IMG/VR virus record: IMGVR_UViG_3300020579_000010
Length of the DNA: 64,000 nucleotides
Origin: an uncultured virus (IMG/VR IMGVR_UViG_3300020579_000010)
Taxonomy: Duplodnaviria > Heunggongvirae > Uroviricota > Caudoviricetes
Direction: 5' to 3' (one strand)
The notes beneath the pieces were generated by a model. It was not told the origin of the DNA, ran no database searches, and was given only the letters and a program-made list of their open reading frames with translations. This document shows positions 1 through 64,000 of this stretch, piece by piece. The position numbers and the translations under genes are program-made. Numbering within the stretch: position 1 is the first letter of the stretch; the number at the start of each line of letters is the position of its first letter.

Positions 1-1832
1 CCAGTGACACTGTCTGAGTAGTATACTCGACCACCAAGTGATTCGACCTTTTGCATTTGAAGCCACAGGGCTTCACGGGCGAGTGCGGTGATGTGAGATC
101 CGATGTGCGGCAAGAAGTAATCAGCTTCGTTGTATTTTGGTCTGCGCCATAAGATGGGCTCGTCATCTTTGGCGTAAGCGAGTTCTTCGGGTGATACCGC
201 TTGGGCGCCCTCTGGTTCACTTCCGATAGGAGCACTGAAAAGCTCATCTCGTTCGGGGGACATCAAGAATTTTCCGTACAAAGAGTTCCCTACTAATTTG
301 CACGTTTCAGACATGGGCTTATTATTTTTTGCTTTGGCATCCGCTCGTTTTGCAAATATGTCCTCCATCATCGATCTAATCAACGGAGACGATAGATACC
401 AAACGCTTCGGTGAATAAGAACTATGTGCCCTCCAATTTCTTCTATGTGTTTTAGCTCGCACCAGTCCCAACGCCCATAAAAGGTTCCCACTGGGAAAAC
501 TAGTTTGTCATCGTAGATGACTGCCAGTGGAGGGATATTGACAGTTTCTGGAATATAGACGATGGCCTCTACAAATCCAATGAGTCCATCATCTGCATAC
601 CCTTTGCACTCTTCAAGTGTCTGTGGTCCTCGTCCAGGTCCGAAGGAGTACTGAAGCTTGAGTGGCATCGGCTCCGTCATTGCGGCGGCGTAGCTCGAGT
701 TGCGGTCGTAGTATCTGAGTTTTCCTTCCTTTTCTTGATGGTGAAACACTTCCGTATGTCCACCCTTGCGAGCGCCGGTTGGAGAGATCGAAAGCCATGC
801 GTGTAGGCACCCATAAGGTGCTGCGGGACAAGGAGGTCTTTCTTGCTGAGCGTTCGGGCAACTTTTGAAGCATTTTTCCTGGCGGCACATTCCACAGAGG
901 CATCGGCATCCGGGGAAGTGTCTTTCGCGAGGAATTCCTGGTTTCCCATGAAAAGGATTAGGCTTTCCGTCTATGACCTCGGCTTTGAGGAATCGTGTTA
1001 GGTACTCGCGTCTAAATAAGTCCATCGATGAAGATGGGAGTGTCATTTTGAGATGACCGCCCAATATGTCGAGTTGTTTTCGTAGTTCATCCACGAGCCC
1101 TACTACCGTTTTGCAGTCTACACTGTTGTATTCTTCCCACGCTTTTCTCTCTTTGGTAGGAGTAGAAAGACCGCCAAGAGATTCGTTCATTTTGATTTTA
1201 CGCGTGTCTAGTACCAGCTTCTTTCCAATCGAATCTAGCGAGCCCGGCATGAGTCTCATCGAGTCTCGGAATACCCACTTACGAAGTCTACGCCTTTTGG
1301 GTTGTTTTTCCTTGTCTGCTACAGGCGCGGAATCATCTTCGTCATCATCGAAAGGTCGATCTTCGTTTTCTACTTTGAAGTCACGTTCAGTGATTTCAAG
1401 CTCTAGCAGTTGAGAGCCTGAGGCAATGATACGAACATCGAAGTCTCTGGCGTACTCTGGTCTACGTAACAATCTGAGGAAATGAAGGGCATCGAACCCT
1501 CCGAGGTTGTGTCCGTAGATGACGACCTTTGGATGTTTTTTGCTACGCGCTCGATATTGAAGTTTTCGTCCTTCTGGCGACTCCGTTAGCCACCTGAAGA
1601 ACTCACGCACGCAGCCACCATCCTTGAATGCACGCTCTGGATCGTTTGGGTTGAGATGCAATTCATCGAAGAAGCTTTTGTATTGCCCATTTACGTAAAC
1701 GCCAACCATGAAGGGTCGTTCGAAGCCCATCTCTTCTGAGAGAGGTTTTTTGCTTTCGATGTCGGCAGCGGCTGCAACGGTTTCGCGGTCTGGTCCGGGT
1801 TCGAACGGACGAAGGAGGCGGCTTATTCTCAT
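1..1832 (-). CDS. polB: Family B DNA polymerase, protein-primed type (pPolB); 3' part beyond the left edge, probable intein from nt 11
   Basis: Absent from the ORF track (no stop in window). Manual translation from ATG 1832: ExoI ADIES, ExoII YGHNLGGFD, FRDSMRLMPGSL, ExoIII YNSVD, KGGHTEVF, motif A YDRNSSY, motif B KLVGNSLYGKF, HITALAR, motif C YYSD then SVTG. ATGA overlap with upstream gene. Confidence 0.92.
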   Translation of the reverse strand, partial: MRISRLLRPFEPGPDRETVAAAADIESKKPLSEEMGFERPFMVGVYVNGQYKSFFDELHLNPNDPERAFKDGGCVREFFRWLTESPEGRKLQYRARSKKHPKVVIYGHNLGGFDALHFLRLLRRPEYARDFDVRIIASGSQLLELEITERDFKVENEDRPFDDDEDDSAPVADKEKQPKRRRLRKWVFRDSMRLMPGSLDSIGKKLVLDTRKIKMNESLGGLSTPTKERKAWEEYNSVDCKTVVGLVDELRKQLDILGGHLKMTLPSSSMDLFRREYLTRFLKAEVIDGKPNPFHGKPGIPRERHFPGCRCLCGMCRQEKCFKSCPNAQQERPPCPAAPYGCLHAWLSISPTGARKGGHTEVFHHQEKEGKLRYYDRNSSYAAAMTEPMPLKLQYSFGPGRGPQTLEECKGYADDGLIGFVEAIVYIPETVNIPPLAVIYDDKLVFPVGTFYGRWDWCELKHIEEIGGHIVLIHRSVWYLSSPLIRSMMEDIFAKRADAKAKNNKPMSETCKLVGNSLYGKFLMSPERDELFSAPIGSEPEGAQAVSPEELAYAKDDEPILWRRPKYNEADYFLPHIGSHITALAREALWLQMQKVESLGGRVYYSDSVT

Positions 1833-2866
1833 GTTTTTGCCCGCGCCATTCTCACGTGCGTACCCACAATAGCGATGGGTGCATTTCCTGGAAGCATGCC
1901 GCGAATGTTGTTGATGGCTTTTGCAATAGCTTCGGGGAGCTTGTCTTCCGAATTCACAGATTCTGTACTGAAATAGAACATGGTAAGAGGCGTTTTGCTT
2001 TTTACAGGTTTTTGGCTGTAGTCCCCGTCAGGTGGGTATTGAGTGACAGCTGCGATTACAGTGTAAAAGCGATTTGGGTTTCTGACGGTACGGTTTTCAT
2101 CAGGGATCACGGAAGCTTTTATGGATGCTTCTGCAAGGTCTTCGTCTTTTTGAATTACTATTGGCTCAGTGATGTGCTTGTCGAATCGAACCTCTTCTCG
2201 AATCGCTTTCCAGGCTTCATCATTGAGTGCATTGTCGAGGTCCCGCAGCATCCTTTCAGGAGTCGGTATTTTTCTTCGTTCTTCTTCCGCTGCTGCTCGG
2301 GCTCGCTCGTCTTGTTCGAGTTCTTTGGCATGTTCGCGTTCCTGCTTTCGAATGCGTGCCTTGCCCAGCGGAGAGAGCTTTTTGAAATATTTCTGCTGAA
2401 CGTCTTCGCTGAGATCGCTCCACGAGCTCAGGATGAAGAGGTCTTGTTCGGTGAGTTTCTTTTTTGGCTTAGTCTTTGGTTCCGACGGTGTTTTTGCTGC
2501 GAGGACTTTGCGTGCGTTGGCGCTCAGCTCTTTGAGGTACTTTTTTCGAGTACTCGGCTGGAGGTGGTTACGCTCAAGTGACTTGAGGATGAAACTGTCT
2601 TTGGCTGACAGTTTTTTGGCAGAGGCTTTTGACTGCGCCTGTTGAGGTTTGGCCTTGGCCCTGGCCTTCGTCTTGGCCTTCGGCTTCGGCGGCTCGTAGT
2701 ACTTCTTGGTCTTGCGCTTGAGGAGGGTCTTGACCGCATCGGGCACGCCGCGCTCGAGCCATCGACGTACGGCGCTCGCGGAGACTTTCAGTGCGCGCGC
2801 TGCCGCGGCTTTGCTACCTTGCTCACGGGCAAGGCGTTGAAGGCGAGCGCGGTTCGAGACGCTCAA
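1829..2866 (-). CDS. Basic protein with N-terminal Cro-like HTH; candidate terminal/replication protein
   Basis: SKAAAARALKVSASAVRRWLERG HTH pattern; Lys-rich; translationally coupled to pPolB. Confidence 0.6.
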   Translation of the reverse strand: MSVSNRARLQRLAREQGSKAAAARALKVSASAVRRWLERGVPDAVKTLLKRKTKKYYEPPKPKAKTKARAKAKPQQAQSKASAKKLSAKDSFILKSLERNHLQPSTRKKYLKELSANARKVLAAKTPSEPKTKPKKKLTEQDLFILSSWSDLSEDVQQKYFKKLSPLGKARIRKQEREHAKELEQDERARAAAEEERRKIPTPERMLRDLDNALNDEAWKAIREEVRFDKHITEPIVIQKDEDLAEASIKASVIPDENRTVRNPNRFYTVIAAVTQYPPDGDYSQKPVKSKTPLTMFYFSTESVNSEDKLPEAIAKAINNIRGMLPGNAPIAIVGTHVRMARAKT

Positions 2867-2870
2867 GAGG

Positions 2871-3089
2871 TCACAGCTTAGCGATTACAGTTTGGCTTCT
2901 GAGACACTTGCAAACGCCAACCGGAAAGCCGCGTTCATTGAGATCATCGATGTCTTCTTTGGTTGGACTGTCGATGCGTTTTACAGAACTGCCGCGCTTC
3001 GCTGTTCGAAGCATCTGGCATGTATCCGAATGTAATCGCGCAGCAAGGTGGTTTGGTCCCGTCGTCTTGAAGAGCAGCACAGTTGTCAT
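2871..3089 (-). CDS. Small hypothetical protein (His/Cys)
   Basis: ATG 3089 overlaps the stop of 3086..3358 (ATGA). Confidence 0.55.
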   Translation of the reverse strand: MTTVLLFKTTGPNHLAARLHSDTCQMLRTAKRGSSVKRIDSPTKEDIDDLNERGFPVGVCKCLRSQTVIAKL

Positions 3090-3358
3090 GGCTGCGTGCG
3101 TTCGCGGCAGTACGTGTTGGCTTGGTGGATGACGTACTCGTTGAGCGCGCTCGTGATCGCCGCGTGCAGCGTCTTTCCGGTGCCGAAGTAGATGTGTTTG
3201 AACCTGGACTGGTGGTAGCCGAGGCGAACGGAGTACGTTTCGTCTTCGCCTTGCCACGCGAGGCTCAGGACCCGGAGCCTGCTTTGGGCGAGACGCTTAT
3301 CGACCTCGCCGAACGTCGTGTCCCCAGTGATGGTGGCACTGAAGCCTATGCCGACCAT
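3086..3358 (-). CDS. Hypothetical protein
   Basis: ORF tightly packed in the minus-strand operon. Confidence 0.6.
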   Translation of the reverse strand: MVGIGFSATITGDTTFGEVDKRLAQSRLRVLSLAWQGEDETYSVRLGYHQSRFKHIYFGTGKTLHAAITSALNEYVIHQANTYCRERTQP

Positions 3359-3360
3359 CG

Positions 3361-3987
3361 CTAGACCTCCTTCGCCACGGCGCCCCAGATGGCGGCGAGC
3401 TGGTTGGCCTTGTCGGGCGGGAACTTCGTCGCCTCGTTCTTCTCGCGCACAAGCTCGAGCGCCTCGCCGATCGTCTTCTCGACGATGCGATTGGCGGTGG
3501 GAGCGTTCACGATTTCGCCCGCGACGAGCTCGCGCGTCTTATAATAGACCGTTTTCAAGTAGTACGGGACACCGTGTCTCTTCGTGACGACAACGGCGCG
3601 TTTCGTCACTGGGATTGGCTTCCCGGAGCGCATGAGGCCGATGAGCTTTCGAACCTCCTCACAAGTGGAATGGTCGATGCAGCGGCACATCGGCGGCATC
3701 GAGACGAGCACGTTTTTGCGCCCGCAGCTCGAACACTTACCTGTGGAGGAGGCTTTTATGCCGTTGCTCGGCGGAGCTTTCGAATTCGGCCGCGGTTCGA
3801 CGGGCACGTATGGGATCGGCGTCGAGTTGCCGTGGATGCCGTTCTTGTGAATGCCGTTGACCTTGAGCTTGCCGTTTGCTCTGCCTTTGGGTTTGGCTCT
3901 GACCTCGCTCTTGGCTTCGGAATCGAAGGAGACGAGAGGTGTTGACGCCAAAGAGGAAGACTGTATATTGCACGGGTCGAGCGGCAT
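3361..3987 (-). CDS. Hypothetical protein with CxxC...CxC..H..C Zn-like motif
   Basis: 208 aa; AGGAGAG RBS upstream on minus strand. Confidence 0.65.
   Translation of the reverse strand: MPLDPCNIQSSSLASTPLVSFDSEAKSEVRAKPKGRANGKLKVNGIHKNGIHGNSTPIPYVPVEPRPNSKAPPSNGIKASSTGKCSSCGRKNVLVSMPPMCRCIDHSTCEEVRKLIGLMRSGKPIPVTKRAVVVTKRHGVPYYLKTVYYKTRELVAGEIVNAPTANRIVEKTIGEALELVREKNEATKFPPDKANQLAAIWGAVAKEV
3942..3969 (+). promoter_or_regulatory. sigma70-like promoter TTGACG-N16-TATATT
   Basis: -35 at 3942-3947, -10 at 3964-3969. Confidence 0.5.
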
Positions 3988-3999
3988 GAACGCTCTCCT

Positions 4000-4038
4000 G
4001 GCCCACTGTGCTCGTCGCGGAGCCAGTGGGCCTTTTTT
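4000..4038 (+). terminator. Intrinsic terminator
   Basis: GGCCCACTG...CAGTGGGCC stem followed by TTTTTT. Confidence 0.7.
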
Positions 4039-4237
4039 CTGTGGGTATTGTCAGTCCGCGTTCGCGTATCGGACGCGTGAAAGGCGAGTAACCTGTATGC
4101 CACAGCCGATCGAAAATGGGCAAGTCCTCTGCGTCAGGTTCTGCTCTTTGACGATTCGTCCCGACGGCCGAAAAGGTCTGCCAAATTTTCACGGACTTGA
4201 AGAAGTACTTCAAGGTTATTTGTATTCTACAACTTAG

Positions 4238-4590
4238 TGGAAGCGCTGGGAATCGAACCCAGGTCCAGCAAGTTTCGTATCCCATCATCTACGTACATAT
4301 TCGGTGATTGGCTCCACCGACAGAAGGGGCTGAATCGGTTTCCCGATTTTCACCGTCCACCAGCGAGGTTTTGCGAGACTCGCGCTCGTAATGGGTAATG
4401 GTGACTCTGTTGGGTTCACACCAATGACGATACCGAGTCGTCTACGTCATTGATGGCGAAGCGGTTCTTAGGCCGCGTTCGCGATTGCGTTGTCGTTCGC
4501 AATTGGGCTTGCTCGATTGGTCAGACCGGATCGAGCGCCGCTCATACGCAGATGGGATCTTCCTCTCACTGTCGAAACCATTTCGCTCCC
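4238..4590 (-). ncRNA. ssrA: tmRNA, tag peptide ANDNAIANAA* (4500-4468)
   Basis: 5' GGGAGCGAAATGGTTTCGAC; 3' GGACCTGGGTTCGATTCCCAGCGCTTCCA; acceptor stem with G3-U70; internal tag ORF. Confidence 0.95.
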
Positions 4591-4619
4591 GTTAGTATCG
4601 AAGACTCCTTGTCCAAAAC

Positions 4620-5246
4620 TTAGCGCAAAGTGACGTCCTCGCCAAGATCGTCGGCATCGGGTGCTTCGGGCGGAGGCGGCGGCTTCGGTTTTGCTTCGCG
4701 GCCGAAGACGGCCTTGTGTCGTGATTGGTTTCTACGGAGCGGTCCTTGCCAGCGCTCCCAGCGATGGAACATGCCGCAGAGGATGCAGGCGTCGCGAAAT
4801 CCCTTCGACGAGACGTAGACGACGTTTTCGCCGAGCGGCTTGGACCAGTCGCAGACGATGTAGCTGCTGCTCCCGTGGAGCATCACCTGGAAGTTGCCGA
4901 GCCTGAGGGGTTTGCCGTGCACATCGGTCGGAAGGAGAATGAGTTTTGAGTAGAAAGTCGCGCCTTTGTAGCGCGGGGCCTTCTCGATGACTTGGCCCTT
5001 GTCGTCCTTCCATTTCCGGAAAGACCTCTTCGCAAACCCCACATCCTTGCGAAGCCCTGGAAGAATCGCTTGAGGCTCGACCTCTTGGTCTTCGAAGTCG
5101 TAGACGACTGGGCGTCCCGAGTAGTTGGGATCGGCTTCGTAGAGCGCGAGCTGCTTAGCGCTCCCGACATCGACCCAGTCGCGTCGACGATTGCATGGCT
5201 CGTCGCAGCCATTGAGACTACTATCAGTTGTTTGGGCGGCGCTCAT
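4620..5246 (-). CDS. Hypothetical protein; its 5' coding region carries a CRISPR repeat copy
   Basis: 208 aa, ATGA-coupled to 5243..5563. Confidence 0.65.
   Translation of the reverse strand: MSAAQTTDSSLNGCDEPCNRRRDWVDVGSAKQLALYEADPNYSGRPVVYDFEDQEVEPQAILPGLRKDVGFAKRSFRKWKDDKGQVIEKAPRYKGATFYSKLILLPTDVHGKPLRLGNFQVMLHGSSSYIVCDWSKPLGENVVYVSSKGFRDACILCGMFHRWERWQGPLRRNQSRHKAVFGREAKPKPPPPPEAPDADDLGEDVTLR
5183..5218 (+). repeat. Solitary CRISPR repeat (35/36 identical to array consensus)
   Basis: GTCGACGATTGCATGGCTCGTCGCAGCCATTGAGAC. Confidence 0.95.
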
Positions 5247-5563
5247 GGTTTGCGTTCTTTTATGATGTATTCAGGACGGTCCGGTCCTTGGCTAATCCAA
5301 GTTGGCATTTCAAGTTCGCACGGTACGCCGAAGATATAAATGCGGTAGTTTCCGATATGCGTTCCTTCCATTCTGAGACATCCAGGTATCTTCATAAGCA
5401 TGGGAACTTCTTGGAAGTCGACGATGAATAATTTAGGACCTTTATGGTCGCGTAGGCGTTGGATGAAGTGCTGGAAGTATTTCCTGTCCCAGTCTTCTAA
5501 GTCTTCTAAGTCTTGAATCGGCGACCGTGCAAGGTAGCTATCGATCTCTTCTTCAGCGCTCAC
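5243..5563 (-). CDS. Hypothetical protein
   Basis: 106 aa, operon packing. Confidence 0.6.
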   Translation of the reverse strand: MSAEEEIDSYLARSPIQDLEDLEDWDRKYFQHFIQRLRDHKGPKLFIVDFQEVPMLMKIPGCLRMEGTHIGNYRIYIFGVPCELEMPTWISQGPDRPEYIIKERKP

Positions 5564-5564
5564 G

Positions 5565-6101
5565 TCAAACCGCTCTCAGCCTGCGGAGCGCTCGAGCGAA
5601 GCTCTCGTTGCAAAGCGCGCCTTCGCGTCTGCGTTGGATGTGGTCTACAACTTCACGCCCGGGCTTCTTCGTGAGCTTCATCGTCGCGAGCGCGACGACG
5701 AGCCCGCTGCGGTTGAAACCCGCAAAACACGTGCATAGTACATGTTTTCCGGCTCGTACGCGGCGCTCGACCTTTCCACTGACAAAGGCTGCTTCCTTGA
5801 GATGGGGCATCGTGAGCTCGCAGTCGTCACTCAGAAAACGAATGACCTCGATGGAACGCGGAAGGATGGGCTGGAACTCTTGCGCGCAGAGTACGACGAC
5901 GTCGAAGCCGTGCATGTCGGCCGTGTGAACGGTGCTCGCAGCGCCTTGCCAGAGCGATCCTTGCTGAGTAGGAGGTTTTCCGCTGATGATGCGATCGGCG
6001 TCGAACGTCGCACGCGGAGGGTTCGGAACTGGGCGAGCTCTTCTGGGCGAGTAGTACACGGACTCCAGGTCGGGTGACGGAGAAGAAAATGAAGAGGTCA
6101 T
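5565..6101 (-). CDS. Dual-specificity/tyrosine protein phosphatase
   Basis: CX5R loop VLCTCFAGFNRSG; start chosen at ATGA overlap 6101. Confidence 0.85.
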   Translation of the reverse strand: MTSSFSSPSPDLESVYYSPRRARPVPNPPRATFDADRIISGKPPTQQGSLWQGAASTVHTADMHGFDVVVLCAQEFQPILPRSIEVIRFLSDDCELTMPHLKEAAFVSGKVERRVRAGKHVLCTCFAGFNRSGLVVALATMKLTKKPGREVVDHIQRRREGALCNESFARALRRLRAV

Positions 6102-6301
6102 CGCGTTGTTCGGTGAGTGGCACGGCGGAATAGCCACGCGGGTCTCTTCCTGTAGAACGCGGCGGCGCGGCGAGCGGTGGAGTAGGCGATAGCGAGGATT
6201 TGCTTCGCGCTTCGCTTTCTTCGCCTCGTGCGATTTTCGTGATGAAGGGTGCGAACGTTCTTTTCGAACGCGGCTTGGGTGCAGCGATGAATGAGCGGCA
6301 T
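6098..6301 (-). CDS. Small basic protein
   Basis: 67 aa, coupled to the phosphatase gene. Confidence 0.55.
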   Translation of the reverse strand: MPLIHRCTQAAFEKNVRTLHHENRTRRRKRSAKQILAIAYSTARRAAAFYRKRPAWLFRRATHRTTR

Positions 6302-6317
6302 GCCTCTTTCTCTCTTC

Positions 6318-6524
6318 TTATCGATGCTGGCTGCTCGAGGAAGCGCCGCTGGTGCCCATGGAGCAACTCGAGGCGCCCTGACTCATGAGGAAGGCCAAGA
6401 GCCCAGCCGCAAAACAGATGCGAGCGACGTCGGTGAAGGTCGCTCTAGAGAAGGAGGTGAGAGACAGATAGACGACGAGGCCGAGGATGCAGACGATGAG
6501 CGTGAGAAGTCCGACGACAGCCAT
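6318..6524 (-). CDS. Small two-TM membrane protein
   Basis: Two hydrophobic stretches. Confidence 0.6.
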   Translation of the reverse strand: MAVVGLLTLIVCILGLVVYLSLTSFSRATFTDVARICFAAGLLAFLMSQGASSCSMGTSGASSSSQHR

Positions 6525-6571
6525 GGGAACCTACTTTCGTTCCTCATGATACGCCTTTGACGGAAAACGGT

Positions 6572-7285
6572 CTACGATGCCGTCCGCGGCTCGCTGCCGC
6601 TGTTCGTTTTCGCAGGCTCTTCGGGCGATTGTTGCTGTTCTTGCACAGGCTGACGTGGTGCGATGGCAGCGGCTCGCGGCATGGGTACGATACGATGAGG
6701 GGCCGCAGGAGCCTGAGCTTGAGTTACGGGTGGAGAAGCCGCGTAGTGCTGGGGCTCAGGCTCTGGCGCGTTTTGCTGCTGTTGCTGCTGTTGCTGTTGC
6801 TGTTGCGGCTGTGGCTGTGGCTGCGGCTGCGAGCCTGTGAGCGGTTCGAGCAGGCTCGGATCAGGCGGCATGCCCGCAACCCAGCGCTGAGCGATGCCTT
6901 GCAGAACGAACTCGGTTTGGACGATGTCTTCGAGGTACTGTTTGTTGATCTCGAGCGCTTGACCAACGACAGCGTACCACTTGCCGAGCATGTCGACGTC
7001 GGCGGCAGCGCGCGCCCTTTGCTCGGGGGTCATCTGCGGATCTTGCATCGCGTGGTGAGCGGCGTTGGCGAGGTTGCCACATTCATTTTGAAGCCTCTGG
7101 AGCACGCGTCTTCGACCACGAATCTCTTCGCCGTAACGAAGGATGCGACCTTCGCTTTGGTCTTTGAGCTCTGCGAGGCTCGCGATGGGAGCAAAGATCT
7201 GAGGACGACGGTGCGGTGGACCGCCAAATGGCGGCTGCTGCGGGTTACCGTAGGGAGGCTGTTGCGGGGGCGGGGGCGATTGCAT
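6572..7285 (-). CDS. Gln/Pro-rich protein with helical core
   Basis: 237 aa, QP and polyQ tracts. Confidence 0.7.
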   Translation of the reverse strand: MQSPPPPQQPPYGNPQQPPFGGPPHRRPQIFAPIASLAELKDQSEGRILRYGEEIRGRRRVLQRLQNECGNLANAAHHAMQDPQMTPEQRARAAADVDMLGKWYAVVGQALEINKQYLEDIVQTEFVLQGIAQRWVAGMPPDPSLLEPLTGSQPQPQPQPQQQQQQQQQQQNAPEPEPQHYAASPPVTQAQAPAAPHRIVPMPRAAAIAPRQPVQEQQQSPEEPAKTNSGSEPRTAS

Positions 7286-7308
7286 GGAATTGGACCTCTT
7301 TGAAAGCG

Positions 7309-8118
7309 TTATCCTGTTTCACTGATGGGCGGTGTAGATGTCAAGACCTCTTTTGGACGTTGAGCATCGAGTAGCTCTTTCATTTTCGAGACAGGAGCAC
7401 CGAGCAACCACATGAAGCAGGATGAGCATTGCCACTTCTCTCTGAAATCGATGAGCGCTGCAATTTCCCATTCATCGAACTGAGTTCCTGCATGTAACCA
7501 TGGGTCGAGTGGACGTCTAGTAACTTGGGTGACGACATTGGCGCTTTCATGTCGCGCCTGGAAGTGGGTTCTCTTGCAGCCTTCGCATGGGGGTTCTTGC
7601 TTGGCTGCTTCGGTTTGTTTGTTTTCCCATTCCAGATGCGCTTGTCTCGCTTTGTAAGCTTGAAGTGTAGGTTGATGTCTTTTGAATAGCCGATAGATCC
7701 GTTCGGTTTCATCGGCGGAGGTCGAAATACCTTGTAAGACAGCGAGAACGGGAGTGTGCAATGGGTCAGCGGCAAAGAAATCGTAGAGCTGTTTATGAAT
7801 TCCCTGCGCTGCTTTTTCGACTTCGGGTTTCAATTTTTTGATGAGGGATTCTACTTCTGATTTCTTGATTCGAAATCCACGAGCTGGCCATTGCGCTCTA
7901 GTCGCTGAGATGCGCTTTCCGACAATGGCTCGCCTGACCGATTCTAAACAAGTCAGACCTTTGATATTGTGCAACTTGAATTGGGCGGTAGCTTCTTCGA
8001 TCGTAAGCAGTCCTTCATCGATGTCTTTTTGGGTTTGTTCCTCTAAAGTGAGTCGCTCTCGCGGCTTCGGTTTAGTTTTGGAACGCAGTTTTAGGCTGGC
8101 GTTCATCATCTTCGTCAA
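7309..8118 (-). CDS. Protein with excisionase/MerR-like HTH and CxxC pairs
   Basis: LLTIEEA...VRRAI...FRIKKSEV pattern; visibly lower GC. Confidence 0.55.
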   Translation of the reverse strand: MTKMMNASLKLRSKTKPKPRERLTLEEQTQKDIDEGLLTIEEATAQFKLHNIKGLTCLESVRRAIVGKRISATRAQWPARGFRIKKSEVESLIKKLKPEVEKAAQGIHKQLYDFFAADPLHTPVLAVLQGISTSADETERIYRLFKRHQPTLQAYKARQAHLEWENKQTEAAKQEPPCEGCKRTHFQARHESANVVTQVTRRPLDPWLHAGTQFDEWEIAALIDFREKWQCSSCFMWLLGAPVSKMKELLDAQRPKEVLTSTPPISETG

Positions 8119-8176
8119 TACTACTGCTTCACAGGACGGCTAGGCAAGGCTTGCGTCACGTAGTAAATGTAGGGCT

Positions 8177-9571
8177 ATGGCAACCCTGGAATTCTCAGCC
8201 GAAACGAAGAGGCAGGTCTCGAACGCGATCGACGATGCGCTCTGCTACTCGAAACCGCTCGTCGGCGATGAGGCCGAGCTTGCGCTGCGCAAGATCATTC
8301 GAATGTCTCTCCGCCTCAAGGGCGGAATGCGTGACGAACCCGTAGGCGAGTGGTTCGAGCGAGATCTTCGAGGGCCTCACATATCACTCGATTCCGTCGT
8401 TCGTATCGTCGAGAGAGTCTGCTGTCACGATGCTTCGTTTCAGCCCGCAGGCGACATCATTTACGAGCTCGCGTTCCATTCCAAAGACCACGACAACCGC
8501 TCTCGTTTCATGTTCAAGGTGTACGGCGGACAAGAGACACAATCCATGGTCTTGTCTGGTCCCGGTAGTCGGGCCATGGGAATGTATGGTGGCGCTGCTG
8601 GTGCTGGCGGTCTCAATGCCCAGTTCGAGGCAGGCATCGCCGAACGGTTGATGCCTGCGGTCTTGGAATACGTCTCTAAGAAAGAAGCGCGTTTGGACGA
8701 TCGAACGATGCATCTTCTCGACATCTACCAAAAGCGAGAGGTTCACCATGACAGCGTCCGTCAGGCGTATACGGACAAAGAGACCGCTGTTCGTGAAATC
8801 GAAATTGCAGCCCGAGGTCTCGAATACGAACAGAAGAAAAAGGAGAAGGCAGACGAGGAGGCCGAAGCGTTCAAGAAAAAGATTGTCGATAGCATTTTCG
8901 CCGGCCTCGAAAAGCACGGTCCAAAGCTCATGGTCATGGCTATGTCGATGTTGCAACGTCGAGGCGGCGAGTCACTGCCGCCCGAGTTCAACGAGTGGTA
9001 TCAAGAGCAAAAGCGAGCAGCGAAAACCTCCAAGCCGAAAACGAATGGCGCAAACGGTGTGAACGGAGCAAAACCGAAGACGTCGCCAGAGGCCGGAACA
9101 GAGACCAAGACGGAGACCGCGTCTGGTCAAGTTCCAACGGACACAAAGGTCGAAGACGCAGAGGCAGAAGAGGTAGGGGCAGAGGCAGAAGAGGTAGGGG
9201 CAGAGGCGGAAGAGGTCGAGGAGGGCGAGCCGTCGGAGCTCGACAAGCTTCGGCTCTCGGTGGCCCTTCAAACAGCGTCGTTCTTCGCGCTCGTGCGCGC
9301 TCGTGGAAAGGAGGGCGTGATCCGCGAGGCGCTCGAGCCCGGACCGCTCCAGCTCTGGGATGCCATTGCAGACGCGTCGAGCTCCGAGGACGCTGCGTCG
9401 GATCAGGGCATTGCGCTCGTTGCGCACATGGCGCTCATGCTCGGCGCCATGATACAAAGTGATCCAGGCGTGGGGATCGTCATTCACCAAACGCTCGACG
9501 ACTTTTGCAAAGTGGCGGCCGTGAGTCTCGTGAAGCTACTAGAGGAATATCATCAGGCAGGTGGAACGTGA
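8177..9571 (+). CDS. Hypothetical coiled-coil protein with AEAEEVG tandem repeat
   Basis: 464 aa; 21-bp tandem repeat ~9157-9220. Confidence 0.75.
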   Translation: MATLEFSAETKRQVSNAIDDALCYSKPLVGDEAELALRKIIRMSLRLKGGMRDEPVGEWFERDLRGPHISLDSVVRIVERVCCHDASFQPAGDIIYELAFHSKDHDNRSRFMFKVYGGQETQSMVLSGPGSRAMGMYGGAAGAGGLNAQFEAGIAERLMPAVLEYVSKKEARLDDRTMHLLDIYQKREVHHDSVRQAYTDKETAVREIEIAARGLEYEQKKKEKADEEAEAFKKKIVDSIFAGLEKHGPKLMVMAMSMLQRRGGESLPPEFNEWYQEQKRAAKTSKPKTNGANGVNGAKPKTSPEAGTETKTETASGQVPTDTKVEDAEAEEVGAEAEEVGAEAEEVEEGEPSELDKLRLSVALQTASFFALVRARGKEGVIREALEPGPLQLWDAIADASSSEDAASDQGIALVAHMALMLGAMIQSDPGVGIVIHQTLDDFCKVAAVSLVKLLEEYHQAGGT

Positions 9572-9755
9572 GGACGCGTTGTAATTTCTGTAAGCGTGGC
9601 ATTCTCGTTCAGGCTAGGCGAATGACTCGATGCGTGTGTGGAGCACGCAATTACGGAGTGCCAGTTTCAGTTCCGACACCTGTATTACGGTTTCCTCCAT
9701 TCGTTCCGACGCCTAAACCCAAAAGCCGAAAACCCGATAGCGGTGGGAAGTAGCA

Positions 9756-10358
9756 GTGGACTACACCGGGGCGAAGCGTGACGGTGAAGACGAAGAGTCC
9801 ATCGAGCACGCTTTCTTTCGCCAAGTGTGCGAAGACCTCATCGCACGTGTTCACCCAGTCGAGCGGCAAGGACCACGAGGCGCGTCTTCTTCGCCTCGTC
9901 GCCACGAGATCATTTCAAGTTGGCGGCTCGCTGGCTATCGCTTCGCGACGCATTTGCTTCCGGTAAAACATGTTCGCACCCCTGAGGAGCTTCGCTCGTT
10001 CGTTGACGGACTCGAGCAACGATTGAACGAGTACGAGCTAGAGCACGAAAGCAAGATGCCTTGGGTGGAAGCCAGTGGAGAGGTCGACTGGGAGAAGATC
10101 GAATCGAAGGCGCAGAAATTTCTTCGGCTCGCTACTCACGCAGGGACGCCTCTTCATGAGGCTACAGCTGCTAGCGCAGCAATCGTGAAGATGATCGTGA
10201 GCGGCGATCTTTCGCTCTTGTCATTCGAACGCGTGCATGATCTCGTGTGGAAGTACAAACGGCTCAAGGAAGCGTTCAAGGTCGCTCGCTTGAAAAATCC
10301 CTCGGATTACTTGTACGGAACCCGCGAACAGCGCGAAGATGGCGAACGAAATCGTTGA
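9756..10358 (+). CDS. Hypothetical protein
   Basis: 200 aa; KFLRLA...HEA..A resembles DUF2786-like segments; ends 15 bp before the array. Confidence 0.6.
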   Translation: MDYTGAKRDGEDEESIEHAFFRQVCEDLIARVHPVERQGPRGASSSPRRHEIISSWRLAGYRFATHLLPVKHVRTPEELRSFVDGLEQRLNEYELEHESKMPWVEASGEVDWEKIESKAQKFLRLATHAGTPLHEATAASAAIVKMIVSGDLSLLSFERVHDLVWKYKRLKEAFKVARLKNPSDYLYGTREQREDGERNR

Positions 10359-10373
10359 CGCCCACGTGCCGAT

Positions 10374-11001
10374 GTCAACGATTGCACGGCTCGTCGCAGC
10401 CATTGAGACCCGGTACGCAGGCGGCATCGTCGCCTTCAGCACGTGGAGTCGACGATTGCACGGCTCGTCGCAGCCATTGAGACACGACGAGGGCAGGTAC
10501 AAGTGGGCGATCGTCTACGAGACGTCGACGATTGCACGGCTCGTCGCAGCCATTGAGACACGTGATGATGCCGTTGGGGAGCGCCACAGGTTGCGGCGGT
10601 CGACGATTGCACGGCTCGTCGCAGCCATTGAGACGAGGGTCCACACGAGTACGCTCACAGCGCCCGCCAGCAGGTCGACGATTGCACGGCTCGTCGCAGC
10701 CATTGAGACAGCCCACGAACGAAGGTGAGAGCAAAGGTGTCACCGCGTCGACGATTGCACGGCTCGTCGCAGCCATTGAGACGCAACTGTGCGCGAGCGT
10801 CTCGTCGGTGCCGCGCGCGTCGACGCTTGCACGGCTCGTCGCAGCCATTGAGACCTCCCAGCAGGGATTCCAAGTACACGTGTCCTTGGGCGTCGACGAT
10901 TGCACGGCTCGTCGCAGCCATTGAGACAGACCGCACCTGTCGTGCCGCCCGTCGCGCCGCTCACGGTCGACGATTGCACGGCTCGTCGCAGCCATTGAGA
11001 C
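10374..11001 (+). CRISPR. CRISPR array, 9 repeats (36 bp) and 8 spacers (36-40 bp)
   Basis: Repeat GTCGACGATTGCACGGCTCGTCGCAGCCATTGAGAC at 10374, 10448, 10524, 10599, 10674, 10747, 10819, 10892, 10966; single variants in repeats 1 and 7. Strand inferred from the ATTGAGAC 3' end. Confidence 0.98.
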
Positions 11002-11020
11002 TCCTCTCTGGAGAGAGTTG

Positions 11021-12886
11021 TCATTCTGCGCTGTTATCGCTGGCATTGCGAAAGGTTCCCATTCGCTGCTGCTTTTCGGTCCGAAGACGTCTTGCTTTTT
11101 TCCATCTCCCCTCTGATTTCGCCGCTTTGGCATTGCGAGCGCCTCCGGCATTTTGCGCTTTACGCCACCGCTCGCAAAGGTTGTTGCTCGCACGCACGTC
11201 CTGGTCTTGCTTGGCACCACACGACGAGCACGTTACATCGATTTCAGTTTCCGCATCCAATCCACGATCGACGACGCCACACGCTGTGCACGTTCGCGTT
11301 GTATCTTCACATGGCGCAAGCTCGACACGTCCGCCGTGGGAGATAAAAGCCTCTTCGAGGGCTTGGCGTAGCTCGCTTGTTGCTGCGAGGTGTCTGTTTG
11401 ACCTTGCCGTCTCGTTCTCTGGTTCCATCTCCGTTTGAGCTCGGCGGGCGAACTTTCGGAGATCCATGGGTTTGGTTCGGTCATCTTCTGCTCGATCTTC
11501 GAGTACCAGCACCTCGTATTTTTCCGCGAGCCGAGCCCCGAACACTCGGTACTTTTCGCGTCGCCGTCGCAGCGCCTTGGTGCGCTGATCGCATTCCCAT
11601 TGGTAGTGCTGGCTGTCCCAGTACCTCCAAGACTCGAGCAAATCGAAGACCTCTTCATCGTTTGCGAAGCGCTCCTTGCTCCAACGCTTCGAGAGCGAGA
11701 CAAGCCTAGCCGGTGAACGCCACACATGCATATGCAGCGTCGACATGGAAAGCCACGCTGGAACTTCGAGCGTCGCAAGCTTGTCTCGCACAATGAGACG
11801 AATCGCATCAAACCTCTTGTCTCGAATGCTCCTGATTTCATCTGCCTTGCGTAAACGCGTAATCTCATGAGGACTAAGACGAAGCTCACCAATGTCCTGA
11901 CCGTCTTCTGATGCGTAGGCGCACACACGGAGACCTGCGTCGTCATCCGTGACAACACGCCAGCCGATGTCGACTCCCACGGCTCCTTCGACTCCGCCGC
12001 CGCGTCCCCACCCGTGCTCTTCGCGAATTGCGCTCGTTACGTTCGGGCATTCAATCGTAAGCTCGGCGGACCATATCTCACGCGAGCTGTGGCGGCGCAA
12101 AGAAACGTTGCATCTTTTGATACGCGCCGCGGGCGGAAGAGGTCGATGCATGATGAGAGGCCAAGATGCCCAAACTGGCTTGCGTCCTTCTGATCCGACA
12201 CGTAGCGAAAGAGTGCGAAGAGTTCGCACGTGCTTGCCGTCGTTCCAATTCGGTTCGCTGATGCGAAGTCGTGTATCTTCAGAGCTGAGCACCTCGCCAG
12301 GCGTCATGCCATTTTGAATTTGCATTCCGATTTGACCTTCGCCAGTCCAGCGTTCAAAGCGAGGATCATTCGGCGTAGAATCGTCGTAAAGCGGCTGCTT
12401 CGCAGCGGCCTTGACCTCGTCTTCGGCAAGTAGATACGAGCCCCAATACGACGTCGTGAGCGCTCGGGCTCCACGAACGAGCTCGGCTGCGCGTTCGTTG
12501 ATGACATCGCGTGCAGAAATCATTTCTGGACGAACACGCGCTCGGCAATCATAGAGTGCTTGCGATGTCGTACGTCTCACGATTCGGGCCTGTTTGACGC
12601 GTTCTTTCATCACGTTTGTTTCGGATCGGCTGCGAGACTTGCTGCGAGCAAGGCGAATGGCTTGGCGTGACTCTTCCAGCTCCACGAGCGCTGCACGTGA
12701 AGCTGCCATCGCCGTAGCAAGCTCAGAATGTTGCTCCTCGACGTTTCTCATCGCCGTACGTCGACCTCTTTCGATTTCGATGAGCGTGTTGCGATAGTCG
12801 TGTTTGGCACGAAGCTGCGCCCGTACGAGCGCTTCGTTCTGAATGGGTCGAAGAAGACCGTACTTGTAGACTCGAATCATCGTCAT
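11021..12886 (-). CDS. cas12m: Compact type V effector, Cas12m (V-U1/V-M)-like, 621 aa
   Basis: VYKYGLLRP, YWGSY, FERWTGEGQIGMQIQNGM, PLIMHRPLP motifs; RuvC-I GVDIGWR, RuvC-II LVLED, CxxC..CxxC, RuvC-III DQDVRASNNL; adjacent to array. Start re-assigned to ATGA overlap at 12886. Confidence 0.8.
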   Translation of the reverse strand: MTMIRVYKYGLLRPIQNEALVRAQLRAKHDYRNTLIEIERGRRTAMRNVEEQHSELATAMAASRAALVELEESRQAIRLARSKSRSRSETNVMKERVKQARIVRRTTSQALYDCRARVRPEMISARDVINERAAELVRGARALTTSYWGSYLLAEDEVKAAAKQPLYDDSTPNDPRFERWTGEGQIGMQIQNGMTPGEVLSSEDTRLRISEPNWNDGKHVRTLRTLSLRVGSEGRKPVWASWPLIMHRPLPPAARIKRCNVSLRRHSSREIWSAELTIECPNVTSAIREEHGWGRGGGVEGAVGVDIGWRVVTDDDAGLRVCAYASEDGQDIGELRLSPHEITRLRKADEIRSIRDKRFDAIRLIVRDKLATLEVPAWLSMSTLHMHVWRSPARLVSLSKRWSKERFANDEEVFDLLESWRYWDSQHYQWECDQRTKALRRRREKYRVFGARLAEKYEVLVLEDRAEDDRTKPMDLRKFARRAQTEMEPENETARSNRHLAATSELRQALEEAFISHGGRVELAPCEDTTRTCTACGVVDRGLDAETEIDVTCSSCGAKQDQDVRASNNLCERWRKAQNAGGARNAKAAKSEGRWKKARRLRTEKQQRMGTFRNASDNSAE

Positions 12887-13092
12887 TTTTCTCGCCTCTT
12901 CTCTTTTTGGCGCTGCTCTTCGATGATTGCGTCGAGACCTTTTCGCAGCGCAGATCGAAAGATGTCGGTGCGTGTAACCGTTGCAAATCCATGCTCCGTA
13001 GCCCGCTTGGCACAGCCACTTGCGTCCTCGACCCACTTTCGAGGCATCTTGATCGTCATCGACTGAGTGTTATCGCTGCGAGGTCTGGGCAT
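12883..13092 (-). CDS. Ribbon-helix-helix-like regulator
   Basis: TIKMP..W...TRTDIFRSALRKGL; paralog of 45458..45691. Confidence 0.7.
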   Translation of the reverse strand: MPRPRSDNTQSMTIKMPRKWVEDASGCAKRATEHGFATVTRTDIFRSALRKGLDAIIEEQRQKEKRREK

Positions 13093-13100
13093 GTCCCAGC

Positions 13101-13129
13101 ACGTTACAGCGCGTAGTGCACTCTGTCAA
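13101..13129 (-). promoter_or_regulatory. sigma70 promoter TTGACA-N17-TAACGT for the RHH-cas operon (probably leaderless)
   Basis: -10 ends 8 nt before ATG 13092; palindrome CTGGG-CATGT-CCCAG over the start codon. Confidence 0.65.
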
Positions 13130-13338
13130 GGTTCAGAACCAAGCTCGAATCCCGATAGACCAGCGGATTTATTTGACTGGTCTTTTTGGCACGGATGACG
13201 CAAAATCTCGGTTGACTTTGCCGGCTGTTGTTAGGACGGGCGACAAGGTTGCGACAGAACGAACATCGTGCCGAGCGGAGCCCGTCCTATGACCCATGTA
13301 ATCGTCAATGCCTACCTCTTCATCTCCGGTGAAGTCTG

Positions 13339-14646
13339 ATGGCAAACGGAGGCCCTAATCCCCTCATCGGAGGCGGCGTCGGCGCCGCTGGCTGGGACCC
13401 GCGCCGCCCGCGCGATCAGCTTCACGGCGAGTACGATCTTCTCTGGCAATACGACTACCTTGGTCGCCCTGCTCCGCTCGGTTACATGTTCAATCGGATG
13501 GGCGAGCTCGTTCAACTCCCCTATCAGCCAAACGCTGACGGTCCTCAGATGCGTTGGGGCGACCCTCAAAACCCTCAATATCTTGCATTCGTGCAAGGGC
13601 GAATGTCGCTCGAGAATCAGCCTCTTCCAGATGGCTCCACTCCTCCCCGTTATGGGATGAGGGACGCGACAGGACATCAGCCTCAACTCACAGAGCGAGA
13701 AGTCGCGCTTGTGCCGCAGCAAGCGTACCTCGATTTGAAAGGCGATGAAGTTCCGCATCAAGACGAAGGAACGTCATCGAACGCCGTCTTCGATTCGCCG
13801 TCGTCTCCAGTTCGATCGCGATATCACCTTTCGAAAGAAATGCTCGGGCTCGTTCAAGTTGATCCCCCTACACCGGGTTCGCCTCTCTTGGTGGTACCTC
13901 TTGGTGACTCACTCATCACGGCACCTGCAATAGCGCCAGTTGCTTTCTTTGGTGGCGCCGTGTCACTTGGACTGGCTCAGTTTGGCCACAAGGGCGGTTC
14001 GACTGAATTGACGTTCGACGTCTTGCCTGGAAGTCTGGTGAAGATTCCGGCTGTTCCGTCGATGATGCGAATGGCAGGACGCATTGCGCCCCGCTACTTT
14101 GCAAACGACGGCGGTACGCCTCTTCGTCAGTACCTCCTTTTCCCTGGCGGTCCAGTCCTTACGCAAGCATCGTTTTCGAATTTGCCGCCGAACATCATGT
14201 CCCTTCAAGGCGGAGGCCCTGGCACCATCGTCGCAGCTGGCGTAGCTGCTAATCCCGTCACGTTTTCGGGTTGGAGCGGCAAAGGTCTCTCGCCAACGCC
14301 TGACGAAGCGACGCTTCCTGTTCGTATTTTCCGCGGCTCGGTACTCTCGAGCGCAGCGACAGGGGCTCCAACGAACGCATCGCGCATTCCAATCCCGTTT
14401 GGTGCGATTGGCGTTGCTCTCTTTGGTGGCATTTTCAATTCGGGGCTCACTCCATCGACCGTGCCCATCACATGGACGCAAAATCTCGACGTTGCCGGTG
14501 CGACTGTTGGGCCGTTTCCATCCGATGGCGAGTCGATCATTCCTATCGTTCAAGGAGCAACGTCGATTGACGTGTTTGGCGGCAACAGTGCCGCTATAGG
14601 GGATCTCGAAATCCCATTCTTTGCGTACTATTACATCAATGTATAG
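13339..14646 (+). CDS. Hypothetical beta-rich protein, possibly virion structural
   Basis: 435 aa, Gly/Pro and beta-strand-rich C-terminal part. Confidence 0.7.
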   Translation: MANGGPNPLIGGGVGAAGWDPRRPRDQLHGEYDLLWQYDYLGRPAPLGYMFNRMGELVQLPYQPNADGPQMRWGDPQNPQYLAFVQGRMSLENQPLPDGSTPPRYGMRDATGHQPQLTEREVALVPQQAYLDLKGDEVPHQDEGTSSNAVFDSPSSPVRSRYHLSKEMLGLVQVDPPTPGSPLLVVPLGDSLITAPAIAPVAFFGGAVSLGLAQFGHKGGSTELTFDVLPGSLVKIPAVPSMMRMAGRIAPRYFANDGGTPLRQYLLFPGGPVLTQASFSNLPPNIMSLQGGGPGTIVAAGVAANPVTFSGWSGKGLSPTPDEATLPVRIFRGSVLSSAATGAPTNASRIPIPFGAIGVALFGGIFNSGLTPSTVPITWTQNLDVAGATVGPFPSDGESIIPIVQGATSIDVFGGNSAAIGDLEIPFFAYYYINV

Positions 14647-14699
14647 TACATTCATCGTGTTCGGAACATGAAGTTTCAAAGAGGTAAAGAGGTTTTCCA

Positions 14700-15722
14700 A
14701 TGACTCAGCAAAATGCGAATCATCAAAACAAGAATACGACGCCAGACGACTTGTACGCTGCCGTCGTGGCAAACGTGCTCGCGAAGGTATCGGGACCTGG
14801 CGTCTCCGAGGTGACTGCCAAGGAGCTCGCGGACGGGATCGCTTCGGAGTGTGTTGCCGAATGTGGGCGCATGGGTCTTTTCAACCATTCGCAGCCTACG
14901 CAGCATGTGCAGCTCGCAGTGCAACCCGAAGCCAGCGGAGCCGCGAAGCCCGAAGTCGGTGGAAACGGATTTGGCGCGCCGTCGTTTGCGGATACTTCGA
15001 TGCCAAGTTACGGCGTTACTCCGACGACAGCACCCGTAGGCGCACCGGGAGCTCCTGCATTGCACTACAACCATCCTGCAGTGCAACCGCAACCGCAGCC
15101 ACAGTCTTATCCGCAAGTGGGTCCAGGACCTTTACCTCCTACGCAAGGTGCGCCGCCTTCGCAGGTGATTGGTGCTTTGCAACCGGTATCGCAATCACCG
15201 ACCGTACATCCTTCGTACGTGACAGCTCCGAATGGAGGCTCTCAACCTCAGGTTGCGCAAGAGTCTCGTGTCGTGTTTCAGCCCGACGTCGTCGAGTCTG
15301 ACGTACCCTGGTATCCGCCGCATCTCGCTTACATGCACAAGAAGCCTGTGCCGCCGCCTCAGGTTCAAGCGCCTCAACCGACTCAAGTGCCACAGGTGCC
15401 AGGAACGCCAGAGCCCGCTCAAGCTGTACCAAGCATGGCTTCTTCGACATCCATGGCGCCTCCTCCAGAAGTGGGCGGTCAGAAGATCGTCAATGCAACG
15501 GGCGACGCCTACATGCCTCCAGCTCCTGCAGGAGTCATGAACACCGTCGTGCATCTTCCGACGCCGCAAGGTCACAGCGCGCTCGGTCTCAGCGGCGTCA
15601 TCTCGCAGCCTGAGGTCAAATCGAGCCAGTACGAGCGCGTTGTCGCCCCTCAGAACGAGCGCGTTATCACTCCCATTGGCACGGGCGGCACGCAGTTCGT
15701 TCCCGAGAACATCGTCAAGTGA
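14700..15722 (+). CDS. Pro/Gln-rich disordered protein
   Basis: 340 aa. Confidence 0.7.
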   Translation: MTQQNANHQNKNTTPDDLYAAVVANVLAKVSGPGVSEVTAKELADGIASECVAECGRMGLFNHSQPTQHVQLAVQPEASGAAKPEVGGNGFGAPSFADTSMPSYGVTPTTAPVGAPGAPALHYNHPAVQPQPQPQSYPQVGPGPLPPTQGAPPSQVIGALQPVSQSPTVHPSYVTAPNGGSQPQVAQESRVVFQPDVVESDVPWYPPHLAYMHKKPVPPPQVQAPQPTQVPQVPGTPEPAQAVPSMASSTSMAPPPEVGGQKIVNATGDAYMPPAPAGVMNTVVHLPTPQGHSALGLSGVISQPEVKSSQYERVVAPQNERVITPIGTGGTQFVPENIVK

Positions 15723-15729
15723 TTCACTG

Positions 15730-15969
15730 ATGACGTCCGATCAACGTGCTCAAATCAGTACAGCGCTCGCACGTTACGGTGCCGGTCTCTCTGGCGACTT
15801 CATCGCAAAGGGCGATAAGGTCTTGCCGGTGAGCTTCGAAGTGAAGAAGAACCGATTGCGTGTCATGGGAGGATCGGAACGTCTACTTGCTAGCTATCCT
15901 GTATCTCGCATCGGTACTGACGTCTCCGATTTCGTTGAGAAGTTCTGGTATTGGAAGCCTATTCGATGA
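15730..15969 (+). CDS. Hypothetical protein
   Basis: ATG 15730, coupled to next gene. Confidence 0.55.
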   Translation: MTSDQRAQISTALARYGAGLSGDFIAKGDKVLPVSFEVKKNRLRVMGGSERLLASYPVSRIGTDVSDFVEKFWYWKPIR

Positions 15970-16220
15970 CTGTGTCCAAACCCGACTATGCAAAGTGGTC
16001 GCTCTACCTCGGAGGCGGCTCTTTGCTCGTCGGACTTGGGTATTGGTGGTGGCAGGCGAAGAACGCTGCGTCAGAAGCGAAATGGCATCGCAAATACGAC
16101 GAGACGCGCAAAGCCATCCAGGACATGCAGACCGCGCATGGGCTCTATCCGTCTGGCAAGTTCGACATTCCAACACAGAACCTTTTGAAGACGCTTGCGA
16201 GCGCTTCGAAGGCAGCGTAA
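15966..16220 (+). CDS. Membrane protein with partial peptidoglycan-binding-like motif
   Basis: N-terminal TM, then TRKAIQDMQTAHGLYPSGKFD. Confidence 0.55.
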   Translation: MTVSKPDYAKWSLYLGGGSLLVGLGYWWWQAKNAASEAKWHRKYDETRKAIQDMQTAHGLYPSGKFDIPTQNLLKTLASASKAA

Positions 16221-16231
16221 GGCCAGCGCGG

Positions 16232-16903
16232 ATGGGAAGGCTCGTCAACGGAGTGACCAAGGGGATACCGGGCTTTCTTCGTTGTGGCTGCGCAAACGAT
16301 CCTTCGGTGCCACCAGGTCCCATTCGCTGCGCGGCCAAAGGGCATCGCTGCCCATGGTGCTTGCACCGCGGTCACGGCGAAGAGACGTGTGAGTTGCGAC
16401 GAAGAGGTGTTCGTCCTAACTTTGTGGACTACGTTCCGCCTGTACCTGTCGAGATGCACGCGGAGATGAACAAGCTGCGCGTTAGGCGCGATGAGAGGGT
16501 GAAGACGTACATGAACGGCTATAGCGGAAACGGACACGGTAATCCGAACGATATGCTCGCAAGAGGCCTTCCAACAGAGGTGCAGATCACACCTGAGCAA
16601 GACTTCAAGAGGCGGCTCATTCATTTCATGTCGGAGTTCTGCTCGCGAGGCTTTTCGGTGCGGGAAGCCACGTACAAGGCCATCAAAGCCACGGCGGACT
16701 CGTACAACGATGGCCGAGAGATTTCGGTGTCGGAAGAGGCGTTCGAGAAGCTCGTTCTAGGCTTCGAGGCTGATCTCGAGCGCTGGAAGACTTCTCAGGA
16801 AGAGGCGGCTCGCGCCAACGGCGTCGCCGTCGGTGGAGGCGTTGTCGTCGAGCTCGTGCCCGAGGGCGAGTTCTACGAGCGCGTTCCCGGTGCGAGAAGA
16901 TAG
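16232..16903 (+). CDS. Hypothetical protein with Cys/His cluster
   Basis: Internal start of the 347-aa ORF. Confidence 0.55.
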   Translation: MGRLVNGVTKGIPGFLRCGCANDPSVPPGPIRCAAKGHRCPWCLHRGHGEETCELRRRGVRPNFVDYVPPVPVEMHAEMNKLRVRRDERVKTYMNGYSGNGHGNPNDMLARGLPTEVQITPEQDFKRRLIHFMSEFCSRGFSVREATYKAIKATADSYNDGREISVSEEAFEKLVLGFEADLERWKTSQEEAARANGVAVGGGVVVELVPEGEFYERVPGARR

Positions 16904-16918
16904 GAAGGTCGGTTTCTG

Positions 16919-18264
16919 ATGAAGCACGCTCCGTTGACTCAGGCTTCGCTTCGGAAGTACCAGCAGACGCTGCTTGATTGCACGGTTGCGGCGCGGAGGC
17001 TCCTTGATCTCGCTTCTCCATCCATCAACGCAACCGATGGAACGATCACTTCGAAGCAGTACCAGGACGTCTTGGACGATGCTCTTCGAACGCTCGACCA
17101 AGTAGGCGCTCTCGTGCAAGCGCTGGAGAAGAAGCGATGAGCGCGGCGAATCTTCGTGAAATTCGGACGCGCGCAACGAAGATTGCGAATGCGTTTCGCA
17201 AGATCAAAGCGTTCGACAAGGTTCATGCTCCGAGAAAAACACAAGGCGGCATAATCACTCCTTGGGTCGGATACGAGGTCGAGCTCGAATACGTGCCTGG
17301 TGGAACATCGGCTGCTGCACCCGAGCACTACTACATCGAAGTACGCGGCGTTACTTTGGGCGACATCCATGTTGACGGCGGCGCGTGGGCCCCTGCTGGG
17401 ATGATTCACGACATTCGTGCTGCGGCTGTAAACGCTGTTCGGTAGGAGCTGACATGAAGGACGACGCTATTGAGTTCGACGCCGACGAAATCGAGGCGGC
17501 CTCCCACTGGTACGGAGGCCAAGGATCGATGCTCTACGCGATCACGTCGACAGGGTCGCTCAGCCGAGGAACGATTCGTCCTCGCAACGACGACGGGAGC
17601 CCGATGACGGATGATGAATGGCTGGCTGATCTCGCCGCCAGGCTCGAAGCGGAAGCCAACATGTGCGCGGGCGATGCCCGCAAGCAGGCCAAGAAAGCTC
17701 GAGGCAAGCAGCGCCAAGAGCTTTTGAACGAGGCAGACCTCCTCGACAGCATCGCAAGAAAAGCGGCGCGAGGACCGTAATACGATGCTCCTCGCAGGAC
17801 GCTTACCGAAATACGAGCCCAAGGTCGTATCGTTTTCTCCAGTCCCGGCCGAGTACGAGACTTTTCCGTGGAATTCTGCGTCGCCCCAAGCGGCCACTCA
17901 GAGTGTCAAGCCCAAGGCGACAAAGGCGCAAGAACCGAGCTCGCCGCCTGCTCCGGCGCCGCCGTCCAATCCGATGAAGGGCAAGAAGCGTTCAAAGGGC
18001 GCCGGGAAGCGTCGCATTACCATGCCGGAGACTTGCTGGGTTTCGGGATGTCAGGGCCATATGCACATCGGTCGCGGTGGAACGGCGGCCGGATTTTGCG
18101 CGCAGCATTGGCGCAAGCTTTCAAGAGGTCTTCGCATCGAGCTGCTTCTTGGGAGGGTCAGGCGAGCGCGGTTCGAGCATTTTCTTGCGCAGGCGTTCGT
18201 TGCGCTCGGTCTTCCTCCATTGCTTGGTTTCGAGACAGTGGCGAGGCTGTCAGAAAAACGGTAG
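16919..18264 (+). CDS. Four small hypothetical genes (16919-17140, 17137-17445, 17454-17780, 17785-18264)
   Basis: Tightly packed ORFs with overlaps or RBS. Confidence 0.55.
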
Positions 18265-18345
18265 GATCTCCGTCCAGATCGTCATGATGCGTTTCAAGGC
18301 TTTTCCGCTCCATACGTGACCCTCGAAAGAGGGGTCTTTCCGTAT

Positions 18346-18419
18346 GGTGGATGTAGCCAAGTGGTCAAGGCGCTGCGTTGTGGCCGCAGTATGCGCGGGT
18401 TCGATCCCCGTCATCCACC
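18346..18419 (+). tRNA. tRNA-His(GTG)
   Basis: Cloverleaf, G-1, ctgcg-ttGTGgc-cgcag. Confidence 0.92.
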
Positions 18420-18722
18420 CTGATGGGCGAAAAAAGTTCTTGCGCGTTTCGAAAATCCATGTCGTAGTAGCTGAAGAGATTCCGATGCATTCCATAGCGA
18501 AATCCACCTTACTGACCCGGAGGCCGCTGAGCCAATCAGCAGCGCTTTCAGGGTCGTGGTGCACCCCTTCGGGTATCGCGAAGCGCGTCATTTTGTGCCC
18601 AGTTGGACTCGATAGCTCGACACCCATGTATCCGGCCTCCCTCGGCGAACCCAAGTTCGCGACGCGCAATCAGGAGGCCGGTACCTAGAGGCGGATTTTC
18701 TTCTCGCGCAAGTAGCGCAAAG

Positions 18723-18762
18723 GAAAGCCGCCTCGGGAAATCGAGAGCGGCTTTCGTCGTTT
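18723..18762 (+). terminator. Terminator-like hairpin in the tRNA-array leader
   Basis: GAAAGCCGC...GCGGCTTTC followed by GTCGTTT. Confidence 0.45.
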
Positions 18763-18904
18763 CAGGGCTCAAAAATTCAAAACGCTCGGATAACGCACTA
18801 GGGATTTGTCCTTTGCGTGACTGCCGATCACAGGAGACGTGTATCCAATGCAACCTATCACCGAACGTGAGAGCTATCGGAGCTCCGACTGCTCATATCC
18901 CAAT

Positions 18905-18987
18905 GGGGTGCGTTCGGAGCAGTGGAAGCTCTAGCCGGTTGTAACCCGGTGGCCTTATGGCAAGTGGTTCGACTCCACCGTGCCCCA
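18905..18987 (+). tRNA. tRNA-Tyr(GTA)
   Basis: Cloverleaf, long variable arm. Confidence 0.88.
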
Positions 18988-19057
18988 CGAAGAAAGACCC
19001 AGTCATGAAACTCAAACGCAAGAACGTGCCCGTGAAAGACGGGCCAAAAACCAAGGA

Positions 19058-19130
19058 GGATTCGTAGCTCAATCGGCAGAGCAATCGGCTTTTACCCGAG
19101 AGGTTGTGGGATCGTTGCCCACCGAATCCA
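19058..19130 (+). tRNA. tRNA-Lys(TTT)
   Basis: Cloverleaf. Confidence 0.88.
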
Positions 19131-19135
19131 CATTT

Positions 19136-19208
19136 GGGTTCGCAGCTCGATTGGCCGAGCAGCCGGTTCTTACCCGGAAGGTTGAGGGATCATCCCCCTC
19201 CGAACCCA
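19136..19208 (+). tRNA. tRNA-Lys(CTT)
   Basis: Cloverleaf. Confidence 0.85.
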
Positions 19209-19215
19209 CAAGTGA

Positions 19216-19286
19216 TCGGGCTTCGTCTAATGGCAAGACATCCGCCTCTGGAGCGGAGAATGAGGGTTCGACCCCCTCGGCCCGAA
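19216..19286 (+). tRNA. tRNA-Gln(CTG)
   Basis: Cloverleaf. Confidence 0.9.
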
Positions 19287-19414
19287 CCGGCGCTCGCGGA
19301 AGCGCTTGACCCTTGAAAACTTGAAAGGACGTGGCGCGTGCGGGCTCCCTCGAGCTTGCATGGGTAGCCTCTCCTGTTCGTCAAGAAACACGGGAGCGCC
19401 CTCGGCTCCCACAT

Positions 19415-19489
19415 TCACGGAGTCTCAGTGCTGGTACTGATCCGCGGCTGTTAACCGCGCCGTCCCTGGTTCGATTCCAGGTCCGTGAG
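19415..19489 (+). tRNA. tRNA-Asn(GTT)
   Basis: Cloverleaf. Confidence 0.9.
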
Positions 19490-19513
19490 CTTAGAGCGTG
19501 CTAATGGATAACT

Positions 19514-19909
19514 GTGCTAGACAACAGATTGCTTCCGCCCAGCAAAAGACGTCTTACCCCCTATCGAAGAGAATATCTGACGATTGCGATGGTAGAGCGT
19601 CGACGTCAGATGAAGTCCAGAGCAGTGGCCTACAAAGGCGGTCGCTGCCAGAAATGTGGATACAAGAAGTGTCAAGCCGCTTTCGAGTTTCATCATCCTG
19701 ATCCGTTGGAAAAGGATTTCAATATTTCTAGGTTTGGTACCAAGTCTTTCGAGAGACTCAAACCAGAATTGGACAAGACGATTCTCCTTTGCGCGAATTG
19801 TCACCGGGAAGTGCACGACGAGATCAACGTCGCATCTCTTCGAGTTCGGAAGTCGAAGTTTGACCGTGTACCGAAACCTGCAAGAGGTGCGCGCTCTCAT
19901 AAAAAGTAA
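19514..19909 (+). CDS. HNH endonuclease within the tRNA array
   Basis: CQKCGY...FEFHH...LLCANCHREVH; start uncertain. Confidence 0.88.
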   Translation: MLDNRLLPPSKRRLTPYRREYLTIAMVERRRQMKSRAVAYKGGRCQKCGYKKCQAAFEFHHPDPLEKDFNISRFGTKSFERLKPELDKTILLCANCHREVHDEINVASLRVRKSKFDRVPKPARGARSHKK

Positions 19910-19910
19910 T

Positions 19911-19980
19911 GCCGACGTGACGAGGCGTCACCGCTCCCTTGTAGCGAGCGAGGCTTGGGTTCGAGATCCCATCGTCGGCT
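19911..19980 (+). tRNA. tRNA-Thr(TGT)-like, degenerate
   Basis: Acceptor GCCGACG/CGTCGGC, T-arm present; irregular D and anticodon arms. Confidence 0.55.
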
Positions 19981-19984
19981 CTGC

Positions 19985-20058
19985 GCCCGTATAGCTCCAA
20001 GGCGGAGCACTGGTTTCGTAAATCAGTGGGAGCGGTTCGATTCCGCTTGCGGGCTCCA
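19985..20058 (+). tRNA. tRNA-Thr(CGT)
   Basis: Cloverleaf, CCA encoded. Confidence 0.9.
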
Positions 20059-20059
20059 T

Positions 20060-20131
20060 GCGCGATTCTTCTAGTGGTCAGGATGGTGGCTTTTCAACCC
20101 GCCAAGACGAGTTCGATTCTCGTATCGCGCG
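20060..20131 (+). tRNA. tRNA-Glu(TTC)
   Basis: Glu-type D arm; anticodon loop slightly enlarged. Confidence 0.7.
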
Positions 20132-20220
20132 CTACTTCAAAAACGTGGGGGCCTAAAAACCTCCGACCGCGCAAAGCGGCCCCGTTGCTCTATCCGGCGG
20201 CGAATAAGATGGAGCGCTAT

Positions 20221-20296
20221 GTCCCTATCGTCTACTTGGCAAGGACACCTGTTTCTCAATCAGGAAAACAGAGTTCAAATCTCTGTAGGGACGCCA
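20221..20296 (+). tRNA. tRNA-Glu(CTC)
   Basis: Cloverleaf, CCA. Confidence 0.88.
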
Positions 20297-20297
20297 T

Positions 20298-20373
20298 GGT
20301 CAGTTAGCTCAATTGGTAGAGCGCGAGTTTGAAGCACTCGGCGTAGGGGGTTCGAATCCCTCACTGACCACCA
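20298..20373 (+). tRNA. tRNA-Phe(GAA)
   Basis: Cloverleaf, CCA. Confidence 0.93.
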
Positions 20374-20377
20374 GTGA

Positions 20378-20453
20378 CTAGGTGTAGCTCAATCTGGTAG
20401 AGCGCTCCGTTTGGGTCGGAGATATAAGAGTTCAAATCCCTTCATCTAGACCA
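20378..20453 (+). tRNA. tRNA-Pro(TGG)
   Basis: Cloverleaf, CCA. Confidence 0.88.
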
Positions 20454-20454
20454 T

Positions 20455-20538
20455 GCCACCGTGGCGAAGTTGGTATACGCGTAGCGTTGAGGTCGCTATG
20501 TCCGAAAGGGCGTGTAGGTTCGAACCCTATCGGTGGTA
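20455..20538 (+). tRNA. tRNA-Leu(GAG)
   Basis: Cloverleaf, long variable arm. Confidence 0.92.
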
Positions 20539-20542
20539 CTGA

Positions 20543-20617
20543 GGGCACGTAAGTCTAATTGGCAAAGCTTCGATGCCTAAAACATCGAGTGTGTCCGTTC
20601 GAATCGGACCGTGCCTA
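20543..20617 (+). tRNA. tRNA-Leu(TAA), short variable arm
   Basis: cgatg-ccTAAaa-catcg. Confidence 0.75.
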
Positions 20618-20621
20618 CTGA

Positions 20622-20696
20622 GTGAGCGTAAGTCTAATTGGTAAAGCTCCGAAGCTCAAACCTTCGGGTTTGTGAGTCCGAATCTCACCGCTCACA
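20622..20696 (+). tRNA. tRNA-Leu(CAA), short variable arm
   Basis: cgaag-ctCAAac-cttcg. Confidence 0.8.
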
Positions 20697-20707
20697 CCGT
20701 CAAACAT

Positions 20708-20780
20708 CTCCTCGTCTCGGCGGATTCCGAGCAGCTGTTTCCTAAACAGTTTGTACCGTGTTCGACTCACGGCGAGGAGG
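20708..20780 (+). tRNA. tRNA-Arg(CCT)
   Basis: Cloverleaf. Confidence 0.85.
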
Positions 20781-20784
20781 CTAC

Positions 20785-20857
20785 GCCCTCGTATGCATCT
20801 GGCGAGGCAGCTCCGCTGTCTACGGAGTGAGGCTCGGTTCGATTCCGGCCGAGGGCG
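20785..20857 (+). tRNA. tRNA-Asp(GTC)
   Basis: Cloverleaf. Confidence 0.88.
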
Positions 20858-20861
20858 CTAT

Positions 20862-20932
20862 ACGGCGAAGTGCAGGGCACAACAGAGATTCCAATCCTCT
20901 GGAAGAAAGTTCGATTCTTTCTCGCCGTGCCA
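20862..20932 (+). tRNA. tRNA-Trp(CCA)
   Basis: Cloverleaf with short D arm, G73, CCA. Confidence 0.75.
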
Positions 20933-20933
20933 T

Positions 20934-21004
20934 GGGTCGATAACACAACGGGCGTGTGCTAGCGTCGCAAGCTAGAAATGCGAGTTCGATTCTCGCTCGA
21001 TCCA
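20934..21004 (+). tRNA. tRNA-Ala(CGC)
   Basis: Cloverleaf, G3-U70. Confidence 0.88.
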
Positions 21005-21017
21005 CTGCTACGTATTT

Positions 21018-21091
21018 GGGTCCTTAGCTCCAATTGGGAGAGCGCCAGGTTTGCACCTTGGAGGTTGTCGGTTCGATCCCGACAGGATCCA
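21018..21091 (+). tRNA. tRNA-Ala(TGC)
   Basis: Cloverleaf, G3-U70. Confidence 0.92.
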
Positions 21092-21092
21092 C

Positions 21093-21239
21093 CGAGTCAC
21101 TGTCACTCATGCAGCGCATACACGCAAATTCGCCTTTGGAGCGAGAGGTCATCGGTTCGAGTCCGATCACGAAGCTTCGGCTTCGCGTAGCTCAGTTGGT
21201 AGAGCGCTTACAACGCATTGCATACTCGACAGTCACTCG
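21093..21239 (+). ncRNA. Circularly permuted tRNA-like RNA (YrlA/Y-RNA-like tRNA mimic)
   Basis: Order: anticodon-like arm, T arm, acceptor stem closed by TTCG, D arm; all inside a long 5'/3' stem CGAGTCACTGTC/GACAGTCACTCG. Confidence 0.75.
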
Positions 21240-21242
21240 ATT

Positions 21243-21314
21243 GCTGACGTAGCTCCAAGGCGGAGCGCCATCTTGGTATGATGGAGGGATGGGGTCCGAT
21301 TCCCCTCGTCAGCT
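21243..21314 (+). tRNA. tRNA-Thr(GGT)
   Basis: Cloverleaf. Confidence 0.85.
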
Positions 21315-21421
21315 CTGGCGCAGCCGCTCTCAGGAGCTAGGCAAACTTGTTCGTGCATGGGCAAGCAAGCTGAAAAGCACTCCGCGGAGGGTGGATGAAA
21401 GGTCCACGGCGCCGCCAGTAC

Positions 21422-21492
21422 GCGGGAATGGCAGAATGGTTATGCACTCGGTTTCCACCCGAGATATCGGAGTTCGATTCTCCGTCCCCGCT
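21422..21492 (+). tRNA. tRNA-Gly(TCC)
   Basis: Cloverleaf. Confidence 0.9.
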
Positions 21493-21496
21493 CTAT

Positions 21497-21566
21497 GCAG
21501 GTGCAGCTCGAAGGTCGAGCACGTGGTTGCCATCCACGAGGCGGGGTTCGATTCCCCTCACCTGCT
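21497..21566 (+). tRNA. tRNA-Gly(GCC)
   Basis: Cloverleaf. Confidence 0.88.
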
Positions 21567-21571
21567 CTAGT

Positions 21572-21640
21572 GAGTCTGTTCGCTGGCGCGGCGACGGGTC
21601 TGCAAAATCCGTTTCGAGGGTCCAATTCCCTCCAGACTCT
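21572..21640 (+). tRNA. tRNA-Cys(GCA)
   Basis: Cloverleaf, reduced D arm, U73. Confidence 0.75.
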
Positions 21641-21644
21641 CTAT

Positions 21645-21716
21645 GCTCTCGTCCTAATGGATTAGGCGACCGCCTTCTAAGCGGTATGGTTGCGTGTTCG
21701 AATCACGCCGAGAGCG
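21645..21716 (+). tRNA. tRNA-Arg(TCT)
   Basis: Cloverleaf. Confidence 0.88.
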
Positions 21717-21848
21717 CGAAGTGGTAAGTGGTGATGTCGTGCATACAGTCCACACCGGGCTTGTAACCTGGTCTTTGTGGTGACTCACTGAGTGCATGAC
21801 AGAACCAGAAGTCGCTAGTCACGATTTCAGCTTTCCACTTCGATATCT

Positions 21849-21922
21849 CTCTCCGTCGTAGCGGATCTACGCATGGGTCTACGAAGCCCATTGTCTGTGT
21901 TCAACTCACAGCGGAGAGACCA
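21849..21922 (+). tRNA. tRNA-Arg(ACG)
   Basis: Cloverleaf, CCA. Confidence 0.88.
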
Positions 21923-21931
21923 ATTCTCATT

Positions 21932-22002
21932 GCCTTCGTCATAGTGGATCTATGCCCGACGCTTCGAACGTCGATGTCTGAGTTCGAGTCTCAGCGAAGG
22001 CT
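21932..22002 (+). tRNA. tRNA-Arg(TCG)
   Basis: Cloverleaf. Confidence 0.85.
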
Positions 22003-22003
22003 C

Positions 22004-22080
22004 CGCGGAGAGAGGTAGACATAGTCCTCACTAGCGCTCATAACGCTAGCAATCTGGGTGCAACACCAGCTCCGCAACCA
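22004..22080 (+). tRNA. tRNA-Met(CAT), initiator-like
   Basis: C1xA72 mismatch, CCA. Confidence 0.8.
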
Positions 22081-22081
22081 A

Positions 22082-22150
22082 CGCTGCGAGCATGGGATGC
22101 CGCTGGTTCTCATACGACCAAGTGCGACGGTCCGAATCCGTCCGCAGCGA
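22082..22150 (+). tRNA. tRNA-Met/Ile2(CAT)
   Basis: Cloverleaf, reduced D arm. Confidence 0.7.
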
Positions 22151-22182
22151 CGGGGCTCCGGATCACGGTCCGTCCCTCTAAC

Positions 22183-22257
22183 GCCAACGTAGACCAATTG
22201 GTAGGAGTCGCCTCGTTTAGACCGAGGACAGTGTGGGTCCGAATCCCTCCGTTGGCA
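22183..22257 (+). tRNA. tRNA-Leu(TAG), short variable arm
   Basis: cctcg-ttTAGac-cgagg. Confidence 0.85.
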
Positions 22258-22261
22258 CTAT

Positions 22262-22335
22262 TGGGGTATCGTCTAACGGTAAGACGGCAGATTTTGAATC
22301 TGCTTATTAGAGTTCGATTCTCTATGCCCCAACCA
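22262..22335 (+). tRNA. tRNA-Gln(TTG)
   Basis: Cloverleaf, CCA. Confidence 0.92.
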
Positions 22336-22336
22336 T

Positions 22337-22412
22337 CAAGGTGTAGCTCAATCTGGTAGAGCGCTCCGTTCGGGTCGGAGATATAGGAGTTCAAATCCCC
22401 TCACCTTGACCA
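22337..22412 (+). tRNA. tRNA-Pro(CGG)
   Basis: Cloverleaf, CCA; near-copy of tRNA-Pro(TGG) at 20378. Confidence 0.9.
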
Positions 22413-22413
22413 C

Positions 22414-22484
22414 AGGTCCATCGTCCAACGGCAGGGCACCGGTTCTACACTCCGGGGATGGCGGTTCGAACCCGTCTGGACCTA
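22414..22484 (+). tRNA. tRNA-Val(TAC)
   Basis: Cloverleaf. Confidence 0.8.
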
Positions 22485-22488
22485 CTGA

Positions 22489-22561
22489 GGGAGGCGAGTA
22501 GGCTGGTGCCTGCGCCGTCTCGACAAGGCGGATTCGATGGGTTCGATCCCCGTGCCTCCCA
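22489..22561 (+). tRNA. tRNA-Val(GAC)
   Basis: Cloverleaf. Confidence 0.85.
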
Positions 22562-22565
22562 CTAG

Positions 22566-22641
22566 CCGCCGGTAGTTCAATAGGTTTCAGAACCTTCGGC
22601 TCATAACCGAACATGTACCAGTTCGAATCTGGTCTGGCGGA
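22566..22641 (+). tRNA. tRNA-Ile2/Met(CAT)
   Basis: Cloverleaf. Confidence 0.85.
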
Positions 22642-22675
22642 CAGTCTGCTAATCTTCTTATTCGTCATTCAACTC

Positions 22676-22751
22676 GGGCGAATCGTCCAATGGTTTAGGA
22701 CCGCTCTCTGATAAGGAGCAAATCACAGTTCAATTCTGTGTTCGCCTACCA
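22676..22751 (+). tRNA. tRNA-Ile(GAT)
   Basis: Cloverleaf, CCA. Confidence 0.9.
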
Positions 22752-22768
22752 ACCCGAAAGAAACCGTC

Positions 22769-23296
22769 ATGTCTCCCTCATCCACTCTCATCCTCAATCA
22801 CTACATGGTTCCGCATAGAGTCTGCTCTTGGCAAGACGCCATCACTGAGCTCTTCACTGGCAAGGTGGAGATCATCGACTGGTACGATGAAGTCGTCTAC
22901 TCGAACGCGGAGCGCGGCATCACGATGAAGATGCCAGCCGTTGCTCGACTCTTGAAGCCCGTCAGCGCGTTCAAGAAGGGTGTGAAGTTTTCGCGAGTCA
23001 ACGTCATGGCTCGAGACAACTTCGTCTGTCAGTACTGCGGCAAGCGTCACGCGATGGGTAACCTCAACTACGACCACGTCGTTCCGCGTGTACAGGGCGG
23101 CAAGACCGTATGGGACAACATCGTAACGTCATGTTACGAGTGCAATGACAAGAAGGGCGCTCGCACCCCCGAGCAAGCGAAGATGAAGCTCATTCGCAAG
23201 CCCTTCCGTCCCAAGACTCTTCCGCTCGCACAGCCCGTGCTTGCGATGAAGAACATCCTCGCAGAGTGGCAACCGTACGTGGTTGCCACGATGTAA
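22769..23296 (+). CDS. HNH endonuclease (McrA-like)
   Basis: RDNFVCQYCG...NYDHVVPRVQGGKTVWDNIVTSCYECNDKKG. Confidence 0.93.
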   Translation: MSPSSTLILNHYMVPHRVCSWQDAITELFTGKVEIIDWYDEVVYSNAERGITMKMPAVARLLKPVSAFKKGVKFSRVNVMARDNFVCQYCGKRHAMGNLNYDHVVPRVQGGKTVWDNIVTSCYECNDKKGARTPEQAKMKLIRKPFRPKTLPLAQPVLAMKNILAEWQPYVVATM

Positions 23297-23325
23297 ACGA
23301 AGCGTCGTCCTACGGATCGACATCT

Positions 23326-23399
23326 CGGAGTGTGGCTCAGTCTGGTAGAGCGCTCGGTCGGGGTCCGAGAGATCACAGGTTCAAATCCTGTCACTCCGA
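23326..23399 (+). tRNA. tRNA-Pro(GGG)
   Basis: Cloverleaf. Confidence 0.92.
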
Positions 23400-23410
23400 C
23401 TACGAATTAT

Positions 23411-23496
23411 GGAAAACGAACTAGCTAGGAGCTAGACCCGTTTGGAATACGGTGTGGCGTCGCAAGCACGCTGGGATTCGAGTTCTCCGTTTTCCG
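23411..23496 (+). tRNA. tRNA-Ser(GGA)
   Basis: Long variable arm, G73. Confidence 0.85.
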
Positions 23497-23524
23497 CTCA
23501 TCGACGAACAGGTAACGTCCCCAT

Positions 23525-23610
23525 GGAAGAGAAACCAGCAAGGTGCTGGGCCTGCCTCGAAAACAGTGCGGCGTCATCGCGACGCTGGGGATCGTCTCCT
23601 CTCTTTTCCG
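23525..23610 (+). tRNA. tRNA-Ser(CGA)
   Basis: Long variable arm, G73. Confidence 0.8.
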
Positions 23611-23614
23611 CTAC

Positions 23615-23697
23615 GGAAAGCGCCGCTCATGGAGAGCACCCAGCTTTGAACACTGGTGGGAGCCGCAAGGTTAGGAGTTCGATCCTCTCGCTTTCCG
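23615..23697 (+). tRNA. tRNA-Ser(TGA)
   Basis: Long variable arm, G73. Confidence 0.82.
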
Positions 23698-23701
23698 CTA
23701 C

Positions 23702-23787
23702 GGAAGTTGAACCCGCAAGGTGCGGGGCTCTCCTGCTAAGGGATGCGGCGTCATCGCGACGTTGTGGCTCGTCTCCACCAACTTCCG
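23702..23787 (+). tRNA. tRNA-Ser(GCT)
   Basis: Long variable arm, G73. Confidence 0.8.
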
Positions 23788-23892
23788 CTACACCGGCTTG
23801 TAGCTGGACGTTCACAGTAGGTCGCTACGCAGCGTAAAACCCCGCAAAACAGTGTTACGGGGTGTGGCACGGTGCGTGCTCTAGAAAGGAGC

Positions 23893-24279
23893 ATGAACAC
23901 CACCATTCACATCATCACTGCCTCCCCTGATCCTGCGTGGCGCGCGCATCTCATCTCCACGCTCGAAGCGCTCCACCCCGGCGCCGCCATCAAGGTCGGC
24001 AGCGGCTCCTTCGACGACGTCTTCGTCTGGACGACCGAGATGGGCGTTGGTCCCGACTTGGCCATGACTCTCGATGCTCTCGAGGAAGAAAAGGAAGAGC
24101 GCCTCTCGTGTCCTCGTCTTTCGCGAGGGAGCTTCGATTCGGCGGTACGCGCGGCGGAAGACCTCGCCGAGCAAGTCGAGAGTGAGATCGCCAAAATCAA
24201 GCGCGCATGGCGACGTCGCGGTGCGCCTCGCAAGGTCTCGGCTGGACTGCTCAGCGTGGTCGTAGGGCTTTTCCGGTGA
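23893..24279 (+). CDS. Hypothetical protein
   Basis: AAGGAG RBS before ATG 23893. Confidence 0.65.
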   Translation: MNTTIHIITASPDPAWRAHLISTLEALHPGAAIKVGSGSFDDVFVWTTEMGVGPDLAMTLDALEEEKEERLSCPRLSRGSFDSAVRAAEDLAEQVESEIAKIKRAWRRRGAPRKVSAGLLSVVVGLFR

Positions 24280-24468
24280 GCCCTTCGTGTTACACTTTTC
24301 CCGGCATCGCTGTCCGTCGACCCATGTTGCGCAGGGAGAGCCTGCGAAGGTCGTTGTCGCGCTTTTCTCGGGTGTGGGCGCGAATTATGGCCCATGAAAC
24401 AGGTGACGGACAGCGATGCGCTTTTCTCTTGATTTGCGTGCGGGGTCCATCTGGGGTACCATCAGGGT

Positions 24469-24651
24469 ATGTCTCAGAAAGCGACTCCGCGAAAGAAGCA
24501 TCCTGTCGAGTTCAAGCTTCGGTTGACGGTGGAAGAGAGCACGGCGCTCACGAAGCGTGCCGACAAGCTCGGTCTCGACAAAAGCGACGTTCTTCGCACG
24601 GTCATTCGTGGGTTCGACGAGTTTGAGTTTCGAGCATCAAGGAGGACGTGA
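24469..24651 (+). CDS. CopG/RHH-like regulator
   Basis: FKLRLTVEESTAL...LGLDKSDVLRTVI. Confidence 0.7.
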   Translation: MSQKATPRKKHPVEFKLRLTVEESTALTKRADKLGLDKSDVLRTVIRGFDEFEFRASRRT

Positions 24652-25331
24652 TGTCTTACAAAGTCGTGATTCTTCCATTTGCATTTGCATTTGCGTTTGG
24701 GTTTCTCGTTCTCGGGTGCGGCGAAGGTGGCGGCGCGTTCAAGCTCGGCATCGACAGCGGAGATCCGAGCGACGCTTCGACGTCGAGTGATGCGGATACT
24801 AGCGACTCGTCGAGCGATTCGATGGATGCAGCGAGCGACGCAGGTGATGCAAGTGACAGTGGCATGACTGCTACGTGCGCCATCACTGGGTATCAAGCTT
24901 GTGACGCCGGTACGAGCGCTACCATCTGCTTTGATGACGAAGGCGGAGTAGGATGCGATCCGTCTCCTTCTTATACGTCTTGCAAAAACGCTCTTGGTAA
25001 TCCGCCCTACAATTCGGGAATCTTCTTCACCTGTCAAAGTCAGGCAGACTGTTTGAAAGAGGGGAATCCGAGCACGGTCTATTGCTGCGTGGAGACGACC
25101 AGCTACGCGCCCGGTTGTCCCGGTACGTTTGCTCCACGGAATTTTGCCATGTGTTACGACCTGTACAGCGGGTTCGAAGGCTCATGTGCTGCACATCTTG
25201 GCACTGGAGTCGTGCAAGCGTGCAAATCGGACGCGGAGTGTAACGAGGGCGACGGCGGGCATTGTGCGCCCGCTGTAGCTTCCAATCTACCAGGCGCTGC
25301 AGGCGTCATCTTCGGAGTGTGCGAGCCATGA
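24648..25331 (+). CDS. Cys-rich lipoprotein, myxobacterial style
   Basis: Lipobox VLGC, Asp/Ala/Ser linker, many Cys. Confidence 0.7.
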   Translation: MMSYKVVILPFAFAFAFGFLVLGCGEGGGAFKLGIDSGDPSDASTSSDADTSDSSSDSMDAASDAGDASDSGMTATCAITGYQACDAGTSATICFDDEGGVGCDPSPSYTSCKNALGNPPYNSGIFFTCQSQADCLKEGNPSTVYCCVETTSYAPGCPGTFAPRNFAMCYDLYSGFEGSCAAHLGTGVVQACKSDAECNEGDGGHCAPAVASNLPGAAGVIFGVCEP

Positions 25332-26068
25332 ACACGAAATCGTTACTTGTCGCACTGGTCTTGACTGCGAGTTTCCTCTTTGCGTGCTCGGCGGATACGT
25401 TCGAGCTTGTTTCGGATGCCGCCAGCGATGCGCTCAATTCAGGTGATTCTCACTTGCTCAGTGATGGCGATGCAGGCGGCGATGTAGGCGACCCAGCAGA
25501 TGCGAATGGCGACAGCTTCTTCGACGGGTTCGATGGATATGTAGGTCCAACGTTTCGACGCGTCTTCATTACCTCTTCGCAATGGACTGCAAATCTCGGC
25601 GGTACTTCAGGAGCTGATGCCAAATGCCAAACAGCGGCCGACAGTGCATCGCTTGGCGGAACTTGGATGAGCTGGACCTCGACGTCGACATCGGATACGG
25701 CTACGCGTTTTGTTCATTCGCTCGTACCGTGGAAGCTTCTCGATGGGACACTCATCGCCAATGACTGGTCTGATCTGACGAGCGGCACGCTCGAACACGC
25801 CATCAACCGTGACGAGAATGACGGTCTTGTTTCTTGGAGCGTCGATCCCTATTCGGGCATCGCTTGGACAGATACATCGATAACCGGTCACTGGAGCGGG
25901 TATTCTGATTGTTCCGAGTTCACGAACGGTACATCGACGAACGTGAACGCTTCCGTTGGCTACAATGGCTATTCAGGTACCTACCAAGGGTTCATGTGGA
26001 CCGATGCGCAACTGTCGGCGGGCTACGCGTGCAACTCGCTACTTTCGCTTCTTTGTTTCGAGCAGTGA
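25328..26068 (+). CDS. Lipoprotein with DUF1554/endostatin-like domain
   Basis: Lipobox LFAC; RRVFITS..W.ANLGG..GADAKCQ..A...LGGTW. Confidence 0.75.
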   Translation: MNTKSLLVALVLTASFLFACSADTFELVSDAASDALNSGDSHLLSDGDAGGDVGDPADANGDSFFDGFDGYVGPTFRRVFITSSQWTANLGGTSGADAKCQTAADSASLGGTWMSWTSTSTSDTATRFVHSLVPWKLLDGTLIANDWSDLTSGTLEHAINRDENDGLVSWSVDPYSGIAWTDTSITGHWSGYSDCSEFTNGTSTNVNASVGYNGYSGTYQGFMWTDAQLSAGYACNSLLSLLCFEQ

Positions 26069-26377
26069 GCCTATCGTGCATGCGATGGCGGCATTGCTAG
26101 GTCCGAAAACTACGATGGCGCATGTCGTGCTCGTCTTGCTCATCGCTCCCGTTGCGGTGTGGCATCACGTACATGTCGTCGTACGTGTTGTTCGTACACT
26201 TTGGCGAAGCGACGAACGCCCTTGATTTAGGCGAAAGGAGCAGAATTTGGTGCCTGACAGCGCTCAGTGTAGAGTGTCTAGGTCAGAACAATCTGTGCGT
26301 GACTAAGGTTAGGCGAGGTCAACGCTCGATTTTGAGTTCGGTTTTCAGTCAACCATCAAGATCCAGGAGCACCTCTC

Positions 26378-28283
26378 ATGAACGACGCGTCGCAACTCCA
26401 ATGTCTCGCCAACGGTACGACCAACGGAACCTTTGGCGCGCTCACACAGTCGGGTACGGGTGCGATCGTTGCTGCATCGGCAGCAGGCACGTACACCATC
26501 ACGCTCGATGCAGGCCTTCTTGGTGACAACGCGGCACCCAGCAAAGCTCGCGTTTTGATCAGTCTTCTCGGCTCTGCAGCCAACGCCAACGTTGCCGGTC
26601 TCACGAAGACTCTCGTGGGCGGTCAGTTGCAGATCGCGTTCACGACGCAGATCGCTGCGGGCGCCGCAGCCAACGAAGCGTTCGACTACGTCATCTGGGC
26701 AGATCCGAGCAACTGATTCGCGCTGCGTGTCTGAGCTCCACCACGCATCCTTCTGCCTTTTGGGTTGCGGGATGCGTGGGTTGACGGCGTCGCCGTCAGA
26801 GACTGAGGCGCGTAGCTCGATCATCTTCGATGACCTCGTCGAACGTCTTCCATTTGCTGTCTGCGTCCAAAAATCGACGCTACAGGGAGAGAAGCGTCTC
26901 GGATGGGTGAAATTGCTGCCTCCGCTCCCATTCAGCCGCTCGTTCAGGGACTCGTCACGTTCCCTGGCGGCGTTCCGAACATCGCGTTCCAAGGTCACGG
27001 CATCATCGAAGTGGGAGGTCTTGCGCCCGTTTACATCGGACCAGGACACTATCTTCTTTCTTTCGATCCAGGCTTGATCGGTCTCGCGGGCGCTGTCGAG
27101 CCGCTTCCGATTCCTCCGCAGGTTTTGCCCATTGACCCCAACGTGCGCACCAACATCATGCCGCTCGGCGTTGGTGTTCCGCCGATCTCCGGCATCTTTG
27201 GAATTGGCTTCGCGTACGTTGCGACCGCTGCTGGAGCCATCGCCATCGACATCGTTTTGACGAACCCTGGTCTCGTTCCAGCAGACCCCTTCAACGGTTT
27301 CGAGATCGTCATCTGGAAGGGGCTTGGAGGGGGGCCAGTGCCGTGACGGGCATCCTCTTCGAGCCGATCGTTCAAGGCGTCGTCACGTTCGTGGGCGGAG
27401 CTCCGGTCTTCAACGGTGAAGGTGTTTCGTTCATCGAACGCGCTCCCGGTTTTGCATTGGGCGGATACATCCTCACCCTCGACGAGGGGCTCATCGGTAA
27501 CGCAGGAGCTGTGCCACCGGGAGCCAATCCGCTTTTCGACAACAACGTGCGTACGATGATTCAGACGCGAGGGGTGCTTCCAGTACCTACTCCGAACATC
27601 ATCACCATCGCGGTCGTGTATCTCACTTCGGCAATTCCAGGAGTCGGTGCAGATCGAATTGGTGTGATCATGCAAACGCATCCGCTAGCGCTTGCCGATC
27701 CGACGGGCGGATTCGAGATCATCGTGTGGAGGAGCGAGTAATGGCTGACTACGCAGCAACGCCTCTTCAAGTCATTGCGCACGGTCTCATCGCGATCGAC
27801 GCAGCCGGCGATCCCATCGTCACGGGACGCGGCTTCTCGAGTATCGAGCGCAGCACCGGAGGTCCAGGCGACTTCACGCTTACGTTCGACGAAGGCACCA
27901 TCGCGTCTGACATCAGCTCGGGACAACTCATCAACCAGCCTGGAGGAAATGGATTGCCTGACGGCCGTATCGGTCCGTATGCCATCGACCCAGACTTCGC
28001 GCGAGTTGCAATGATGATGCGTGGCGGAACGACAGCTCCCGGTTCGACGACGCTCACACCGCGTTCGGTCGCGTTCGTCTCTACGCCAGGCGCGGGAGCA
28101 ACGCAGATTCGAGTCGTCGTCGTGGACGACACCGATACAGCCACGGACCCCATGGGGCCTGGAGCTCCAAACGCCAGCGGTGGCGGCATGGAAATCATCG
28201 TCTGGTACGGCGGCGCTGCTCCCGATGATGTGACGCAGCAAGCTGTCGGTCCTCTCTATCAACCTGCGATGGTATTCCCATGA
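26378..28283 (+). CDS. Four tandem paralogous beta-rich genes (26378-26716, 26903-27346, 27343-27741, 27741-28283), probable virion proteins
   Basis: Shared G.[YF].[LI][TS][LF]D.G and [FM][ED].[IV][IV]W motifs. Confidence 0.75.
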
Positions 28284-28630
28284 CTGAGAGGGCTTCTACA
28301 AAGAAGGTTCCAGGGGATTTCAAAATTGGAGAGGTCTTCCACTTTCGAAATCAGACTTGGAAGACCTCTGACATTGGAACGCGCACCATCACAGCGATTT
28401 GTCTCAGCGAAGTGTGGATTACGAGAACTCGAGCGAACACGGGCGTCAAGGAACGTGTGCGACTCGAATCAACGCAGATTCATCCCAGTCGCTTCGAAGG
28501 TCCGCCATATTCGGTGCCCGAAGTTGTTCTTTCGCAAGAGGTCTTCGGATCTTGCGTCTCTGACGAGGACTGGCAGCAAGCTAGGCGTATTTTGGGTCTG
28601 GGTGTAACCTCTGAAGGAGGAACCCGATGA
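28280..28630 (+). CDS. Hypothetical protein
   Basis: 116 aa, overlapping start/stop. Confidence 0.6.
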   Translation: MTERASTKKVPGDFKIGEVFHFRNQTWKTSDIGTRTITAICLSEVWITRTRANTGVKERVRLESTQIHPSRFEGPPYSVPEVVLSQEVFGSCVSDEDWQQARRILGLGVTSEGGTR

Positions 28631-29318
28631 CGAAGAGGTTTTCCGATCTTCAATTTGCCGGTCTAGTTGCGAAGAAGTCTTCTTCGGATTGGAGCGGTGT
28701 GTTCAAGATTGCAGCCGTGTGTGCTGCAGCAGTTGGGACGTACTTCGTCTACCGTCATGTTGCTGTTGGTGCTTCAACCATGCGCGGACTCAAAGACAGC
28801 GCACGAGGGAGGTTCACATGAGTCGATCTCACATCCGTGGACCGGGATACAGCGGTTCGATGGGCGCACCAGGGTACGAAGTGCCCTACGCTTCGAATTA
28901 TGATTCCGAGAATCAGTTCTTTACGAGTCCTCAAGGTGGAGAGGACGAGGTCTTTACCGGCGTGAGCTTGCCGGGCGTCCTCGTGCCGCCCATCGGTGTC
29001 TACGAAGGCTTCCAAGATGCTCGCCAAGGCAGATTTCAGCTTCCTGGTGGATTTGGAGCGCTGATGCCGCCCATTCCCATGGATTCTCGTTCGAGTGACA
29101 AAACGGATTGGTCAGGCGCTGCCAAGATCGCCATCGTTGCAGGTGCTGCGCTCGCGCTCTACTTCATCTTCCGATCTTCAGAAAGCGCAAAGCCTGTTGC
29201 AAAGAAGCTTGGTGGCATTGCCGAGAAAATCGTTGGCGCACGCACAAGCGGTTTTGGTGGAGTGCGTCTTCCACCCAAGCGTATAACAGCGCTGACTAGA
29301 ATGGTGGAAACAACATAA
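28627..29318 (+). CDS. Two single-TM proteins (28627-28821, 28818-29318) sharing DWSG..KIA
   Basis: Coupled ORFs, hydrophobic helix. Confidence 0.65.
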
Positions 29319-31186
29319 TGACCTCTTCATTTGCAGGCTACGCAGGCGAGCTTCAGTACCGCGTCGTCAATCCTCAAGGCGCTGCGATCTTTGATCGCGA
29401 TGGGTCTACACCACTTGCTGGGAGAGGTATTCCCGCGGGTACGGTCATCATGGGAACCCCAAGAGGTGACGGCTACATCGTCGAGGTCGCTTCTGGAGGT
29501 TTCATAGGTTGGGTTCATGCTTTGGACCTTCAACAGTTGACCTCTGCTCCGCCTTCGCCTGTGCTTCGTACCGGCTACGAATACGCCGGCAACGGAGTCG
29601 CGGTTCCAGCCGAGCTTCAAGCAGCGATGCAGCAGTACCAAGCGCTTGCGCAAACGCCAACGACGCAGCTCCAACCTCGTTTTCAGTCTCCGCAGGCGGC
29701 GCCTGTTCATACGGGCGTTGATCCGAGTGTGCCGCCTGAGCTCGCCGCTGCAATGCAGTACTATCAAGCACTCGCGCAAACGCCGCAAACTCAACTTCAA
29801 CACACGGGCATGCATGTCGGCGATGGAACCGTCGTACCTGTGCTTCCGTGCCCCGCTGGGTATTTCTGGGATCCTCGCACGAATTCGTGTCAGCCGATCA
29901 TTCCGGCTCCGCCTCCCGAGACACCGTTCCCGAAGACGCTCGACGATTGGCGCCGTCAGCAGCAGCACATCGTCGCAACGGGGTTCGATCCGCTGCAAGC
30001 AGTCTTCGAACATCACAGGCACGGACAGCACCATCACCATCCTCACCATCCTCACCATCCTCACCATCCTCATCATCCTCACCCGGATATGGGAATGCCG
30101 GGAATGGAGATGTCTCCCTTCGGGGATCACGGAGCGCGTCAGCCAGGCATGCAGCAGCCAGGAATGATTGACCCTGCGCTTCGCGAGCATCAAGAACAAG
30201 AACGCGAACGTCGTCACATGGTTGGTGTTGCCGTGACGCAATCAGCATCGGCAGCAACTCAGGCTGCATCGGCTCATGCAGCAGCATCGCACCCTGCAGC
30301 GAAGAATACCGCTGCAGCTTCGCATTCGCAGGCCGCACAGACGCATGCGTCACTTGCGCAGCATCATGCGACGCAAGCTGCAACGCATCCTGATTCGCGA
30401 GTCGCAGCACAGCACGCGAGGTTCGCACAAAGTCACACGCAAGCTGCTGCGGCTCATGCTCGAGGAGCACACGCCGAAATTCGAGGTGACCGTCAAGGCT
30501 CGTTCGAGGCTGCGCGACAAGCCGAGCGTGCTGATCCGCGTCGTCCTGAGGAGCGCGGCTTTGGCGGTGAACACGGCTTCGGCGGTGAACACGGCTTCGG
30601 CGGTGAACGTGGCTTCGGCGGTGAGCGCGGTCGAATGTTCGGCTTCGGCGGTCGGCGCTGGGGTGGTGGCTATGGACACCCGTCATGGGCACGCGAAATC
30701 GATCCGCGTTTCTACGGGTGGAATGCGATGTGCTGGCGTCGAGGACCGTATGGCTGCTACGTCGAGCAACTCTCCGCTCCAAGTGGTCACGTTGTCTACC
30801 GTCTCACGCCTGCAGGCGAGCAAGAAGGCATCACACTCGAAGCTGAAGAGTCACAAGCGAATACGCAATTTTCGGCGGACACGGGACAAGATGTTCCGAC
30901 AGCCGATGATGGCAAACTTCCGGGCTCCGACCAAGACGGTGACGGGTCACAAGCTCCTGCCGCACAGGCGTCATCTGCGGAGACCGATGGAGCAGCAAGC
31001 GACAGCGGAAGCGGCGGTACTCAACCTGTAGGACAGACGAACGGCGATGAGACGGTGACGGGATGGCAGATGCCATTCACCGATCCGTGGGGCAACATCG
31101 ATCTGTATTCGCCCGCCGCATACGATTCGCATTACACCTATCCCGGATATCCCGCTTTGGGTTATCCTTACTGGCCACCGTTTTGA
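29318..31186 (+). CDS. Low-complexity protein with N-terminal SH3b-like domain and HHP / GFGGE repeats
   Basis: YRV...GTVI...GFIGWVHA; internal duplication VP.EL.AAMQ.YQALAQTP. Confidence 0.7.
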   Translation: MTSSFAGYAGELQYRVVNPQGAAIFDRDGSTPLAGRGIPAGTVIMGTPRGDGYIVEVASGGFIGWVHALDLQQLTSAPPSPVLRTGYEYAGNGVAVPAELQAAMQQYQALAQTPTTQLQPRFQSPQAAPVHTGVDPSVPPELAAAMQYYQALAQTPQTQLQHTGMHVGDGTVVPVLPCPAGYFWDPRTNSCQPIIPAPPPETPFPKTLDDWRRQQQHIVATGFDPLQAVFEHHRHGQHHHHPHHPHHPHHPHHPHPDMGMPGMEMSPFGDHGARQPGMQQPGMIDPALREHQEQERERRHMVGVAVTQSASAATQAASAHAAASHPAAKNTAAASHSQAAQTHASLAQHHATQAATHPDSRVAAQHARFAQSHTQAAAAHARGAHAEIRGDRQGSFEAARQAERADPRRPEERGFGGEHGFGGEHGFGGERGFGGERGRMFGFGGRRWGGGYGHPSWAREIDPRFYGWNAMCWRRGPYGCYVEQLSAPSGHVVYRLTPAGEQEGITLEAEESQANTQFSADTGQDVPTADDGKLPGSDQDGDGSQAPAAQASSAETDGAASDSGSGGTQPVGQTNGDETVTGWQMPFTDPWGNIDLYSPAAYDSHYTYPGYPALGYPYWPPF

Positions 31187-31230
31187 TTCTCGTTTCTCAA
31201 ACAACAGTCAAGAAAGAAGGCAGATAAGTC

Positions 31231-31353
31231 ATGAACAAGGCAGCTCGCAAGCGAATCTGGAACCGCAACCTCCGCCGTGCACGTGCCGCAAAGGCCGCCA
31301 TTGCACGCATCTTCCGCCGTCGTCGTCACGCATCGCACCGTTTCACGCGGTAA
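31231..31353 (+). CDS. 40-aa Arg-rich protamine-like protein
   Basis: MNKAARKRIWNRNLRRARAAKAAIARIFRRRRHASHRFTR; below the ORF-track cutoff. Confidence 0.55.
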   Translation: MNKAARKRIWNRNLRRARAAKAAIARIFRRRRHASHRFTR

Positions 31354-31389
31354 CGCGTTTCGTTCTAGTTTCCAACAAAGGAGAACGTC

Positions 31390-34300
31390 ATGCCTCCCGC
31401 CGATCCGCTTGCGCTCGTTCCAGCTTCGAGTGTTGCTCTACCCGATCCTCGTCTTCAGGCACATCAAGAGCGATTTGCCGAGCAAGATGGGTCCGGGTTC
31501 GAGCCTGCATCCGATTCTCGCGAGCGACTTCCGCCGACTGCGTTTTATGATCCGGTAACGGGTTGTTACGTGGTTGGGCGGGGCGGCGGAGGTAGACGTT
31601 CTCAGCGTTCGTATCAGCCACCACAAGATCAAGACATGCAGCCTGAACCCTCTCCTCAGCCTCCAATGCTTCCTCCAACACATCGCGCCGGTTATCATTT
31701 GGCAGCCGGTCGTTTCGAAGTTGGACGTGGCGGGGGCGGCGGAGGAGGTCATGGCGGCGGCGGAGGTCGCGGCGGTGGTGGCGGCTTTGGCGGCCACGGC
31801 TTCGGCGGTCATGGTTGGGGAGGCTGGGGCGGCGGAGGCGGATGGGGTGGCTGGGGCGGATGGGGCTGGCCTTATGGCTGGGGCGGATGGTGGGGATGGC
31901 CTGCGTACACGTACCCGCCGCTCTGGACTCCTCCGGGGTATCCATTCGATCCCAATTACGGTCCTTTCACTGGACCGTATTGGATGCAGTGAGGAGTTCT
32001 ACGCTTTTCGAAAAGCGGAAATGGCCATCAAACGTGCAGCGCGTCACAAAAAGACACGTTAGGAAAAAGGAAACGACTATGCGATTTGGAACCGTACTTT
32101 TGGGAGCAGCGATTGGCGGCGTCTACGCGGCAGCCACCAAGGGCGATGTGATGAAGTCAGCGCTTTGGGGTGGAGGCATCGGCGGAGCTCTGACACTCAT
32201 TGGTGGAGCGTCGGTGTCGCTTGGTCGAGCGCGCGTGTCGGTCTCCGGTCATGGCGGGCGAGATTTCTTCGCGGGTCTCGACCCAGCAGGCGCTTCTGCT
32301 GCACTGCCTCAGTCGACGATGCCTTACGGCTATCCACAAGGGCAAGAGGTCTTCGCGCCGCCCGCAGGCTATCCCTGGTGGTGATCTGATGCACACGATA
32401 ACCAAGCTCGTTCTCGGCGGAACTGCTCTCAGCCTTCTTTCAGAGGGTCTGTCTCAGGTGGCCCTCAAGCAGTCACTCGAGCGAGAAGATCCGGTCAAGA
32501 GACTGGACGCCGAGCAAGCATCGCAAGCTTTCAAGGTGCTCGGTTTGGTGGGCAGCGGTTTCTTTTGGTACGGCTGCTACAAACACTCGCCGAGGCTCAC
32601 CGTTGGACTTGGTGTTGCTACGACAGCGCTCGTATCTGTTGCTGTGATTGCCCCCAAGGTCATCAAGCTATTCGATCCCAAAGGGTGGGAAAGAGCTCAG
32701 GCTTCCATTCATTCTCGTCACCGCGTCCCAGCGCCACTCACGCCTGTCGTGACAGGTGGCGCATTCGTGGGCGCACCCCGTCAGCTCTATCACGCTCGTC
32801 ATCCATTCGAGCCGCAGCAGCCGCACATGCATCAACACCATCACCACCGCTGAGAGAAAGAAGACTGTAATGTCCAGCAAGATTACCAACTACACACTCA
32901 TCGCAGCAGGTGGAGCGCTGTATGTGATCGGCGCCAAAACGTTCGCAGATCACCATGAGAACGTCGCCCTCGGAAAACACGATACTTTCCAATGGAAGCA
33001 CGCAACTGCGATCGGTTCCGTTGCGACGCTTGGCGGCTTGGGTCTTGCGGTCTTCGGCACATATCGCCTGAATAAGAAAGTTGGCATGGCCGCAGGTCTC
33101 GGACTCGGAACCCTGCTCGCGTACAACGCCGTCAAGCACGCCAAGGGCGAGCCGCTCATTTCGCTGTCACCGTTCGCTCCGAAAATCGGTCCGCATGTGA
33201 CGGGCTGGAATCTCTTCGGCGACGTCTTCGGGTGGACGGATCCGTTTTCGGGCCAGCATGCTCCTGGCCATCGCGGATTCCATTCGGGCGAGGGTCAACA
33301 CGACGAGCACCATCGCGAAGAGCATCGCCGTCACGAAGAAGAACATCGTCGATAATCGACTCAAACCCAAAACTCCACGTTCGAACGAAAGAAAGAGAAG
33401 AAGTCATGGCAGGTCTCATCAAGGGCACAATCGCGGGGACGAAGAAGTTTCTTCATCGCCGTAGCGCACTCGAAATCGCTCTCGGCGCAACTGCGCTCGT
33501 GCTCGCCGCCGATCACATGATCGCGCCAAAGGGCATGAGCATCGTTACAAAGACCACGCGCAAGATCTCCGGTGTTCTCGGCGGGAAAGGTCTTGCAAGA
33601 CATCTTCCTCCGCCTCCGCCCGTTTTGCCATCAGCAATTCCGCCTCCGGGTGCGATCCATGCAGGCGCGAATGCAATGCCAGGCTGGAACAGGGGAACCA
33701 TGCCTTTTGGCGGGTGGGCGCTCAACGCTCCGGGCGGCCCGTGGCCGTACGCGCACGCTGGTCAGCAATACGGCTGGGAGTGACTCAGTGTCTCGCCGAA
33801 TGAGGACGAAGAGGTCTTCCCTGAAGACGATGACCGCTGTAGCTGCGGCGGTCATTGGTGGGATTTTCTTGTACTCGAGACACAAGAGGCCCTCTTTGTC
33901 TTCGCACTACGTCGGTCGTGGCGGTCCACCTGGAGGCGATTACTCCTTCACGCGTCGTCCTGGTTTCAACTCGAAGGAGTACTAGGTTCAAACCTATGCC
34001 CAGCGCTGTCTCAGTCTCTGGCGGCGACGCCGCCATCGCACTCACCTTCGAGGAGCTCAAGGCGCTCGACAAGCGAGTCGCTGAAGGTCCTCGCGTAGCT
34101 CAAGACGCAGCCTTCGGCGCCTTCGTTGGCGGCGTTGTGGGCCTCCTCGATGGCGGTGTAATCGGCGGAGCATTCAAGGGCGCGCTCACAGGAGCGGCAG
34201 TTGCGCTCGTGAGACATCGCTACGAGCATTGGCTCGCCGAAAACGAACACGACGGACGGGAGTAGACCTCTTCATGTCGATCCTTGCTAAAATGAAAGCT

Positions 34301-34651
34301 CATCCCGTTCTGTCCATTGCGGGACTTGGTGTGGCTGCGCTCGGCGTGGACTACTTCGTAGAGGGCGACAAGTCCATCGCAGCATCGTTCTATCGCAGCA
34401 TCTTCGGCAGTGGCGACGGGGAGCATGGGAAAAGAGGTCTTGCGCCGCACAAGGTCGTACCGAGAGGCATGCCCGAAGCGCCCGCTCAAGTGGCGCCAGT
34501 ACTCGAGTACCTTCCCGGTTACTACCCAGCGTTTCCAGCTCACTACCATCCGCACTGGGGTCATCACGCAAGGGGTTTCCATGGCGAGATGATTCGAAGA
34601 GGTCACTACGGACGTGATTGGGGTCACGAAGGTGGACGAGGTCATGGCTGA
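31390..34651 (+). CDS. Eight small Gly/His/Pro/Trp-rich, mostly membrane proteins (31390-31992, 32079-32384, 32389-32853, 32870-33355, 33406-33783, 33800-33985, 33996-34265, 34274-34651)
   Basis: Head-to-tail ORFs with TM helices and low-complexity tails. Confidence 0.65.
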
Positions 34652-35531
34652 GAGTGGCGCGATTCTGCTGGGCGTGCTCGGTTGCGGCGTCGCCGTATTC
34701 GCCGTTGACTACGCCATGTCAGAACCCGGCGACTCGTGGTTCGATCAGATCAAGGCGAAGCTCGAATCGCACCCAGCTCCGCAAGGCGAAGACGAAGGCA
34801 AAGGCCGGAGACGCACGCCGACACTGAAGCGCATTGCGCCGCCATCACCGCATTCTCGGACGCTGCCGCCACATGTTTCGCAGACGCAAAGACAACCGCG
34901 TCAACCACAATCTTTCACACAGCAGCCGTCATCGCAGACTTGGCAAGCACCACCGGTTCGTCCGCCGCCTCAACGTCAAATCGTTGATCAAGCCAAGGCG
35001 ACAGCGCAAAACCTCATCTCGAAGACGTTTGGCGGTCCTCCATCGATGCCAAAGACCAAGTCCGGTGGCGCTGACTTCGGCGTGCAGGAGACGCAGCACA
35101 TGCTCAACACCTTCTTCCAAGGTCACGTCATCAAAGAAGACGGCAAGATGGGTCCGCGCACGAAAGACGCCATCGTGCAGTTTCAACAAGCGCAGAAGCT
35201 CCCTCAAACGGGCATCGTCGATCAGAAGACGCACGATTTTCTCGTGCAGATTTCGACACCTTTGACGACGAATCCACTCACGCAGGCTTCTTCCTCGAGG
35301 ACTTCTTTCTTCCCATCCGCACGAACAAGCGTTGGCGCTCTTGGTGGCGGTGACTGGAAGGCGGAAACAGCGTCTTTAGGCAAGGCTGCGCAAGACATCA
35401 TCTCTCACGCCATCAGCGAAGGCGATCCTCGCACGCTGACGCCACTCTCGAAGCTGCTCGCTGCAGCGGGCTTCTCTCAGGCGGCTAGCGCTTCGCACTC
35501 AGGTCATAGCGACATCGGACCAGGATTCTGA
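34644..35531 (+). CDS. Membrane protein with peptidoglycan-binding domain
   Basis: TQHMLN...EDGKMGPRTKDAIVQFQQAQKLPQTGIVD. Confidence 0.85.
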   Translation: MAESGAILLGVLGCGVAVFAVDYAMSEPGDSWFDQIKAKLESHPAPQGEDEGKGRRRTPTLKRIAPPSPHSRTLPPHVSQTQRQPRQPQSFTQQPSSQTWQAPPVRPPPQRQIVDQAKATAQNLISKTFGGPPSMPKTKSGGADFGVQETQHMLNTFFQGHVIKEDGKMGPRTKDAIVQFQQAQKLPQTGIVDQKTHDFLVQISTPLTTNPLTQASSSRTSFFPSARTSVGALGGGDWKAETASLGKAAQDIISHAISEGDPRTLTPLSKLLAAAGFSQAASASHSGHSDIGPGF

Positions 35532-35539
35532 GGCAAGAG

Positions 35540-37264
35540 GTGCTCGGTCGTCACCCGATCACTGACGGGCTGTGCGGCGCGGCGCTCGGGCTTTTTCTCG
35601 CGTCGCTCGACCGAAAGAAACCGTTTGGTTCGCGCGTAATGGTTGGAGGCGCGCTCGGTGTCATGCTCGGTGCTCTCGTGCGAAGAAGTCAGGGTGCGCG
35701 AACGCCAGCTCAATTCGTAGGGTTCAATCCGATGCTCGTGGGCTGGTCGCCGCCTCCGCATCCCATCGACTTCGTTGCCTCGTTTGATCCTCGTATGTCG
35801 AAGCGCGATCAAGCGCGAGCGATTTTGAACTCGTACCTCTTCGATGACGATACGCGCGAATGGGCGAATGACGGAACGGTGAAGAAAGCATTTGGATCAG
35901 CGAAGAAGCCGATTCAGAAGAAGGAAGATCACGATCCGGCGATGCTCATCGCTGCGTACGAGAACCCACAGTCGCCTGTGTGGCAAGTACGTGGCGGACG
36001 TAATTCTTGGAACGAGCTCGACAAGGTCGTACAAAAAGCCATCGCAAAGCGCACGAAGCTCGGCCCGCTGCCGAAATCGAATTACGAAAGCGATCCAATC
36101 GTTATCTACTATTATGATAACGATCGCATGAAGAAGATCACTTATCCTCGTATGTCCATTCCTGTAGCGCTCAATCCGCAGAACCTTCAGTGGTGGCGCT
36201 GGGGTATGGGCCCTCAAGACGATGCGTCGAAGAAAAAAGGCACGGACGACATTCACACGTTCGAGACGCAAGACCCCAAAGCCATCGCGGCCGAGCGCGC
36301 GCAGCCAGGACTCTTCGGAGGCAGTGACCATCCGAATGCGAACCGTTCAGGAGGCCAGTGGCACGACGAAGGCTTCGATGCCGGCAAAGACTTGCCAGGC
36401 AACATGGGCGTCATCTCGTCGACGATGATGCAGGTGATTGGAGCCGTGCTCGAGATCATCCCCGGCGTGGGAACCGCCATCGGTTCGACGCTCATCATGG
36501 CGGCACCCTATGTGCAGCAAATCGCGAACATGGTCGATGTCACGGTCGCGGGCGGCGACAACGCACAAGCGCTTGCCGGCATTTCGAAGATGCTCGTTGC
36601 GGCGGCATCGGCTGGGCTCAAATACGGTGCCGGCATCAACGTACCGCCCATGGCCGTCACGGCTCTAGGCGCGACGATCGATCAGGTTTCACAGAGCGTC
36701 GATGCAGCGCAAAAGCAAAAGCTCGATTTCGCTTCGATGTGGACGAAGGTTGCAAAGAAAGCTGCGTCGTTTGGCAAACTCGACGACACCGCGGCTCATG
36801 TCATTGCGACCGTGCTCGGAGAAGACGTCGCAGGGAAGGTCTTTCTTGCAGGGCATCAGGCGGGCAAGCTCGCGGACTTGCCCACGGTCGCGGCCATCGC
36901 GAAGATCGTGCAGCCGATGGGCGCGTTCACGGATCCGAAGATCACGAATCTCTTTTTACTCGGCGCCGGCATCGGTCACATCTCTCAAGTGCAAGAGCAA
37001 AAGGGTGTAGGCGTTCCTCTTCCCATAGCGCACGCGCACGCGCACGCAGCGAACGCGCATGCGGCGAACGCAGGAGGAGTGCATCGCACAGGAGCGTTCT
37101 TCTACGATCAGGATCTTGCGCGAAGCGGGCTCGGCAACGCGGCGACGCCGTTCGTGCAGATGCCGTACGACAAAGCCGTCCAAGCCATGCACTTGAGACC
37201 CGAAGACCGTTACGGTTCTCGTTTGGAGCACCCTAATTGGGTGGATTGGTCGAGGTGGTGGTAG
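35540..37264 (+). CDS. Large membrane-associated protein
   Basis: 574 aa, hydrophobic Gly/Ala helices. Confidence 0.7.
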   Translation: MLGRHPITDGLCGAALGLFLASLDRKKPFGSRVMVGGALGVMLGALVRRSQGARTPAQFVGFNPMLVGWSPPPHPIDFVASFDPRMSKRDQARAILNSYLFDDDTREWANDGTVKKAFGSAKKPIQKKEDHDPAMLIAAYENPQSPVWQVRGGRNSWNELDKVVQKAIAKRTKLGPLPKSNYESDPIVIYYYDNDRMKKITYPRMSIPVALNPQNLQWWRWGMGPQDDASKKKGTDDIHTFETQDPKAIAAERAQPGLFGGSDHPNANRSGGQWHDEGFDAGKDLPGNMGVISSTMMQVIGAVLEIIPGVGTAIGSTLIMAAPYVQQIANMVDVTVAGGDNAQALAGISKMLVAAASAGLKYGAGINVPPMAVTALGATIDQVSQSVDAAQKQKLDFASMWTKVAKKAASFGKLDDTAAHVIATVLGEDVAGKVFLAGHQAGKLADLPTVAAIAKIVQPMGAFTDPKITNLFLLGAGIGHISQVQEQKGVGVPLPIAHAHAHAANAHAANAGGVHRTGAFFYDQDLARSGLGNAATPFVQMPYDKAVQAMHLRPEDRYGSRLEHPNWVDWSRWW

Positions 37265-37383
37265 AGTTTGTGAGCAGACGATAGCAAGAGGACATGCGGG
37301 TTAGGCCGTCTGTTTTCCTTGGCGCAAGACCTCTTCGCGTAGCGGCATTGCCGAAAGCGCGAGATTGCTGATGGAGAACGAAG

Positions 37384-39108
37384 ATGGCGGTTTTAGTTGG
37401 AAACGGCACGGTCACTCCGGTTATCGGCACTGAAACAATCGCTGCAACGATTGCGCCAGGCGCTCCACTCGACAACATCTCCGTTTACTTCGTTGGCGGC
37501 ACTGGAGGCGGCGGGGGACCTCTTCTTCTTCGGCTCTATGCCGAAGTCGGTGGGTTTCAAACGCTCGTCGCTCAGAAGCAAGCAGTCGGCTCGAATCTTC
37601 CATCCATCATCGCTTGGGATACGGGACTTGGACCGCTTGCTGGAGGTGGGGGCGGTGGGTCTGGCGGCGGCAACGCCGTAGCTCAGAGCAATCAGATTCA
37701 TGCGGGCGGTACGAATTACACCGTGACCGTGACAGATCTCTCGAGCACACCGGCTTCGCTTTCGTCGCCGCGTCAGCCTGTGACGATCACCATCGCAGGC
37801 GTCGATCAATTCGACACTGCTGGAGATGCAGAGTTTGGAACGACTTTTGCGCTCGCGCCCGGAGCGACTGGAACGCTCACCGTCTTTCCTGGCTACGCGC
37901 AGCACATGGACGTGGCAATCGACCAGACGAACATACCGCCTTTTGTCACAGTGACCGTCACGGCAGATTGCGGTGGCGGTTCGGTCCTTGGCGCGCTCGT
38001 CGCCTCGGCACAAATGAGCGGCACAGACAGCACCATTGGTGAAGTCTTTGGTGAGCTCAAGCTCCCTGTCGCAACCGAATACTTCGTCAGCATGAAGAAC
38101 AATAGCCAACAGGCTATCAACATCACACTCACGGGTGTTACGACTTCAGAATCGATTACGGCAGGTGGAGTTGTTGCACTTGGTGGCGACGTCATCGGAC
38201 CTTCGAACGCCAACACCGTCGTCAAGTGGGAGAACGTGCCGCTCGATCCAGCGACGTTCGCGGCGCCTGGCGTCGCTGGCGTGCCTGTCTTCAACGGCAC
38301 CGATTGGGAAGTCGTCACTTCGACCGAGGTAGAAGAAGTCGCACCAGGTCCCACGCGAATTTTTGCAGCGTTCGCTTCCTATGGAACCCAGGCGGTGCAG
38401 TTCACGGGCTTCGGCGCTGGAGGCGGCGGAGGTGGGGGCGCTTCGGGAGTCGCTGGACCTGGTTCAGGAGGTGGTGGCGGAGGCGGTGGCATCTTGTCCA
38501 CGGTCATGACGCAAGTGAATCTTGCGCACACCATCAACGTGATCGTGGGAACTGGGGGAGCGGCGGGCGCCGCGGGCGCTGCAGGTCTCAGTGGCGGCGC
38601 GGGCGGCAACGGCGGCAACACCTACGTCATCGACGCGACAGCAGGCGTCGTGCTCGCCGCGTTTGCGGGCGGCGGAGGGGGCGCTGGAGGCATCGCGGGC
38701 GGTGCGGCCGGTGGTGGCGGAGCTCCTGTTCCGAACGGAGTCTTCGCAGCTCCCGCGAGCGGCGGATCTGGCGGCACAGGTACGGCTGCAGGCTCTACGG
38801 GTAACGACAACATCTCCGCGATCAATACGACCAACGCAGTGCAGCTTCAGGCAGCAGGCACTGGAGGCACAGGGGGCGCCGGCAATGGTCCCGGAGGCGG
38901 AGGAGGTGGTGCGGGCCCCAATGGCGTCACGGGAGCTGGAAATGGCGGTAATGGTACCGCGGGAGCTGGCGGCGCTGGAACTGGAGGCACCATCTCGAGC
39001 GGTGGTGGAGGCGGAGGTGGTGCTGGAAGCTTCACGGCTGTTACGGCGGGTGGAGCGGGTGCCGCTGGCGGAAGCGGTCTTCTCATTGCCAAAATCCTTT
39101 TCGCATAA
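37384..39108 (+). CDS. Glycine-rich spike/fibre-like protein
   Basis: Beta-rich N-terminus, long poly-Gly C-terminal domain. Confidence 0.75.
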   Translation: MAVLVGNGTVTPVIGTETIAATIAPGAPLDNISVYFVGGTGGGGGPLLLRLYAEVGGFQTLVAQKQAVGSNLPSIIAWDTGLGPLAGGGGGGSGGGNAVAQSNQIHAGGTNYTVTVTDLSSTPASLSSPRQPVTITIAGVDQFDTAGDAEFGTTFALAPGATGTLTVFPGYAQHMDVAIDQTNIPPFVTVTVTADCGGGSVLGALVASAQMSGTDSTIGEVFGELKLPVATEYFVSMKNNSQQAINITLTGVTTSESITAGGVVALGGDVIGPSNANTVVKWENVPLDPATFAAPGVAGVPVFNGTDWEVVTSTEVEEVAPGPTRIFAAFASYGTQAVQFTGFGAGGGGGGGASGVAGPGSGGGGGGGGILSTVMTQVNLAHTINVIVGTGGAAGAAGAAGLSGGAGGNGGNTYVIDATAGVVLAAFAGGGGGAGGIAGGAAGGGGAPVPNGVFAAPASGGSGGTGTAAGSTGNDNISAINTTNAVQLQAAGTGGTGGAGNGPGGGGGGAGPNGVTGAGNGGNGTAGAGGAGTGGTISSGGGGGGGAGSFTAVTAGGAGAAGGSGLLIAKILFA

Positions 39109-39128
39109 GAGGAGCTGGAGAGACTCTC

Positions 39129-40190
39129 GTGAGCAGCAAGTTCGTTTCGCCGTTTCCAATCTTCATACCTGGCAATACGCCAGCTCAAAATGATTGGCCT
39201 CCGAACGCTTCTACGGCTGACGAGCTTTCGCCTGGTGCTTCGATCAATCTCGAAGGAGACGCTGCGGGTCCATCCAACGCCAACACCGTCGGCAAATGGG
39301 AAAACATTCCGCTTGACCCATCAACGATGGGAGCGCCAGGAGTCGGTAGTGTTCCTGTCTTCAATGGAACGAACTGGGAAGCAGAGTCTCTTCCCGCTCC
39401 ATCTGGCGCGGCAGTGAGCTCTGCGCTCTCGCAAACGCGCTATCAGTATTGGTCTGGCGTACCGGTGCTCGACGGAAGTGGCGTCTACGCGATAGGCGCC
39501 AACTGCGCACTCGTCATCGGACACAATAATCTCGGCTCCTACCAGAGCGCCACAAACCTCTTGCAAAGCTGCTCGAGAGGTACGGCAAATACCAACGCCG
39601 CAGGTCCTGCATGGATCGGCAGCTACGACGGATCGGCGGCCACCGGTACTTACAAGACGAGCTTTGTTCTCCGAGGTGCGGCAGCAGGTATTGGAGGTTT
39701 TACACACACGACGAGATTCGGCATCGAGTCAGTTTCAGCGACGCCTCTTCTCCAATGCTTCGTAGGGCTGATGGATGCGTCCGGAGGAGGCGCTGGTCTT
39801 CCTCAAAACGGCAGCATCGACTGGACGACGCAAACGACTCTCCAAGTCGTTGGCATTGCTTTCACTGAAACTGTCGTAGGAGGCGTTCTCGCTGGCAACT
39901 GGAAAATCGTAAGCTGTAACGGTGCCGCAGTGACCACTACAGATAGCGGTGTGCCACTCGTAGCTGGGAACCTCGTAGAGCTTGCTCTCACGGCGCTCCC
40001 GGATGCAGCGACGATCGCGTGGACCATCAATGATCTGACCGCAGCGACGACACACTCCGGCGTCATTGCGGCGACGCTGCCAGCGAACACGCTCGCTCTC
40101 GCATGGCAAGCCGGTATGAACGTCGCGTCGGGTGGCGGAGCCAGCAATACTTTCAGCACTGTGCGCTACACGATGGACTCCAATTTCTAA
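39129..40190 (+). CDS. Spike-like protein sharing a module with 37384..39108
   Basis: GPSNANTV.KWEN.PLDP..APGV..VPVFNGT.WE in both. Confidence 0.7.
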   Translation: MSSKFVSPFPIFIPGNTPAQNDWPPNASTADELSPGASINLEGDAAGPSNANTVGKWENIPLDPSTMGAPGVGSVPVFNGTNWEAESLPAPSGAAVSSALSQTRYQYWSGVPVLDGSGVYAIGANCALVIGHNNLGSYQSATNLLQSCSRGTANTNAAGPAWIGSYDGSAATGTYKTSFVLRGAAAGIGGFTHTTRFGIESVSATPLLQCFVGLMDASGGGAGLPQNGSIDWTTQTTLQVVGIAFTETVVGGVLAGNWKIVSCNGAAVTTTDSGVPLVAGNLVELALTALPDAATIAWTINDLTAATTHSGVIAATLPANTLALAWQAGMNVASGGGASNTFSTVRYTMDSNF

Positions 40191-40201
40191 GAGAGAAAAA
40201 G

Positions 40202-42478
40202 ATGTCTGGACCGCCTACTATCTATCCACCGCTTCCTATCAACATTCCTGGAAATCAAGGAACGGTTACACTCGTTAGTGGACTTCCTACGCTTGTTCCG
40301 CAAAACGAAGTACCAGTTCTTGAAGGCATTCAAGGCGAAGTTACACCTGTCAACGGTCTCATTGAGGTCGTACCCCCGAATCCAGAACCAGCTCTCGAGC
40401 AAGCAGATTTTGCTTCTCCACTCGCACAGATTCCAAATTTCGAACCGCCCGTAACGTGGTCAACGGAACCGATATCTGTTTTTCCATTGCCCACAGTCAT
40501 CAGCATCAGTCCGACGTTAGGAAGTGCTGCTGGTGGAGTTCCAGTGACCATCATGGGTACTGGATTCATTGGAGCTACAAATGTGAGTATCGGTGGTGTT
40601 TCAGCCACCAGCGTCGTTGTAGTGAGTGATACGGAAATTACAGCCGTTACTCCTGCTCTTCCGTCTTCTCTCATTCCCGTTTCAGTTTCAGTGACGACGC
40701 CTGGTGGAACTGGCATTCTTCTAAACGCATATACCTCGTTTTCTGCTCCAGCCATTCCATCGCTTCCAGCGGGTAGCGCCCTTGATCTCTTCATCGATAG
40801 CGGTCGAACGGTTGTCGGGGGCGCACTTACGCAGTGGGAGGATCTTGCGCACGCCATCATTTTTACGCCACCTGTTGGATTTACTGGCCCAACAATAACT
40901 GCAACGAAATTTCAGCAGTTTGATGGTCAGCTTTGGTCGCTGGCTACCAACGAACTGTCAAACGTTCCAACAACTCTCTTTGCTGCTGGAACGCCGTCTA
41001 CTATGGCGGTTTCTGGTTACTTGACTGATGCGGGCGGAGCCATTTCAACCGCATTTCGCATGGGTAGCGCTGGCAAAACGCGAGTGTTCATTGGAAATAC
41101 GACATTTTGCTATAGCGACGGAGTGACCAACATTACCAATCCGCAGATGTTTACAGGCGCTCCTCTCGTTCTGGTTTTTATGATTACTCCAGGTACGGGT
41201 ACGATGGCTATGCGTCTCAATGGGTGGAATGTCGTGTACCCGTATGCGATGACAGCTCCTGCAGGCACACCGACGATCGATGCAGGTTCCTCAGGCATTC
41301 AAATCGGAAACCGTGACGACAATACTGCATTCTTTTGGCACGGCTACGAAGAAGAAGTACACGGATATAACAGAATTCTCGATGCTGCAGATCTCACATC
41401 ACTAGAAACCAATCAGGCCGCGAAGCTCGGTCTTGTCGGTGTGAATGGTTACGTCAGCGACTCTGCGGTCATCACGTTCTTGGGATTGGGAGGTCAAGAG
41501 CTCGTCAAAGGTGCTTACGCGGCGACTCGTTTTTATACGACTGCAACGTCAATTACACTTTTGGTTCAACAGAATACGACTGCTGGTCCAAGCGTCGTGA
41601 ATTTGCCCGAGCTTTCGATTTTCGTGGATGGCGTTTTTCATTCTACATACACAGTTCCTACAAGCGTCACTCCGTTTCCGCCCAATACGACGGTGCTTGC
41701 GCTCGACGGCGCTGCTCATATTGTGGAAATTTGGGACGGGCCTTCAGAGCAAGCGACTCCTGTTGTTCCAGTAGCTGCCGTGCTCATCGGGATTCAAGAC
41801 CCCACTGGGGCTACTTCAGTTTTGCCGGCTGTCATTCCCACGAACAAGATGGTCGTTTACGGAGATTCGATTAGCTTGGCTTGCGGGAGTACGGCTCCCA
41901 TCAATGGAGCTTTCCAACAACTGCGCTATTTGACAGGTCACAAGTGGTCGGGTCGCGTTTCTTTCTTCGGAACCATCGGACGTCAGCTTTTCACCGATCG
42001 TAGTTTTGATGCAACCTTCGTAGATACAGCAACTGCGCTTGTTGCGCTTGCCCATGAAGTTGCTCCTGGCGGCATCAAGATGATCTGGGTTCAGATCAGT
42101 CTCAACGATTTCGTCGCCTCGAGCTACGCATCAGCCGCTGCTTGGGGCGCAGATCTAGCTACGCTCGTTGCAGCCATTCATACGCTCGATGCAACGATCC
42201 CAATCGTACTTCAAGGAGCTATTGTCGCCGTCAATGAAAATGTGCCCAATGCAAGCGGGTACACACTGCCCAATTTGCGTTCGCAAATGGCTGCTGTCGC
42301 GGCGGCCAATCCCACATTTGTCTCTTATGTAGATGCGTCTGTCATGATCAACGGAGCACCACCTGTGACGACAGGAGAGCTCAACGTCGATGGTTATCAC
42401 CCTACAAACGCAGGATATGTAACCTACAATACCTGGTTGATTGCCGCGCTTCAATTTCTTGGGTACCCTACTGCTTAG
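40202..42478 (+). CDS. IPT/TIG + lectin-like + SGNH/GDSL hydrolase protein (receptor binding/depolymerase)
   Basis: PTVISISPTLGSAAGGVPVTIMGTGF; VYGDSIS...SLND...DGYHP. Confidence 0.85.
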   Translation: MSGPPTIYPPLPINIPGNQGTVTLVSGLPTLVPQNEVPVLEGIQGEVTPVNGLIEVVPPNPEPALEQADFASPLAQIPNFEPPVTWSTEPISVFPLPTVISISPTLGSAAGGVPVTIMGTGFIGATNVSIGGVSATSVVVVSDTEITAVTPALPSSLIPVSVSVTTPGGTGILLNAYTSFSAPAIPSLPAGSALDLFIDSGRTVVGGALTQWEDLAHAIIFTPPVGFTGPTITATKFQQFDGQLWSLATNELSNVPTTLFAAGTPSTMAVSGYLTDAGGAISTAFRMGSAGKTRVFIGNTTFCYSDGVTNITNPQMFTGAPLVLVFMITPGTGTMAMRLNGWNVVYPYAMTAPAGTPTIDAGSSGIQIGNRDDNTAFFWHGYEEEVHGYNRILDAADLTSLETNQAAKLGLVGVNGYVSDSAVITFLGLGGQELVKGAYAATRFYTTATSITLLVQQNTTAGPSVVNLPELSIFVDGVFHSTYTVPTSVTPFPPNTTVLALDGAAHIVEIWDGPSEQATPVVPVAAVLIGIQDPTGATSVLPAVIPTNKMVVYGDSISLACGSTAPINGAFQQLRYLTGHKWSGRVSFFGTIGRQLFTDRSFDATFVDTATALVALAHEVAPGGIKMIWVQISLNDFVASSYASAAAWGADLATLVAAIHTLDATIPIVLQGAIVAVNENVPNASGYTLPNLRSQMAAVAAANPTFVSYVDASVMINGAPPVTTGELNVDGYHPTNAGYVTYNTWLIAALQFLGYPTA

Positions 42479-42500
42479 TTTCAACTGGAGACCAAAAGCT

Positions 42501-43160
42501 ATGACGATCTGGGTTGGTTACGACGGAATGCTCTACGATGACGGCAGCGAAGAGGTCTTCGTAGGCCAAGACGGTGGTGACGGGCTCGGTGGTCTTGGTG
42601 ACATCGCTTCTTCGCTCGGCAGCGACGGCGCCGATTCTGGGGGTGGCGGTTTCGGCAGCGCGCTCTCCGATCTTGGAAGCTCTCTTGGAAGTGCGTTCGG
42701 CGGCACCGGCAGCGGAGACGGTTCGAGCGGAGGCGGGCTTGGCGGCATCGGTTCCAATCTCTCGAATCTCTTCAGCGGCACAGGCAACACGGGCTCGGCA
42801 CTTGGCGACGTGTTTGGCAAACTTGCGAAGACCGCTCTTCCTGCGGTGACGCAAGCTGCCGAGGGCGCACTCACAAAAGCGACCTCGAGAAGCTCGCAAG
42901 CCCAAATGCCGTCACAGCAAACGATGCCACAGGCTCAGCATCCCATGACGCAGCCTCAGCATCCCATGGCGCAGCAAGCGCAACGACTCACAGCACCAGG
43001 CGGCGGAGGACCTCTTCCAGCTCACGTCAGGCGCAAGCACGACGTTGATCCCAAGGTCCGATTGAACTTGCTTCTTTCGCACCTTGCAAAGAAGTACAAT
43101 ATGCCACCGCCCGCAAAGCCTGCGGGTCTTGTGAGCAAGATGATGGGACACCCGACCTGA
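42501..43160 (+). CDS. Gly/Ser-rich hypothetical protein
   Basis: ATG 42501. Confidence 0.65.
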   Translation: MTIWVGYDGMLYDDGSEEVFVGQDGGDGLGGLGDIASSLGSDGADSGGGGFGSALSDLGSSLGSAFGGTGSGDGSSGGGLGGIGSNLSNLFSGTGNTGSALGDVFGKLAKTALPAVTQAAEGALTKATSRSSQAQMPSQQTMPQAQHPMTQPQHPMAQQAQRLTAPGGGGPLPAHVRRKHDVDPKVRLNLLLSHLAKKYNMPPPAKPAGLVSKMMGHPT

Positions 43161-43206
43161 CTGATTGACACGCTTCGTGATACCCGAAGGGGTAAGGACT
43201 TCGAAC

Positions 43207-44502
43207 ATGCGTAAACAGACCAAAATTCTCGGCATTGCAGCAGGCGCAGTTGGCGCTGGGTGGCTCTACTCGCACGCAAAGACGAAGAAGTCGTTTGACC
43301 GAGTTGGCGCGGACACCGATGACTCAGGCGGCAGCTTGCTCGACGATCTTGCTGCATCCATTCGTCGCGGATTCGGTGGAGGTGGCGGAGCTCCTCGCAT
43401 TTATCATCGTTCTCAGTCTCAGATGCAGCAGCCACAGGGTCGTCCACAGGGATACCCGCAAGCACGTCCTTCAGTGATGCACGCGCCCTATCATCCTTAC
43501 GGCGGCGGTCAGGGCTACGGTGGCCAGCAGGGCTACGGTGGACAGCAGGGCTACGGTGGCCAGCAGGGCTACGGTGGCCAGCAGTACGGAGCGCCGTCGC
43601 AGCAGTACGGAGCGCCGTCGCAGCAGTACGGAGCGCAGCAATACGGCGCGCAGCCAGGTGGCGTGACGTACACGCCTACGCAGATGCCAGTACAACGTCC
43701 TCTCGTGACGTCACCTCTTCCGACGCCGCACGAGACCTCGGCGAATTTTTCCGAGGACCGCGGCGCGACGCCTGTCGCGCGCACGGGCAAGTTCATCTCG
43801 AAGCTCTTCGGCGGTCCGCCTTCGACGCCTCAAGGCGGAATCGACGATCAACTTCTTCGAACGCAGCGGGGTCTCAATCAGTTTTATGGATACATGATGC
43901 TCAAAGAAGACGGCATCATGGGAGACAATTCGAGACGCGTACTGATTCAATTTCAGCACGACACGGACTTGCCCCAAACAGGGAAAGCCGACGGAGCGAC
44001 ATACGACAAAGTCACGCACCTCGTCGAACAAAAGCGCCGAGGTCAGGCCGCATACGGAGCAGACGATGGCGGCGATGATGACGCAGTCTCTCGCATTCAT
44101 CGCCGCTCGAAGACCTCTTCCACCTCTTCGTCTTCGCCCAGTCAGCCCATCGATCGCAGCAATCCCGATTGGTCCACAGGCCTCAAGGAGTCCGCGCTCT
44201 TTTGGGCTTCGCCTCCGCCGCTCACGCTTGCACGTCTCATGCGCAAAGACCACGTCGCGGAAGATGCTGCTACACATGCGACGACAGGTACTCAAGCAGG
44301 TGGCTGGTACGACGCATTCACGCCTCCGAGCTTTCCGTGGATTCCGAGTAGCGGATACGGCTTCCCGTACATCGAGCAGCCGCCCCCGCTCTTCGGCAAC
44401 AGCGGCTTCGGTGGCTACGGGCACATCGGTCACGGCGGCCCGCAAGGACTCGGCGGCTACGGGAGCTGGGGCTCGCACGGCGGCTGGGGCCATGGCTTCT
44501 AG
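43207..44502 (+). CDS. Membrane protein with GYGGQQ repeats and peptidoglycan-binding domain; paralog of 34644..35531
   Basis: TQRGLN...KEDGIMGDNSRRVLIQFQHDTDLPQTGKAD. Confidence 0.8.
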   Translation: MRKQTKILGIAAGAVGAGWLYSHAKTKKSFDRVGADTDDSGGSLLDDLAASIRRGFGGGGGAPRIYHRSQSQMQQPQGRPQGYPQARPSVMHAPYHPYGGGQGYGGQQGYGGQQGYGGQQGYGGQQYGAPSQQYGAPSQQYGAQQYGAQPGGVTYTPTQMPVQRPLVTSPLPTPHETSANFSEDRGATPVARTGKFISKLFGGPPSTPQGGIDDQLLRTQRGLNQFYGYMMLKEDGIMGDNSRRVLIQFQHDTDLPQTGKADGATYDKVTHLVEQKRRGQAAYGADDGGDDDAVSRIHRRSKTSSTSSSSPSQPIDRSNPDWSTGLKESALFWASPPPLTLARLMRKDHVAEDAATHATTGTQAGGWYDAFTPPSFPWIPSSGYGFPYIEQPPPLFGNSGFGGYGHIGHGGPQGLGGYGSWGSHGGWGHGF

Positions 44503-44527
44503 CGAGGAGCAATGAGTATTCAAGGTC

Positions 44528-44779
44528 GTGCGTCGTGCATTAGGCAGCATGCAACTCAAAGTTTTGGAGATGATCCACGACATTGGCGAACCTGAACCCA
44601 AAAATGCTAGTTACGAAGTCTTTACGCGAATGAGGTCAGTTGGTTTTGACCTTATCAAGCGTGGATACGTAAATTTGCTTGGGCACAATCATCCTGACTT
44701 GATCGCCGGAAGGCGTGGTCAGTGGTATCTAACATCACTTGGGAAATCAGTAATGGCGTCGGGACGACATGCGAAGTAA
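44528..44779 (+). CDS. Small winged-helix-like hypothetical protein
   Basis: LIKRGYV...WYLTSLG. Confidence 0.45.
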   Translation: MRRALGSMQLKVLEMIHDIGEPEPKNASYEVFTRMRSVGFDLIKRGYVNLLGHNHPDLIAGRRGQWYLTSLGKSVMASGRHAK

Positions 44780-44788
44780 TCGCAGAGT

Positions 44789-45454
44789 CTAGCGAGTTTT
44801 CGCTTTCGCTTTCTCTCGCATTGACTCTCTCGCCGTAACCAAGCACTTCTTACAATGTGACTTCGAATTTTTGACAAGAGGTCGCCTAAGACAATTGCGG
44901 CACAAGCCAAGGCCTGGTGCTGATTTTTGCGTTACCAATTTTCGAATGAGCACCGGTCGACGGCGATATTTGGTTGTAGAGGACTTCTCTTTACGAGGAG
45001 GACGAGACAAGTTCTTTTTGCGAGCCCAATCTCTACGGTCGTTCAAACAGCCAATACATAATTGATTGGAAAATTTGCTGATGGGTTTTTTGAAACAAAA
45101 ACCGCATAGACCAGCGTGTATGGACAACTTGCGAAGCCGTCGTTTCCGTTTGATGGCGCGCTGTACCTTTCTAGCTCGCATTTGCACGTCATGTTTTGCG
45201 CAATACCGCTTATGCGTTGCTGGTTTTTGACATCTAGCGCAAAGACCTAGTTTCAGATGATGACCAGGTAAATGGCCTTTTTTGCGACAGAGTCGGCAGC
45301 GGTGGCAGCGGTGTCGTCGATGTCGGTCTTTGACCGCTTGAGCATTTCGTTCGATACGATGCTCCTGGCAGAGCATCGAAACGACAGAAGCCTTACCACA
45401 TCGCCAACACGTACCTGTTTTACGAGCGTGTTTGTATTTGGTAAGCGAGTCCAT
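44789..45454 (-). CDS. Basic multi-zinc-finger protein
   Basis: Repeated G.C..C......C..[HC] units. Confidence 0.7.
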   Translation of the reverse strand: MDSLTKYKHARKTGTCWRCGKASVVSMLCQEHRIERNAQAVKDRHRRHRCHRCRLCRKKGHLPGHHLKLGLCARCQKPATHKRYCAKHDVQMRARKVQRAIKRKRRLRKLSIHAGLCGFCFKKPISKFSNQLCIGCLNDRRDWARKKNLSRPPRKEKSSTTKYRRRPVLIRKLVTQKSAPGLGLCRNCLRRPLVKNSKSHCKKCLVTARESMREKAKAKTR

Positions 45455-45457
45455 GAT

Positions 45458-45691
45458 TCATCGCTTCACTGTTTTCGTCTTCGCTGACGTCGCAGTTGGT
45501 TGTTGCTGGCGTTGTTCGGCGAGGATAGTGTCAAGTCCGCGCCTCACGGCGATGCGAAGGATGTCGGTGCGCGTCACACTCGTGAATCCGGCGTCGGGTG
45601 AGTTTTGCGCGGCAATCTCGGCATCATCGAGAACGCTCTGCGCGAACTTGATCGTGATAGGGACCGCGTGGATCGACGGCTTTCGAGGCAT
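45458..45691 (-). CDS. RHH-like regulator, paralog of 12883..13092
   Basis: TIKF...GFTSVTRTDILRIAVRRGLDTILAEQRQ; TTGACG-N18-TATAGA just upstream. Confidence 0.7.
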   Translation of the reverse strand: MPRKPSIHAVPITIKFAQSVLDDAEIAAQNSPDAGFTSVTRTDILRIAVRRGLDTILAEQRQQQPTATSAKTKTVKR

Positions 45692-45950
45692 GACCTCTTC
45701 TATAGAACGTAGCGCTTGCTTTCGTCAATGCTCAACACATCGACTTGCAATGTAGTGAATGACTAATCGCAATGTTCTAAGTGACGTTGCCAGGCGAAGG
45801 GAGGAAAGTTGGGGGTTTCGAAGAGGGCGTGTACTCTGCAAGAGAAGGTCAAAGAGGTACGTGGAACCCGTGACAGCACATGCAGGCGACGTATCACCGG
45901 CTCGATTTGCGGGCTGGTACAGGGACCTCGTCGAAGTTCCTCGCCAGAAG

Positions 45951-46394
45951 ATGTTTGAACATCGCGCAGGTGGCGAACGCACGTTCAAGATCGTCGCGGG
46001 TGCGCTCACCATCGGCGCTGTGGCGGGCGGAATCAGTCTTGCCAACGCGCGTTTTGCAGCGCCCGGCGATGATGCAGCACGCGTCTTTGGCGCTCCAGTC
46101 GATTTGACGCTTGCAGGGCTCTGCTACGGGCTTGGCGTCCTCGGTTACTTCGGTTCGGAGACCGATCACGTGCTCAACATTGGACACGGCTGCCTCGGCG
46201 CATGGGCGTATCGCCGCATGCAGCGCTTCTCGCGTGAACGATTCGCAGCGCCCGTCGTTCAGGAGCAACGTCAAGAACAGGTTCGCGGCGTGCTCGGTCC
46301 TGCTCCCGTTCGCGGCAGCACATGGCCATACAATCAGCACGCTGGTATGACCTCTTCGTCACACGCTCAACCACAGTACGCCTGGTCACCATAA
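45951..46394 (+). CDS. Membrane protein
   Basis: Hydrophobic Gly-rich helices. Confidence 0.55.
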   Translation: MFEHRAGGERTFKIVAGALTIGAVAGGISLANARFAAPGDDAARVFGAPVDLTLAGLCYGLGVLGYFGSETDHVLNIGHGCLGAWAYRRMQRFSRERFAAPVVQEQRQEQVRGVLGPAPVRGSTWPYNQHAGMTSSSHAQPQYAWSP

Positions 46395-46533
46395 ACGAGG
46401 TTTCAACACCAGAAGAGGTCATCCAAAACAAGAGGCAAGTGAAGACGGACGCGAGTTAGGCGCAGAGGTCTTCCAGAGTTTCACCCGCGCGATCATCCCG
46501 GTCACGAGGGCTATGAAAGAAGGAAGAAATCGC

Positions 46534-47202
46534 ATGTATCCTCAGTTCGCAAATCTCGATCGCGTTGGCGCTCCCAGCTACGATCGCGTCGGCTACGGCC
46601 ACTACCTCACCGGAGTCCAGTCTGGCCCTGCCATCGTCGGCGCAGGTCCTGGCGGTGGTCCGATGGCTCCTCCCGGTCACCCCGGTCACATGGGCCACCC
46701 CGGCTTCCGTCCTCACAACGTTCCGTGGTTCGCGTCGCCGTTCGGCGGTCCCGGCCCCGGCGCTGGCTACGGCCCGTTCCCCGGTGGCGCGTACGGCTAC
46801 GCGGCATCGACGCCGTACCCGTACAGCGGGTACCCCCACGTCGTCAATAACCCCCCGACGCAGGTGCGCGAGTTCGTCATCGGCTTCGGCCCCGTCCTCA
46901 TCGCGCTCATGTCGACCGCGATCTTCCAAGCGCAGCCCCAGCTCATCTTCCGCGGCAGCCGCCTCATCGTTCCGAGCGCGCTCGCCAACAACTTCTCCAT
47001 CAACGACATCCGCGTCGGCAAGGACTCGCAGGCCGTGTCTGCGAACCCGATCCCCGCGGCGGCGTTCTCGGAGCTCGCGGTCGGCGTCAACCTCGGTCTC
47101 GACACCGCGGTTCCCGGCATCATCATCACGATCAGCGTGTCGAACACGACGGGTGCGCAGCAGACGTTCGCTGCAGCGCTCATCGGCACCTCGATGCAGT
47201 GA
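46534..47202 (+). CDS. Candidate major capsid protein, single jelly-roll-like, with Pro/Gly N-terminal extension
   Basis: C-terminal ~110 aa with ~8 predicted beta strands; visibly strong C-ending codon bias; followed by strong hairpins and the protease gene. Confidence 0.55.
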   Translation: MYPQFANLDRVGAPSYDRVGYGHYLTGVQSGPAIVGAGPGGGPMAPPGHPGHMGHPGFRPHNVPWFASPFGGPGPGAGYGPFPGGAYGYAASTPYPYSGYPHVVNNPPTQVREFVIGFGPVLIALMSTAIFQAQPQLIFRGSRLIVPSALANNFSINDIRVGKDSQAVSANPIPAAAFSELAVGVNLGLDTAVPGIIITISVSNTTGAQQTFAAALIGTSMQ

Positions 47203-47347
47203 GCCCGGTAGCGCTCGCGAAGCTGGTGAAGACCTCGTCGAGGAGAAGAGGTCTTCCCAGCGCGCAGCGCACAGATCCAGCAGGCGGATTCACCTCTTGT
47301 CCTGCCTAACACCCTGATCACGGGGACTGGAAAAGTGATCTGAAGTA

Positions 47348-47405
47348 ACGCCCACCTCCTCGGCCTTCACGGGCTGGTCAAGGGGGGTGGGCGTCTTCGG
47401 TTTTA
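47348..47405 (+). terminator. Long hairpin/terminator after the capsid candidate
   Basis: ACGCCCACCTCCT...GGGGGGTGGGCGT then CTTCGGTTTT. Confidence 0.55.
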
Positions 47406-47446
47406 TGGCTCTGTTTGGTTTGTGATTCGACAGCAAGGAGCACTTC

Positions 47447-47572
47447 ATGATCCCCGTTTTCGTTCCGCCGAACTTCATCCTTTTCGGTCAGAGCTACGCG
47501 CTCGTCACAGGCGGCGCATACCAAGGCATTTTCGGTCCGCTCTTCGTACCTCAAGGTCTGACGCCGGGCTGA
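47447..47572 (+). CDS. 41-aa hydrophobic peptide
   Basis: AAGGAG RBS; MIPVFVPPNFILFGQSYALVTGGAYQGIFGPLFVPQGLTPG. Confidence 0.5.
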   Translation: MIPVFVPPNFILFGQSYALVTGGAYQGIFGPLFVPQGLTPG

Positions 47573-47588
47573 AAGGACATCCTCTTCA

Positions 47589-48740
47589 ATGTATCGACCA
47601 GGCTTCGAGCTTTGCGGTTTCGACACTCTTCCCGTGCAACGGAAGCAAGTCGTTTTGCGTGCGCTGCTCGAAGCGCTGGTCGTCGCGGACTGGAATTACA
47701 TCTGGCATCGCGAGCAAGCAGGCGAAGGTCTTCTTCCGTCGATCTACGAAATTGGACCGCGGTACGTGCTCAAGGTGAGACCCGCAGGCATCGACTCGTG
47801 GCAAGACATTCCAAGGACTCTCGAGCTTGGGAGCGGGGACTGCTTTGCAGAAGGCACGCCCATCACTCTCGAAACTGGACAGCAGCTTCCAGTCGAGAAA
47901 GTCCAAATTGGTATGCGAGTTCGAACGCGGAGCGAACGCATCCACACCGTAACCAATCGTGGTTTGATGAAGCTCAATGCTAAGACGTTCGAAGTCGAAA
48001 CAAAAAGAGGGCATGTCGCGAGAGTCACAGCCAATCATCGTTTTTGGACGCGTAATCGCGGTTGGGTTCCTCTTCGCGATTTGAATCTTGGCGACGGGCT
48101 CATCGAGCTCGACGACACAGGCAATCAAAAAGACGCTGACATCGCAGAGATTCGACCCGCAGGCAGATCCGACGTTTACGATCTCACAGTCGAAGAAAAA
48201 CACGAGGTTTTTGCTGGCGCAATTCTTGCGTCGCAATGTAAGGACTTTGCCTGTTGGCGTATCGCCGAGCTTCGTCACGCGGGCTACGACGATGTCTTCC
48301 CGCACATCAAAGTCACAACGGTGCCCGATCCCAAGGGCGTCGAACCGGACATGACCGTTTATCACATCCAGGTTCGTATCCACGAAACGATCGAAGACCC
48401 ATCAGCCGTTTTGGGAATGCCAACGAACGCGACATACGATCAGCTTCGAGGCGATTCAGGCGAAGCGAGCTTGGCGCCTATTTCTGCTGGTGCCTTTCCA
48501 GACATGTTCGCAGGCGGCGCATTCGGTTATCACCAAGAGCAATTCAGGCAGCATCCTGGATTGGGTGGCCATCCTGGCTACCCGCAGCACCAACCCAACT
48601 TCGGGCACTCCGGTCGTGGAGGGCAGCAGCATCCGCAGTTCGGACAACCACAACAATTCGGACAACATCCAGGCCACTTCGGCTATCATGCAGGTGGCAT
48701 CGTCAACCAGTTTGGAGTGCCGTACGGATACGGCCGGTAA
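47589..48740 (+). CDS. Transglutaminase-like cysteine protease interrupted by a mini-intein
   Basis: Spliced form LELGSGD|CKDFACW, YHIQV, EDPS gives a Cys-His-Asp triad. Confidence 0.8.
   Translation: MYRPGFELCGFDTLPVQRKQVVLRALLEALVVADWNYIWHREQAGEGLLPSIYEIGPRYVLKVRPAGIDSWQDIPRTLELGSGDCFAEGTPITLETGQQLPVEKVQIGMRVRTRSERIHTVTNRGLMKLNAKTFEVETKRGHVARVTANHRFWTRNRGWVPLRDLNLGDGLIELDDTGNQKDADIAEIRPAGRSDVYDLTVEEKHEVFAGAILASQCKDFACWRIAELRHAGYDDVFPHIKVTTVPDPKGVEPDMTVYHIQVRIHETIEDPSAVLGMPTNATYDQLRGDSGEASLAPISAGAFPDMFAGGAFGYHQEQFRQHPGLGGHPGYPQHQPNFGHSGRGGQQHPQFGQPQQFGQHPGHFGYHAGGIVNQFGVPYGYGR
47841..48236 (+). mobile_element. Mini-intein (132 aa Hint domain, no endonuclease)
   Basis: Block A CFAEGT, block B VTANHRF, block F VYDLTVE, ends ILASQ before Cys+1. 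Confidence 0.9.
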
Positions 48741-48754
48741 AAGGAAAAGCTCAA

Positions 48755-49294
48755 ATGGCCAAGCGTCGCTCTACAGGTTCTCTCGTTCTCGGTGCCGTCC
48801 TCGTCACTGCCGCGGTCTACGCCGGGTATCGCTACTTGGAGAAAGACAAGAAGCGCGGCATACGCGTAGGCGGAGCCCACGGGCTCGACTACGTGAACGA
48901 TGCTGACGCGAGGAGCGACAAGCGCGCATCAGCGTCGATGTACCTGATGAAGCCGTACCAGATTTTCAACCCTGGTGGAGGGATGCGTCCCTTCGAGATC
49001 GACGCGCAAGGCGCACCGACGGGTAGAGCTCTCATTCTTCCAGGCGAGCCTGCGACGGCTGGTGGCGTCGTCGTCAGTGGTCAGAGCGGGCCGGCGATTG
49101 TCGGTGGACAAAGCGGACCCATGATCACGGGCGGTCAGAGCGGTCCTTCCATCGTCGGCGCTTGGGATTACGCCGGCTATGGTCATGGCCACGGGGGTCA
49201 TGGTGGTCACTACGGTCATCATCACCCGCACTACCCGCCACCCCCGCCGCCCGATCCCGATCCGATGATGGATCCGAACGCGCCGCAAATCTGA
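48755..49294 (+). CDS. Single-TM protein with QSGP-x-I-[V/T]G repeats
   Basis: QSGPAIVG also present in the capsid candidate. Confidence 0.7.
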   Translation: MAKRRSTGSLVLGAVLVTAAVYAGYRYLEKDKKRGIRVGGAHGLDYVNDADARSDKRASASMYLMKPYQIFNPGGGMRPFEIDAQGAPTGRALILPGEPATAGGVVVSGQSGPAIVGGQSGPMITGGQSGPSIVGAWDYAGYGHGHGGHGGHYGHHHPHYPPPPPPDPDPMMDPNAPQI

Positions 49295-49323
49295 CACGCG
49301 ATTTTCTCTCGGAGAACAAGAAG

Positions 49324-50277
49324 ATGCATGCTCGAACCAAAACCACTCTCGCTCTCGGCGCTCTCGCTCTCGGCGTAGGGTACTCGGTCTACAAACGCCG
49401 CGAAAATCCAGCGTGGACTCCTTGGGGTGCACTCCTCTCTTCGACGCGCGACAAGGTGCTCGCTCTCGAGAAGGTGAAGATCACGTCGGTGCCGACGCCG
49501 CACGAGACCGCTGCGCTCGATCCGGGCATGTCGACCGACCAAGTGAAGCAAGTCAATCATGCGCTCTCGAACGAGACTGACATGAAGACACTCGCCAATC
49601 ATGCTGTCGCCCTCAGCGCGCTCGGTCACGACAATAGCGCCGCCGCGGTCGCAGCGAAAACCGTTGCCATTGGCGAGGCAAAAGCCGCAGGTGCCAAGGA
49701 CGCAGACCTTCACGTGAAGCAAGTCGAAGCTGCTGCGGTTCCTCTTCCGCCTGCTGCCATCGCAACAGGCTACTTCGGCCGAGGCGGTCACGGCTGGGGC
49801 GGCGGACGCGGCTGGGGCGGTCGTGAACGCGGCTGGGATCGCTTCCGCGAGCCATGGGCTCCGCCCGTTGTCGAAGAGGTCATCGATCCTGCGACGGGTC
49901 TTCCCTATGCACCGGTTGCAACAGGCTACGATCCGCGAAGAGGAGGCCGTGGCGGGTTCGAGCATCGCGGCTTCGGGCGCGATCCCCGCGTTCCTCACGA
50001 TCGATTCGGTGAGCTCTTTGGAAGAGGCCGTCACGAGCCGTGGCGCCGTGATCGCGAGTTTGGAGCTCCGATGCCCTTGCCGGAGATCCCGTACGATCCG
50101 TGGATTCACCACCGTCACCGCCGCCATCCGCTCGAGGAGGTCGTCGTCGATCCGGCGCTTGCGCAGCAGCAAGCGTATCAGGCACCTGTGCAGCAACCGG
50201 TGGCACAGCCTGCAGCAGACGATGACGCTGGCGCTGACGCTGGCGCTGACGCTGCAACGGCCACTGGTTGGTGGTGA
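49324..50277 (+). CDS. Single-TM low-complexity protein
   Basis: PTPHET motif shared with the 43207 protein. Confidence 0.7.
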   Translation: MHARTKTTLALGALALGVGYSVYKRRENPAWTPWGALLSSTRDKVLALEKVKITSVPTPHETAALDPGMSTDQVKQVNHALSNETDMKTLANHAVALSALGHDNSAAAVAAKTVAIGEAKAAGAKDADLHVKQVEAAAVPLPPAAIATGYFGRGGHGWGGGRGWGGRERGWDRFREPWAPPVVEEVIDPATGLPYAPVATGYDPRRGGRGGFEHRGFGRDPRVPHDRFGELFGRGRHEPWRRDREFGAPMPLPEIPYDPWIHHRHRRHPLEEVVVDPALAQQQAYQAPVQQPVAQPAADDDAGADAGADAATATGWW

Positions 50278-50482
50278 TAAGAGGTAAGGACCCGTGCTTA
50301 CCTCTCAGCAAGCCCAGTGGCTGGTCACGTTCTACAGGAACCTGCCAGCCAACCGTCCACAAATGGCGGCTGCACAACAAGTGCAATCTGAGGTGCATCA
50401 GGCTGAAGTCGTCAACGGTGAACGGTATCCCTACTTCGATTTGCGACAGATGACGCGATAACCAAGGGAGTTAGGCCCCATC

Positions 50483-51259
50483 ATGAGCGAAGAAAAAGAT
50501 GAAAAGGTGACAGTCGAACAAGAAGATGAACAGAAGAGATCCTCTTCTGATGAGCAGAAGACCTCTAAGAGGGCCTCTTCCTCGATGACGGAGATCCTTC
50601 CCGGCATCAAGATGACTGATCCTCGTCCGACAGATCTCGAAATCTTTTTTCGCATCATGCCGCACATCCTCGGTGGCTGGGCAGGCAAGACCACGGACGT
50701 TCGCAGCGCAAACTCGAGCGCATTCATCCAGGCGCGCGAGGCACTCGGGCAAATGGCGATGATGGGGGTCGTGCGCGCGAGCTTCGTGTGCAACGACCGT
50801 TCGCACCTCGCGGTGATGCCCACGGGCGGTCATCCACAAATGCAGCAACAACCGCAGCAGCAGCAAGGAATGGCACAAGGTCAGCCCATGACTTCTCCGG
50901 GCAGTGGCGGCATGACGCAGCAGTACCCAACGAACGGCTATGGGCCAGGCGTGCAGCCTCCTCCGCAGAGCTCTCAAGCCGGTCAGGGCGGTCAAGTTGG
51001 TATTGGAGGCATGGTGCAGATGTTTCCGATGCATCAGGCAGCGCCGACCGTGCACGGCGCGCCGAACTTCGGTGACGGTTCGAAGGGCGTACTCACCAAC
51101 ATGTACCCGACGCCGGGAGCCGTTCCCGTTCCACCGATGGGACCTCCGCCACCTCCGCAACAGCCCTTCGCACAAGGCCAAGCAGCACCGTACAGCGGGT
51201 TCGCAGCTCCGCCCCAGTACCCATCGCCACCGCAGTACCCGCCGCAAGGATTTTCGTGA
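50483..51259 (+). CDS. Gln/Pro-rich hypothetical protein
   Basis: 258 aa. Confidence 0.7.
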   Translation: MSEEKDEKVTVEQEDEQKRSSSDEQKTSKRASSSMTEILPGIKMTDPRPTDLEIFFRIMPHILGGWAGKTTDVRSANSSAFIQAREALGQMAMMGVVRASFVCNDRSHLAVMPTGGHPQMQQQPQQQQGMAQGQPMTSPGSGGMTQQYPTNGYGPGVQPPPQSSQAGQGGQVGIGGMVQMFPMHQAAPTVHGAPNFGDGSKGVLTNMYPTPGAVPVPPMGPPPPPQQPFAQGQAAPYSGFAAPPQYPSPPQYPPQGFS

Positions 51260-51630
51260 AACGCAAAGCCTCAAAGCTCGTCACTAAGGCGCTCATCACC
51301 GTTGGTGTGATCGGCACGGCTTGGCTCGTGTGGCGCGCTTCGCAGGGCTCCCCCGTACGTCGTCACCTCGTTGGCCAGGGCGATGGCCACGTACTCGAAG
51401 CCCAGCGACTCTTGAAGCAGCTTGGATATGACGTCGACGTCGATGGGCTCGAAGGCCATCGCACGCAAGAAGCCATTGAGCATTTCCAGTCGCTTCATGA
51501 CCTCGACATCGATGGAGTCATTGACCACGCGACGCTCGCGGCGCTTCACGCTGCCGTCTCGAGCTACACGCACACAGGCTTCGGCCCGATGGCGAGCGGC
51601 GCTCTCACTCCGGCGTCGATTGGGAGCTAA
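51256..51630 (+). CDS. Membrane protein with peptidoglycan-binding domain
   Basis: VLEAQRLLKQLGYDVDVDGLEGHRTQEAIEHFQSLHDLDIDGVID. Confidence 0.9.
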   Translation: MKRKASKLVTKALITVGVIGTAWLVWRASQGSPVRRHLVGQGDGHVLEAQRLLKQLGYDVDVDGLEGHRTQEAIEHFQSLHDLDIDGVIDHATLAALHAAVSSYTHTGFGPMASGALTPASIGS

Positions 51631-51638
51631 GCTCGCTC

Positions 51639-52265
51639 ATGTGGTTTTTTCTCATTCCTCTCGGATTGGCATGGTGGAGCTGGCACCGTCGTCACGACTA
51701 CCGTGCCGTGCGAGGTCGTCCACTCTTTCATGGCTGGCGTGGTCATGGCGAACATGCTGAGCGCGGTGAGCGCGGCGAGCGCGGCGGCGAGCGCGGCGGC
51801 GAGCGATTCGCGCACCCTACACATCGTGCGGGTGCAGGCGTGGACGCTCCGATGCTCGCACTGCCGTCGGCTCCTTCGCGCGAGCCTGACGCGTCGGCGA
51901 CGGCTGCGGACTACTTGAAGCATGTGAAGAGCGCGACGCACTTGACGGCGGCCCTCGACTACTTCGCGCAAGGCCCGGCGCTTGCGGGCGACGTGCAGAC
52001 GCTGATGGGCGCGCCACCCGACCTTGCGCAGATTCTTCAGGCTCTCCAAGCGCCCATGGACGTCGTCACCGTGCAGCGCGATCTCAACGTGCTCGGCTGC
52101 GAGCCGCCCCTCGAAGAGAACGGCGCACTCAACGCTCGCACGACGGAAGCCATCAAAGCGCTTCAGAGTCGTTTCGGCCAAGTGTCCACGGGCGAAGTCG
52201 ATGGCGATACCCGCGTCGCGATTCGCTACTCCGTCGGCAGTCTTCATACACAAGGGAGCTTGTAA
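51639..52265 (+). CDS. Protein with C-terminal peptidoglycan-binding domain
   Basis: VQRDLNVLG...ENGALNARTTEAIKALQ..TGEVD. Confidence 0.8.
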   Translation: MWFFLIPLGLAWWSWHRRHDYRAVRGRPLFHGWRGHGEHAERGERGERGGERGGERFAHPTHRAGAGVDAPMLALPSAPSREPDASATAADYLKHVKSATHLTAALDYFAQGPALAGDVQTLMGAPPDLAQILQALQAPMDVVTVQRDLNVLGCEPPLEENGALNARTTEAIKALQSRFGQVSTGEVDGDTRVAIRYSVGSLHTQGSL

Positions 52266-52269
52266 CGCG

Positions 52270-53030
52270 ATGTTCGAAGACAGAGAAAAGTCTCGCTGGC
52301 TCGGTATCTACGAAGATCGTGTCATGAAGCGCGCCAAAAAGCGTCCGCGCTGGCAGCATTTGCCCGCAGGGCACATGTACTACGGAATGGGGCTGAGCCC
52401 GCTTGCCGCAGCGCGTAGGTTCTTGCACGAGACAGTTTGGGGCGCGAGGCGCAAGCGCCACGCGAAGCATCGAAAGACGCGATGAACGAGTACCACCCGT
52501 GGCCGCCGCCGATATCGCCGTATGCGCGCGGTCTCGATCCGTCATGTGCTTACGACGAATGGGATTATGCCATACCTGGCTACTCTCCCGACGGCGTTTA
52601 CTACACAGGCGCTGATCGATTTCAAGCTGGAGTCGACATTCCGACTTGGCAACAAGTCGAGCAATTCGCGCGCGACACGGCCCACCAATACCTCCCTCAG
52701 GTTGATGCCGAGAAAGCAAAGCGGTATGCGCACGAGTTCAAGCAAGCAGCATCGAAAGCCGTGCCCTCTGCACCTTCGTTTGCTCTGCCCCGCATTCCTG
52801 ACGTTCGATTTGCGCCGACTGTCAATCTCCCGAACATCGGCGATCCGGGCGCATGGTTCGGTCAGACGCCTCAGAAAGTGAGTGACGCGGCGGACGCGGC
52901 TTCACGCGCGGCGGACGCTGCAACTCTGGCGGCAAAAGAGCATGAAGAGACGATGCGCATCGTGAAGTACGCAGTCATCGGTGTGGGGGCGCTCGGAGGG
53001 CTTGCGCTCCTCTGGTCGATCGTGAAGTGA
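52270..53030 (+). CDS. Two hypothetical genes (52270-52485 basic; 52482-53030 C-terminal TM)
   Basis: Coupled ORFs. Confidence 0.55.
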
Positions 53031-54604
53031 CAGGTGATGAGATTCCGAAGCCTGACGTTCCTGCGGTGCCGGACAGCGGAGCTCGGCTCGTCGCGGTTCC
53101 TGCTCCAGCAATAGAGCCAGCGCTCATCGCTGCGCCCCCAGAAGAGGTAGTTTTTTCCTGCTCTTCTTGCGGAAAGTCCTCTGGGCCGAATTGGCGGGAG
53201 TCTTGCCTCTTGTGCGGCGCCTTCGGCACCGTAGAAATGGGCTCGGCGTCGCACGCGAAGAACAAGAACTGGGTCGGAGGCAGCGGCAAACCGCAGCTCT
53301 TGTCGGAGGTCTCGGCGGAAGACCATGAGCGCATCTCGACGGGCACCCGCGAGTTCGATCGTGTCCTCGGGGGCGGGCTCGTCACAGGATCGCTGGTGCT
53401 CATCTCTGGAGATCCTGGCATCGGCAAGTCGACGCTGCTCACGCAGATCGCCGCCGCGCTCACGACCGCCGAGATGACCGAAATCGAGACAAAACGAGCG
53501 ACGCATCCTCTCGTCGTCTTGTACGTCTCGGCCGAAGAAACCACCGCGCAGATCAAGAACCGCTCGGTGCGCTTGGCGATGCCGTCGAAGCAGCTCTTTC
53601 TCGTCAACGAATCCGACGTGGTCGTCATCACGAAATACATTCACGAGATCAAGCCCGACATCCTCATCATCGATTCGGTTCAGACCGTGTTCTTGCCCGA
53701 CACCGACGGCAACGCAGGCTCGGTCACGCAGGTGAAGGAGTGCGCGGTTCACTTCATGAACGTGTGCCGCGCGATGAAGATCGGGTGCTTTCTCGTCTGC
53801 CACGTCATCAAGGACGGCACGGTCGCGGGTCCCAAGATGCTCGAGCACGTCGTCGATGCGGTGCTCGAGTTCCACCGCGAGGGTCAGGGCGAGCTTCGCT
53901 CGGTGCGCGCCAACAAGAACCGCTTCGGCGACACGAACGAGATGGCTCTTTTTCGCATGTCGAAGGATGGTCTTCACTCCATCGAAAATCCCAGCGAGCT
54001 TCTCCTAGAACAACACCAAGATGGACAGCAGGGCGTATGCATTGGTCTCGCGGCGCTTGGTCCAAGACCTCTCGCGGTCGAAGTGCAGGTTCTCTTGGGT
54101 TCGTCCATGCCAAGTAGCTACACATCATTCAAGAGGGCAGTAACGGGATTGAAGACTGCACGGGCTCTTCAGGTATGTACGATTTTGCAGCGCCGTTTCA
54201 ATATCGACTTGAACCGCGAAGTCCTCATCAACGTTCCAGGCGGACTCGAAGAGCTCCAAGATCCTGCGCTCGATCTCCCTCTTGCATTGGCGCTTACCTC
54301 TTACGTTCTCGGCATCGCGCTTCCACCGGGCTTCATCTGCTGGGGAGAGATTGGCCTTGCAGGAGAGATTCGCCCTGTGAGCTACAGCGAGGCGCGCATC
54401 AAGGCAGCGAAGCTTCTTCATTTCGACATGGTCATGGGTCCTGTGGCTCCGAGCTACGAAACCGACCATGCACCAAAGCCTGACAGCGATGACGAGGAAG
54501 GCGGCTACTTTCCCGTCGCAACGCTCGAAGAGGCGTTCGACGCCCTCGATTTCGACATCACTGTCGCGAAGCCAAAACGGGCGAAATTGAAACGGAAGAA
54601 GTGA
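53027..54604 (+). CDS. radA: DNA repair protein RadA/Sms
   Basis: C4 zinc finger, Walker A GDPGIGKS, IIDSVQT, AGPKMLEHVVD, KNRFG, Lon-like C-terminus GEIGLAGEIRPV. Confidence 0.97.
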   Translation: MTGDEIPKPDVPAVPDSGARLVAVPAPAIEPALIAAPPEEVVFSCSSCGKSSGPNWRESCLLCGAFGTVEMGSASHAKNKNWVGGSGKPQLLSEVSAEDHERISTGTREFDRVLGGGLVTGSLVLISGDPGIGKSTLLTQIAAALTTAEMTEIETKRATHPLVVLYVSAEETTAQIKNRSVRLAMPSKQLFLVNESDVVVITKYIHEIKPDILIIDSVQTVFLPDTDGNAGSVTQVKECAVHFMNVCRAMKIGCFLVCHVIKDGTVAGPKMLEHVVDAVLEFHREGQGELRSVRANKNRFGDTNEMALFRMSKDGLHSIENPSELLLEQHQDGQQGVCIGLAALGPRPLAVEVQVLLGSSMPSSYTSFKRAVTGLKTARALQVCTILQRRFNIDLNREVLINVPGGLEELQDPALDLPLALALTSYVLGIALPPGFICWGEIGLAGEIRPVSYSEARIKAAKLLHFDMVMGPVAPSYETDHAPKPDSDDEEGGYFPVATLEEAFDALDFDITVAKPKRAKLKRKK

Positions 54605-54833
54605 TGGGGTGATGGGGCTAATTTTCATAGCAGTTGTTGTTCTACTGGCCACGCTCGGTTCGCTTGCAGTGTGGACCCTTGATGACGTGAAGAAGAGGTC
54701 GAAGAAGTCTTCGCAGAAACCCCCGAAGCCGGTATGATTGCGGCACCCCAATGAATCCGAGATCAAATCGAAACGGCATAGCCGCAAGAATCGAACGAAC
54801 GACGCGATCGACTGACCGAAGGGAAGGAAAATC

Positions 54834-55775
54834 GTGAATCGAAATCGTCCACCCGCTGCCATGCCCGCTCCTGGCTTCCAGACTCCGCTTTTCGCAGGTG
54901 CTCAGCATGCTGCGACACAGCAAGCGCAGCCGCTCTACTCGCCCGAGTGCCTTGAGGCGTTGATTCGTCAGTCCGAGTCGAATTACATGATCGCGCGCGA
55001 GCGCACGATGAAATTCGACGAAGGGGCAGGCACGCTCGAGATGGAAACGCAGAACATGAGCATTGAGCTTGCCAACCGCGGCATGACCTCTTCGCACGAT
55101 CCGATGTTGCGGGCCAACGAAGTCATGCGCCAAGAGATGCGAGCGCATCGAAGTCTCCTTGATGCACTTCTTCGCTCGGAGCTCGCTCTCCAAGGAAACT
55201 TCAAGCGCTGGGCTTCGGGTCAAATGCCAGCGCTCTCGAATCCGGCTGCATCGATGTTCAATGCTCCGATGCCGCCCCCTCCGCCCATTCCTGGCGGTCA
55301 GTATTCACAGTCGGCGGCGACGACGGCGCAAGCGCAAGGACCGTTTCAACCGCAGCAAGGCTTCGCTCCTCCGCCTCCAGGCGTGCCGCCTCCGATGCCC
55401 CTAGGAGCTGTCGACTACCGCGATCCGCGTCAAGCGGCCGAGGCGCTTCTACGCGCGGCGCCGATGCCGATGGTTCCGCAGCAACAACCTGTTCTTCAGC
55501 AGCAGCCGCAAGCTCCATATCCGTATCCGCATCCCCAGCAGCAAGCTGCGTATCCGTACCCGCAACAGCAGATGCCGCCGCAGTATGCGCCGCAGCAGCC
55601 GCAGTACGCGTATCCAGTTCCGCAACAGCAACCGATGCCGATGCAGCAACAAGAAGTGGCCCCCACGCAGCAGGCGCCGATGCCGACGAGTATGCAGTTC
55701 GAGCAACCGCCGCCTGCGCAGCAAGCTCCACATCAAGCAGCGCCTGCTCAAGTCAACGGAGCCGCGAAGGCATAG
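54834..55775 (+). CDS. Gln/Pro-rich protein with helical core
   Basis: 313 aa. Confidence 0.7.
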   Translation: MNRNRPPAAMPAPGFQTPLFAGAQHAATQQAQPLYSPECLEALIRQSESNYMIARERTMKFDEGAGTLEMETQNMSIELANRGMTSSHDPMLRANEVMRQEMRAHRSLLDALLRSELALQGNFKRWASGQMPALSNPAASMFNAPMPPPPPIPGGQYSQSAATTAQAQGPFQPQQGFAPPPPGVPPPMPLGAVDYRDPRQAAEALLRAAPMPMVPQQQPVLQQQPQAPYPYPHPQQQAAYPYPQQQMPPQYAPQQPQYAYPVPQQQPMPMQQQEVAPTQQAPMPTSMQFEQPPPAQQAPHQAAPAQVNGAAKA

Positions 55776-55779
55776 GAAC

Positions 55780-58773
55780 ATGACGCTCCGGGGCGACAAG
55801 ACCAAGTGCTCGGTGTGCGGCGGAGGCATCTACCGTCGCATCTATGGTTTTCCAGACGAGCACTATGCTGGCTGCCCGAAGAACATGAATGCGAAGCCCT
55901 CTCCGTCGAAGCTCGGATACGGCGTCTTTCTCTACTCGGGCGGCGACTCGTTCGTGGTGCGTACGCTCGATACGCTCCAGCACCCATACAAGATCGAGAA
56001 CGTACTCAAGACCTACAAACGCAAAGCTGACGCCGAGCGCTACTGCAACGGTCTCAACGACGGAACCATCAAGCTATGATGAAAGTGGCTCCTCTCAAGT
56101 GGAAGCAAGATGGGTACTTGCATTTCGCGCACGCGCGCGAGGGCATGTACACCATCGAACAACGTCGAAGCCGCTTCATCGTGACACTGTCCCTTGAGAA
56201 CGATTCAGTTATGCGAGGTGATGAACAGCAGATGGGTGTGTACTTGTCGCTCACACTCGCGAAGAAATCCGCCGAGCGAGATCATCAAGCGCTGAGCAAG
56301 CTGGACTAGGGAGAAGAGTATGAGTGCCAACAAGTACAACGTCATCGAGCGCCAACATACTGGCACTGCGGCAAAACCGGGTACGGTCAGACACGTCCAC
56401 GTATCTGGACCTCACAAATGGGAAACCGCATGGCGAAAAGCTGCTCTCCTCAATCGTGAAGCGGTGCGCAAATGGAAGCGCGAAGGTTTGTCGGTTCACG
56501 ATGCTCCATTTTTCACCACTGAAGAGGTCCGATGAAGCTCACGCACCTCTCACACAACCACTTTGCGATTTCCGACGCCGACGCCGGACGCCTTGCTCGC
56601 GCCTCCGGGCACCCGCTGCCACGCATCGGGTACGAGGCTGAGGTGCCACTTCCCAATGGCAAGAAGGCGTGGTTGACGCGTACCAATACACACTATCGTG
56701 CTGACGGCACCAAACGTGGATGGTCGTGGTCGGTGTACTCGAATAACCGCATTGTCAGCGACGAAGAGTGAGTGAAACCGCATCAGCGCTATGGTCAAGT
56801 CTACGACGTCTAGGAGAGAAATATGAAATGGACGAAGTTCGTTGGACGACATGGAACGAGTTACCATTCGATGGAACCGAATGGCTACGTGATCGACGAA
56901 CATCTATTCCGATCACGTGGAAGACCGTTTGATTTGGCTCGAATTTCTACAAGCCCGCACGGCGTTACAAAAGCCAAGTTGCTTGGCTCCTTTAGAGCGT
57001 TGACCGAGGCTAAAGAAAAAAGCTCGATTGGATGCGCGTTCTGCGCGCCGCAATTAGGAGAGGACCTCTTTATGGGACACAGGCAAGCCATCGAAACGAA
57101 GTATCTCGGCCCAACCAACCACCGCGGCGGGCGCATCAAGGCGAGCGCGCAAGCGGGCTCGATCACGATCCCGTGGGACCACGCCTTGAACACCGACAAC
57201 AACCACGACATGGCCGCGATTGCGCTCCTCAAGAAGCTCGGCTGGAAGGGTAAGCTCGAGGGTGGCGGCAACGCGCGAGGGAACGGCAACGTCTACGTCT
57301 TTATCGAGGGGAAGAGGTAAGAAGAGGTCATGAGCTATCCCAAATACTACGCGTCGACGTATTGCAACAAAACTCATCGCATGAGCGACGGCAAGCCAGT
57401 TGAGCACAACTGCTACATCCTTCCGCCTTCGGCACTTCGCTTGGAATACGATGGCGACTACGAAGCAGCCATCGAGGTTCTCCAAGCGTCGAAGCCCATG
57501 AGGGAGATGCTGCGAGGAGTGAAAAGGTCATGAGCGACGCATGGGTACCTCCCGCCCTCGCATGGGAAATCACACCGACTCAGCTCAATGTATTGATAGA
57601 CACAGCGTCTCCGCTGGCGAAACGTAAGCACAGTCCCAAGGTTCGGAAAGCAGCTGAGCGCATTGTCAAACCAAAGAAAGCAAAACGATCGTGAGCGCGG
57701 TCAAAGTGAATAGGGAGTTCACTGTCGAAGTGCGCAAGGACCAAGACGGCATTTCGCAGGTGTGGTGCGACGGTCCCGACTGGAGCACCGTGACGGAATC
57801 CGAGCGCCTCCAGATAGCCAAACACGTGCACGAGCTACTCGTGTCGAAAGGCTACAATTTGAGCGGTGTCTATCTAGCACCGCGTACCGTCATCGACGGA
57901 TCGCTCATACTCTGGGATTAGGAGAAGAACATGGCGCGCGGCGAACAGTTTTTTATCAACACAGCAACCGAGATGAGTTGGCTTCGCGTAGCGCATTTGC
58001 CGCAGGTAGCTGCTGGAACTTACAAGTCCGCTATCCTCTACGGCGGTGAATGGTACCCGTCGCGCATCGAACTCTTCAAGGCGAAGAATCCCAAAGCGAC
58101 TGACACGTGCGTCGTATACCAAAAACAAGGCGGAAAATTCGTTCGAGCGGGCATTTCGAAACCGGGGATTGGATAAGGGGAAGAGGTCATGGCCTACAGA
58201 CACAGCATGATCGGGCACCAAGGCGCGCTCAAAAACCCCGCAGCCTCGAAGAAAGAGCGTGCGTTCGTAGAGGGTCTCGCCAAGCAGGCGACGAAAGAAG
58301 CCCTCGCTGAGAATCTTGCGCGGCTCAAGAGAGACGTCAACGGCATCGGCGGCATGAGCTTGGAACACTACAAGCGTATGCCGAAAAAAGAGCTCGTAAC
58401 CCTGACGGTGATTTACCACCTTCATCAGTTCAACCTCGAGACCGACAACTACGATTGAAGAGAGAAGAGGCAATCGGTAGGAACCATGAAAAAGCGACCG
58501 AGTACAAAACGTAAGCTCGAAGACTTGAAAGCCGGAAAAACAACGCCTGTCGATGCCAGCATATTGGCGTTCATTGAAGAACCAGGAGTTGACGAGCGTG
58601 CCGTCTTGATTTTGGCAAGCGTCTATAACGACGTAGGACCTCAAAGAGTTGCCGTTCCCTGGGATCTTCAAGTGAAGGCGTCAGATTTTTACAATCGACG
58701 TGGTCTTGAAGCTACTCTGAAAGAAATTGTCAGTTTGGGCGGTTCAAAGTACTTGGAAGGATACTTGAGGTAA
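55780..58773 (+). CDS. Cluster of ~11 small hypothetical genes (e.g. 55780-56079, 56076-56309, 56320-56535, 56532-56771, 57072-57320, 57330-57533, 57691-57921, 57931-58176, 58189-58458, 58486-58773)
   Basis: Tightly packed 60-100 aa ORFs with purine-rich RBSs, typical of phage accessory regions. Confidence 0.6.
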
Positions 58774-58840
58774 GCGCTGTGCACATCGCGCACGGAGCGA
58801 GGATTCTCTTGTTCGATATCTTTTGGAGCACGACTGACGA

Positions 58841-58921
58841 ATGACTCCCCTCGACTTCGCCCATCAGCTGCTTCGTCGACTCGGCGTGCCCGAGTCTGAC
58901 TCGAACCTCCAGGCGCTCGTC
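58841..58921 (+). pseudogene. Diverged duplicate of the first 27 codons of 59455..60090
   Basis: MTPLDFAHQLLRRLGVPESDSNLQALV vs MTPLDFAHQLLRRLGLPESDSRLQGLV. Confidence 0.6.
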
Positions 58922-59454
58922 GGTGGAACGGCATGGCTGCCTCCAACGTTCGGGTTTCGGGTACACGAGGCCCTTGCGCCCGGTCGAGTGTCGATGGATA
59001 CTTCTATCCGACGACTCGGCAACGAGGCGCCACCTACGAAAAACAGTGGGGTGCCCTGGTGCTCTGGCGATACGGATTCGTGGTCCGTGCCAGATGCCAG
59101 GGCGTCTTGCTTGATCTGGATCATCGTTACGCAACGTGCGAAGATTTGCCGATGCATCCTCTCCTATGGGCCGCAGGCGGCTTTGGTCTTGGCTGGCTAG
59201 TTGGACGTCGCTTCGATGAACATCGCGCTCCTGCTGCCCCTGTTGTGGGCTGGGATTGGCCGTGGGTGGAGGTACCGATCGCGCCCAAAACGACGATGCA
59301 CACTCAAACCGATCCGTACTCGCTCTACACGCTTCCTGGAGCGGTCGAACAATTCTACATCCACAAGTACGTCGTCCCAGAGGCAAGAGCATTCGATCGA
59401 TGGCTCTCTTCGCGCTGAATGGACGGCGACTCTGGGACTAGGAGTAGGCAAGAA

Positions 59455-60090
59455 ATGACTCCCCTCGACTTCGCCCATCAGCTCCTTCGTCGACTCGGTT
59501 TGCCTGAGTCGGATAGTCGACTTCAAGGTCTTGTCGCAGTGCAAGCCATCGAAGGCGGGGGAGGACTCGGTCTTCATAATACCGCCTGGTTCAATCCTTT
59601 GAACACGATGTGGCCGGTAGATAGTTTTGGATGGAAACTGATCCCTACTGCAAAACAAGCAGAAGGACTGCTCAAGGGCATCAAGGCATTCGCGTCATGG
59701 GACGACGGTGTCGAAGCTACTGCGCGCACGATTTCGCAAAGCAACATGAAAGGCATTCTCGATGCCCTTCGTCGCGACGCGAGCGCCGACGACATCGTTC
59801 GCGCATGGGGGCAGTCTCCGTGGGGCTGGACGAAGGACGCGGCGTCGAAGGTCGGCAAGGCCGCGACGTACTTCGCCTACTACGCCCACAAGGAGTTCCC
59901 CGGTGGCGGCGGTTTTTCCTCTCTCCTACCGCCCTTGCCGAATCCCGTAGAGGCCATCAAGGATCTTTTCAATCCAAAGACAAAGACGTCCTCGAAAGTC
60001 GGCGTCATCATGGTCGGCGTCGGCGCGCTCGCGGGCATCGCAATGCTGATTCACGTTCTAAAGAGGCCGTCAAAAAAGGTAGTCGCATGA
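59455..60090 (+). CDS. Lysozyme/glucosaminidase-like protein with C-terminal TM
   Basis: AIEGG...FNPLNT...FASWDDGVEAT...SPWG pattern. Confidence 0.55.
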   Translation: MTPLDFAHQLLRRLGLPESDSRLQGLVAVQAIEGGGGLGLHNTAWFNPLNTMWPVDSFGWKLIPTAKQAEGLLKGIKAFASWDDGVEATARTISQSNMKGILDALRRDASADDIVRAWGQSPWGWTKDAASKVGKAATYFAYYAHKEFPGGGGFSSLLPPLPNPVEAIKDLFNPKTKTSSKVGVIMVGVGALAGIAMLIHVLKRPSKKVVA

Positions 60091-60676
60091 GTAAAGCTGA
60101 AGACAAGAAGATCCTCTCTGCTGCGAAGAAAGCTGGAGAGCAGTACGCGCTCAACCAAATCGAAGGTGACTACTTTTCGAACTTCGTCGCTGAGCAGGTC
60201 TACGCTGCAGTCAAAGACCCAGACGCGCATTTCGAGACTCTCTCCAAGAGCGGTGCAATGCGTGCAGCGAAAAACATCCTCGTCGACTTGGGCCACGACA
60301 TCTCGCGCGACCTCGATACACGCGACGCACTCAGGCGTGCTGGTGTTTCGAATTTCCGAAGCGGAGTCTCCGACAGAGACATGCACGAAGCATTTTGGGA
60401 GGGTCTTCACATGGTACTCGACCGCAAGAACACGCAGAGCTGGCTTGCCGACGAGATCCAGTTCCGTACGAAGGAAGCCAAAGGTTTGGAGTAGTCATGA
60501 GCAAATGGGACATTCACATCTTCAACCCGCGCAATCAAACGACGTCGACCAAACGCGGTGTCGAGGTGCCAGGTACTGAATCGAGCATGGCCTACGCTCG
60601 CGCGGTCATCATGTGGGCGAGCGCGAAGTACGGCAAAGCGCAGAAGTACATCCTTGCCGTGCCGCACCGTAAGTGA
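60087..60676 (+). CDS. Two hypothetical genes (60087-60494, 60497-60676)
   Basis: Coupled ORFs. Confidence 0.55.
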
Positions 60677-60685
60677 CGTGGCAAC

Positions 60686-61144
60686 GTGCCTCTCTCACGC
60701 TTGAAGCAGCCTACCTCTTCGGGCGCGCAGCTCCGGATGTTTGCCAAAGATATGATGCCTATCTCTTCGGTGCGCGGTCCGCTTGAGAAAGACCTCGTCA
60801 CCATCGTGCGCGGCGAGCTCAAACGTCTCGGCTACAAAACATGGTCGGGACGGATCAGGATCTTCGACCGGCCTCTCGATGGCTCGCAGGGCATCCCCTT
60901 CATTCCAGCGCTCGAACCGGGCTGTCCCGACATTTTAGGAGTGTGGCCACCGATGTCACCCGCGCACGGGCGTCTCTTTGGATTGGAGATGAAGCGCGAT
61001 CTCTCCGAGAAAGAGCGTGCGAGTCAAATCAAGTGGCGCACCGAGGCCGCCGCAATGCGCATCGCTTGCAAAACTTTCAGTTCCGCAAACGAGGCTGTAC
61101 AATTCTTGGAGGAGCATCGCCATCTGGCGAACAACGAACGATGA
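60686..61144 (+). CDS. VRR-NUC / PD-(D/E)XK nuclease
   Basis: PGCPDIL...FGLEMK......SQIKW. Confidence 0.85.
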   Translation: MPLSRLKQPTSSGAQLRMFAKDMMPISSVRGPLEKDLVTIVRGELKRLGYKTWSGRIRIFDRPLDGSQGIPFIPALEPGCPDILGVWPPMSPAHGRLFGLEMKRDLSEKERASQIKWRTEAAAMRIACKTFSSANEAVQFLEEHRHLANNER

Positions 61145-62327
61145 CCTCTTCAACGACCGATTACCCCTTCGTCTGCGAGTGCGGCGAAGCTTTCGCCACA
61201 AGAGGCGAACTCGACGTGCACAAGGGGCTCGACGCCGAGAACGATTCGCTCATCGGGCGCACGTTCGACGATTTCGCGATGGACTCCGAGCCCGCGCCTC
61301 CGGAGCATGACGGAGAAGGGATGTGACTACGATGCCCCCGCGTAGCCATCCTGACGACTACGGCAACGGTGATCGCTTGGATGTTCCAACGGGCAAGAGC
61401 GCTGAGGAGTACGCGCGCATTGCAGCAAATTCGGCTCTGAACTGCGAGTACGCCGTAGGCGGAATGATGAGAGAGCTTGCAGCAACTAGGAGCGCGCAAG
61501 CGACGTTTCAGACGAACACCAGCGCCTTCATGCAAGAAACACGTGCGTTCATGGGCGAGACGCGCGAAGCCTTCAAGCAGCTCGGCGTCAAGGTGCGCAA
61601 ATCAGAGCGACGCATCGAGGCCAAGGTCGAAGAGATTCAAGATGAAGTCGAGGATACGAAGACCCGTAACCTTCGCGAGTTCAAGCACAAATACAACTTC
61701 TGGAAGAAGACGTTTGTGGGTAGTGCGATTGCAGTCGTCGTAGGTGTCGTTACTTTGATTGTCGGGCACTACATATTTCACATAGGGTAATTGCATGACC
61801 GATGTTGAAATGTGCAATCGCTGCCAAAAGCGTCCAGCGCACCCAGAAGCTTTCGGTCTTTGCGGTCCATGCGACGACGCGCTCTATGACTTCATGGGAA
61901 TCGGGTGCGAAGCGGCAGCGAACGCCGTGAGCCAAAGCTCGCTTGGTCCAAAAACGTCGTCTCGTATGCGCGCTGAGCACTCCACCAAAAGGCGATTGGC
62001 GTAGCCATGTGGACGAAGATCAGTGCTTGGCTTACAGCGCACTCGAACTTCATGAACGAAGTTCAGTTCCTTGCAAACATGGGTCACTTCGCGTGGGCAT
62101 TCGGCATCGTGCTCACGACTGCGTATCTCTCGAATTCCAATTACAGAGCTCTTGATATCGTCAGCGTTGCAGGTATCGCTCTAGCTGCCGCAAAAGAGTT
62201 TCTCTACGATGCGAATTTCGAGTTACCGAAACAGACGTTCAAAGACAACATGACCGACTTCGTTGGCTACGTGCTCGGTATTGCGGCTGCGTGGGTCGTC
62301 ATTGGCCTGCATGTCTTGAATCGCTAG
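61141..62327 (+). CDS. Four genes: 61141-61326 (Zn-finger-like), 61323-61790 (coiled coil + C-terminal TM), 61795-62004, 62007-62327 (multi-TM)
   Basis: Packed ORFs. Confidence 0.6.
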
Positions 62328-62452
62328 CGCATCTCTGATTTCTTCGGCTTCTTTGCGTAAATCTGTGCGTTCTTGTAGACTGACCTCGAACGTGAGCTGA
62401 GTTAGGCGGCTCTCTTTCACCTCGGTTTTGTGGGTGCAAAGGAGAGTCTCTC

Positions 62453-63352
62453 ATGTCAGGACGCATGTTCGACAAAGGCCGCCACGGTTTCGGCGAAAAG
62501 CTCATCGGCTGGGTCGCAGACAACCAAGGCGCGGCGCTGTTCGATCCGACGCAAGTTGCGACATGGACGCGCGAGATCACGAACGTCACGAACGCGAATC
62601 CCGCGGTCTATACGTCAGCAGCGCACGGATTTTCGAACGGCGACATCGTCCTCAACGGAGGCATTCTCGGAAATCTCTCGACGAACCAACTTGGACGAGT
62701 CGCGGCAGTTACCACGAACACGTACCAGATGCTCACACTCGAGGGTGCAGGCATCAGCGTTGCGGGCTCAGGTGCCTACACATCGGGTGGATGGGCGGTC
62801 AACCTCACGCAAGCGTCATTCGTCGCAGACATCATTCAAGGTAACGGTCGCGTTGGCACCGATGCCGAACCGCTCGCAGGCACTACGGACGTTGGAGGCG
62901 TGCTCTCGGCAACGAATTGGACCTGGAGTGCGGTATCGCAAGGATATGCAGGACAGCAAGCTTGGGCGATTATCTTTTATGATGCTGCGGGGGGTTCGGA
63001 CGCAACGAACAGGCTCATTGCCATCAACGATGGAAAGCTTCAAGTCGTATGCAATACGAACGCAGCGCTGCTTGCTACGACAATTTTCGTCGAGCCACTC
63101 ATTGCTGGCATTCCGTCTGGTTCGGTTCTTTGGTTTTCCAATGGCCAGTCTGCGACGCTTTCCGTCGCTGCCAATCAAGGCGATCGATCGCTGACGGTGA
63201 CAGCGCTCGGCGGCGCAATTCCACCAGGCCATCAGGCCGATGTCATCGCAACCATCGCGGGTCTGCCGTTCACACCGAACGGCGGTAACATCAACTTCAC
63301 GGTACCAGTTCTTTGGTACCCCGGATTGCCCACTGCGATCATGGCAATCTGA
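62453..63352 (+). CDS. Virion structural-type protein with E1-FCCH-like beta module
   Basis: ITNVTNANPAVYTSAAHGFSNGD...AYTSGG; AAGGAG RBS. Confidence 0.65.
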   Translation: MSGRMFDKGRHGFGEKLIGWVADNQGAALFDPTQVATWTREITNVTNANPAVYTSAAHGFSNGDIVLNGGILGNLSTNQLGRVAAVTTNTYQMLTLEGAGISVAGSGAYTSGGWAVNLTQASFVADIIQGNGRVGTDAEPLAGTTDVGGVLSATNWTWSAVSQGYAGQQAWAIIFYDAAGGSDATNRLIAINDGKLQVVCNTNAALLATTIFVEPLIAGIPSGSVLWFSNGQSATLSVAANQGDRSLTVTALGGAIPPGHQADVIATIAGLPFTPNGGNINFTVPVLWYPGLPTAIMAI

Positions 63353-63645
63353 TGAGCGGTAAAGGCTCTGCGATTGTGAATTTCGGCGCCGCTCCGGGCA
63401 ATACAGATGCGAGCGTTGTCGTCACAGGTCAAGCCGGCATCCTTGCGACGTCATTCTGCGAAGCATGGGTCGACGGAACCGATCAAGCAGGAACGGCGGA
63501 CCATTCGACGGACGAGCACGCGATGCTCGCATCGACAGCCGGCGTCGTTTGTCGAACCATCGTTCCTGGAACGGGCTTCACCATCGAAGTTGCAGCCAAC
63601 ATGAGAACCATTGGCCGGTTCAATTTGCTCTGGGTCTGGGCGTAA
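63352..63645 (+). CDS. Small beta-rich structural-type protein
   Basis: Start overlaps the previous stop. Confidence 0.55.
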   Translation: MSGKGSAIVNFGAAPGNTDASVVVTGQAGILATSFCEAWVDGTDQAGTADHSTDEHAMLASTAGVVCRTIVPGTGFTIEVAANMRTIGRFNLLWVWA

Positions 63646-63654
63646 GGAGAAATC

Positions 63655-64000
63655 ATGGCTTGGGAAATCCTTGGCGCAGATGGGCTGACAGTACTCAAAG
63701 TCGACAGCGGCTCGAACGCCGCGCGTACGACGCTCTACGACCAGTACGGCAACCCGATGAGCGACGTGAACTCGCTCGGCAACGTACTCAACGCGCTGAA
63801 TGCTGCTGTTACGCTCACTTTGGGAGGACAAGGCTCGATCGGCATCAACATTGGCGCAACCGCAGGAACCATCACTGCAACCTTCGAAGCCACCATTGAC
63901 GATAGCACGTGGTTTTCGATTTCAGCCGTGCCCGTAGGTGGAGGAGCTTCGGTCTCTTCGACATCGGCCAATGGACAATGGGTCGCTAGCGTCGCTGGCT
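63655..64000 (+). CDS. Beta-rich structural-type protein, truncated by the right edge
   Basis: AAGGAG RBS; MAWEILGADG... open to window end. Confidence 0.65.
   Translation, partial: MAWEILGADGLTVLKVDSGSNAARTTLYDQYGNPMSDVNSLGNVLNALNAAVTLTLGGQGSIGINIGATAGTITATFEATIDDSTWFSISAVPVGGGASVSSTSANGQWVASVAG

Follow-up and report, generated by a model that had tools for sequence, protein, structure and literature searches.

The stretch of DNA analysed here (the window) comprises 64,000 nucleotides of a large soil phage, which carries 31 tRNA genes, a tmRNA and PHROG matches and is represented by near-identical contigs of up to 128.9 kb. This phage possesses a CRISPR system of its own, consisting of a cas12m gene and a downstream array. 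In addition, one further copy of the array repeat is found in the phage genome 5.1 kb away from the array, inside a gene belonging to a tightly packed operon on the minus strand. The features considered in this work are as follows.

4620..5246, minus strand: gene of 208 aa hosting the repeat; homologues 52-99% identical, dN/dS 0.12
5159..5182, minus strand: 3′ flank of the crRNA handle on the RNA, i.e. the guide position (GCGACUGGGUCGAUGUCGGG...); encodes RDWVDVGS, found in no homologue
5183..5218, minus strand: solitary Cas12m repeat (crRNA handle); 35/36 to the array repeat, the sole such copy in the window
5219..5246, minus strand: start codon and codons 2-9, 27 nt that precede the handle; read as plus strand, the guide supposed in the preliminary description
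5243..5563, minus strand: upstream gene of 106 aa, its TGA overlapping the ATG of the 208-aa gene as ATGA; 71% homologue
7286..7308, minus strand: intergenic gap, the 'empty' counterpart of the lone repeat in the related contig L004; CTTT in the window versus TAAC plus 36 nt in L004
10374..11001, minus strand: CRISPR array of nine repeats and eight spacers of 36-40 nt; first repeat 19 nt past the cas12m stop
11021..12886, minus strand: cas12m, 621 aa from Met 12886 (longest ORF to 13036, 671 aa); RuvC D-E-D

Searching the window for the array repeat at up to three mismatches returned ten matches, nine in 10374..11001 and one at 5183..5218, compared with 0.00 expected in shuffled sequence. This last copy shares the orientation of the array and differs from its consensus by a single base (35/36), a C>T change at 5196 on the plus strand, just as the preliminary description had stated for a solitary 36-nt repeat. 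In a window-wide ungapped scan, no further copy exceeded 23/36, a level comparable to the 21-24/36 reached by 20 shuffles, and no second, degenerate repeat near the solitary copy rose above the shuffle level (≤23/36) anywhere in the 64 kb. Since no partner repeat is present above this level, the copy is truly solitary and does not belong to a mini-array of which only one half is recognisable. The junction between repeat and gene is bridged by three separately assembled contigs (L001-L003), and the flanking gene order is the same in relatives; it is not an assembly chimera.

The repeat begins 28 nt past the A of the ATG and extends from base 2 of codon 10 to base 1 of codon 22, being read as residues 10-21 of the 208-aa protein (SLNGCDEPCNRR). 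It thus lies inside the minus-strand gene 4620..5246 without breaking its frame, as had been described before. In the sequence that leads from the repeat to the protein's conserved core, no in-frame ATG, GTG or TTG was found; in the absence of such an alternative start, the repeat must be translated. Read on the minus strand, the repeat is open in all three frames, and an ORF (10375..11220) even runs through the array.

The product of cas12m matches PDB entry 23vw_A (E 4.3e-57), Cas12m2 (4.8e-24) and UnCas12m4a (5e-20), and contains the TNB domain PF07282 of Pfam. When aligned with 23vw, its RuvC residues are D-E-D, while Cas12m2 has H-D-D at these positions, and the D, E and D columns are nearly invariant among 35 effector homologues. 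A Cas12m of 71% identity (P0006) is also known from a related contig. From these sequence comparisons the effector, earlier described as a Cas12, is classified as a D-E-D-type Cas12m (type V-M), predicted to be a DNA binder and not a cutter. According to published work, Cas12m effectors bind DNA flanked by a PAM and block transcription without cutting, and are described as needing no tracrRNA and as processing their own pre-crRNA inside the repeat (PMC11013384; PMC10442227); for MsCas12m, a Cas12m-dependent cleavage within the repeat has been described (PMC11013384). The reported PAMs are T- or C-rich (PMC11013384; PMC10442227), that of Cas12m2 being 5′-TTN (PMC10442227). A 2024 review records type V-M in plasmids and some prophages, and a preprint of September 2026 describes a phage-borne Cas12m in a myxophage, likewise with eight spacers and no target.

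In the array itself, the last repeat (10374-10409), at the end distal to cas12m, is degenerate. None of the spacers has a target in the window, in the collected Cas12m loci or in INPHARED (one 32-nt match, E 0.6), and therefore no PAM could be derived. Repeat 8 in plus-strand order (10819-10854) has the linker GCAAGCG in place of GCAAUCG; this variant is absent from the near-identical contig L003, which indicates that the array is polymorphic between strains. In the contigs of a soil metatranscriptome, exact pieces were found only on the tmRNA and on the 5′ end of cas12m, and they have no bearing on expression at the repeat. The tmRNA contig is exact over 261 nt (4247-4507) at a depth of 34, and the cas12m contig is exact over 258 nt (12791-13048) at a depth of 2.9, extending 12 nt past the longest ORF start (13036) and 162 nt upstream of Met 12886. 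The latter weakly hints that cas12m is transcribed, DNA carry-over being possible. Soil DNA runs X1-X9 contain 63-94% of the sequence words of the window.

For Ms, Tf, Ap, Un and GoCas12m, the crRNAs are written 5′-3′ in the source with the repeat preceding the spacer (Table S5, PMC11013384). In all five, ..CAAY precedes a short G/C stem with its loop and returning strand; a linker of 7 nt then leads to a tail of 5 nt that is complementary to the loop, followed by AC (PMC11013384). In the reported structure of Cas12m2, a pseudoknot joins C(-22)..C(-17) to G(-8)..G(-3) and the 5′ end is disordered (PMC10442227). The minus strand of the window repeat, GUCUCAAU-GGCU-GCGACG-AGCC-GUGCAAU-CGUCG-AC, fits this published pattern point for point. 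Accordingly written, the minus-strand RNA of the solitary copy is GUCUCA-AUGGCU-GCGACG-AGCCAU-GCAAU-CGUCG-AC, with an AUGGCU/AGCCAU stem, a loop CGACG that pairs with the tail CGUCG, and the terminal AC. The loop-tail pairing is complete on the minus strand (5/5) versus 4/5 on the plus strand, where the loop pairs only with the 5′ end.

The strand was further checked in 41 IMG/VR loci encoding relatives of the window's Cas12m. An array is present in 28 of them, in every case on the cas12m strand and 24-750 nt downstream of cas12m. Full loop-tail pairing was observed on the cas12m strand for 24 of the 26 scorable consensus repeats (the window's included) and on the other strand for 6/26; the two exceptions are a second, inverted array and a consensus with a 1-base offset. 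The degenerate repeat of the window's array, being at the cas12m-distal end, agrees with this. By these comparisons the crRNA strand is the minus strand, that of both cas12m and the 208-aa gene, and consequently the lone repeat is sense in the mRNA of this gene. The preliminary description had taken the plus strand as the RNA and, as its guide, the stretch 5219-5245, which is antisense to the start codon; the published crRNAs and the 28 phage loci contradict both assignments, as the crRNA is read from the minus strand.

It had also been noted that the C>T change lengthens the hairpin. This is correct for the plus strand and incorrect for the crRNA strand, on which the array repeat already pairs A7-U24 and U8·G23, and the G23>A change in the solitary copy only turns the U·G into a U8-A23 pair. 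At the RNA level the change is G>A; it does not affect the fold, and the structure stays that of the array repeat. The minimum-free-energy fold of the 36-mer was no better than that of shuffles (z -0.4 to -0.7) with a program that cannot score pseudoknots. Among the array repeats at L013:11801-12550, two forms occur, GGCU..AGCC and GGCC..GGCC; two paired stem positions have here changed in a compensatory way, which lends support to the fold on the strand of cas12m.

The homologues of the 208-aa protein form four clusters at 99, 80, 70 and 52% identity, the 99% cluster belonging to the same phage population. Comparison with the homologue in L004 gave a dN/dS of 0.12 over 147 core codons (dS 1.3). 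Combined, the four clusters and the low dN/dS indicate that the gene is real and under purifying selection. The protein yielded no family match in Pfam, NCBIfam or PHROG and no Atlas lead, and the AlphaFold model is too poor for a structure search (pLDDT 47.7), with a pLDDT below 50 for the N-terminal residues 1-37. The same operon includes a gene with a dual-specificity phosphatase domain at 5565-6137 on the minus strand (PF00782, E 3.5e-08; phrog_10650).

Homologues P0002-P0004, P0130 and P0131 contain neither the 12-residue segment encoded by the repeat nor the RDWVDVGS after it, and the segment is absent from all non-identical homologues, a possibility already raised in the preliminary description. 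In these repeat-less proteins, which start with MS.., the conserved DPNYSG comes after 13-20 residues, versus 38 in the window. Compared with P0131 (MSDDTDPIDAQLALYR..), the window protein is ~19-21 residues longer, which equals the repeat plus ~18-24 nt of its 3′ side. The alignments thus identify the element as an insertion into the variable N-terminal tail of the 208-aa gene product, and the insert is most likely an array fragment made up of the repeat and the start of a spacer, as judged from a short protein alignment. L004, a syntenic contig of 5 kb with ~75% DNA identity, has neither the repeat in this gene nor the 106-aa ORF. Contigs of 2597 and 2911 nt are found both among those encoding homologues of the 106-aa ORF and among those encoding repeat-less 204-aa homologues. 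Since the 106-aa gene therefore also lies beside repeat-less homologues, the gain of the repeat and the difference in the 106-aa ORF are separate events. The element is kept in three contigs, which represent near-identical strains, and is missing from all homologues more distant than these; it may simply be young.

L004 does contain a lone 36-mer at another position (1302-1337, plus strand), in a gap of 59 nt whose neighbouring genes are homologous to 7309..8118 and 6572..7285 of the window. It lies on the gene-sense strand, and the RBS and ATG of a Q-rich gene follow directly after it. This copy matches the array repeat of the window at 32/36 and its solitary copy at 33/36. The four differences from the array consensus comprise two bases at the 5′ end, one loop base, for which G·U pairing with the tail is kept, and G23>A; two of them hence fall within the dispensable 5′ end, and the other two leave the pairing unaffected. 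The corresponding empty site in the window reads cTTT followed by CAAAGAGGTCCAATTCCATG, which is identical to the guide position of L004 at 17/20 bases, including all of bases 1-9.

Lone copies were also found in other Cas12m phages. The 94-kb L033/G002 has one perfect lone copy on the cas12m strand, 7.7 kb upstream of its array, located in or before a putative ORF with an in-frame ATG downstream of the copy; a ParB-like assignment of this ORF had no Pfam support and was dropped. The fragment L046/G003 has two lone copies flanking an ORF as well as a two-repeat mini-array, and G004 (153 kb, the record of L014) has 35 handle copies in three array-like clusters with at least seven dispersed. These copies of L033/G002, L046/G003 and G004 are on the cas12m strand and, like that of L004, resemble the window copy in lying within phage operons on the transcribed strand. 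In L050, a 33/36 lone copy is on the strand opposite to cas12m. No lone copy outside the array was present in G001, G005 and G006, three of the six whole phage records examined, and thus the feature is not general to Cas12m phages. Searching IMG/VR for the repeat core gave 0 exact matches, and 0 with a degenerate pattern covering the L004 variant. The copies in other phages lie between genes or just before starts, while that of the window lies after a start and is translated; because of these differing positions, a common role of the lone copies is not obvious.

In G004, one and the same block, TTGCAGTG.GAG...ATG, comes after each of two dispersed copies (L062:2930-2957 and 3129-3156), which looks as though handle and leader had been duplicated as a unit ahead of genes. 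The G004 contig encodes two cas12m homologues (L014 and L024).

With a 14-nt seed and up to two mismatches, each flank of the solitary repeat matched only its own site in the 64 kb searched of the ~129-kb genome, and in blastn-short searches of the window the best matches of both flanks were at chance level. The earlier suggestion of a regulatory guide thus finds no target for either flank in these 64 kb. On the whole-genome side, the searches covered the 64 kb and, from L003, a few kb more. For the flank 5219-5245 on the plus strand, the search extended over the window, and for the minus-strand flank over public collections as well. The 20-mer of the minus-strand guide had 0 matches in IMG/VR viral contigs and eight exact matches in 596 Gb of genomes, which are spread over eight unrelated taxa, share no PAM and agree at 4-9 of the next 20 bases; these look like chance. 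No sigma-70-like promoter was found within 1 kb of the repeat on either strand, and the 9.4 kb scanned contain three such sites, with 3.0 expected; the scan addresses sigma-70-like promoters, and phage-specific promoters escape it.

The identity, strand and intact fold of the element, its in-frame insertion and its absence in homologues are observed here, and from them we infer its binding and cutting by Cas12m and an effect on expression. We propose that the solitary repeat is a putative binding and processing site for Cas12m in the operon mRNA, derived from an inserted array fragment, an explanation to which we assign about an even chance. Of the three options offered in the preliminary description, namely a decoy, a regulatory guide and a Cas12-dependent RNA processing site, the last is the best reading, and the mRNA of the 208-aa gene probably doubles as a candidate site for Cas12m binding and cutting. 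Owing to the tight minus-strand operon, every operon transcript would contain the handle 27 nt past the start codon. Cas12m, encoded 6 kb upstream on the same strand, would then bind this lone handle in the same way as the repeats of its pre-crRNA and cut within the first few bases of the repeat. Such a cut would part the start codon from the remaining frame, or else the bound Cas12m would block ribosomes nine codons in, and in either case the output of the 208-aa protein would fall when Cas12m is present. The effector would be left with an orphan guide corresponding to codons 22-28 of the 208-aa gene, which is expected to be inert at its own locus and to be without a detectable target elsewhere. 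At its own locus, the orphan guide would be unable to bind because the end of the repeat, GAC, occupies the position of the T/C-rich PAM. As an intact handle and its cognate protein are made in the same cell, binding and cutting by Cas12m seem the most likely event.

The main rival explanation is that the insertion has no consequence at all. A fragment of the phage's own array, or of a relative's, could have been pasted into the disordered N-terminal tail, with any contact by Cas12m being immaterial, which we consider somewhat unlikely; the same holds for its supposed history, in which illegitimate or repeat-mediated recombination delivered a fragment that persists since it is recent, in frame and stop-free. 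Such a history agrees with the absence of the element from all non-identical homologues, with a site in a region of indels between relatives that has low model confidence, with three open minus-strand frames that make the insertion easily tolerated, and with the lack of a target, promoter or partner repeat in the searches above. However, an intact handle would be bound by the cognate protein unless their expression were separated in time. Moreover, several Cas12m phages have acquired lone copies independently, for the most part on the strand of cas12m, and the changes in the lone copies of both the window and L004 all spare the fold. A further alternative is that the handle turns the adjoining sequence into a guide against phages devoid of the insertion, either as a weapon against relatives or as a kind of homing like that of TnpB, whose relatives are reported to spread by targeting empty sites (10.1101/2023.11.30.569447). 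The carrier would be protected by having the repeat in place of the PAM. The window's empty site for the L004 element, with TTT, as in the Cas12m2 PAM 5′-TTN, ahead of the 17/20 identity, is the observation that speaks for it. Yet this is one case, in which TTN is expected by chance at ~1 in 16-20, the 17/20 identity is the plain homology of two phages, and the site is not a clean insertion (CTTT versus TAAC plus repeat). For the window's own element, the RDWVDVGS sequence has no counterpart in the repeat-less homologues at the protein level, the guide sequence is absent from the contig of a closer relative, which diverges at ~5160, and the public 20-mer matches are not credible. In addition, copying driven by repair is unlikely given that the characterised Cas12m are reported to bind and not to cut DNA (PMC11013384). 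Both the targeting of insertion-less phages and the protection of the carrier are accordingly judged improbable.

A lone repeat could also act as a decoy, a Racr-like RNA anti-CRISPR that soaks up the Cas12m of a host as counter-defence, or that of the phage itself as dosage control. Viral solitary repeat units are reported to inhibit CRISPR systems including type V-A (PMC10651486), and each bound handle with an inert guide would remove one effector molecule. A single copy in an mRNA would nevertheless be a weak sponge. The decoy option of the preliminary description also fails on three defining features, since the repeat matches the phage's own array, with cognate cas12m and array ~5-6 kb away in the same genome, has no adjacent sigma-70-like promoter, and is located inside a coding sequence; this makes a decoy very improbable. 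Hardly any weight is left for a plus-strand, crRNA-like RNA with the guide 5219-5245 antisense to the start codon, as first described. The flank does span the start codon, and the plus-strand repeat end UUGAGAC resembles the ..CUGAGAC of some Cas12m repeats (PMC11013384). On this strand, though, the loop-tail pseudoknot is incomplete (4/5 versus 5/5), and the loop pairs with the 5′ end, which is described as disordered or removed in known crRNAs (PMC10442227). Furthermore, the arrays are on cas12m's own strand in 28/28 array-bearing loci, no sigma-70-like promoter was found on the plus strand, and Cas12m targets PAM-flanked DNA, not mRNA.

The proposed site of Cas12m binding and processing could be extended to a broader role. 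Here, the phage Cas12m would in addition bind RNA and regulate the messages of the phage itself by means of handles in operons, which is a rather doubtful suggestion at present. Within this broader role, we treat with equal reserve the idea that handles are protein-operated switches or processing sites that can be written even into a coding frame. The handles of other phages lie just before ribosome-binding sites, while that of the window lies just after the start codon.

In comparison with the type V-M crRNA handle described by Omura 2023 (PMC10442227) and Bigelyte 2024 (PMC11013384), the window copy shares the 36-nt repeat, the short stem, the loop pairing with a 5-nt tail and the terminal AC. 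It is likewise on the cas12m strand, and a cognate D-E-D Cas12m and an array are present in the genome. In contrast, it stands alone 5 kb off the array in a translated frame, no repeat follows it, and its guide position is filled by the host gene's own sequence. Viral SRUs or Racrs are described as mimicking repeats to inhibit host immunity and as non-coding and not cas-associated (PMC10651486; Faure 2019 cited there), and as often promoter-driven, candidates having been chosen for an upstream promoter (Camara-Wilpert 2023, PMC10651486). The window element resembles them in being a single repeat of intact fold in a virus genome outside an array, but its sequence is that of the phage's own system, no promoter-like site adjoins it, and it forms part of a coding sequence, in sense orientation, within an operon.

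The crRNA-like regulators tracr-L, scaRNA, CreA and crlRNA are described as intergenic in the cas locus, partly matching a PAM-bearing target, usually a cas promoter (Shmakov 2023, PMC10120712). By analogy with these and with mini-arrays, the window element may be viewed as a standalone repeat able to load an effector with a non-immune guide, and Cas12m is by nature a repressor-type effector; the element differs in lying in a coding sequence and in having no target found. Empty-site targeting as by TnpB and omega RNA calls for a PAM or TAM and a guide target that flank the element and are joined where it is missing. The empty site of the L004 element in the window may be such a case (TTT plus 17/20 identity); for the window element, the repeat-less homologues, compared at the protein level, are without the guide-position sequence.

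In the literature searched, mostly outside subscription journals, we found neither lone Cas12m repeats nor a CRISPR repeat translated within a gene, and no description of a type V-M effector regulating or processing the mRNA of its owner. Viral solitary repeat units and crRNA-like regulators are already known (PMC10651486; PMC10120712), and what is new here is a Cas12m repeat of the phage's own system translated in frame. While the known viral solitary repeats are promoter-driven decoys against host immunity, that of the window belongs to the virus's own non-cutting Cas12m system. If Cas12m acts on the handle, this would be a CRISPR effector that regulates or processes the mRNA of its owner; if it does not, the locus is still a dated example of array fragments scattering through a phage genome. 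The tolerance of a 36-nt handle as protein sequence is also useful for embedding guide units in transcripts.

Two further regions of the window deserve mention. The block of 31 tRNA genes is located at 18347-23400 on the plus strand. Behind it, at 23411-23791, a unit of 90 nt occurs in three diverged copies, which are not called by ARAGORN. The tmRNA gene (4235-4590, minus strand; Rfam 108.5 bits, tag ANDNAIANAA) starts 29 nt past the stop of the repeat-bearing gene. A Cas12m cut upstream in the mRNA would give non-stop fragments beside this tmRNA gene, although the proximity is probably a coincidence.

Follow-up and report, generated by a model that had tools for sequence, protein, structure and literature searches.

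A type V-M CRISPR system with an intact RuvC triad on a probable phage genome

Described Cas12m systems and the locus

Cas12m effectors have been divided into four clades, of which clades 3 and 4 carry a D-E-D or N-E-D set of RuvC residues (Omura 2023, citing Wu et al. 2022, PMC10442227). In MmCas12m2 (PDB 8hhl/8hio) and GoCas12m (8pm4), both from actinobacterial hosts, the triad is H-D-D (PMC10442227, PMC11013384). MsCas12m, which is encoded on plasmid pMESIL02 of Allomeiothermus/Meiothermus silvanus (NC_014214.1), binds its target but does not cut it, and a D274A exchange leaves pre-crRNA processing unaffected (PMC11013384). A V-M system near-identical to the one described here is known from myxophage MV-1, which is predicted to be temperate. 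Its effector, MvCas12m, was called the first phage Cas12m, and the authors report that they found no targets for its spacers (bioRxiv 10.64898/2026.09.14.751636).

The locus analysed here lies in a 64-kb window, i.e. the whole stretch of 64,000 nt of DNA that was available from an uncultured virus in IMG/VR (Table 1). On the minus strand, an ORF runs from an ATG at 12886 to a stop codon at 11021-11023 and translates into 621 aa. Its start agrees with the N-terminal consensus of 48 aligned homologs; a longer, GTG-started frame of the gene extends to 13036. The CRISPR array is located on the same strand, with repeats spaced 72-76 nt; the first-pass annotation had given no strand for either. The ORF call and the repeat coordinates thus confirm the first-pass annotation, which had described a 621-aa effector ending 19 nt from a nine-repeat array. 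Likewise, every motif that it had quoted is present in the translated protein, with KYGLL at residue 8, YWGSY at 147, QIQNGM at 189 and HRPLP at 247, as are the RuvC motifs GVDIG (D306), VLVLED (E463) and DQD (D561/D563). All three acidic RuvC residues, D306/E463/D563, are intact, as it had stated.

Table 1. Features of the type V-M locus and of the region around the solitary repeat, with positions counted in the window.
Feature	Position	Strand	Basis or remark
tmRNA gene	4237-4590	-	follows ORF 4620..5246 on the same strand
Conserved phage gene, 208 aa, with a repeat near its 5' end	4620..5246	-	ATG overlaps the stop of ORF 5243-5563 (ATGA)
Spacer-like sequence directly 3' of the solitary repeat	5143..5182	-	~75-nt unit together with the repeat
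Solitary tenth repeat, 35/36 identical	5183..5218	-	sense and in frame, codons 10-22 of the host ORF
CRISPR array, nine 36-nt repeats and eight spacers of 36-40 nt	10374..11001	-	repeat search
Gap of 19 nt between the cas12m stop and the first repeat	11002..11020	-	sequence
cas12m (type V-M / V-U1 effector, 621 aa)	11021..12886	-	ORF, PADLOC, PDB matches, AF2 model
RuvC positions D306, E463, D563; Zn-ribbon CxxC 533/536 and 553/556	cas12m protein		
Small ORF, 69 aa (58 aa from M12)	12883..13092	-	sequence; stop overlaps the cas12m ATG (ATGA)

When compared with the described systems, the locus shares its layout with that of MV-1, which also consists of one effector with an intact D-E-D triad and eight spacers, and has neither cas1/cas2/cas4 nor a tracrRNA. 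The two effectors differ in length and in the positions of the triad (610 aa with D305/E463/D555 in MvCas12m, 621 aa with D306/E463/D563 here). MsCas12m shares 29.9% identity with the window protein over 92% of the query (1e-39, tblastn; 33% in the multiple alignment). Both proteins are D-E-D, and D274 of MsCas12m is aligned with D306. The MsCas12m gene also has a downstream, co-oriented array of the same repeat family, as assigned by the repeat model, and no tracrRNA, but it resides on a bacterial plasmid and encodes only 536 aa. MmCas12m2 and GoCas12m, which are only 20-22% identical to the window protein and differ from it in their triad, share its domain order, its long Arg-rich REC helices and a single crRNA with a pseudoknot.

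Virus-encoded relatives are found at 54 IMG/VR loci and in one GenBank phage, Rctr197k (KX853510.1, Caudoviricetes, 197 kb), and most of them are accompanied by arrays. The Rctr197k homolog is 33.6% identical over 92% of the query (2e-64), retains D-E-D and is followed after 34 nt by an annotated CRISPR region with the same repeat family. Its array, however, is much longer (~1.5 kb), and its gene is merely recorded as a misc_feature 'similar to transposase'. Virus-borne Cas12m is therefore already known and not new, and there are many more cases than the one in the preprint.

Family membership and crRNA scaffold

The first-pass annotation had proposed a Cas12m-like identity and had named profile search and structure prediction as ways to check it. 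Both bear it out, as do sequence matches to the PDB and the crRNA scaffold. The PADLOC profile PDLC00930 (Cas12u1) matches the protein over its full length (7.7e-85, profile positions 2-532 of 533), as does PDLC01692 (1.8e-86, positions 1-531 of 532). A phmmer search against the PDB retrieved five Cas12m sequences, with E-values from 4.3e-57 to 6.4e-9, that together cover about residues 1-573; 23vw (4.3e-57) is followed by Cas12m2 (4.8e-24), UnCas12m4a (5e-20) and, with the weakest value, GoCas12m (8pm4, 6.4e-9). Chains of Cas12f, TnpB and Fanzor do no better than 6.8e-4, and their matches are limited to residues 505-573, the C-terminal Zn-ribbon region. The best solved relative, 23vw, is a 577-aa protein deposited as 'CRISPR-associated DNA-binding protein Cas12m'. 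Its match spans residues 8-572, with D, E and D aligned to the three RuvC residues and with the same Zn-ribbon. A literature search on Cas12m4 yielded no paper describing 23vw.

The fold points in the same direction. In the AF2 model of the effector (pLDDT 88.3, pTM 0.81), long helices are predicted at residues 18-52, 54-84 and 91-143, and a helical block (339-456) is placed between RuvC strands. Foldseek comparison of the whole model ranks Cas12m structures first to fourth (TMq 0.65-0.75, TMt 0.75-0.79), with TMq 0.75 for MmCas12m2 and 0.73 for GoCas12m, which suggests the same fold; 23vw is absent among the matches listed. Cas12f comes next with TMq of at most 0.44. In this whole-model comparison, the features of the bilobed Cas12m architecture, i.e. 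the REC helices, a RuvC domain with helical insertion and the CxxC pairs, are all predicted for the window protein. Cas12j (CasΦ), the effector of huge phages, is an active nuclease that processes its crRNA in the RuvC site. Like the window protein, it is a compact type V effector of phages with a small array, and it is not known to be accompanied by adaptation genes. It belongs, however, to a different family, as the TMq values of 0.25-0.31 to CasΦ structures illustrate. By profile, PDB sequence, fold and repeat structure, the 621-aa protein is a Cas12m (type V-M, formerly V-U1).

A different explanation would be a TnpB-like transposon nuclease next to a chance cluster of repeats, with no CRISPR system at all. 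NCBIfam and PHROG do yield weak TnpB or 'transposase' matches, but these are confined to the C-terminal region and far below the cut-offs (NF040570, 23.2 bits against a cut-off of 100; NF038281, 14.4 against 425), whereas the full-length matches of the effector are all to Cas12m. We rejected an IS200/IS605 TnpB also because a CRISPR array occupies the place where the omega-RNA would be. Moreover, nine near-identical repeats with unique spacers adjoin the effector, the crRNA scaffold of the repeat covaries across related loci, and the gene-then-array layout recurs in 34 of the 54 viral loci. The TnpB explanation has a negligible probability and is effectively refuted already.

Read on the effector strand, the repeat is GTCTCAATGGCTGCGACGAGCCGTGCAATCGTCGAC. 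A search of the window that allowed up to 3 mismatches found 10 copies, while none occurred in any of 100 shuffles. In the distal copy of the array (10374-10409), C33 is replaced by T, which keeps a G-U pair. Across 12 related loci, two covarying stems emerge, in which repeat positions 9-11 pair with 20-22 and positions 14-18 with 30-34. Altogether 91.7% of the cells in these stems pair, compared with 72% after shuffling, and none of 500 shuffles reached the observed value; when the partners are slid against each other, only 30-43% of the stem cells pair. Stem II shows compensatory changes in all five pairs, and four G-U pairs are compatible with the effector strand only. The paired positions of the window repeat coincide with those of the PmCas12m crRNA, for which the cryo-EM description gives pairs between -28..-26 and -15..-17 and between -23..-20 and -3..-6. 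According to a covariance model of the repeat, arrays are located 3' of the gene and co-oriented with it in most related loci, including that of MsCas12m. From its sequence, the repeat is predicted to fold into the two-stem pseudoknot of the crRNA scaffold and to lie 5' of the guide.

Since no separate leader lies in the 19-nt gap, the array is probably co-transcribed with cas12m. In one RNA library, just two exact contigs touch the region, one at the tmRNA and one at 12791-13048, for which DNA carry-over is possible; this number is too small to demonstrate transcription. Logan contigs break at the array or collapse it, as in one that joins 10377 to 10970. The repeat, queried with one N, had no match in IMG/VR.

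It is important to note which modules the window lacks. Neither PADLOC (E<=1e-3; 94 ORFs of at least 60 aa plus one 69-aa ORF) nor Pfam (E<=1e-5; 81 ORFs of at least 80 aa) revealed Cas1, Cas2 or Cas4. A sequence search for an anti-repeat came out empty, with a minimum complementary length of 12 nt across the whole 64 kb and of 11 nt between 3 and 16 kb; judging by these searches, the system has no tracrRNA. The absence of cas1/cas2/cas4 and of a tracrRNA from the window, which had been noticed at first sight, is hence confirmed, by PADLOC and Pfam for the cas genes and by the complement search for the tracrRNA. For the small ORF upstream of cas12m (12883..13092), neither Pfam nor PADLOC gave a family, and at 63 related loci nothing comparable precedes the gene. 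Weak Atlas leads, to clusters of RHH and TraM, hint that it may encode a DNA-binding regulator, and it may stand outside the Cas12m system.

The RuvC triad and the mode of interference

The intact triad had initially been taken to set this protein apart, on the premise that characterised Cas12m proteins have substituted RuvC residues. This premise does not hold for clades 3 and 4, and of the eight Cas12m orthologs tested by Bigelyte 2024 (PMC11013384), four have a typical D-E-D; none of the eight cleaved dsDNA. Among the relatives of the window protein, D-E-D is the majority state: 102 of the 120 closest homologs keep D306, E463 and D563, and D-E-D is present at 31 of the 54 viral loci. It is probably also the ancestral state of Cas12m. 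Therefore, the triad is no mark of a special branch, as had been suggested, and a non-canonical triad, which the window protein does not have, is not a defining feature of Cas12m. A tree of 174 sequences shows no fewer than 19 losses of the triad while arrays persisted, e.g. at loci L012, L028, L040 and L053, and function is therefore independent of the triad. Its conservation in the close homologs argues, however, that the pocket has some role.

One may ask whether the D-E-D pocket of this Cas12m cuts or nicks the displaced strand or ssDNA, so that the phage would destroy its targets. The set of acidic residues is complete, as is that of the Zn-ribbon cysteines, conservation in 102 of 120 relatives implies selection on the pocket, and destroying a rival genome would benefit a phage. 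Omura 2023 raised the possibility of a nuclease for clades 3 and 4 (PMC10442227), and Cas12j (CasΦ), the other known compact type V effector of phages, appears as a genome editor in the reference list of the MV-1 preprint. Against this, all four D-E-D orthologs that were assayed failed to cut dsDNA, and with purified MsCas12m neither cis nor trans cleavage of DNA or RNA was seen (PMC11013384). Even the conversion of HDD into DED in Cas12m2 did not restore cleavage (PMC10442227). Furthermore, the closest solved relative, 23vw, combines D-E-D with a deposition as a DNA-binding protein, and the repeated loss of the triad under persisting arrays does not fit a triad-dependent function. A nuclease-active enzyme, as envisaged in the first-pass annotation, found no positive support here and is unlikely. 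The published negative assays concern four D-E-D orthologs, and the one that we aligned, MsCas12m, is ~30-33% identical to the window protein. Since the triad is normal and probably ancestral and has disappeared many times from loci that kept their arrays, its intact form should not be taken as a sign of nuclease activity.

By analogy with the published relatives, we consider it likely that this phage type V-M system is an RNA-guided DNA binder that silences rather than cuts. The cas12m gene and the nine-repeat array, both on the minus strand, would probably share one transcript, and Cas12m would bind the pseudoknotted 3' part of each repeat. It may then trim the precursor into crRNAs composed of a repeat handle followed by the guide, a step for which no tracrRNA would be needed. 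Loaded Cas12m would locate a PAM-flanked dsDNA target and remain bound without cutting. The target, probably a competing mobile element or a gene of the host, would thereby be kept from being transcribed or replicated. Both the self-processing of the crRNA and the binding that leaves the DNA uncut are carried over from the published relatives. In those, a 'Roof' element supports tight binding (Bigelyte 2024, PMC11013384), and the long Arg-rich REC helices of our model (residues 18-143) are predicted to match this element.

We searched for targets of the guides at several levels and found no protospacer from which a PAM could be read. Within the window, there is no second match to any of the eight spacers, to the sequence that follows the last repeat or to the guide of a solitary repeat (see below), even with a tolerance of up to 8 mismatches along the full length, 4 in 20 nt or 2 in 16 nt. 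Blastn of the array gave one match in 50,697 phage records (E 0.6) and ten in 72,556 plasmid records (E 0.2-0.6), all at chance level. Exact seeds of 25-27 nt from spacers 1, 2 and 7 and from the solitary guide had no hits in IMG/VR. The array was also searched in five MAGs carrying relatives, in 401 genomes from the phylum to which one of these MAGs belongs and in 17 genomes of one family. The best matches in these host genomes comprise 30-31 of 33 nt, made up of 8 nt from the end of a repeat and 25 nt of the GC-rich spacer 3, and these partial matches fall in the mfd gene (transcription-repair coupling factor) of five genomes. We rejected them as targets, because they extend into the repeat, because the PAM position would equal the repeat end, because the whole spacer is never covered without gaps, and because dozens of matches with similar scores occur in the same genomes.

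The solitary repeat and the carrier element

Solitary repeat units and mini-arrays are found on viral genomes away from any array. The window contains a lone repeat of this kind, 5.2 kb from the array, which had escaped the first-pass annotation. Here, however, the repeat belongs to the virus's own system and lies in frame in a conserved gene, and this in-frame position in a conserved phage gene is a new detail. Its only mismatch affects position 23, which is unpaired, and leaves the protein encoded by the host ORF unchanged. Three homologs of ORF 4620..5246 (48-69% identity) lack ~25 codons at the repeat site, which corresponds to one repeat-spacer unit.

From these observations one could argue that the system chiefly regulates the phage's own genes or those of the host, and that the solitary repeat serves as a Cas12m binding and processing site in the mRNA of ORF 4620-5246. 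The embedded repeat would then switch the gene off post-transcriptionally, or it would yield a ninth, dedicated guide. In favour of regulation, a repeat with intact structure (35/36) sits in sense and in frame 28 nt past the start codon of a conserved gene, and the three homologs lack just one repeat-spacer unit at this point. Lone repeats also occur beside relatives, namely at L039 (1 mismatch, 45 nt upstream of the gene) and L048, and the mechanism of Cas12m is described as silencing (PMC11013384). On the other hand, the spacer-like sequence that would serve as the solitary guide has no match in the 64-kb window or in IMG/VR. In addition, only one near-identical relative (P0121) has the insertion in common, and it could be a neutral recombination scar that the variable N-terminus of the protein tolerates. 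Altogether, a chiefly regulatory role is improbable, and it is just as doubtful that Cas12m acts on phage mRNA besides DNA, with the embedded repeat as a cis-regulatory RNA switch in a coding sequence. In such a switch, Cas12m, once made, would bind and cut the mRNA of ORF 4620-5246 at the embedded repeat, which would turn the gene off and release a ninth, hard-wired guide. If true, a CRISPR repeat would have been co-opted as an RNA switch within a coding sequence, and the in-frame solitary repeat offers a cheap and concrete test case for CRISPR repeats as RNA switches. We continue to favour a system that silences DNA targets.

The element that carries the locus looks like a phage, as had been assumed. 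The window holds 31 tRNA genes and one tmRNA, two HNH endonucleases and four proteins with PG_binding_1 domains, together with a helicase (phrog_26214, 5.9e-85) and a weak major-tail match (8.2e-8); most ORFs belong to no family. Capsid, portal and terminase genes were not recognised in the 64 kb (E<=0.01), so that the viral assignment rests on indirect features, namely the tRNAs and tmRNA and the HNH, endolysin-type, tail and helicase features. The same lack of virion genes would suit a plasmid or an integrated bacterial island with an ordinary cellular V-M defence locus, and relatives are indeed present on plasmids (12 records including the MsCas12m plasmid) and in MAG contigs. Such a non-viral carrier is nevertheless very unlikely. 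The 31 tRNA genes are clustered and interspersed with HNH genes, and they occur alongside the tmRNA, endolysin-type domains and tail-like matches. Moreover, the best family of the helicase is a phage PHROG, none of the 94 ORFs was recognised as a housekeeping gene, an identical locus is found on a 128.9-kb metagenome contig, which fits a large phage, and 54 IMG/VR contigs carry relatives. The carrier is thus a probable large soil phage.

Compact Cas12m proteins are sought as small programmable DNA binders, and the locus contributes a further natural example, compact at 621 aa and tracrRNA-free, together with its cognate repeat. Predicted viral contigs commonly carry Cas12m together with a mini-array, and one such system went unrecognised in a GenBank phage record. 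Phages may be a main habitat of type V-M systems rather than an exception.

Identity of the effector and its array

The window protein as a whole is Cas12m (type V-M, formerly V-U1) according to three independent tests, i.e. profile, PDB sequences and fold. The PADLOC Cas12u1 profile matches it end to end (7.7e-85). When all PDB chains were searched with phmmer, five Cas12m sequences matched over the full length (E-values include 4.3e-57 for the Cas12m entry 23vw, 4.8e-24 for Cas12m2, 5e-20 for UnCas12m4a and 6.4e-9 for 8pm4), and the matches of Cas12f, TnpB and Fanzor chains were confined to residues 505-573, at 7e-4 or worse. In the PDB, the best matches of an AlphaFold2 model built from 48 homologs (pLDDT 88.3, pTM 0.81) are four Cas12m cryo-EM structures (TMq 0.65-0.75, TMt 0.75-0.79), followed by Cas12f folds (TMq at most 0.44). 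The sole Pfam match is a C-terminal TNB Zn-ribbon, and none of the NCBIfam TnpB models comes near its cut-off. The chosen start of the 621-aa protein agrees with M..xRVYxYGLL, the N-terminal consensus of an alignment of 48 homologs, and the protein has CxxC pairs at 533/536 and 553/556.

ORF and repeat mapping reproduced the effector with its adjoining nine-repeat array and the 19-nt gap between them. The repeats are spaced by 72-76 nt, and the eight spacers of 36-40 nt are all unique. Allowing up to three mismatches, the window holds ten repeat copies, compared with none in 100 shuffles. No Cas1, Cas2 or Cas4 model matched in PADLOC (94 ORFs) or Pfam (81 ORFs) searches of the window; since no repeat complement of at least 12 nt was found across the whole 64 kb, there is no tracrRNA candidate in it. 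The first-pass annotation, which had described a Cas12m-like protein beside such an array, with neither cas1/cas2/cas4 nor tracrRNA, thus stands on these points, and all motifs that it quoted are found in the protein. As a type V-M CRISPR-Cas12m system, the locus is genuine and well formed.

Features of the locus and its surroundings
Feature	Position	Strand	Remarks
tmRNA gene	4237-4590	minus	tag peptide ANDNAIANAA
ORF with solitary repeat	4620-5246	minus	
Solitary tenth repeat	5183-5218	minus	35/36 identical
Phosphatase-domain ORF	5565-6137	minus	PF00782
CRISPR array	11001 down to 10374	minus	nine 36-nt repeats, the first 19 nt past the cas12m stop
cas12m ORF	ATG at 12886, stop 11021-11023	minus	621 aa
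69-aa ORF	12883-13092	minus	
tRNA gene cluster	18347-23400	plus	31 genes
HNH endonuclease genes (two)	19514-19909, 22769-23296		among the tRNA genes
PG_binding_1 ORFs (four, separate)	34614-35531, 43165-44502, 51256-51630, 51639-52265		
Helicase/intein-match ORFs	47589-48740, 53027-54604		

The 69-aa ORF ends in a stop that shares bases with the cas12m start codon (ATGA). It matched no Pfam or PADLOC family, and a counterpart upstream of cas12m homologs is absent from 63 related loci. RHH and TraM DNA-binding clusters are among the look-alikes that a language model gave for it, no more than a weak lead. Exact contigs from one RNA library span the tmRNA (4247-4507) and positions 12791-13048, only a faint hint of expression.

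Searches of the window, of phage and plasmid records, of IMG/VR (some spacers) and of selected host genomes yielded no targets of the window spacers. In mfd, the gene for the transcription-repair coupling factor, five genomes of one family (L071, L072, L074 and L076) contain a match of 30-31 of 33 nt to spacer 3 sequence joined to the last 8 nt of its repeat. We judged this match to be due to chance, as the spacer is GC-rich and many equal-scoring matches occur elsewhere in the same genomes.

Guide RNA structure and the solitary repeat

We aligned 12 full-length repeats taken from arrays downstream of homologous genes in related loci. On the effector strand they have the common consensus form GTnnCAAnGnC..GAC and two common stems, 9-11 with 20-22 and 14-18 with 30-34, in a pseudoknot arrangement. 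Of the stem cells, 91.7% pair; shuffling lowers this to 72%, with none of 500 shuffles as high, and sliding the partners to 30-43%. Among the 12 repeats, two-sided changes are seen at every one of the five pairs of the second stem, and four G-U pairs in the stems become C-A mismatches if read on the opposite strand. The covariation and the strand-specific G-U pairs identify the transcribed strand as that of the gene. The pairs reported for the PmCas12m crRNA by cryo-EM, -28..-26 with -15..-17 and -23..-20 with -3..-6 (bioRxiv 10.64898/2026.03.26.714355), equal the two stems obtained from the 12 repeats.

Three repeats of the window deviate from the rest, all without loss of the structure: C33>T (distal repeat) produces a G-U pair, and both T29>G (third repeat) and G23>A (solitary copy) fall at unpaired positions. 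A covariance model of the repeat gave 290 matches in 800,719 bases (window and loci), nearly all of them downstream of the gene and in the same orientation; it also detects the arrays in Virus Rctr197k and beside MsCas12m, the ortholog of plasmid pMESIL02.

The solitary repeat starts 28 nt past the ATG of an ORF, in sense orientation and in frame. In an ATGA overlap, this start codon shares bases with the stop of the ORF before it; downstream on the same strand lies the tmRNA gene. As four database proteins match the ORF (99, 69, 67 and 48% identity), it is a real, conserved gene. In the 69, 67 and 48% homologs about 25 codons are missing precisely where the solitary repeat lies, i.e. 75 nt or the length of one repeat-spacer unit, and the insertion is common to the window ORF and its 99% homolog. 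This comparison indicates the in-frame insertion of one repeat-spacer unit into the variable N-terminal part of a conserved phage protein. Judging from the sequence, the unit may be a tolerated recombination scar, or it may render the mRNA of this ORF a substrate of Cas12m.

Cas12m homologs in two related loci, L039 (5921-5956) and L048 (4209, 12321), likewise have lone repeats beside them. The L039 copy has one mismatch and precedes the start of the tblastn match (6001) by about 45 nt, with the L039 array downstream. In each of the MAG loci L057-L059 there is a single repeat only. Between the solitary repeat and the array, the window encodes a dual-specificity protein phosphatase domain, barely above the cut-off.

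The RuvC triad and the question of cleavage

The D-E-D triad of the window protein is intact (D306, E463, D563), as the first-pass annotation had stated. Its premise of substituted RuvC residues in characterised Cas12m proteins is out of date, however: Bigelyte et al. 2024 (PMC11013384) report assays of eight orthologs, four of them with the typical D-E-D triad, with dsDNA cleavage by none and PAM-dependent binding by six. According to the same report, purified MsCas12m showed neither cis nor trans cleavage of DNA or RNA, and its D274A variant processed pre-crRNA unchanged. In the alignment of MsCas12m (NC_014214.1) with the window protein, D274 falls opposite D306, and the remaining E and D of MsCas12m opposite E463 and D563. 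D, E and D also occupy the corresponding positions of 23vw, the closest relative with a solved structure, which was deposited as 'DNA-binding protein'.

The triad is the rule among relatives of the window protein. Of the 120 closest database proteins (query counted), 102 have it, as do 31 of 54 IMG/VR loci (21 substituted, two too truncated for scoring) and five of nine MAG loci. We calculated a midpoint-rooted FastTree (LG+gamma) from 174 sequences, namely the 120 database proteins and 54 distinct locus proteins of at least 480 aa, excluding locus proteins that were shorter or duplicated. D-E-D is the state of 133 sequences in the tree and, by parsimony, of its root, with at least 19 independent departures. 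Arrays are still present beside many triad-substituted proteins. Therefore, the triad is neither unusual nor needed for array retention.

The first-pass annotation had taken the intact triad as a sign of a possibly nuclease-active branch, and Omura et al. 2023 (PMC10442227), who cite a four-clade scheme of Cas12m in which clades 3 and 4 have D-E-D or N-E-D, speculated that these two might cut. The same authors report that converting HDD of Cas12m2 to DED did not restore cleavage. An active nuclease, which runs counter to the cleavage tests published so far, is an improbable reading of the window protein. The likeliest mechanism, and one we hold with fair confidence, is crRNA-guided DNA binding without cleavage: the crRNA would direct Cas12m to DNA, which it would bind and leave uncut.

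The viral carrier and the distribution of Cas12m

The carrier is very likely a large phage. A DnaB-like helicase has a phage family as its best match (PHROG phrog_26214, 5.9e-85), a major-tail match is weak (8.2e-8), and tail-fibre matches are weaker still. The tRNA genes lie within about 5 kb. No housekeeping genes were found among the window ORFs, the large majority of which have no family match, and no capsid, portal or terminase genes were recognised within the 64-kb window. Four PG_binding_1 ORFs are an unusual count for 64 kb. An ORF separate from that of the DnaB-like helicase matches a helicase PHROG and, weakly and under the Pfam cut-off, an intein-splicing family.

The identical locus is present on a 128.9-kb metagenome contig. 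Sequence near-identical to window positions 10300-13100 occurs in 20 soil-metagenome runs from 19 studies (2018-2025), which argues that the element is widespread in soils; nine of the 20 runs contain at least half of the sampled words, and the run contigs break at the array or collapse it. The carrier is probably a large soil phage.

A profile-guided scan of IMG/VR gave 54 distinct viral loci with relatives of 22-39% identity. An array of at least three repeats starts within 1 kb downstream in 34 of them; four are cut by the contig end, and 16 were scored as array-less, including L008, which has an array that was overrun by ORF extension. Virus Rctr197k (Caudoviricetes, GenBank KX853510.1; L078, 3956-7372) encodes a homolog 33.6% identical to the window protein. 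It is annotated as 'similar to transposase' in a misc_feature, in a record without the name Cas12m, and an annotated 1.5-kb CRISPR region begins 34 nt downstream.

A September 2026 preprint (10.64898/2026.09.14.751636) reports Cas12m in the myxophage MV-1, by its authors' account the first phage Cas12m. As described there, the system closely matches the window locus: it has eight spacers and an intact D-E-D triad, lacks adaptation genes and tracrRNA, and its targets were not identifiable. The protein comprises 610 aa with D305, E463 and D555, compared with 621 aa and D306, E463 and D563 in the window. The finding as first worded is therefore already in print. The IMG/VR loci and Rctr197k show that virus carriage of Cas12m is far wider than that preprint states. 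The value of the locus lies mainly in how often the subtype is virus-borne, in the conservation of the triad across most lineages and in the in-frame solitary repeat.
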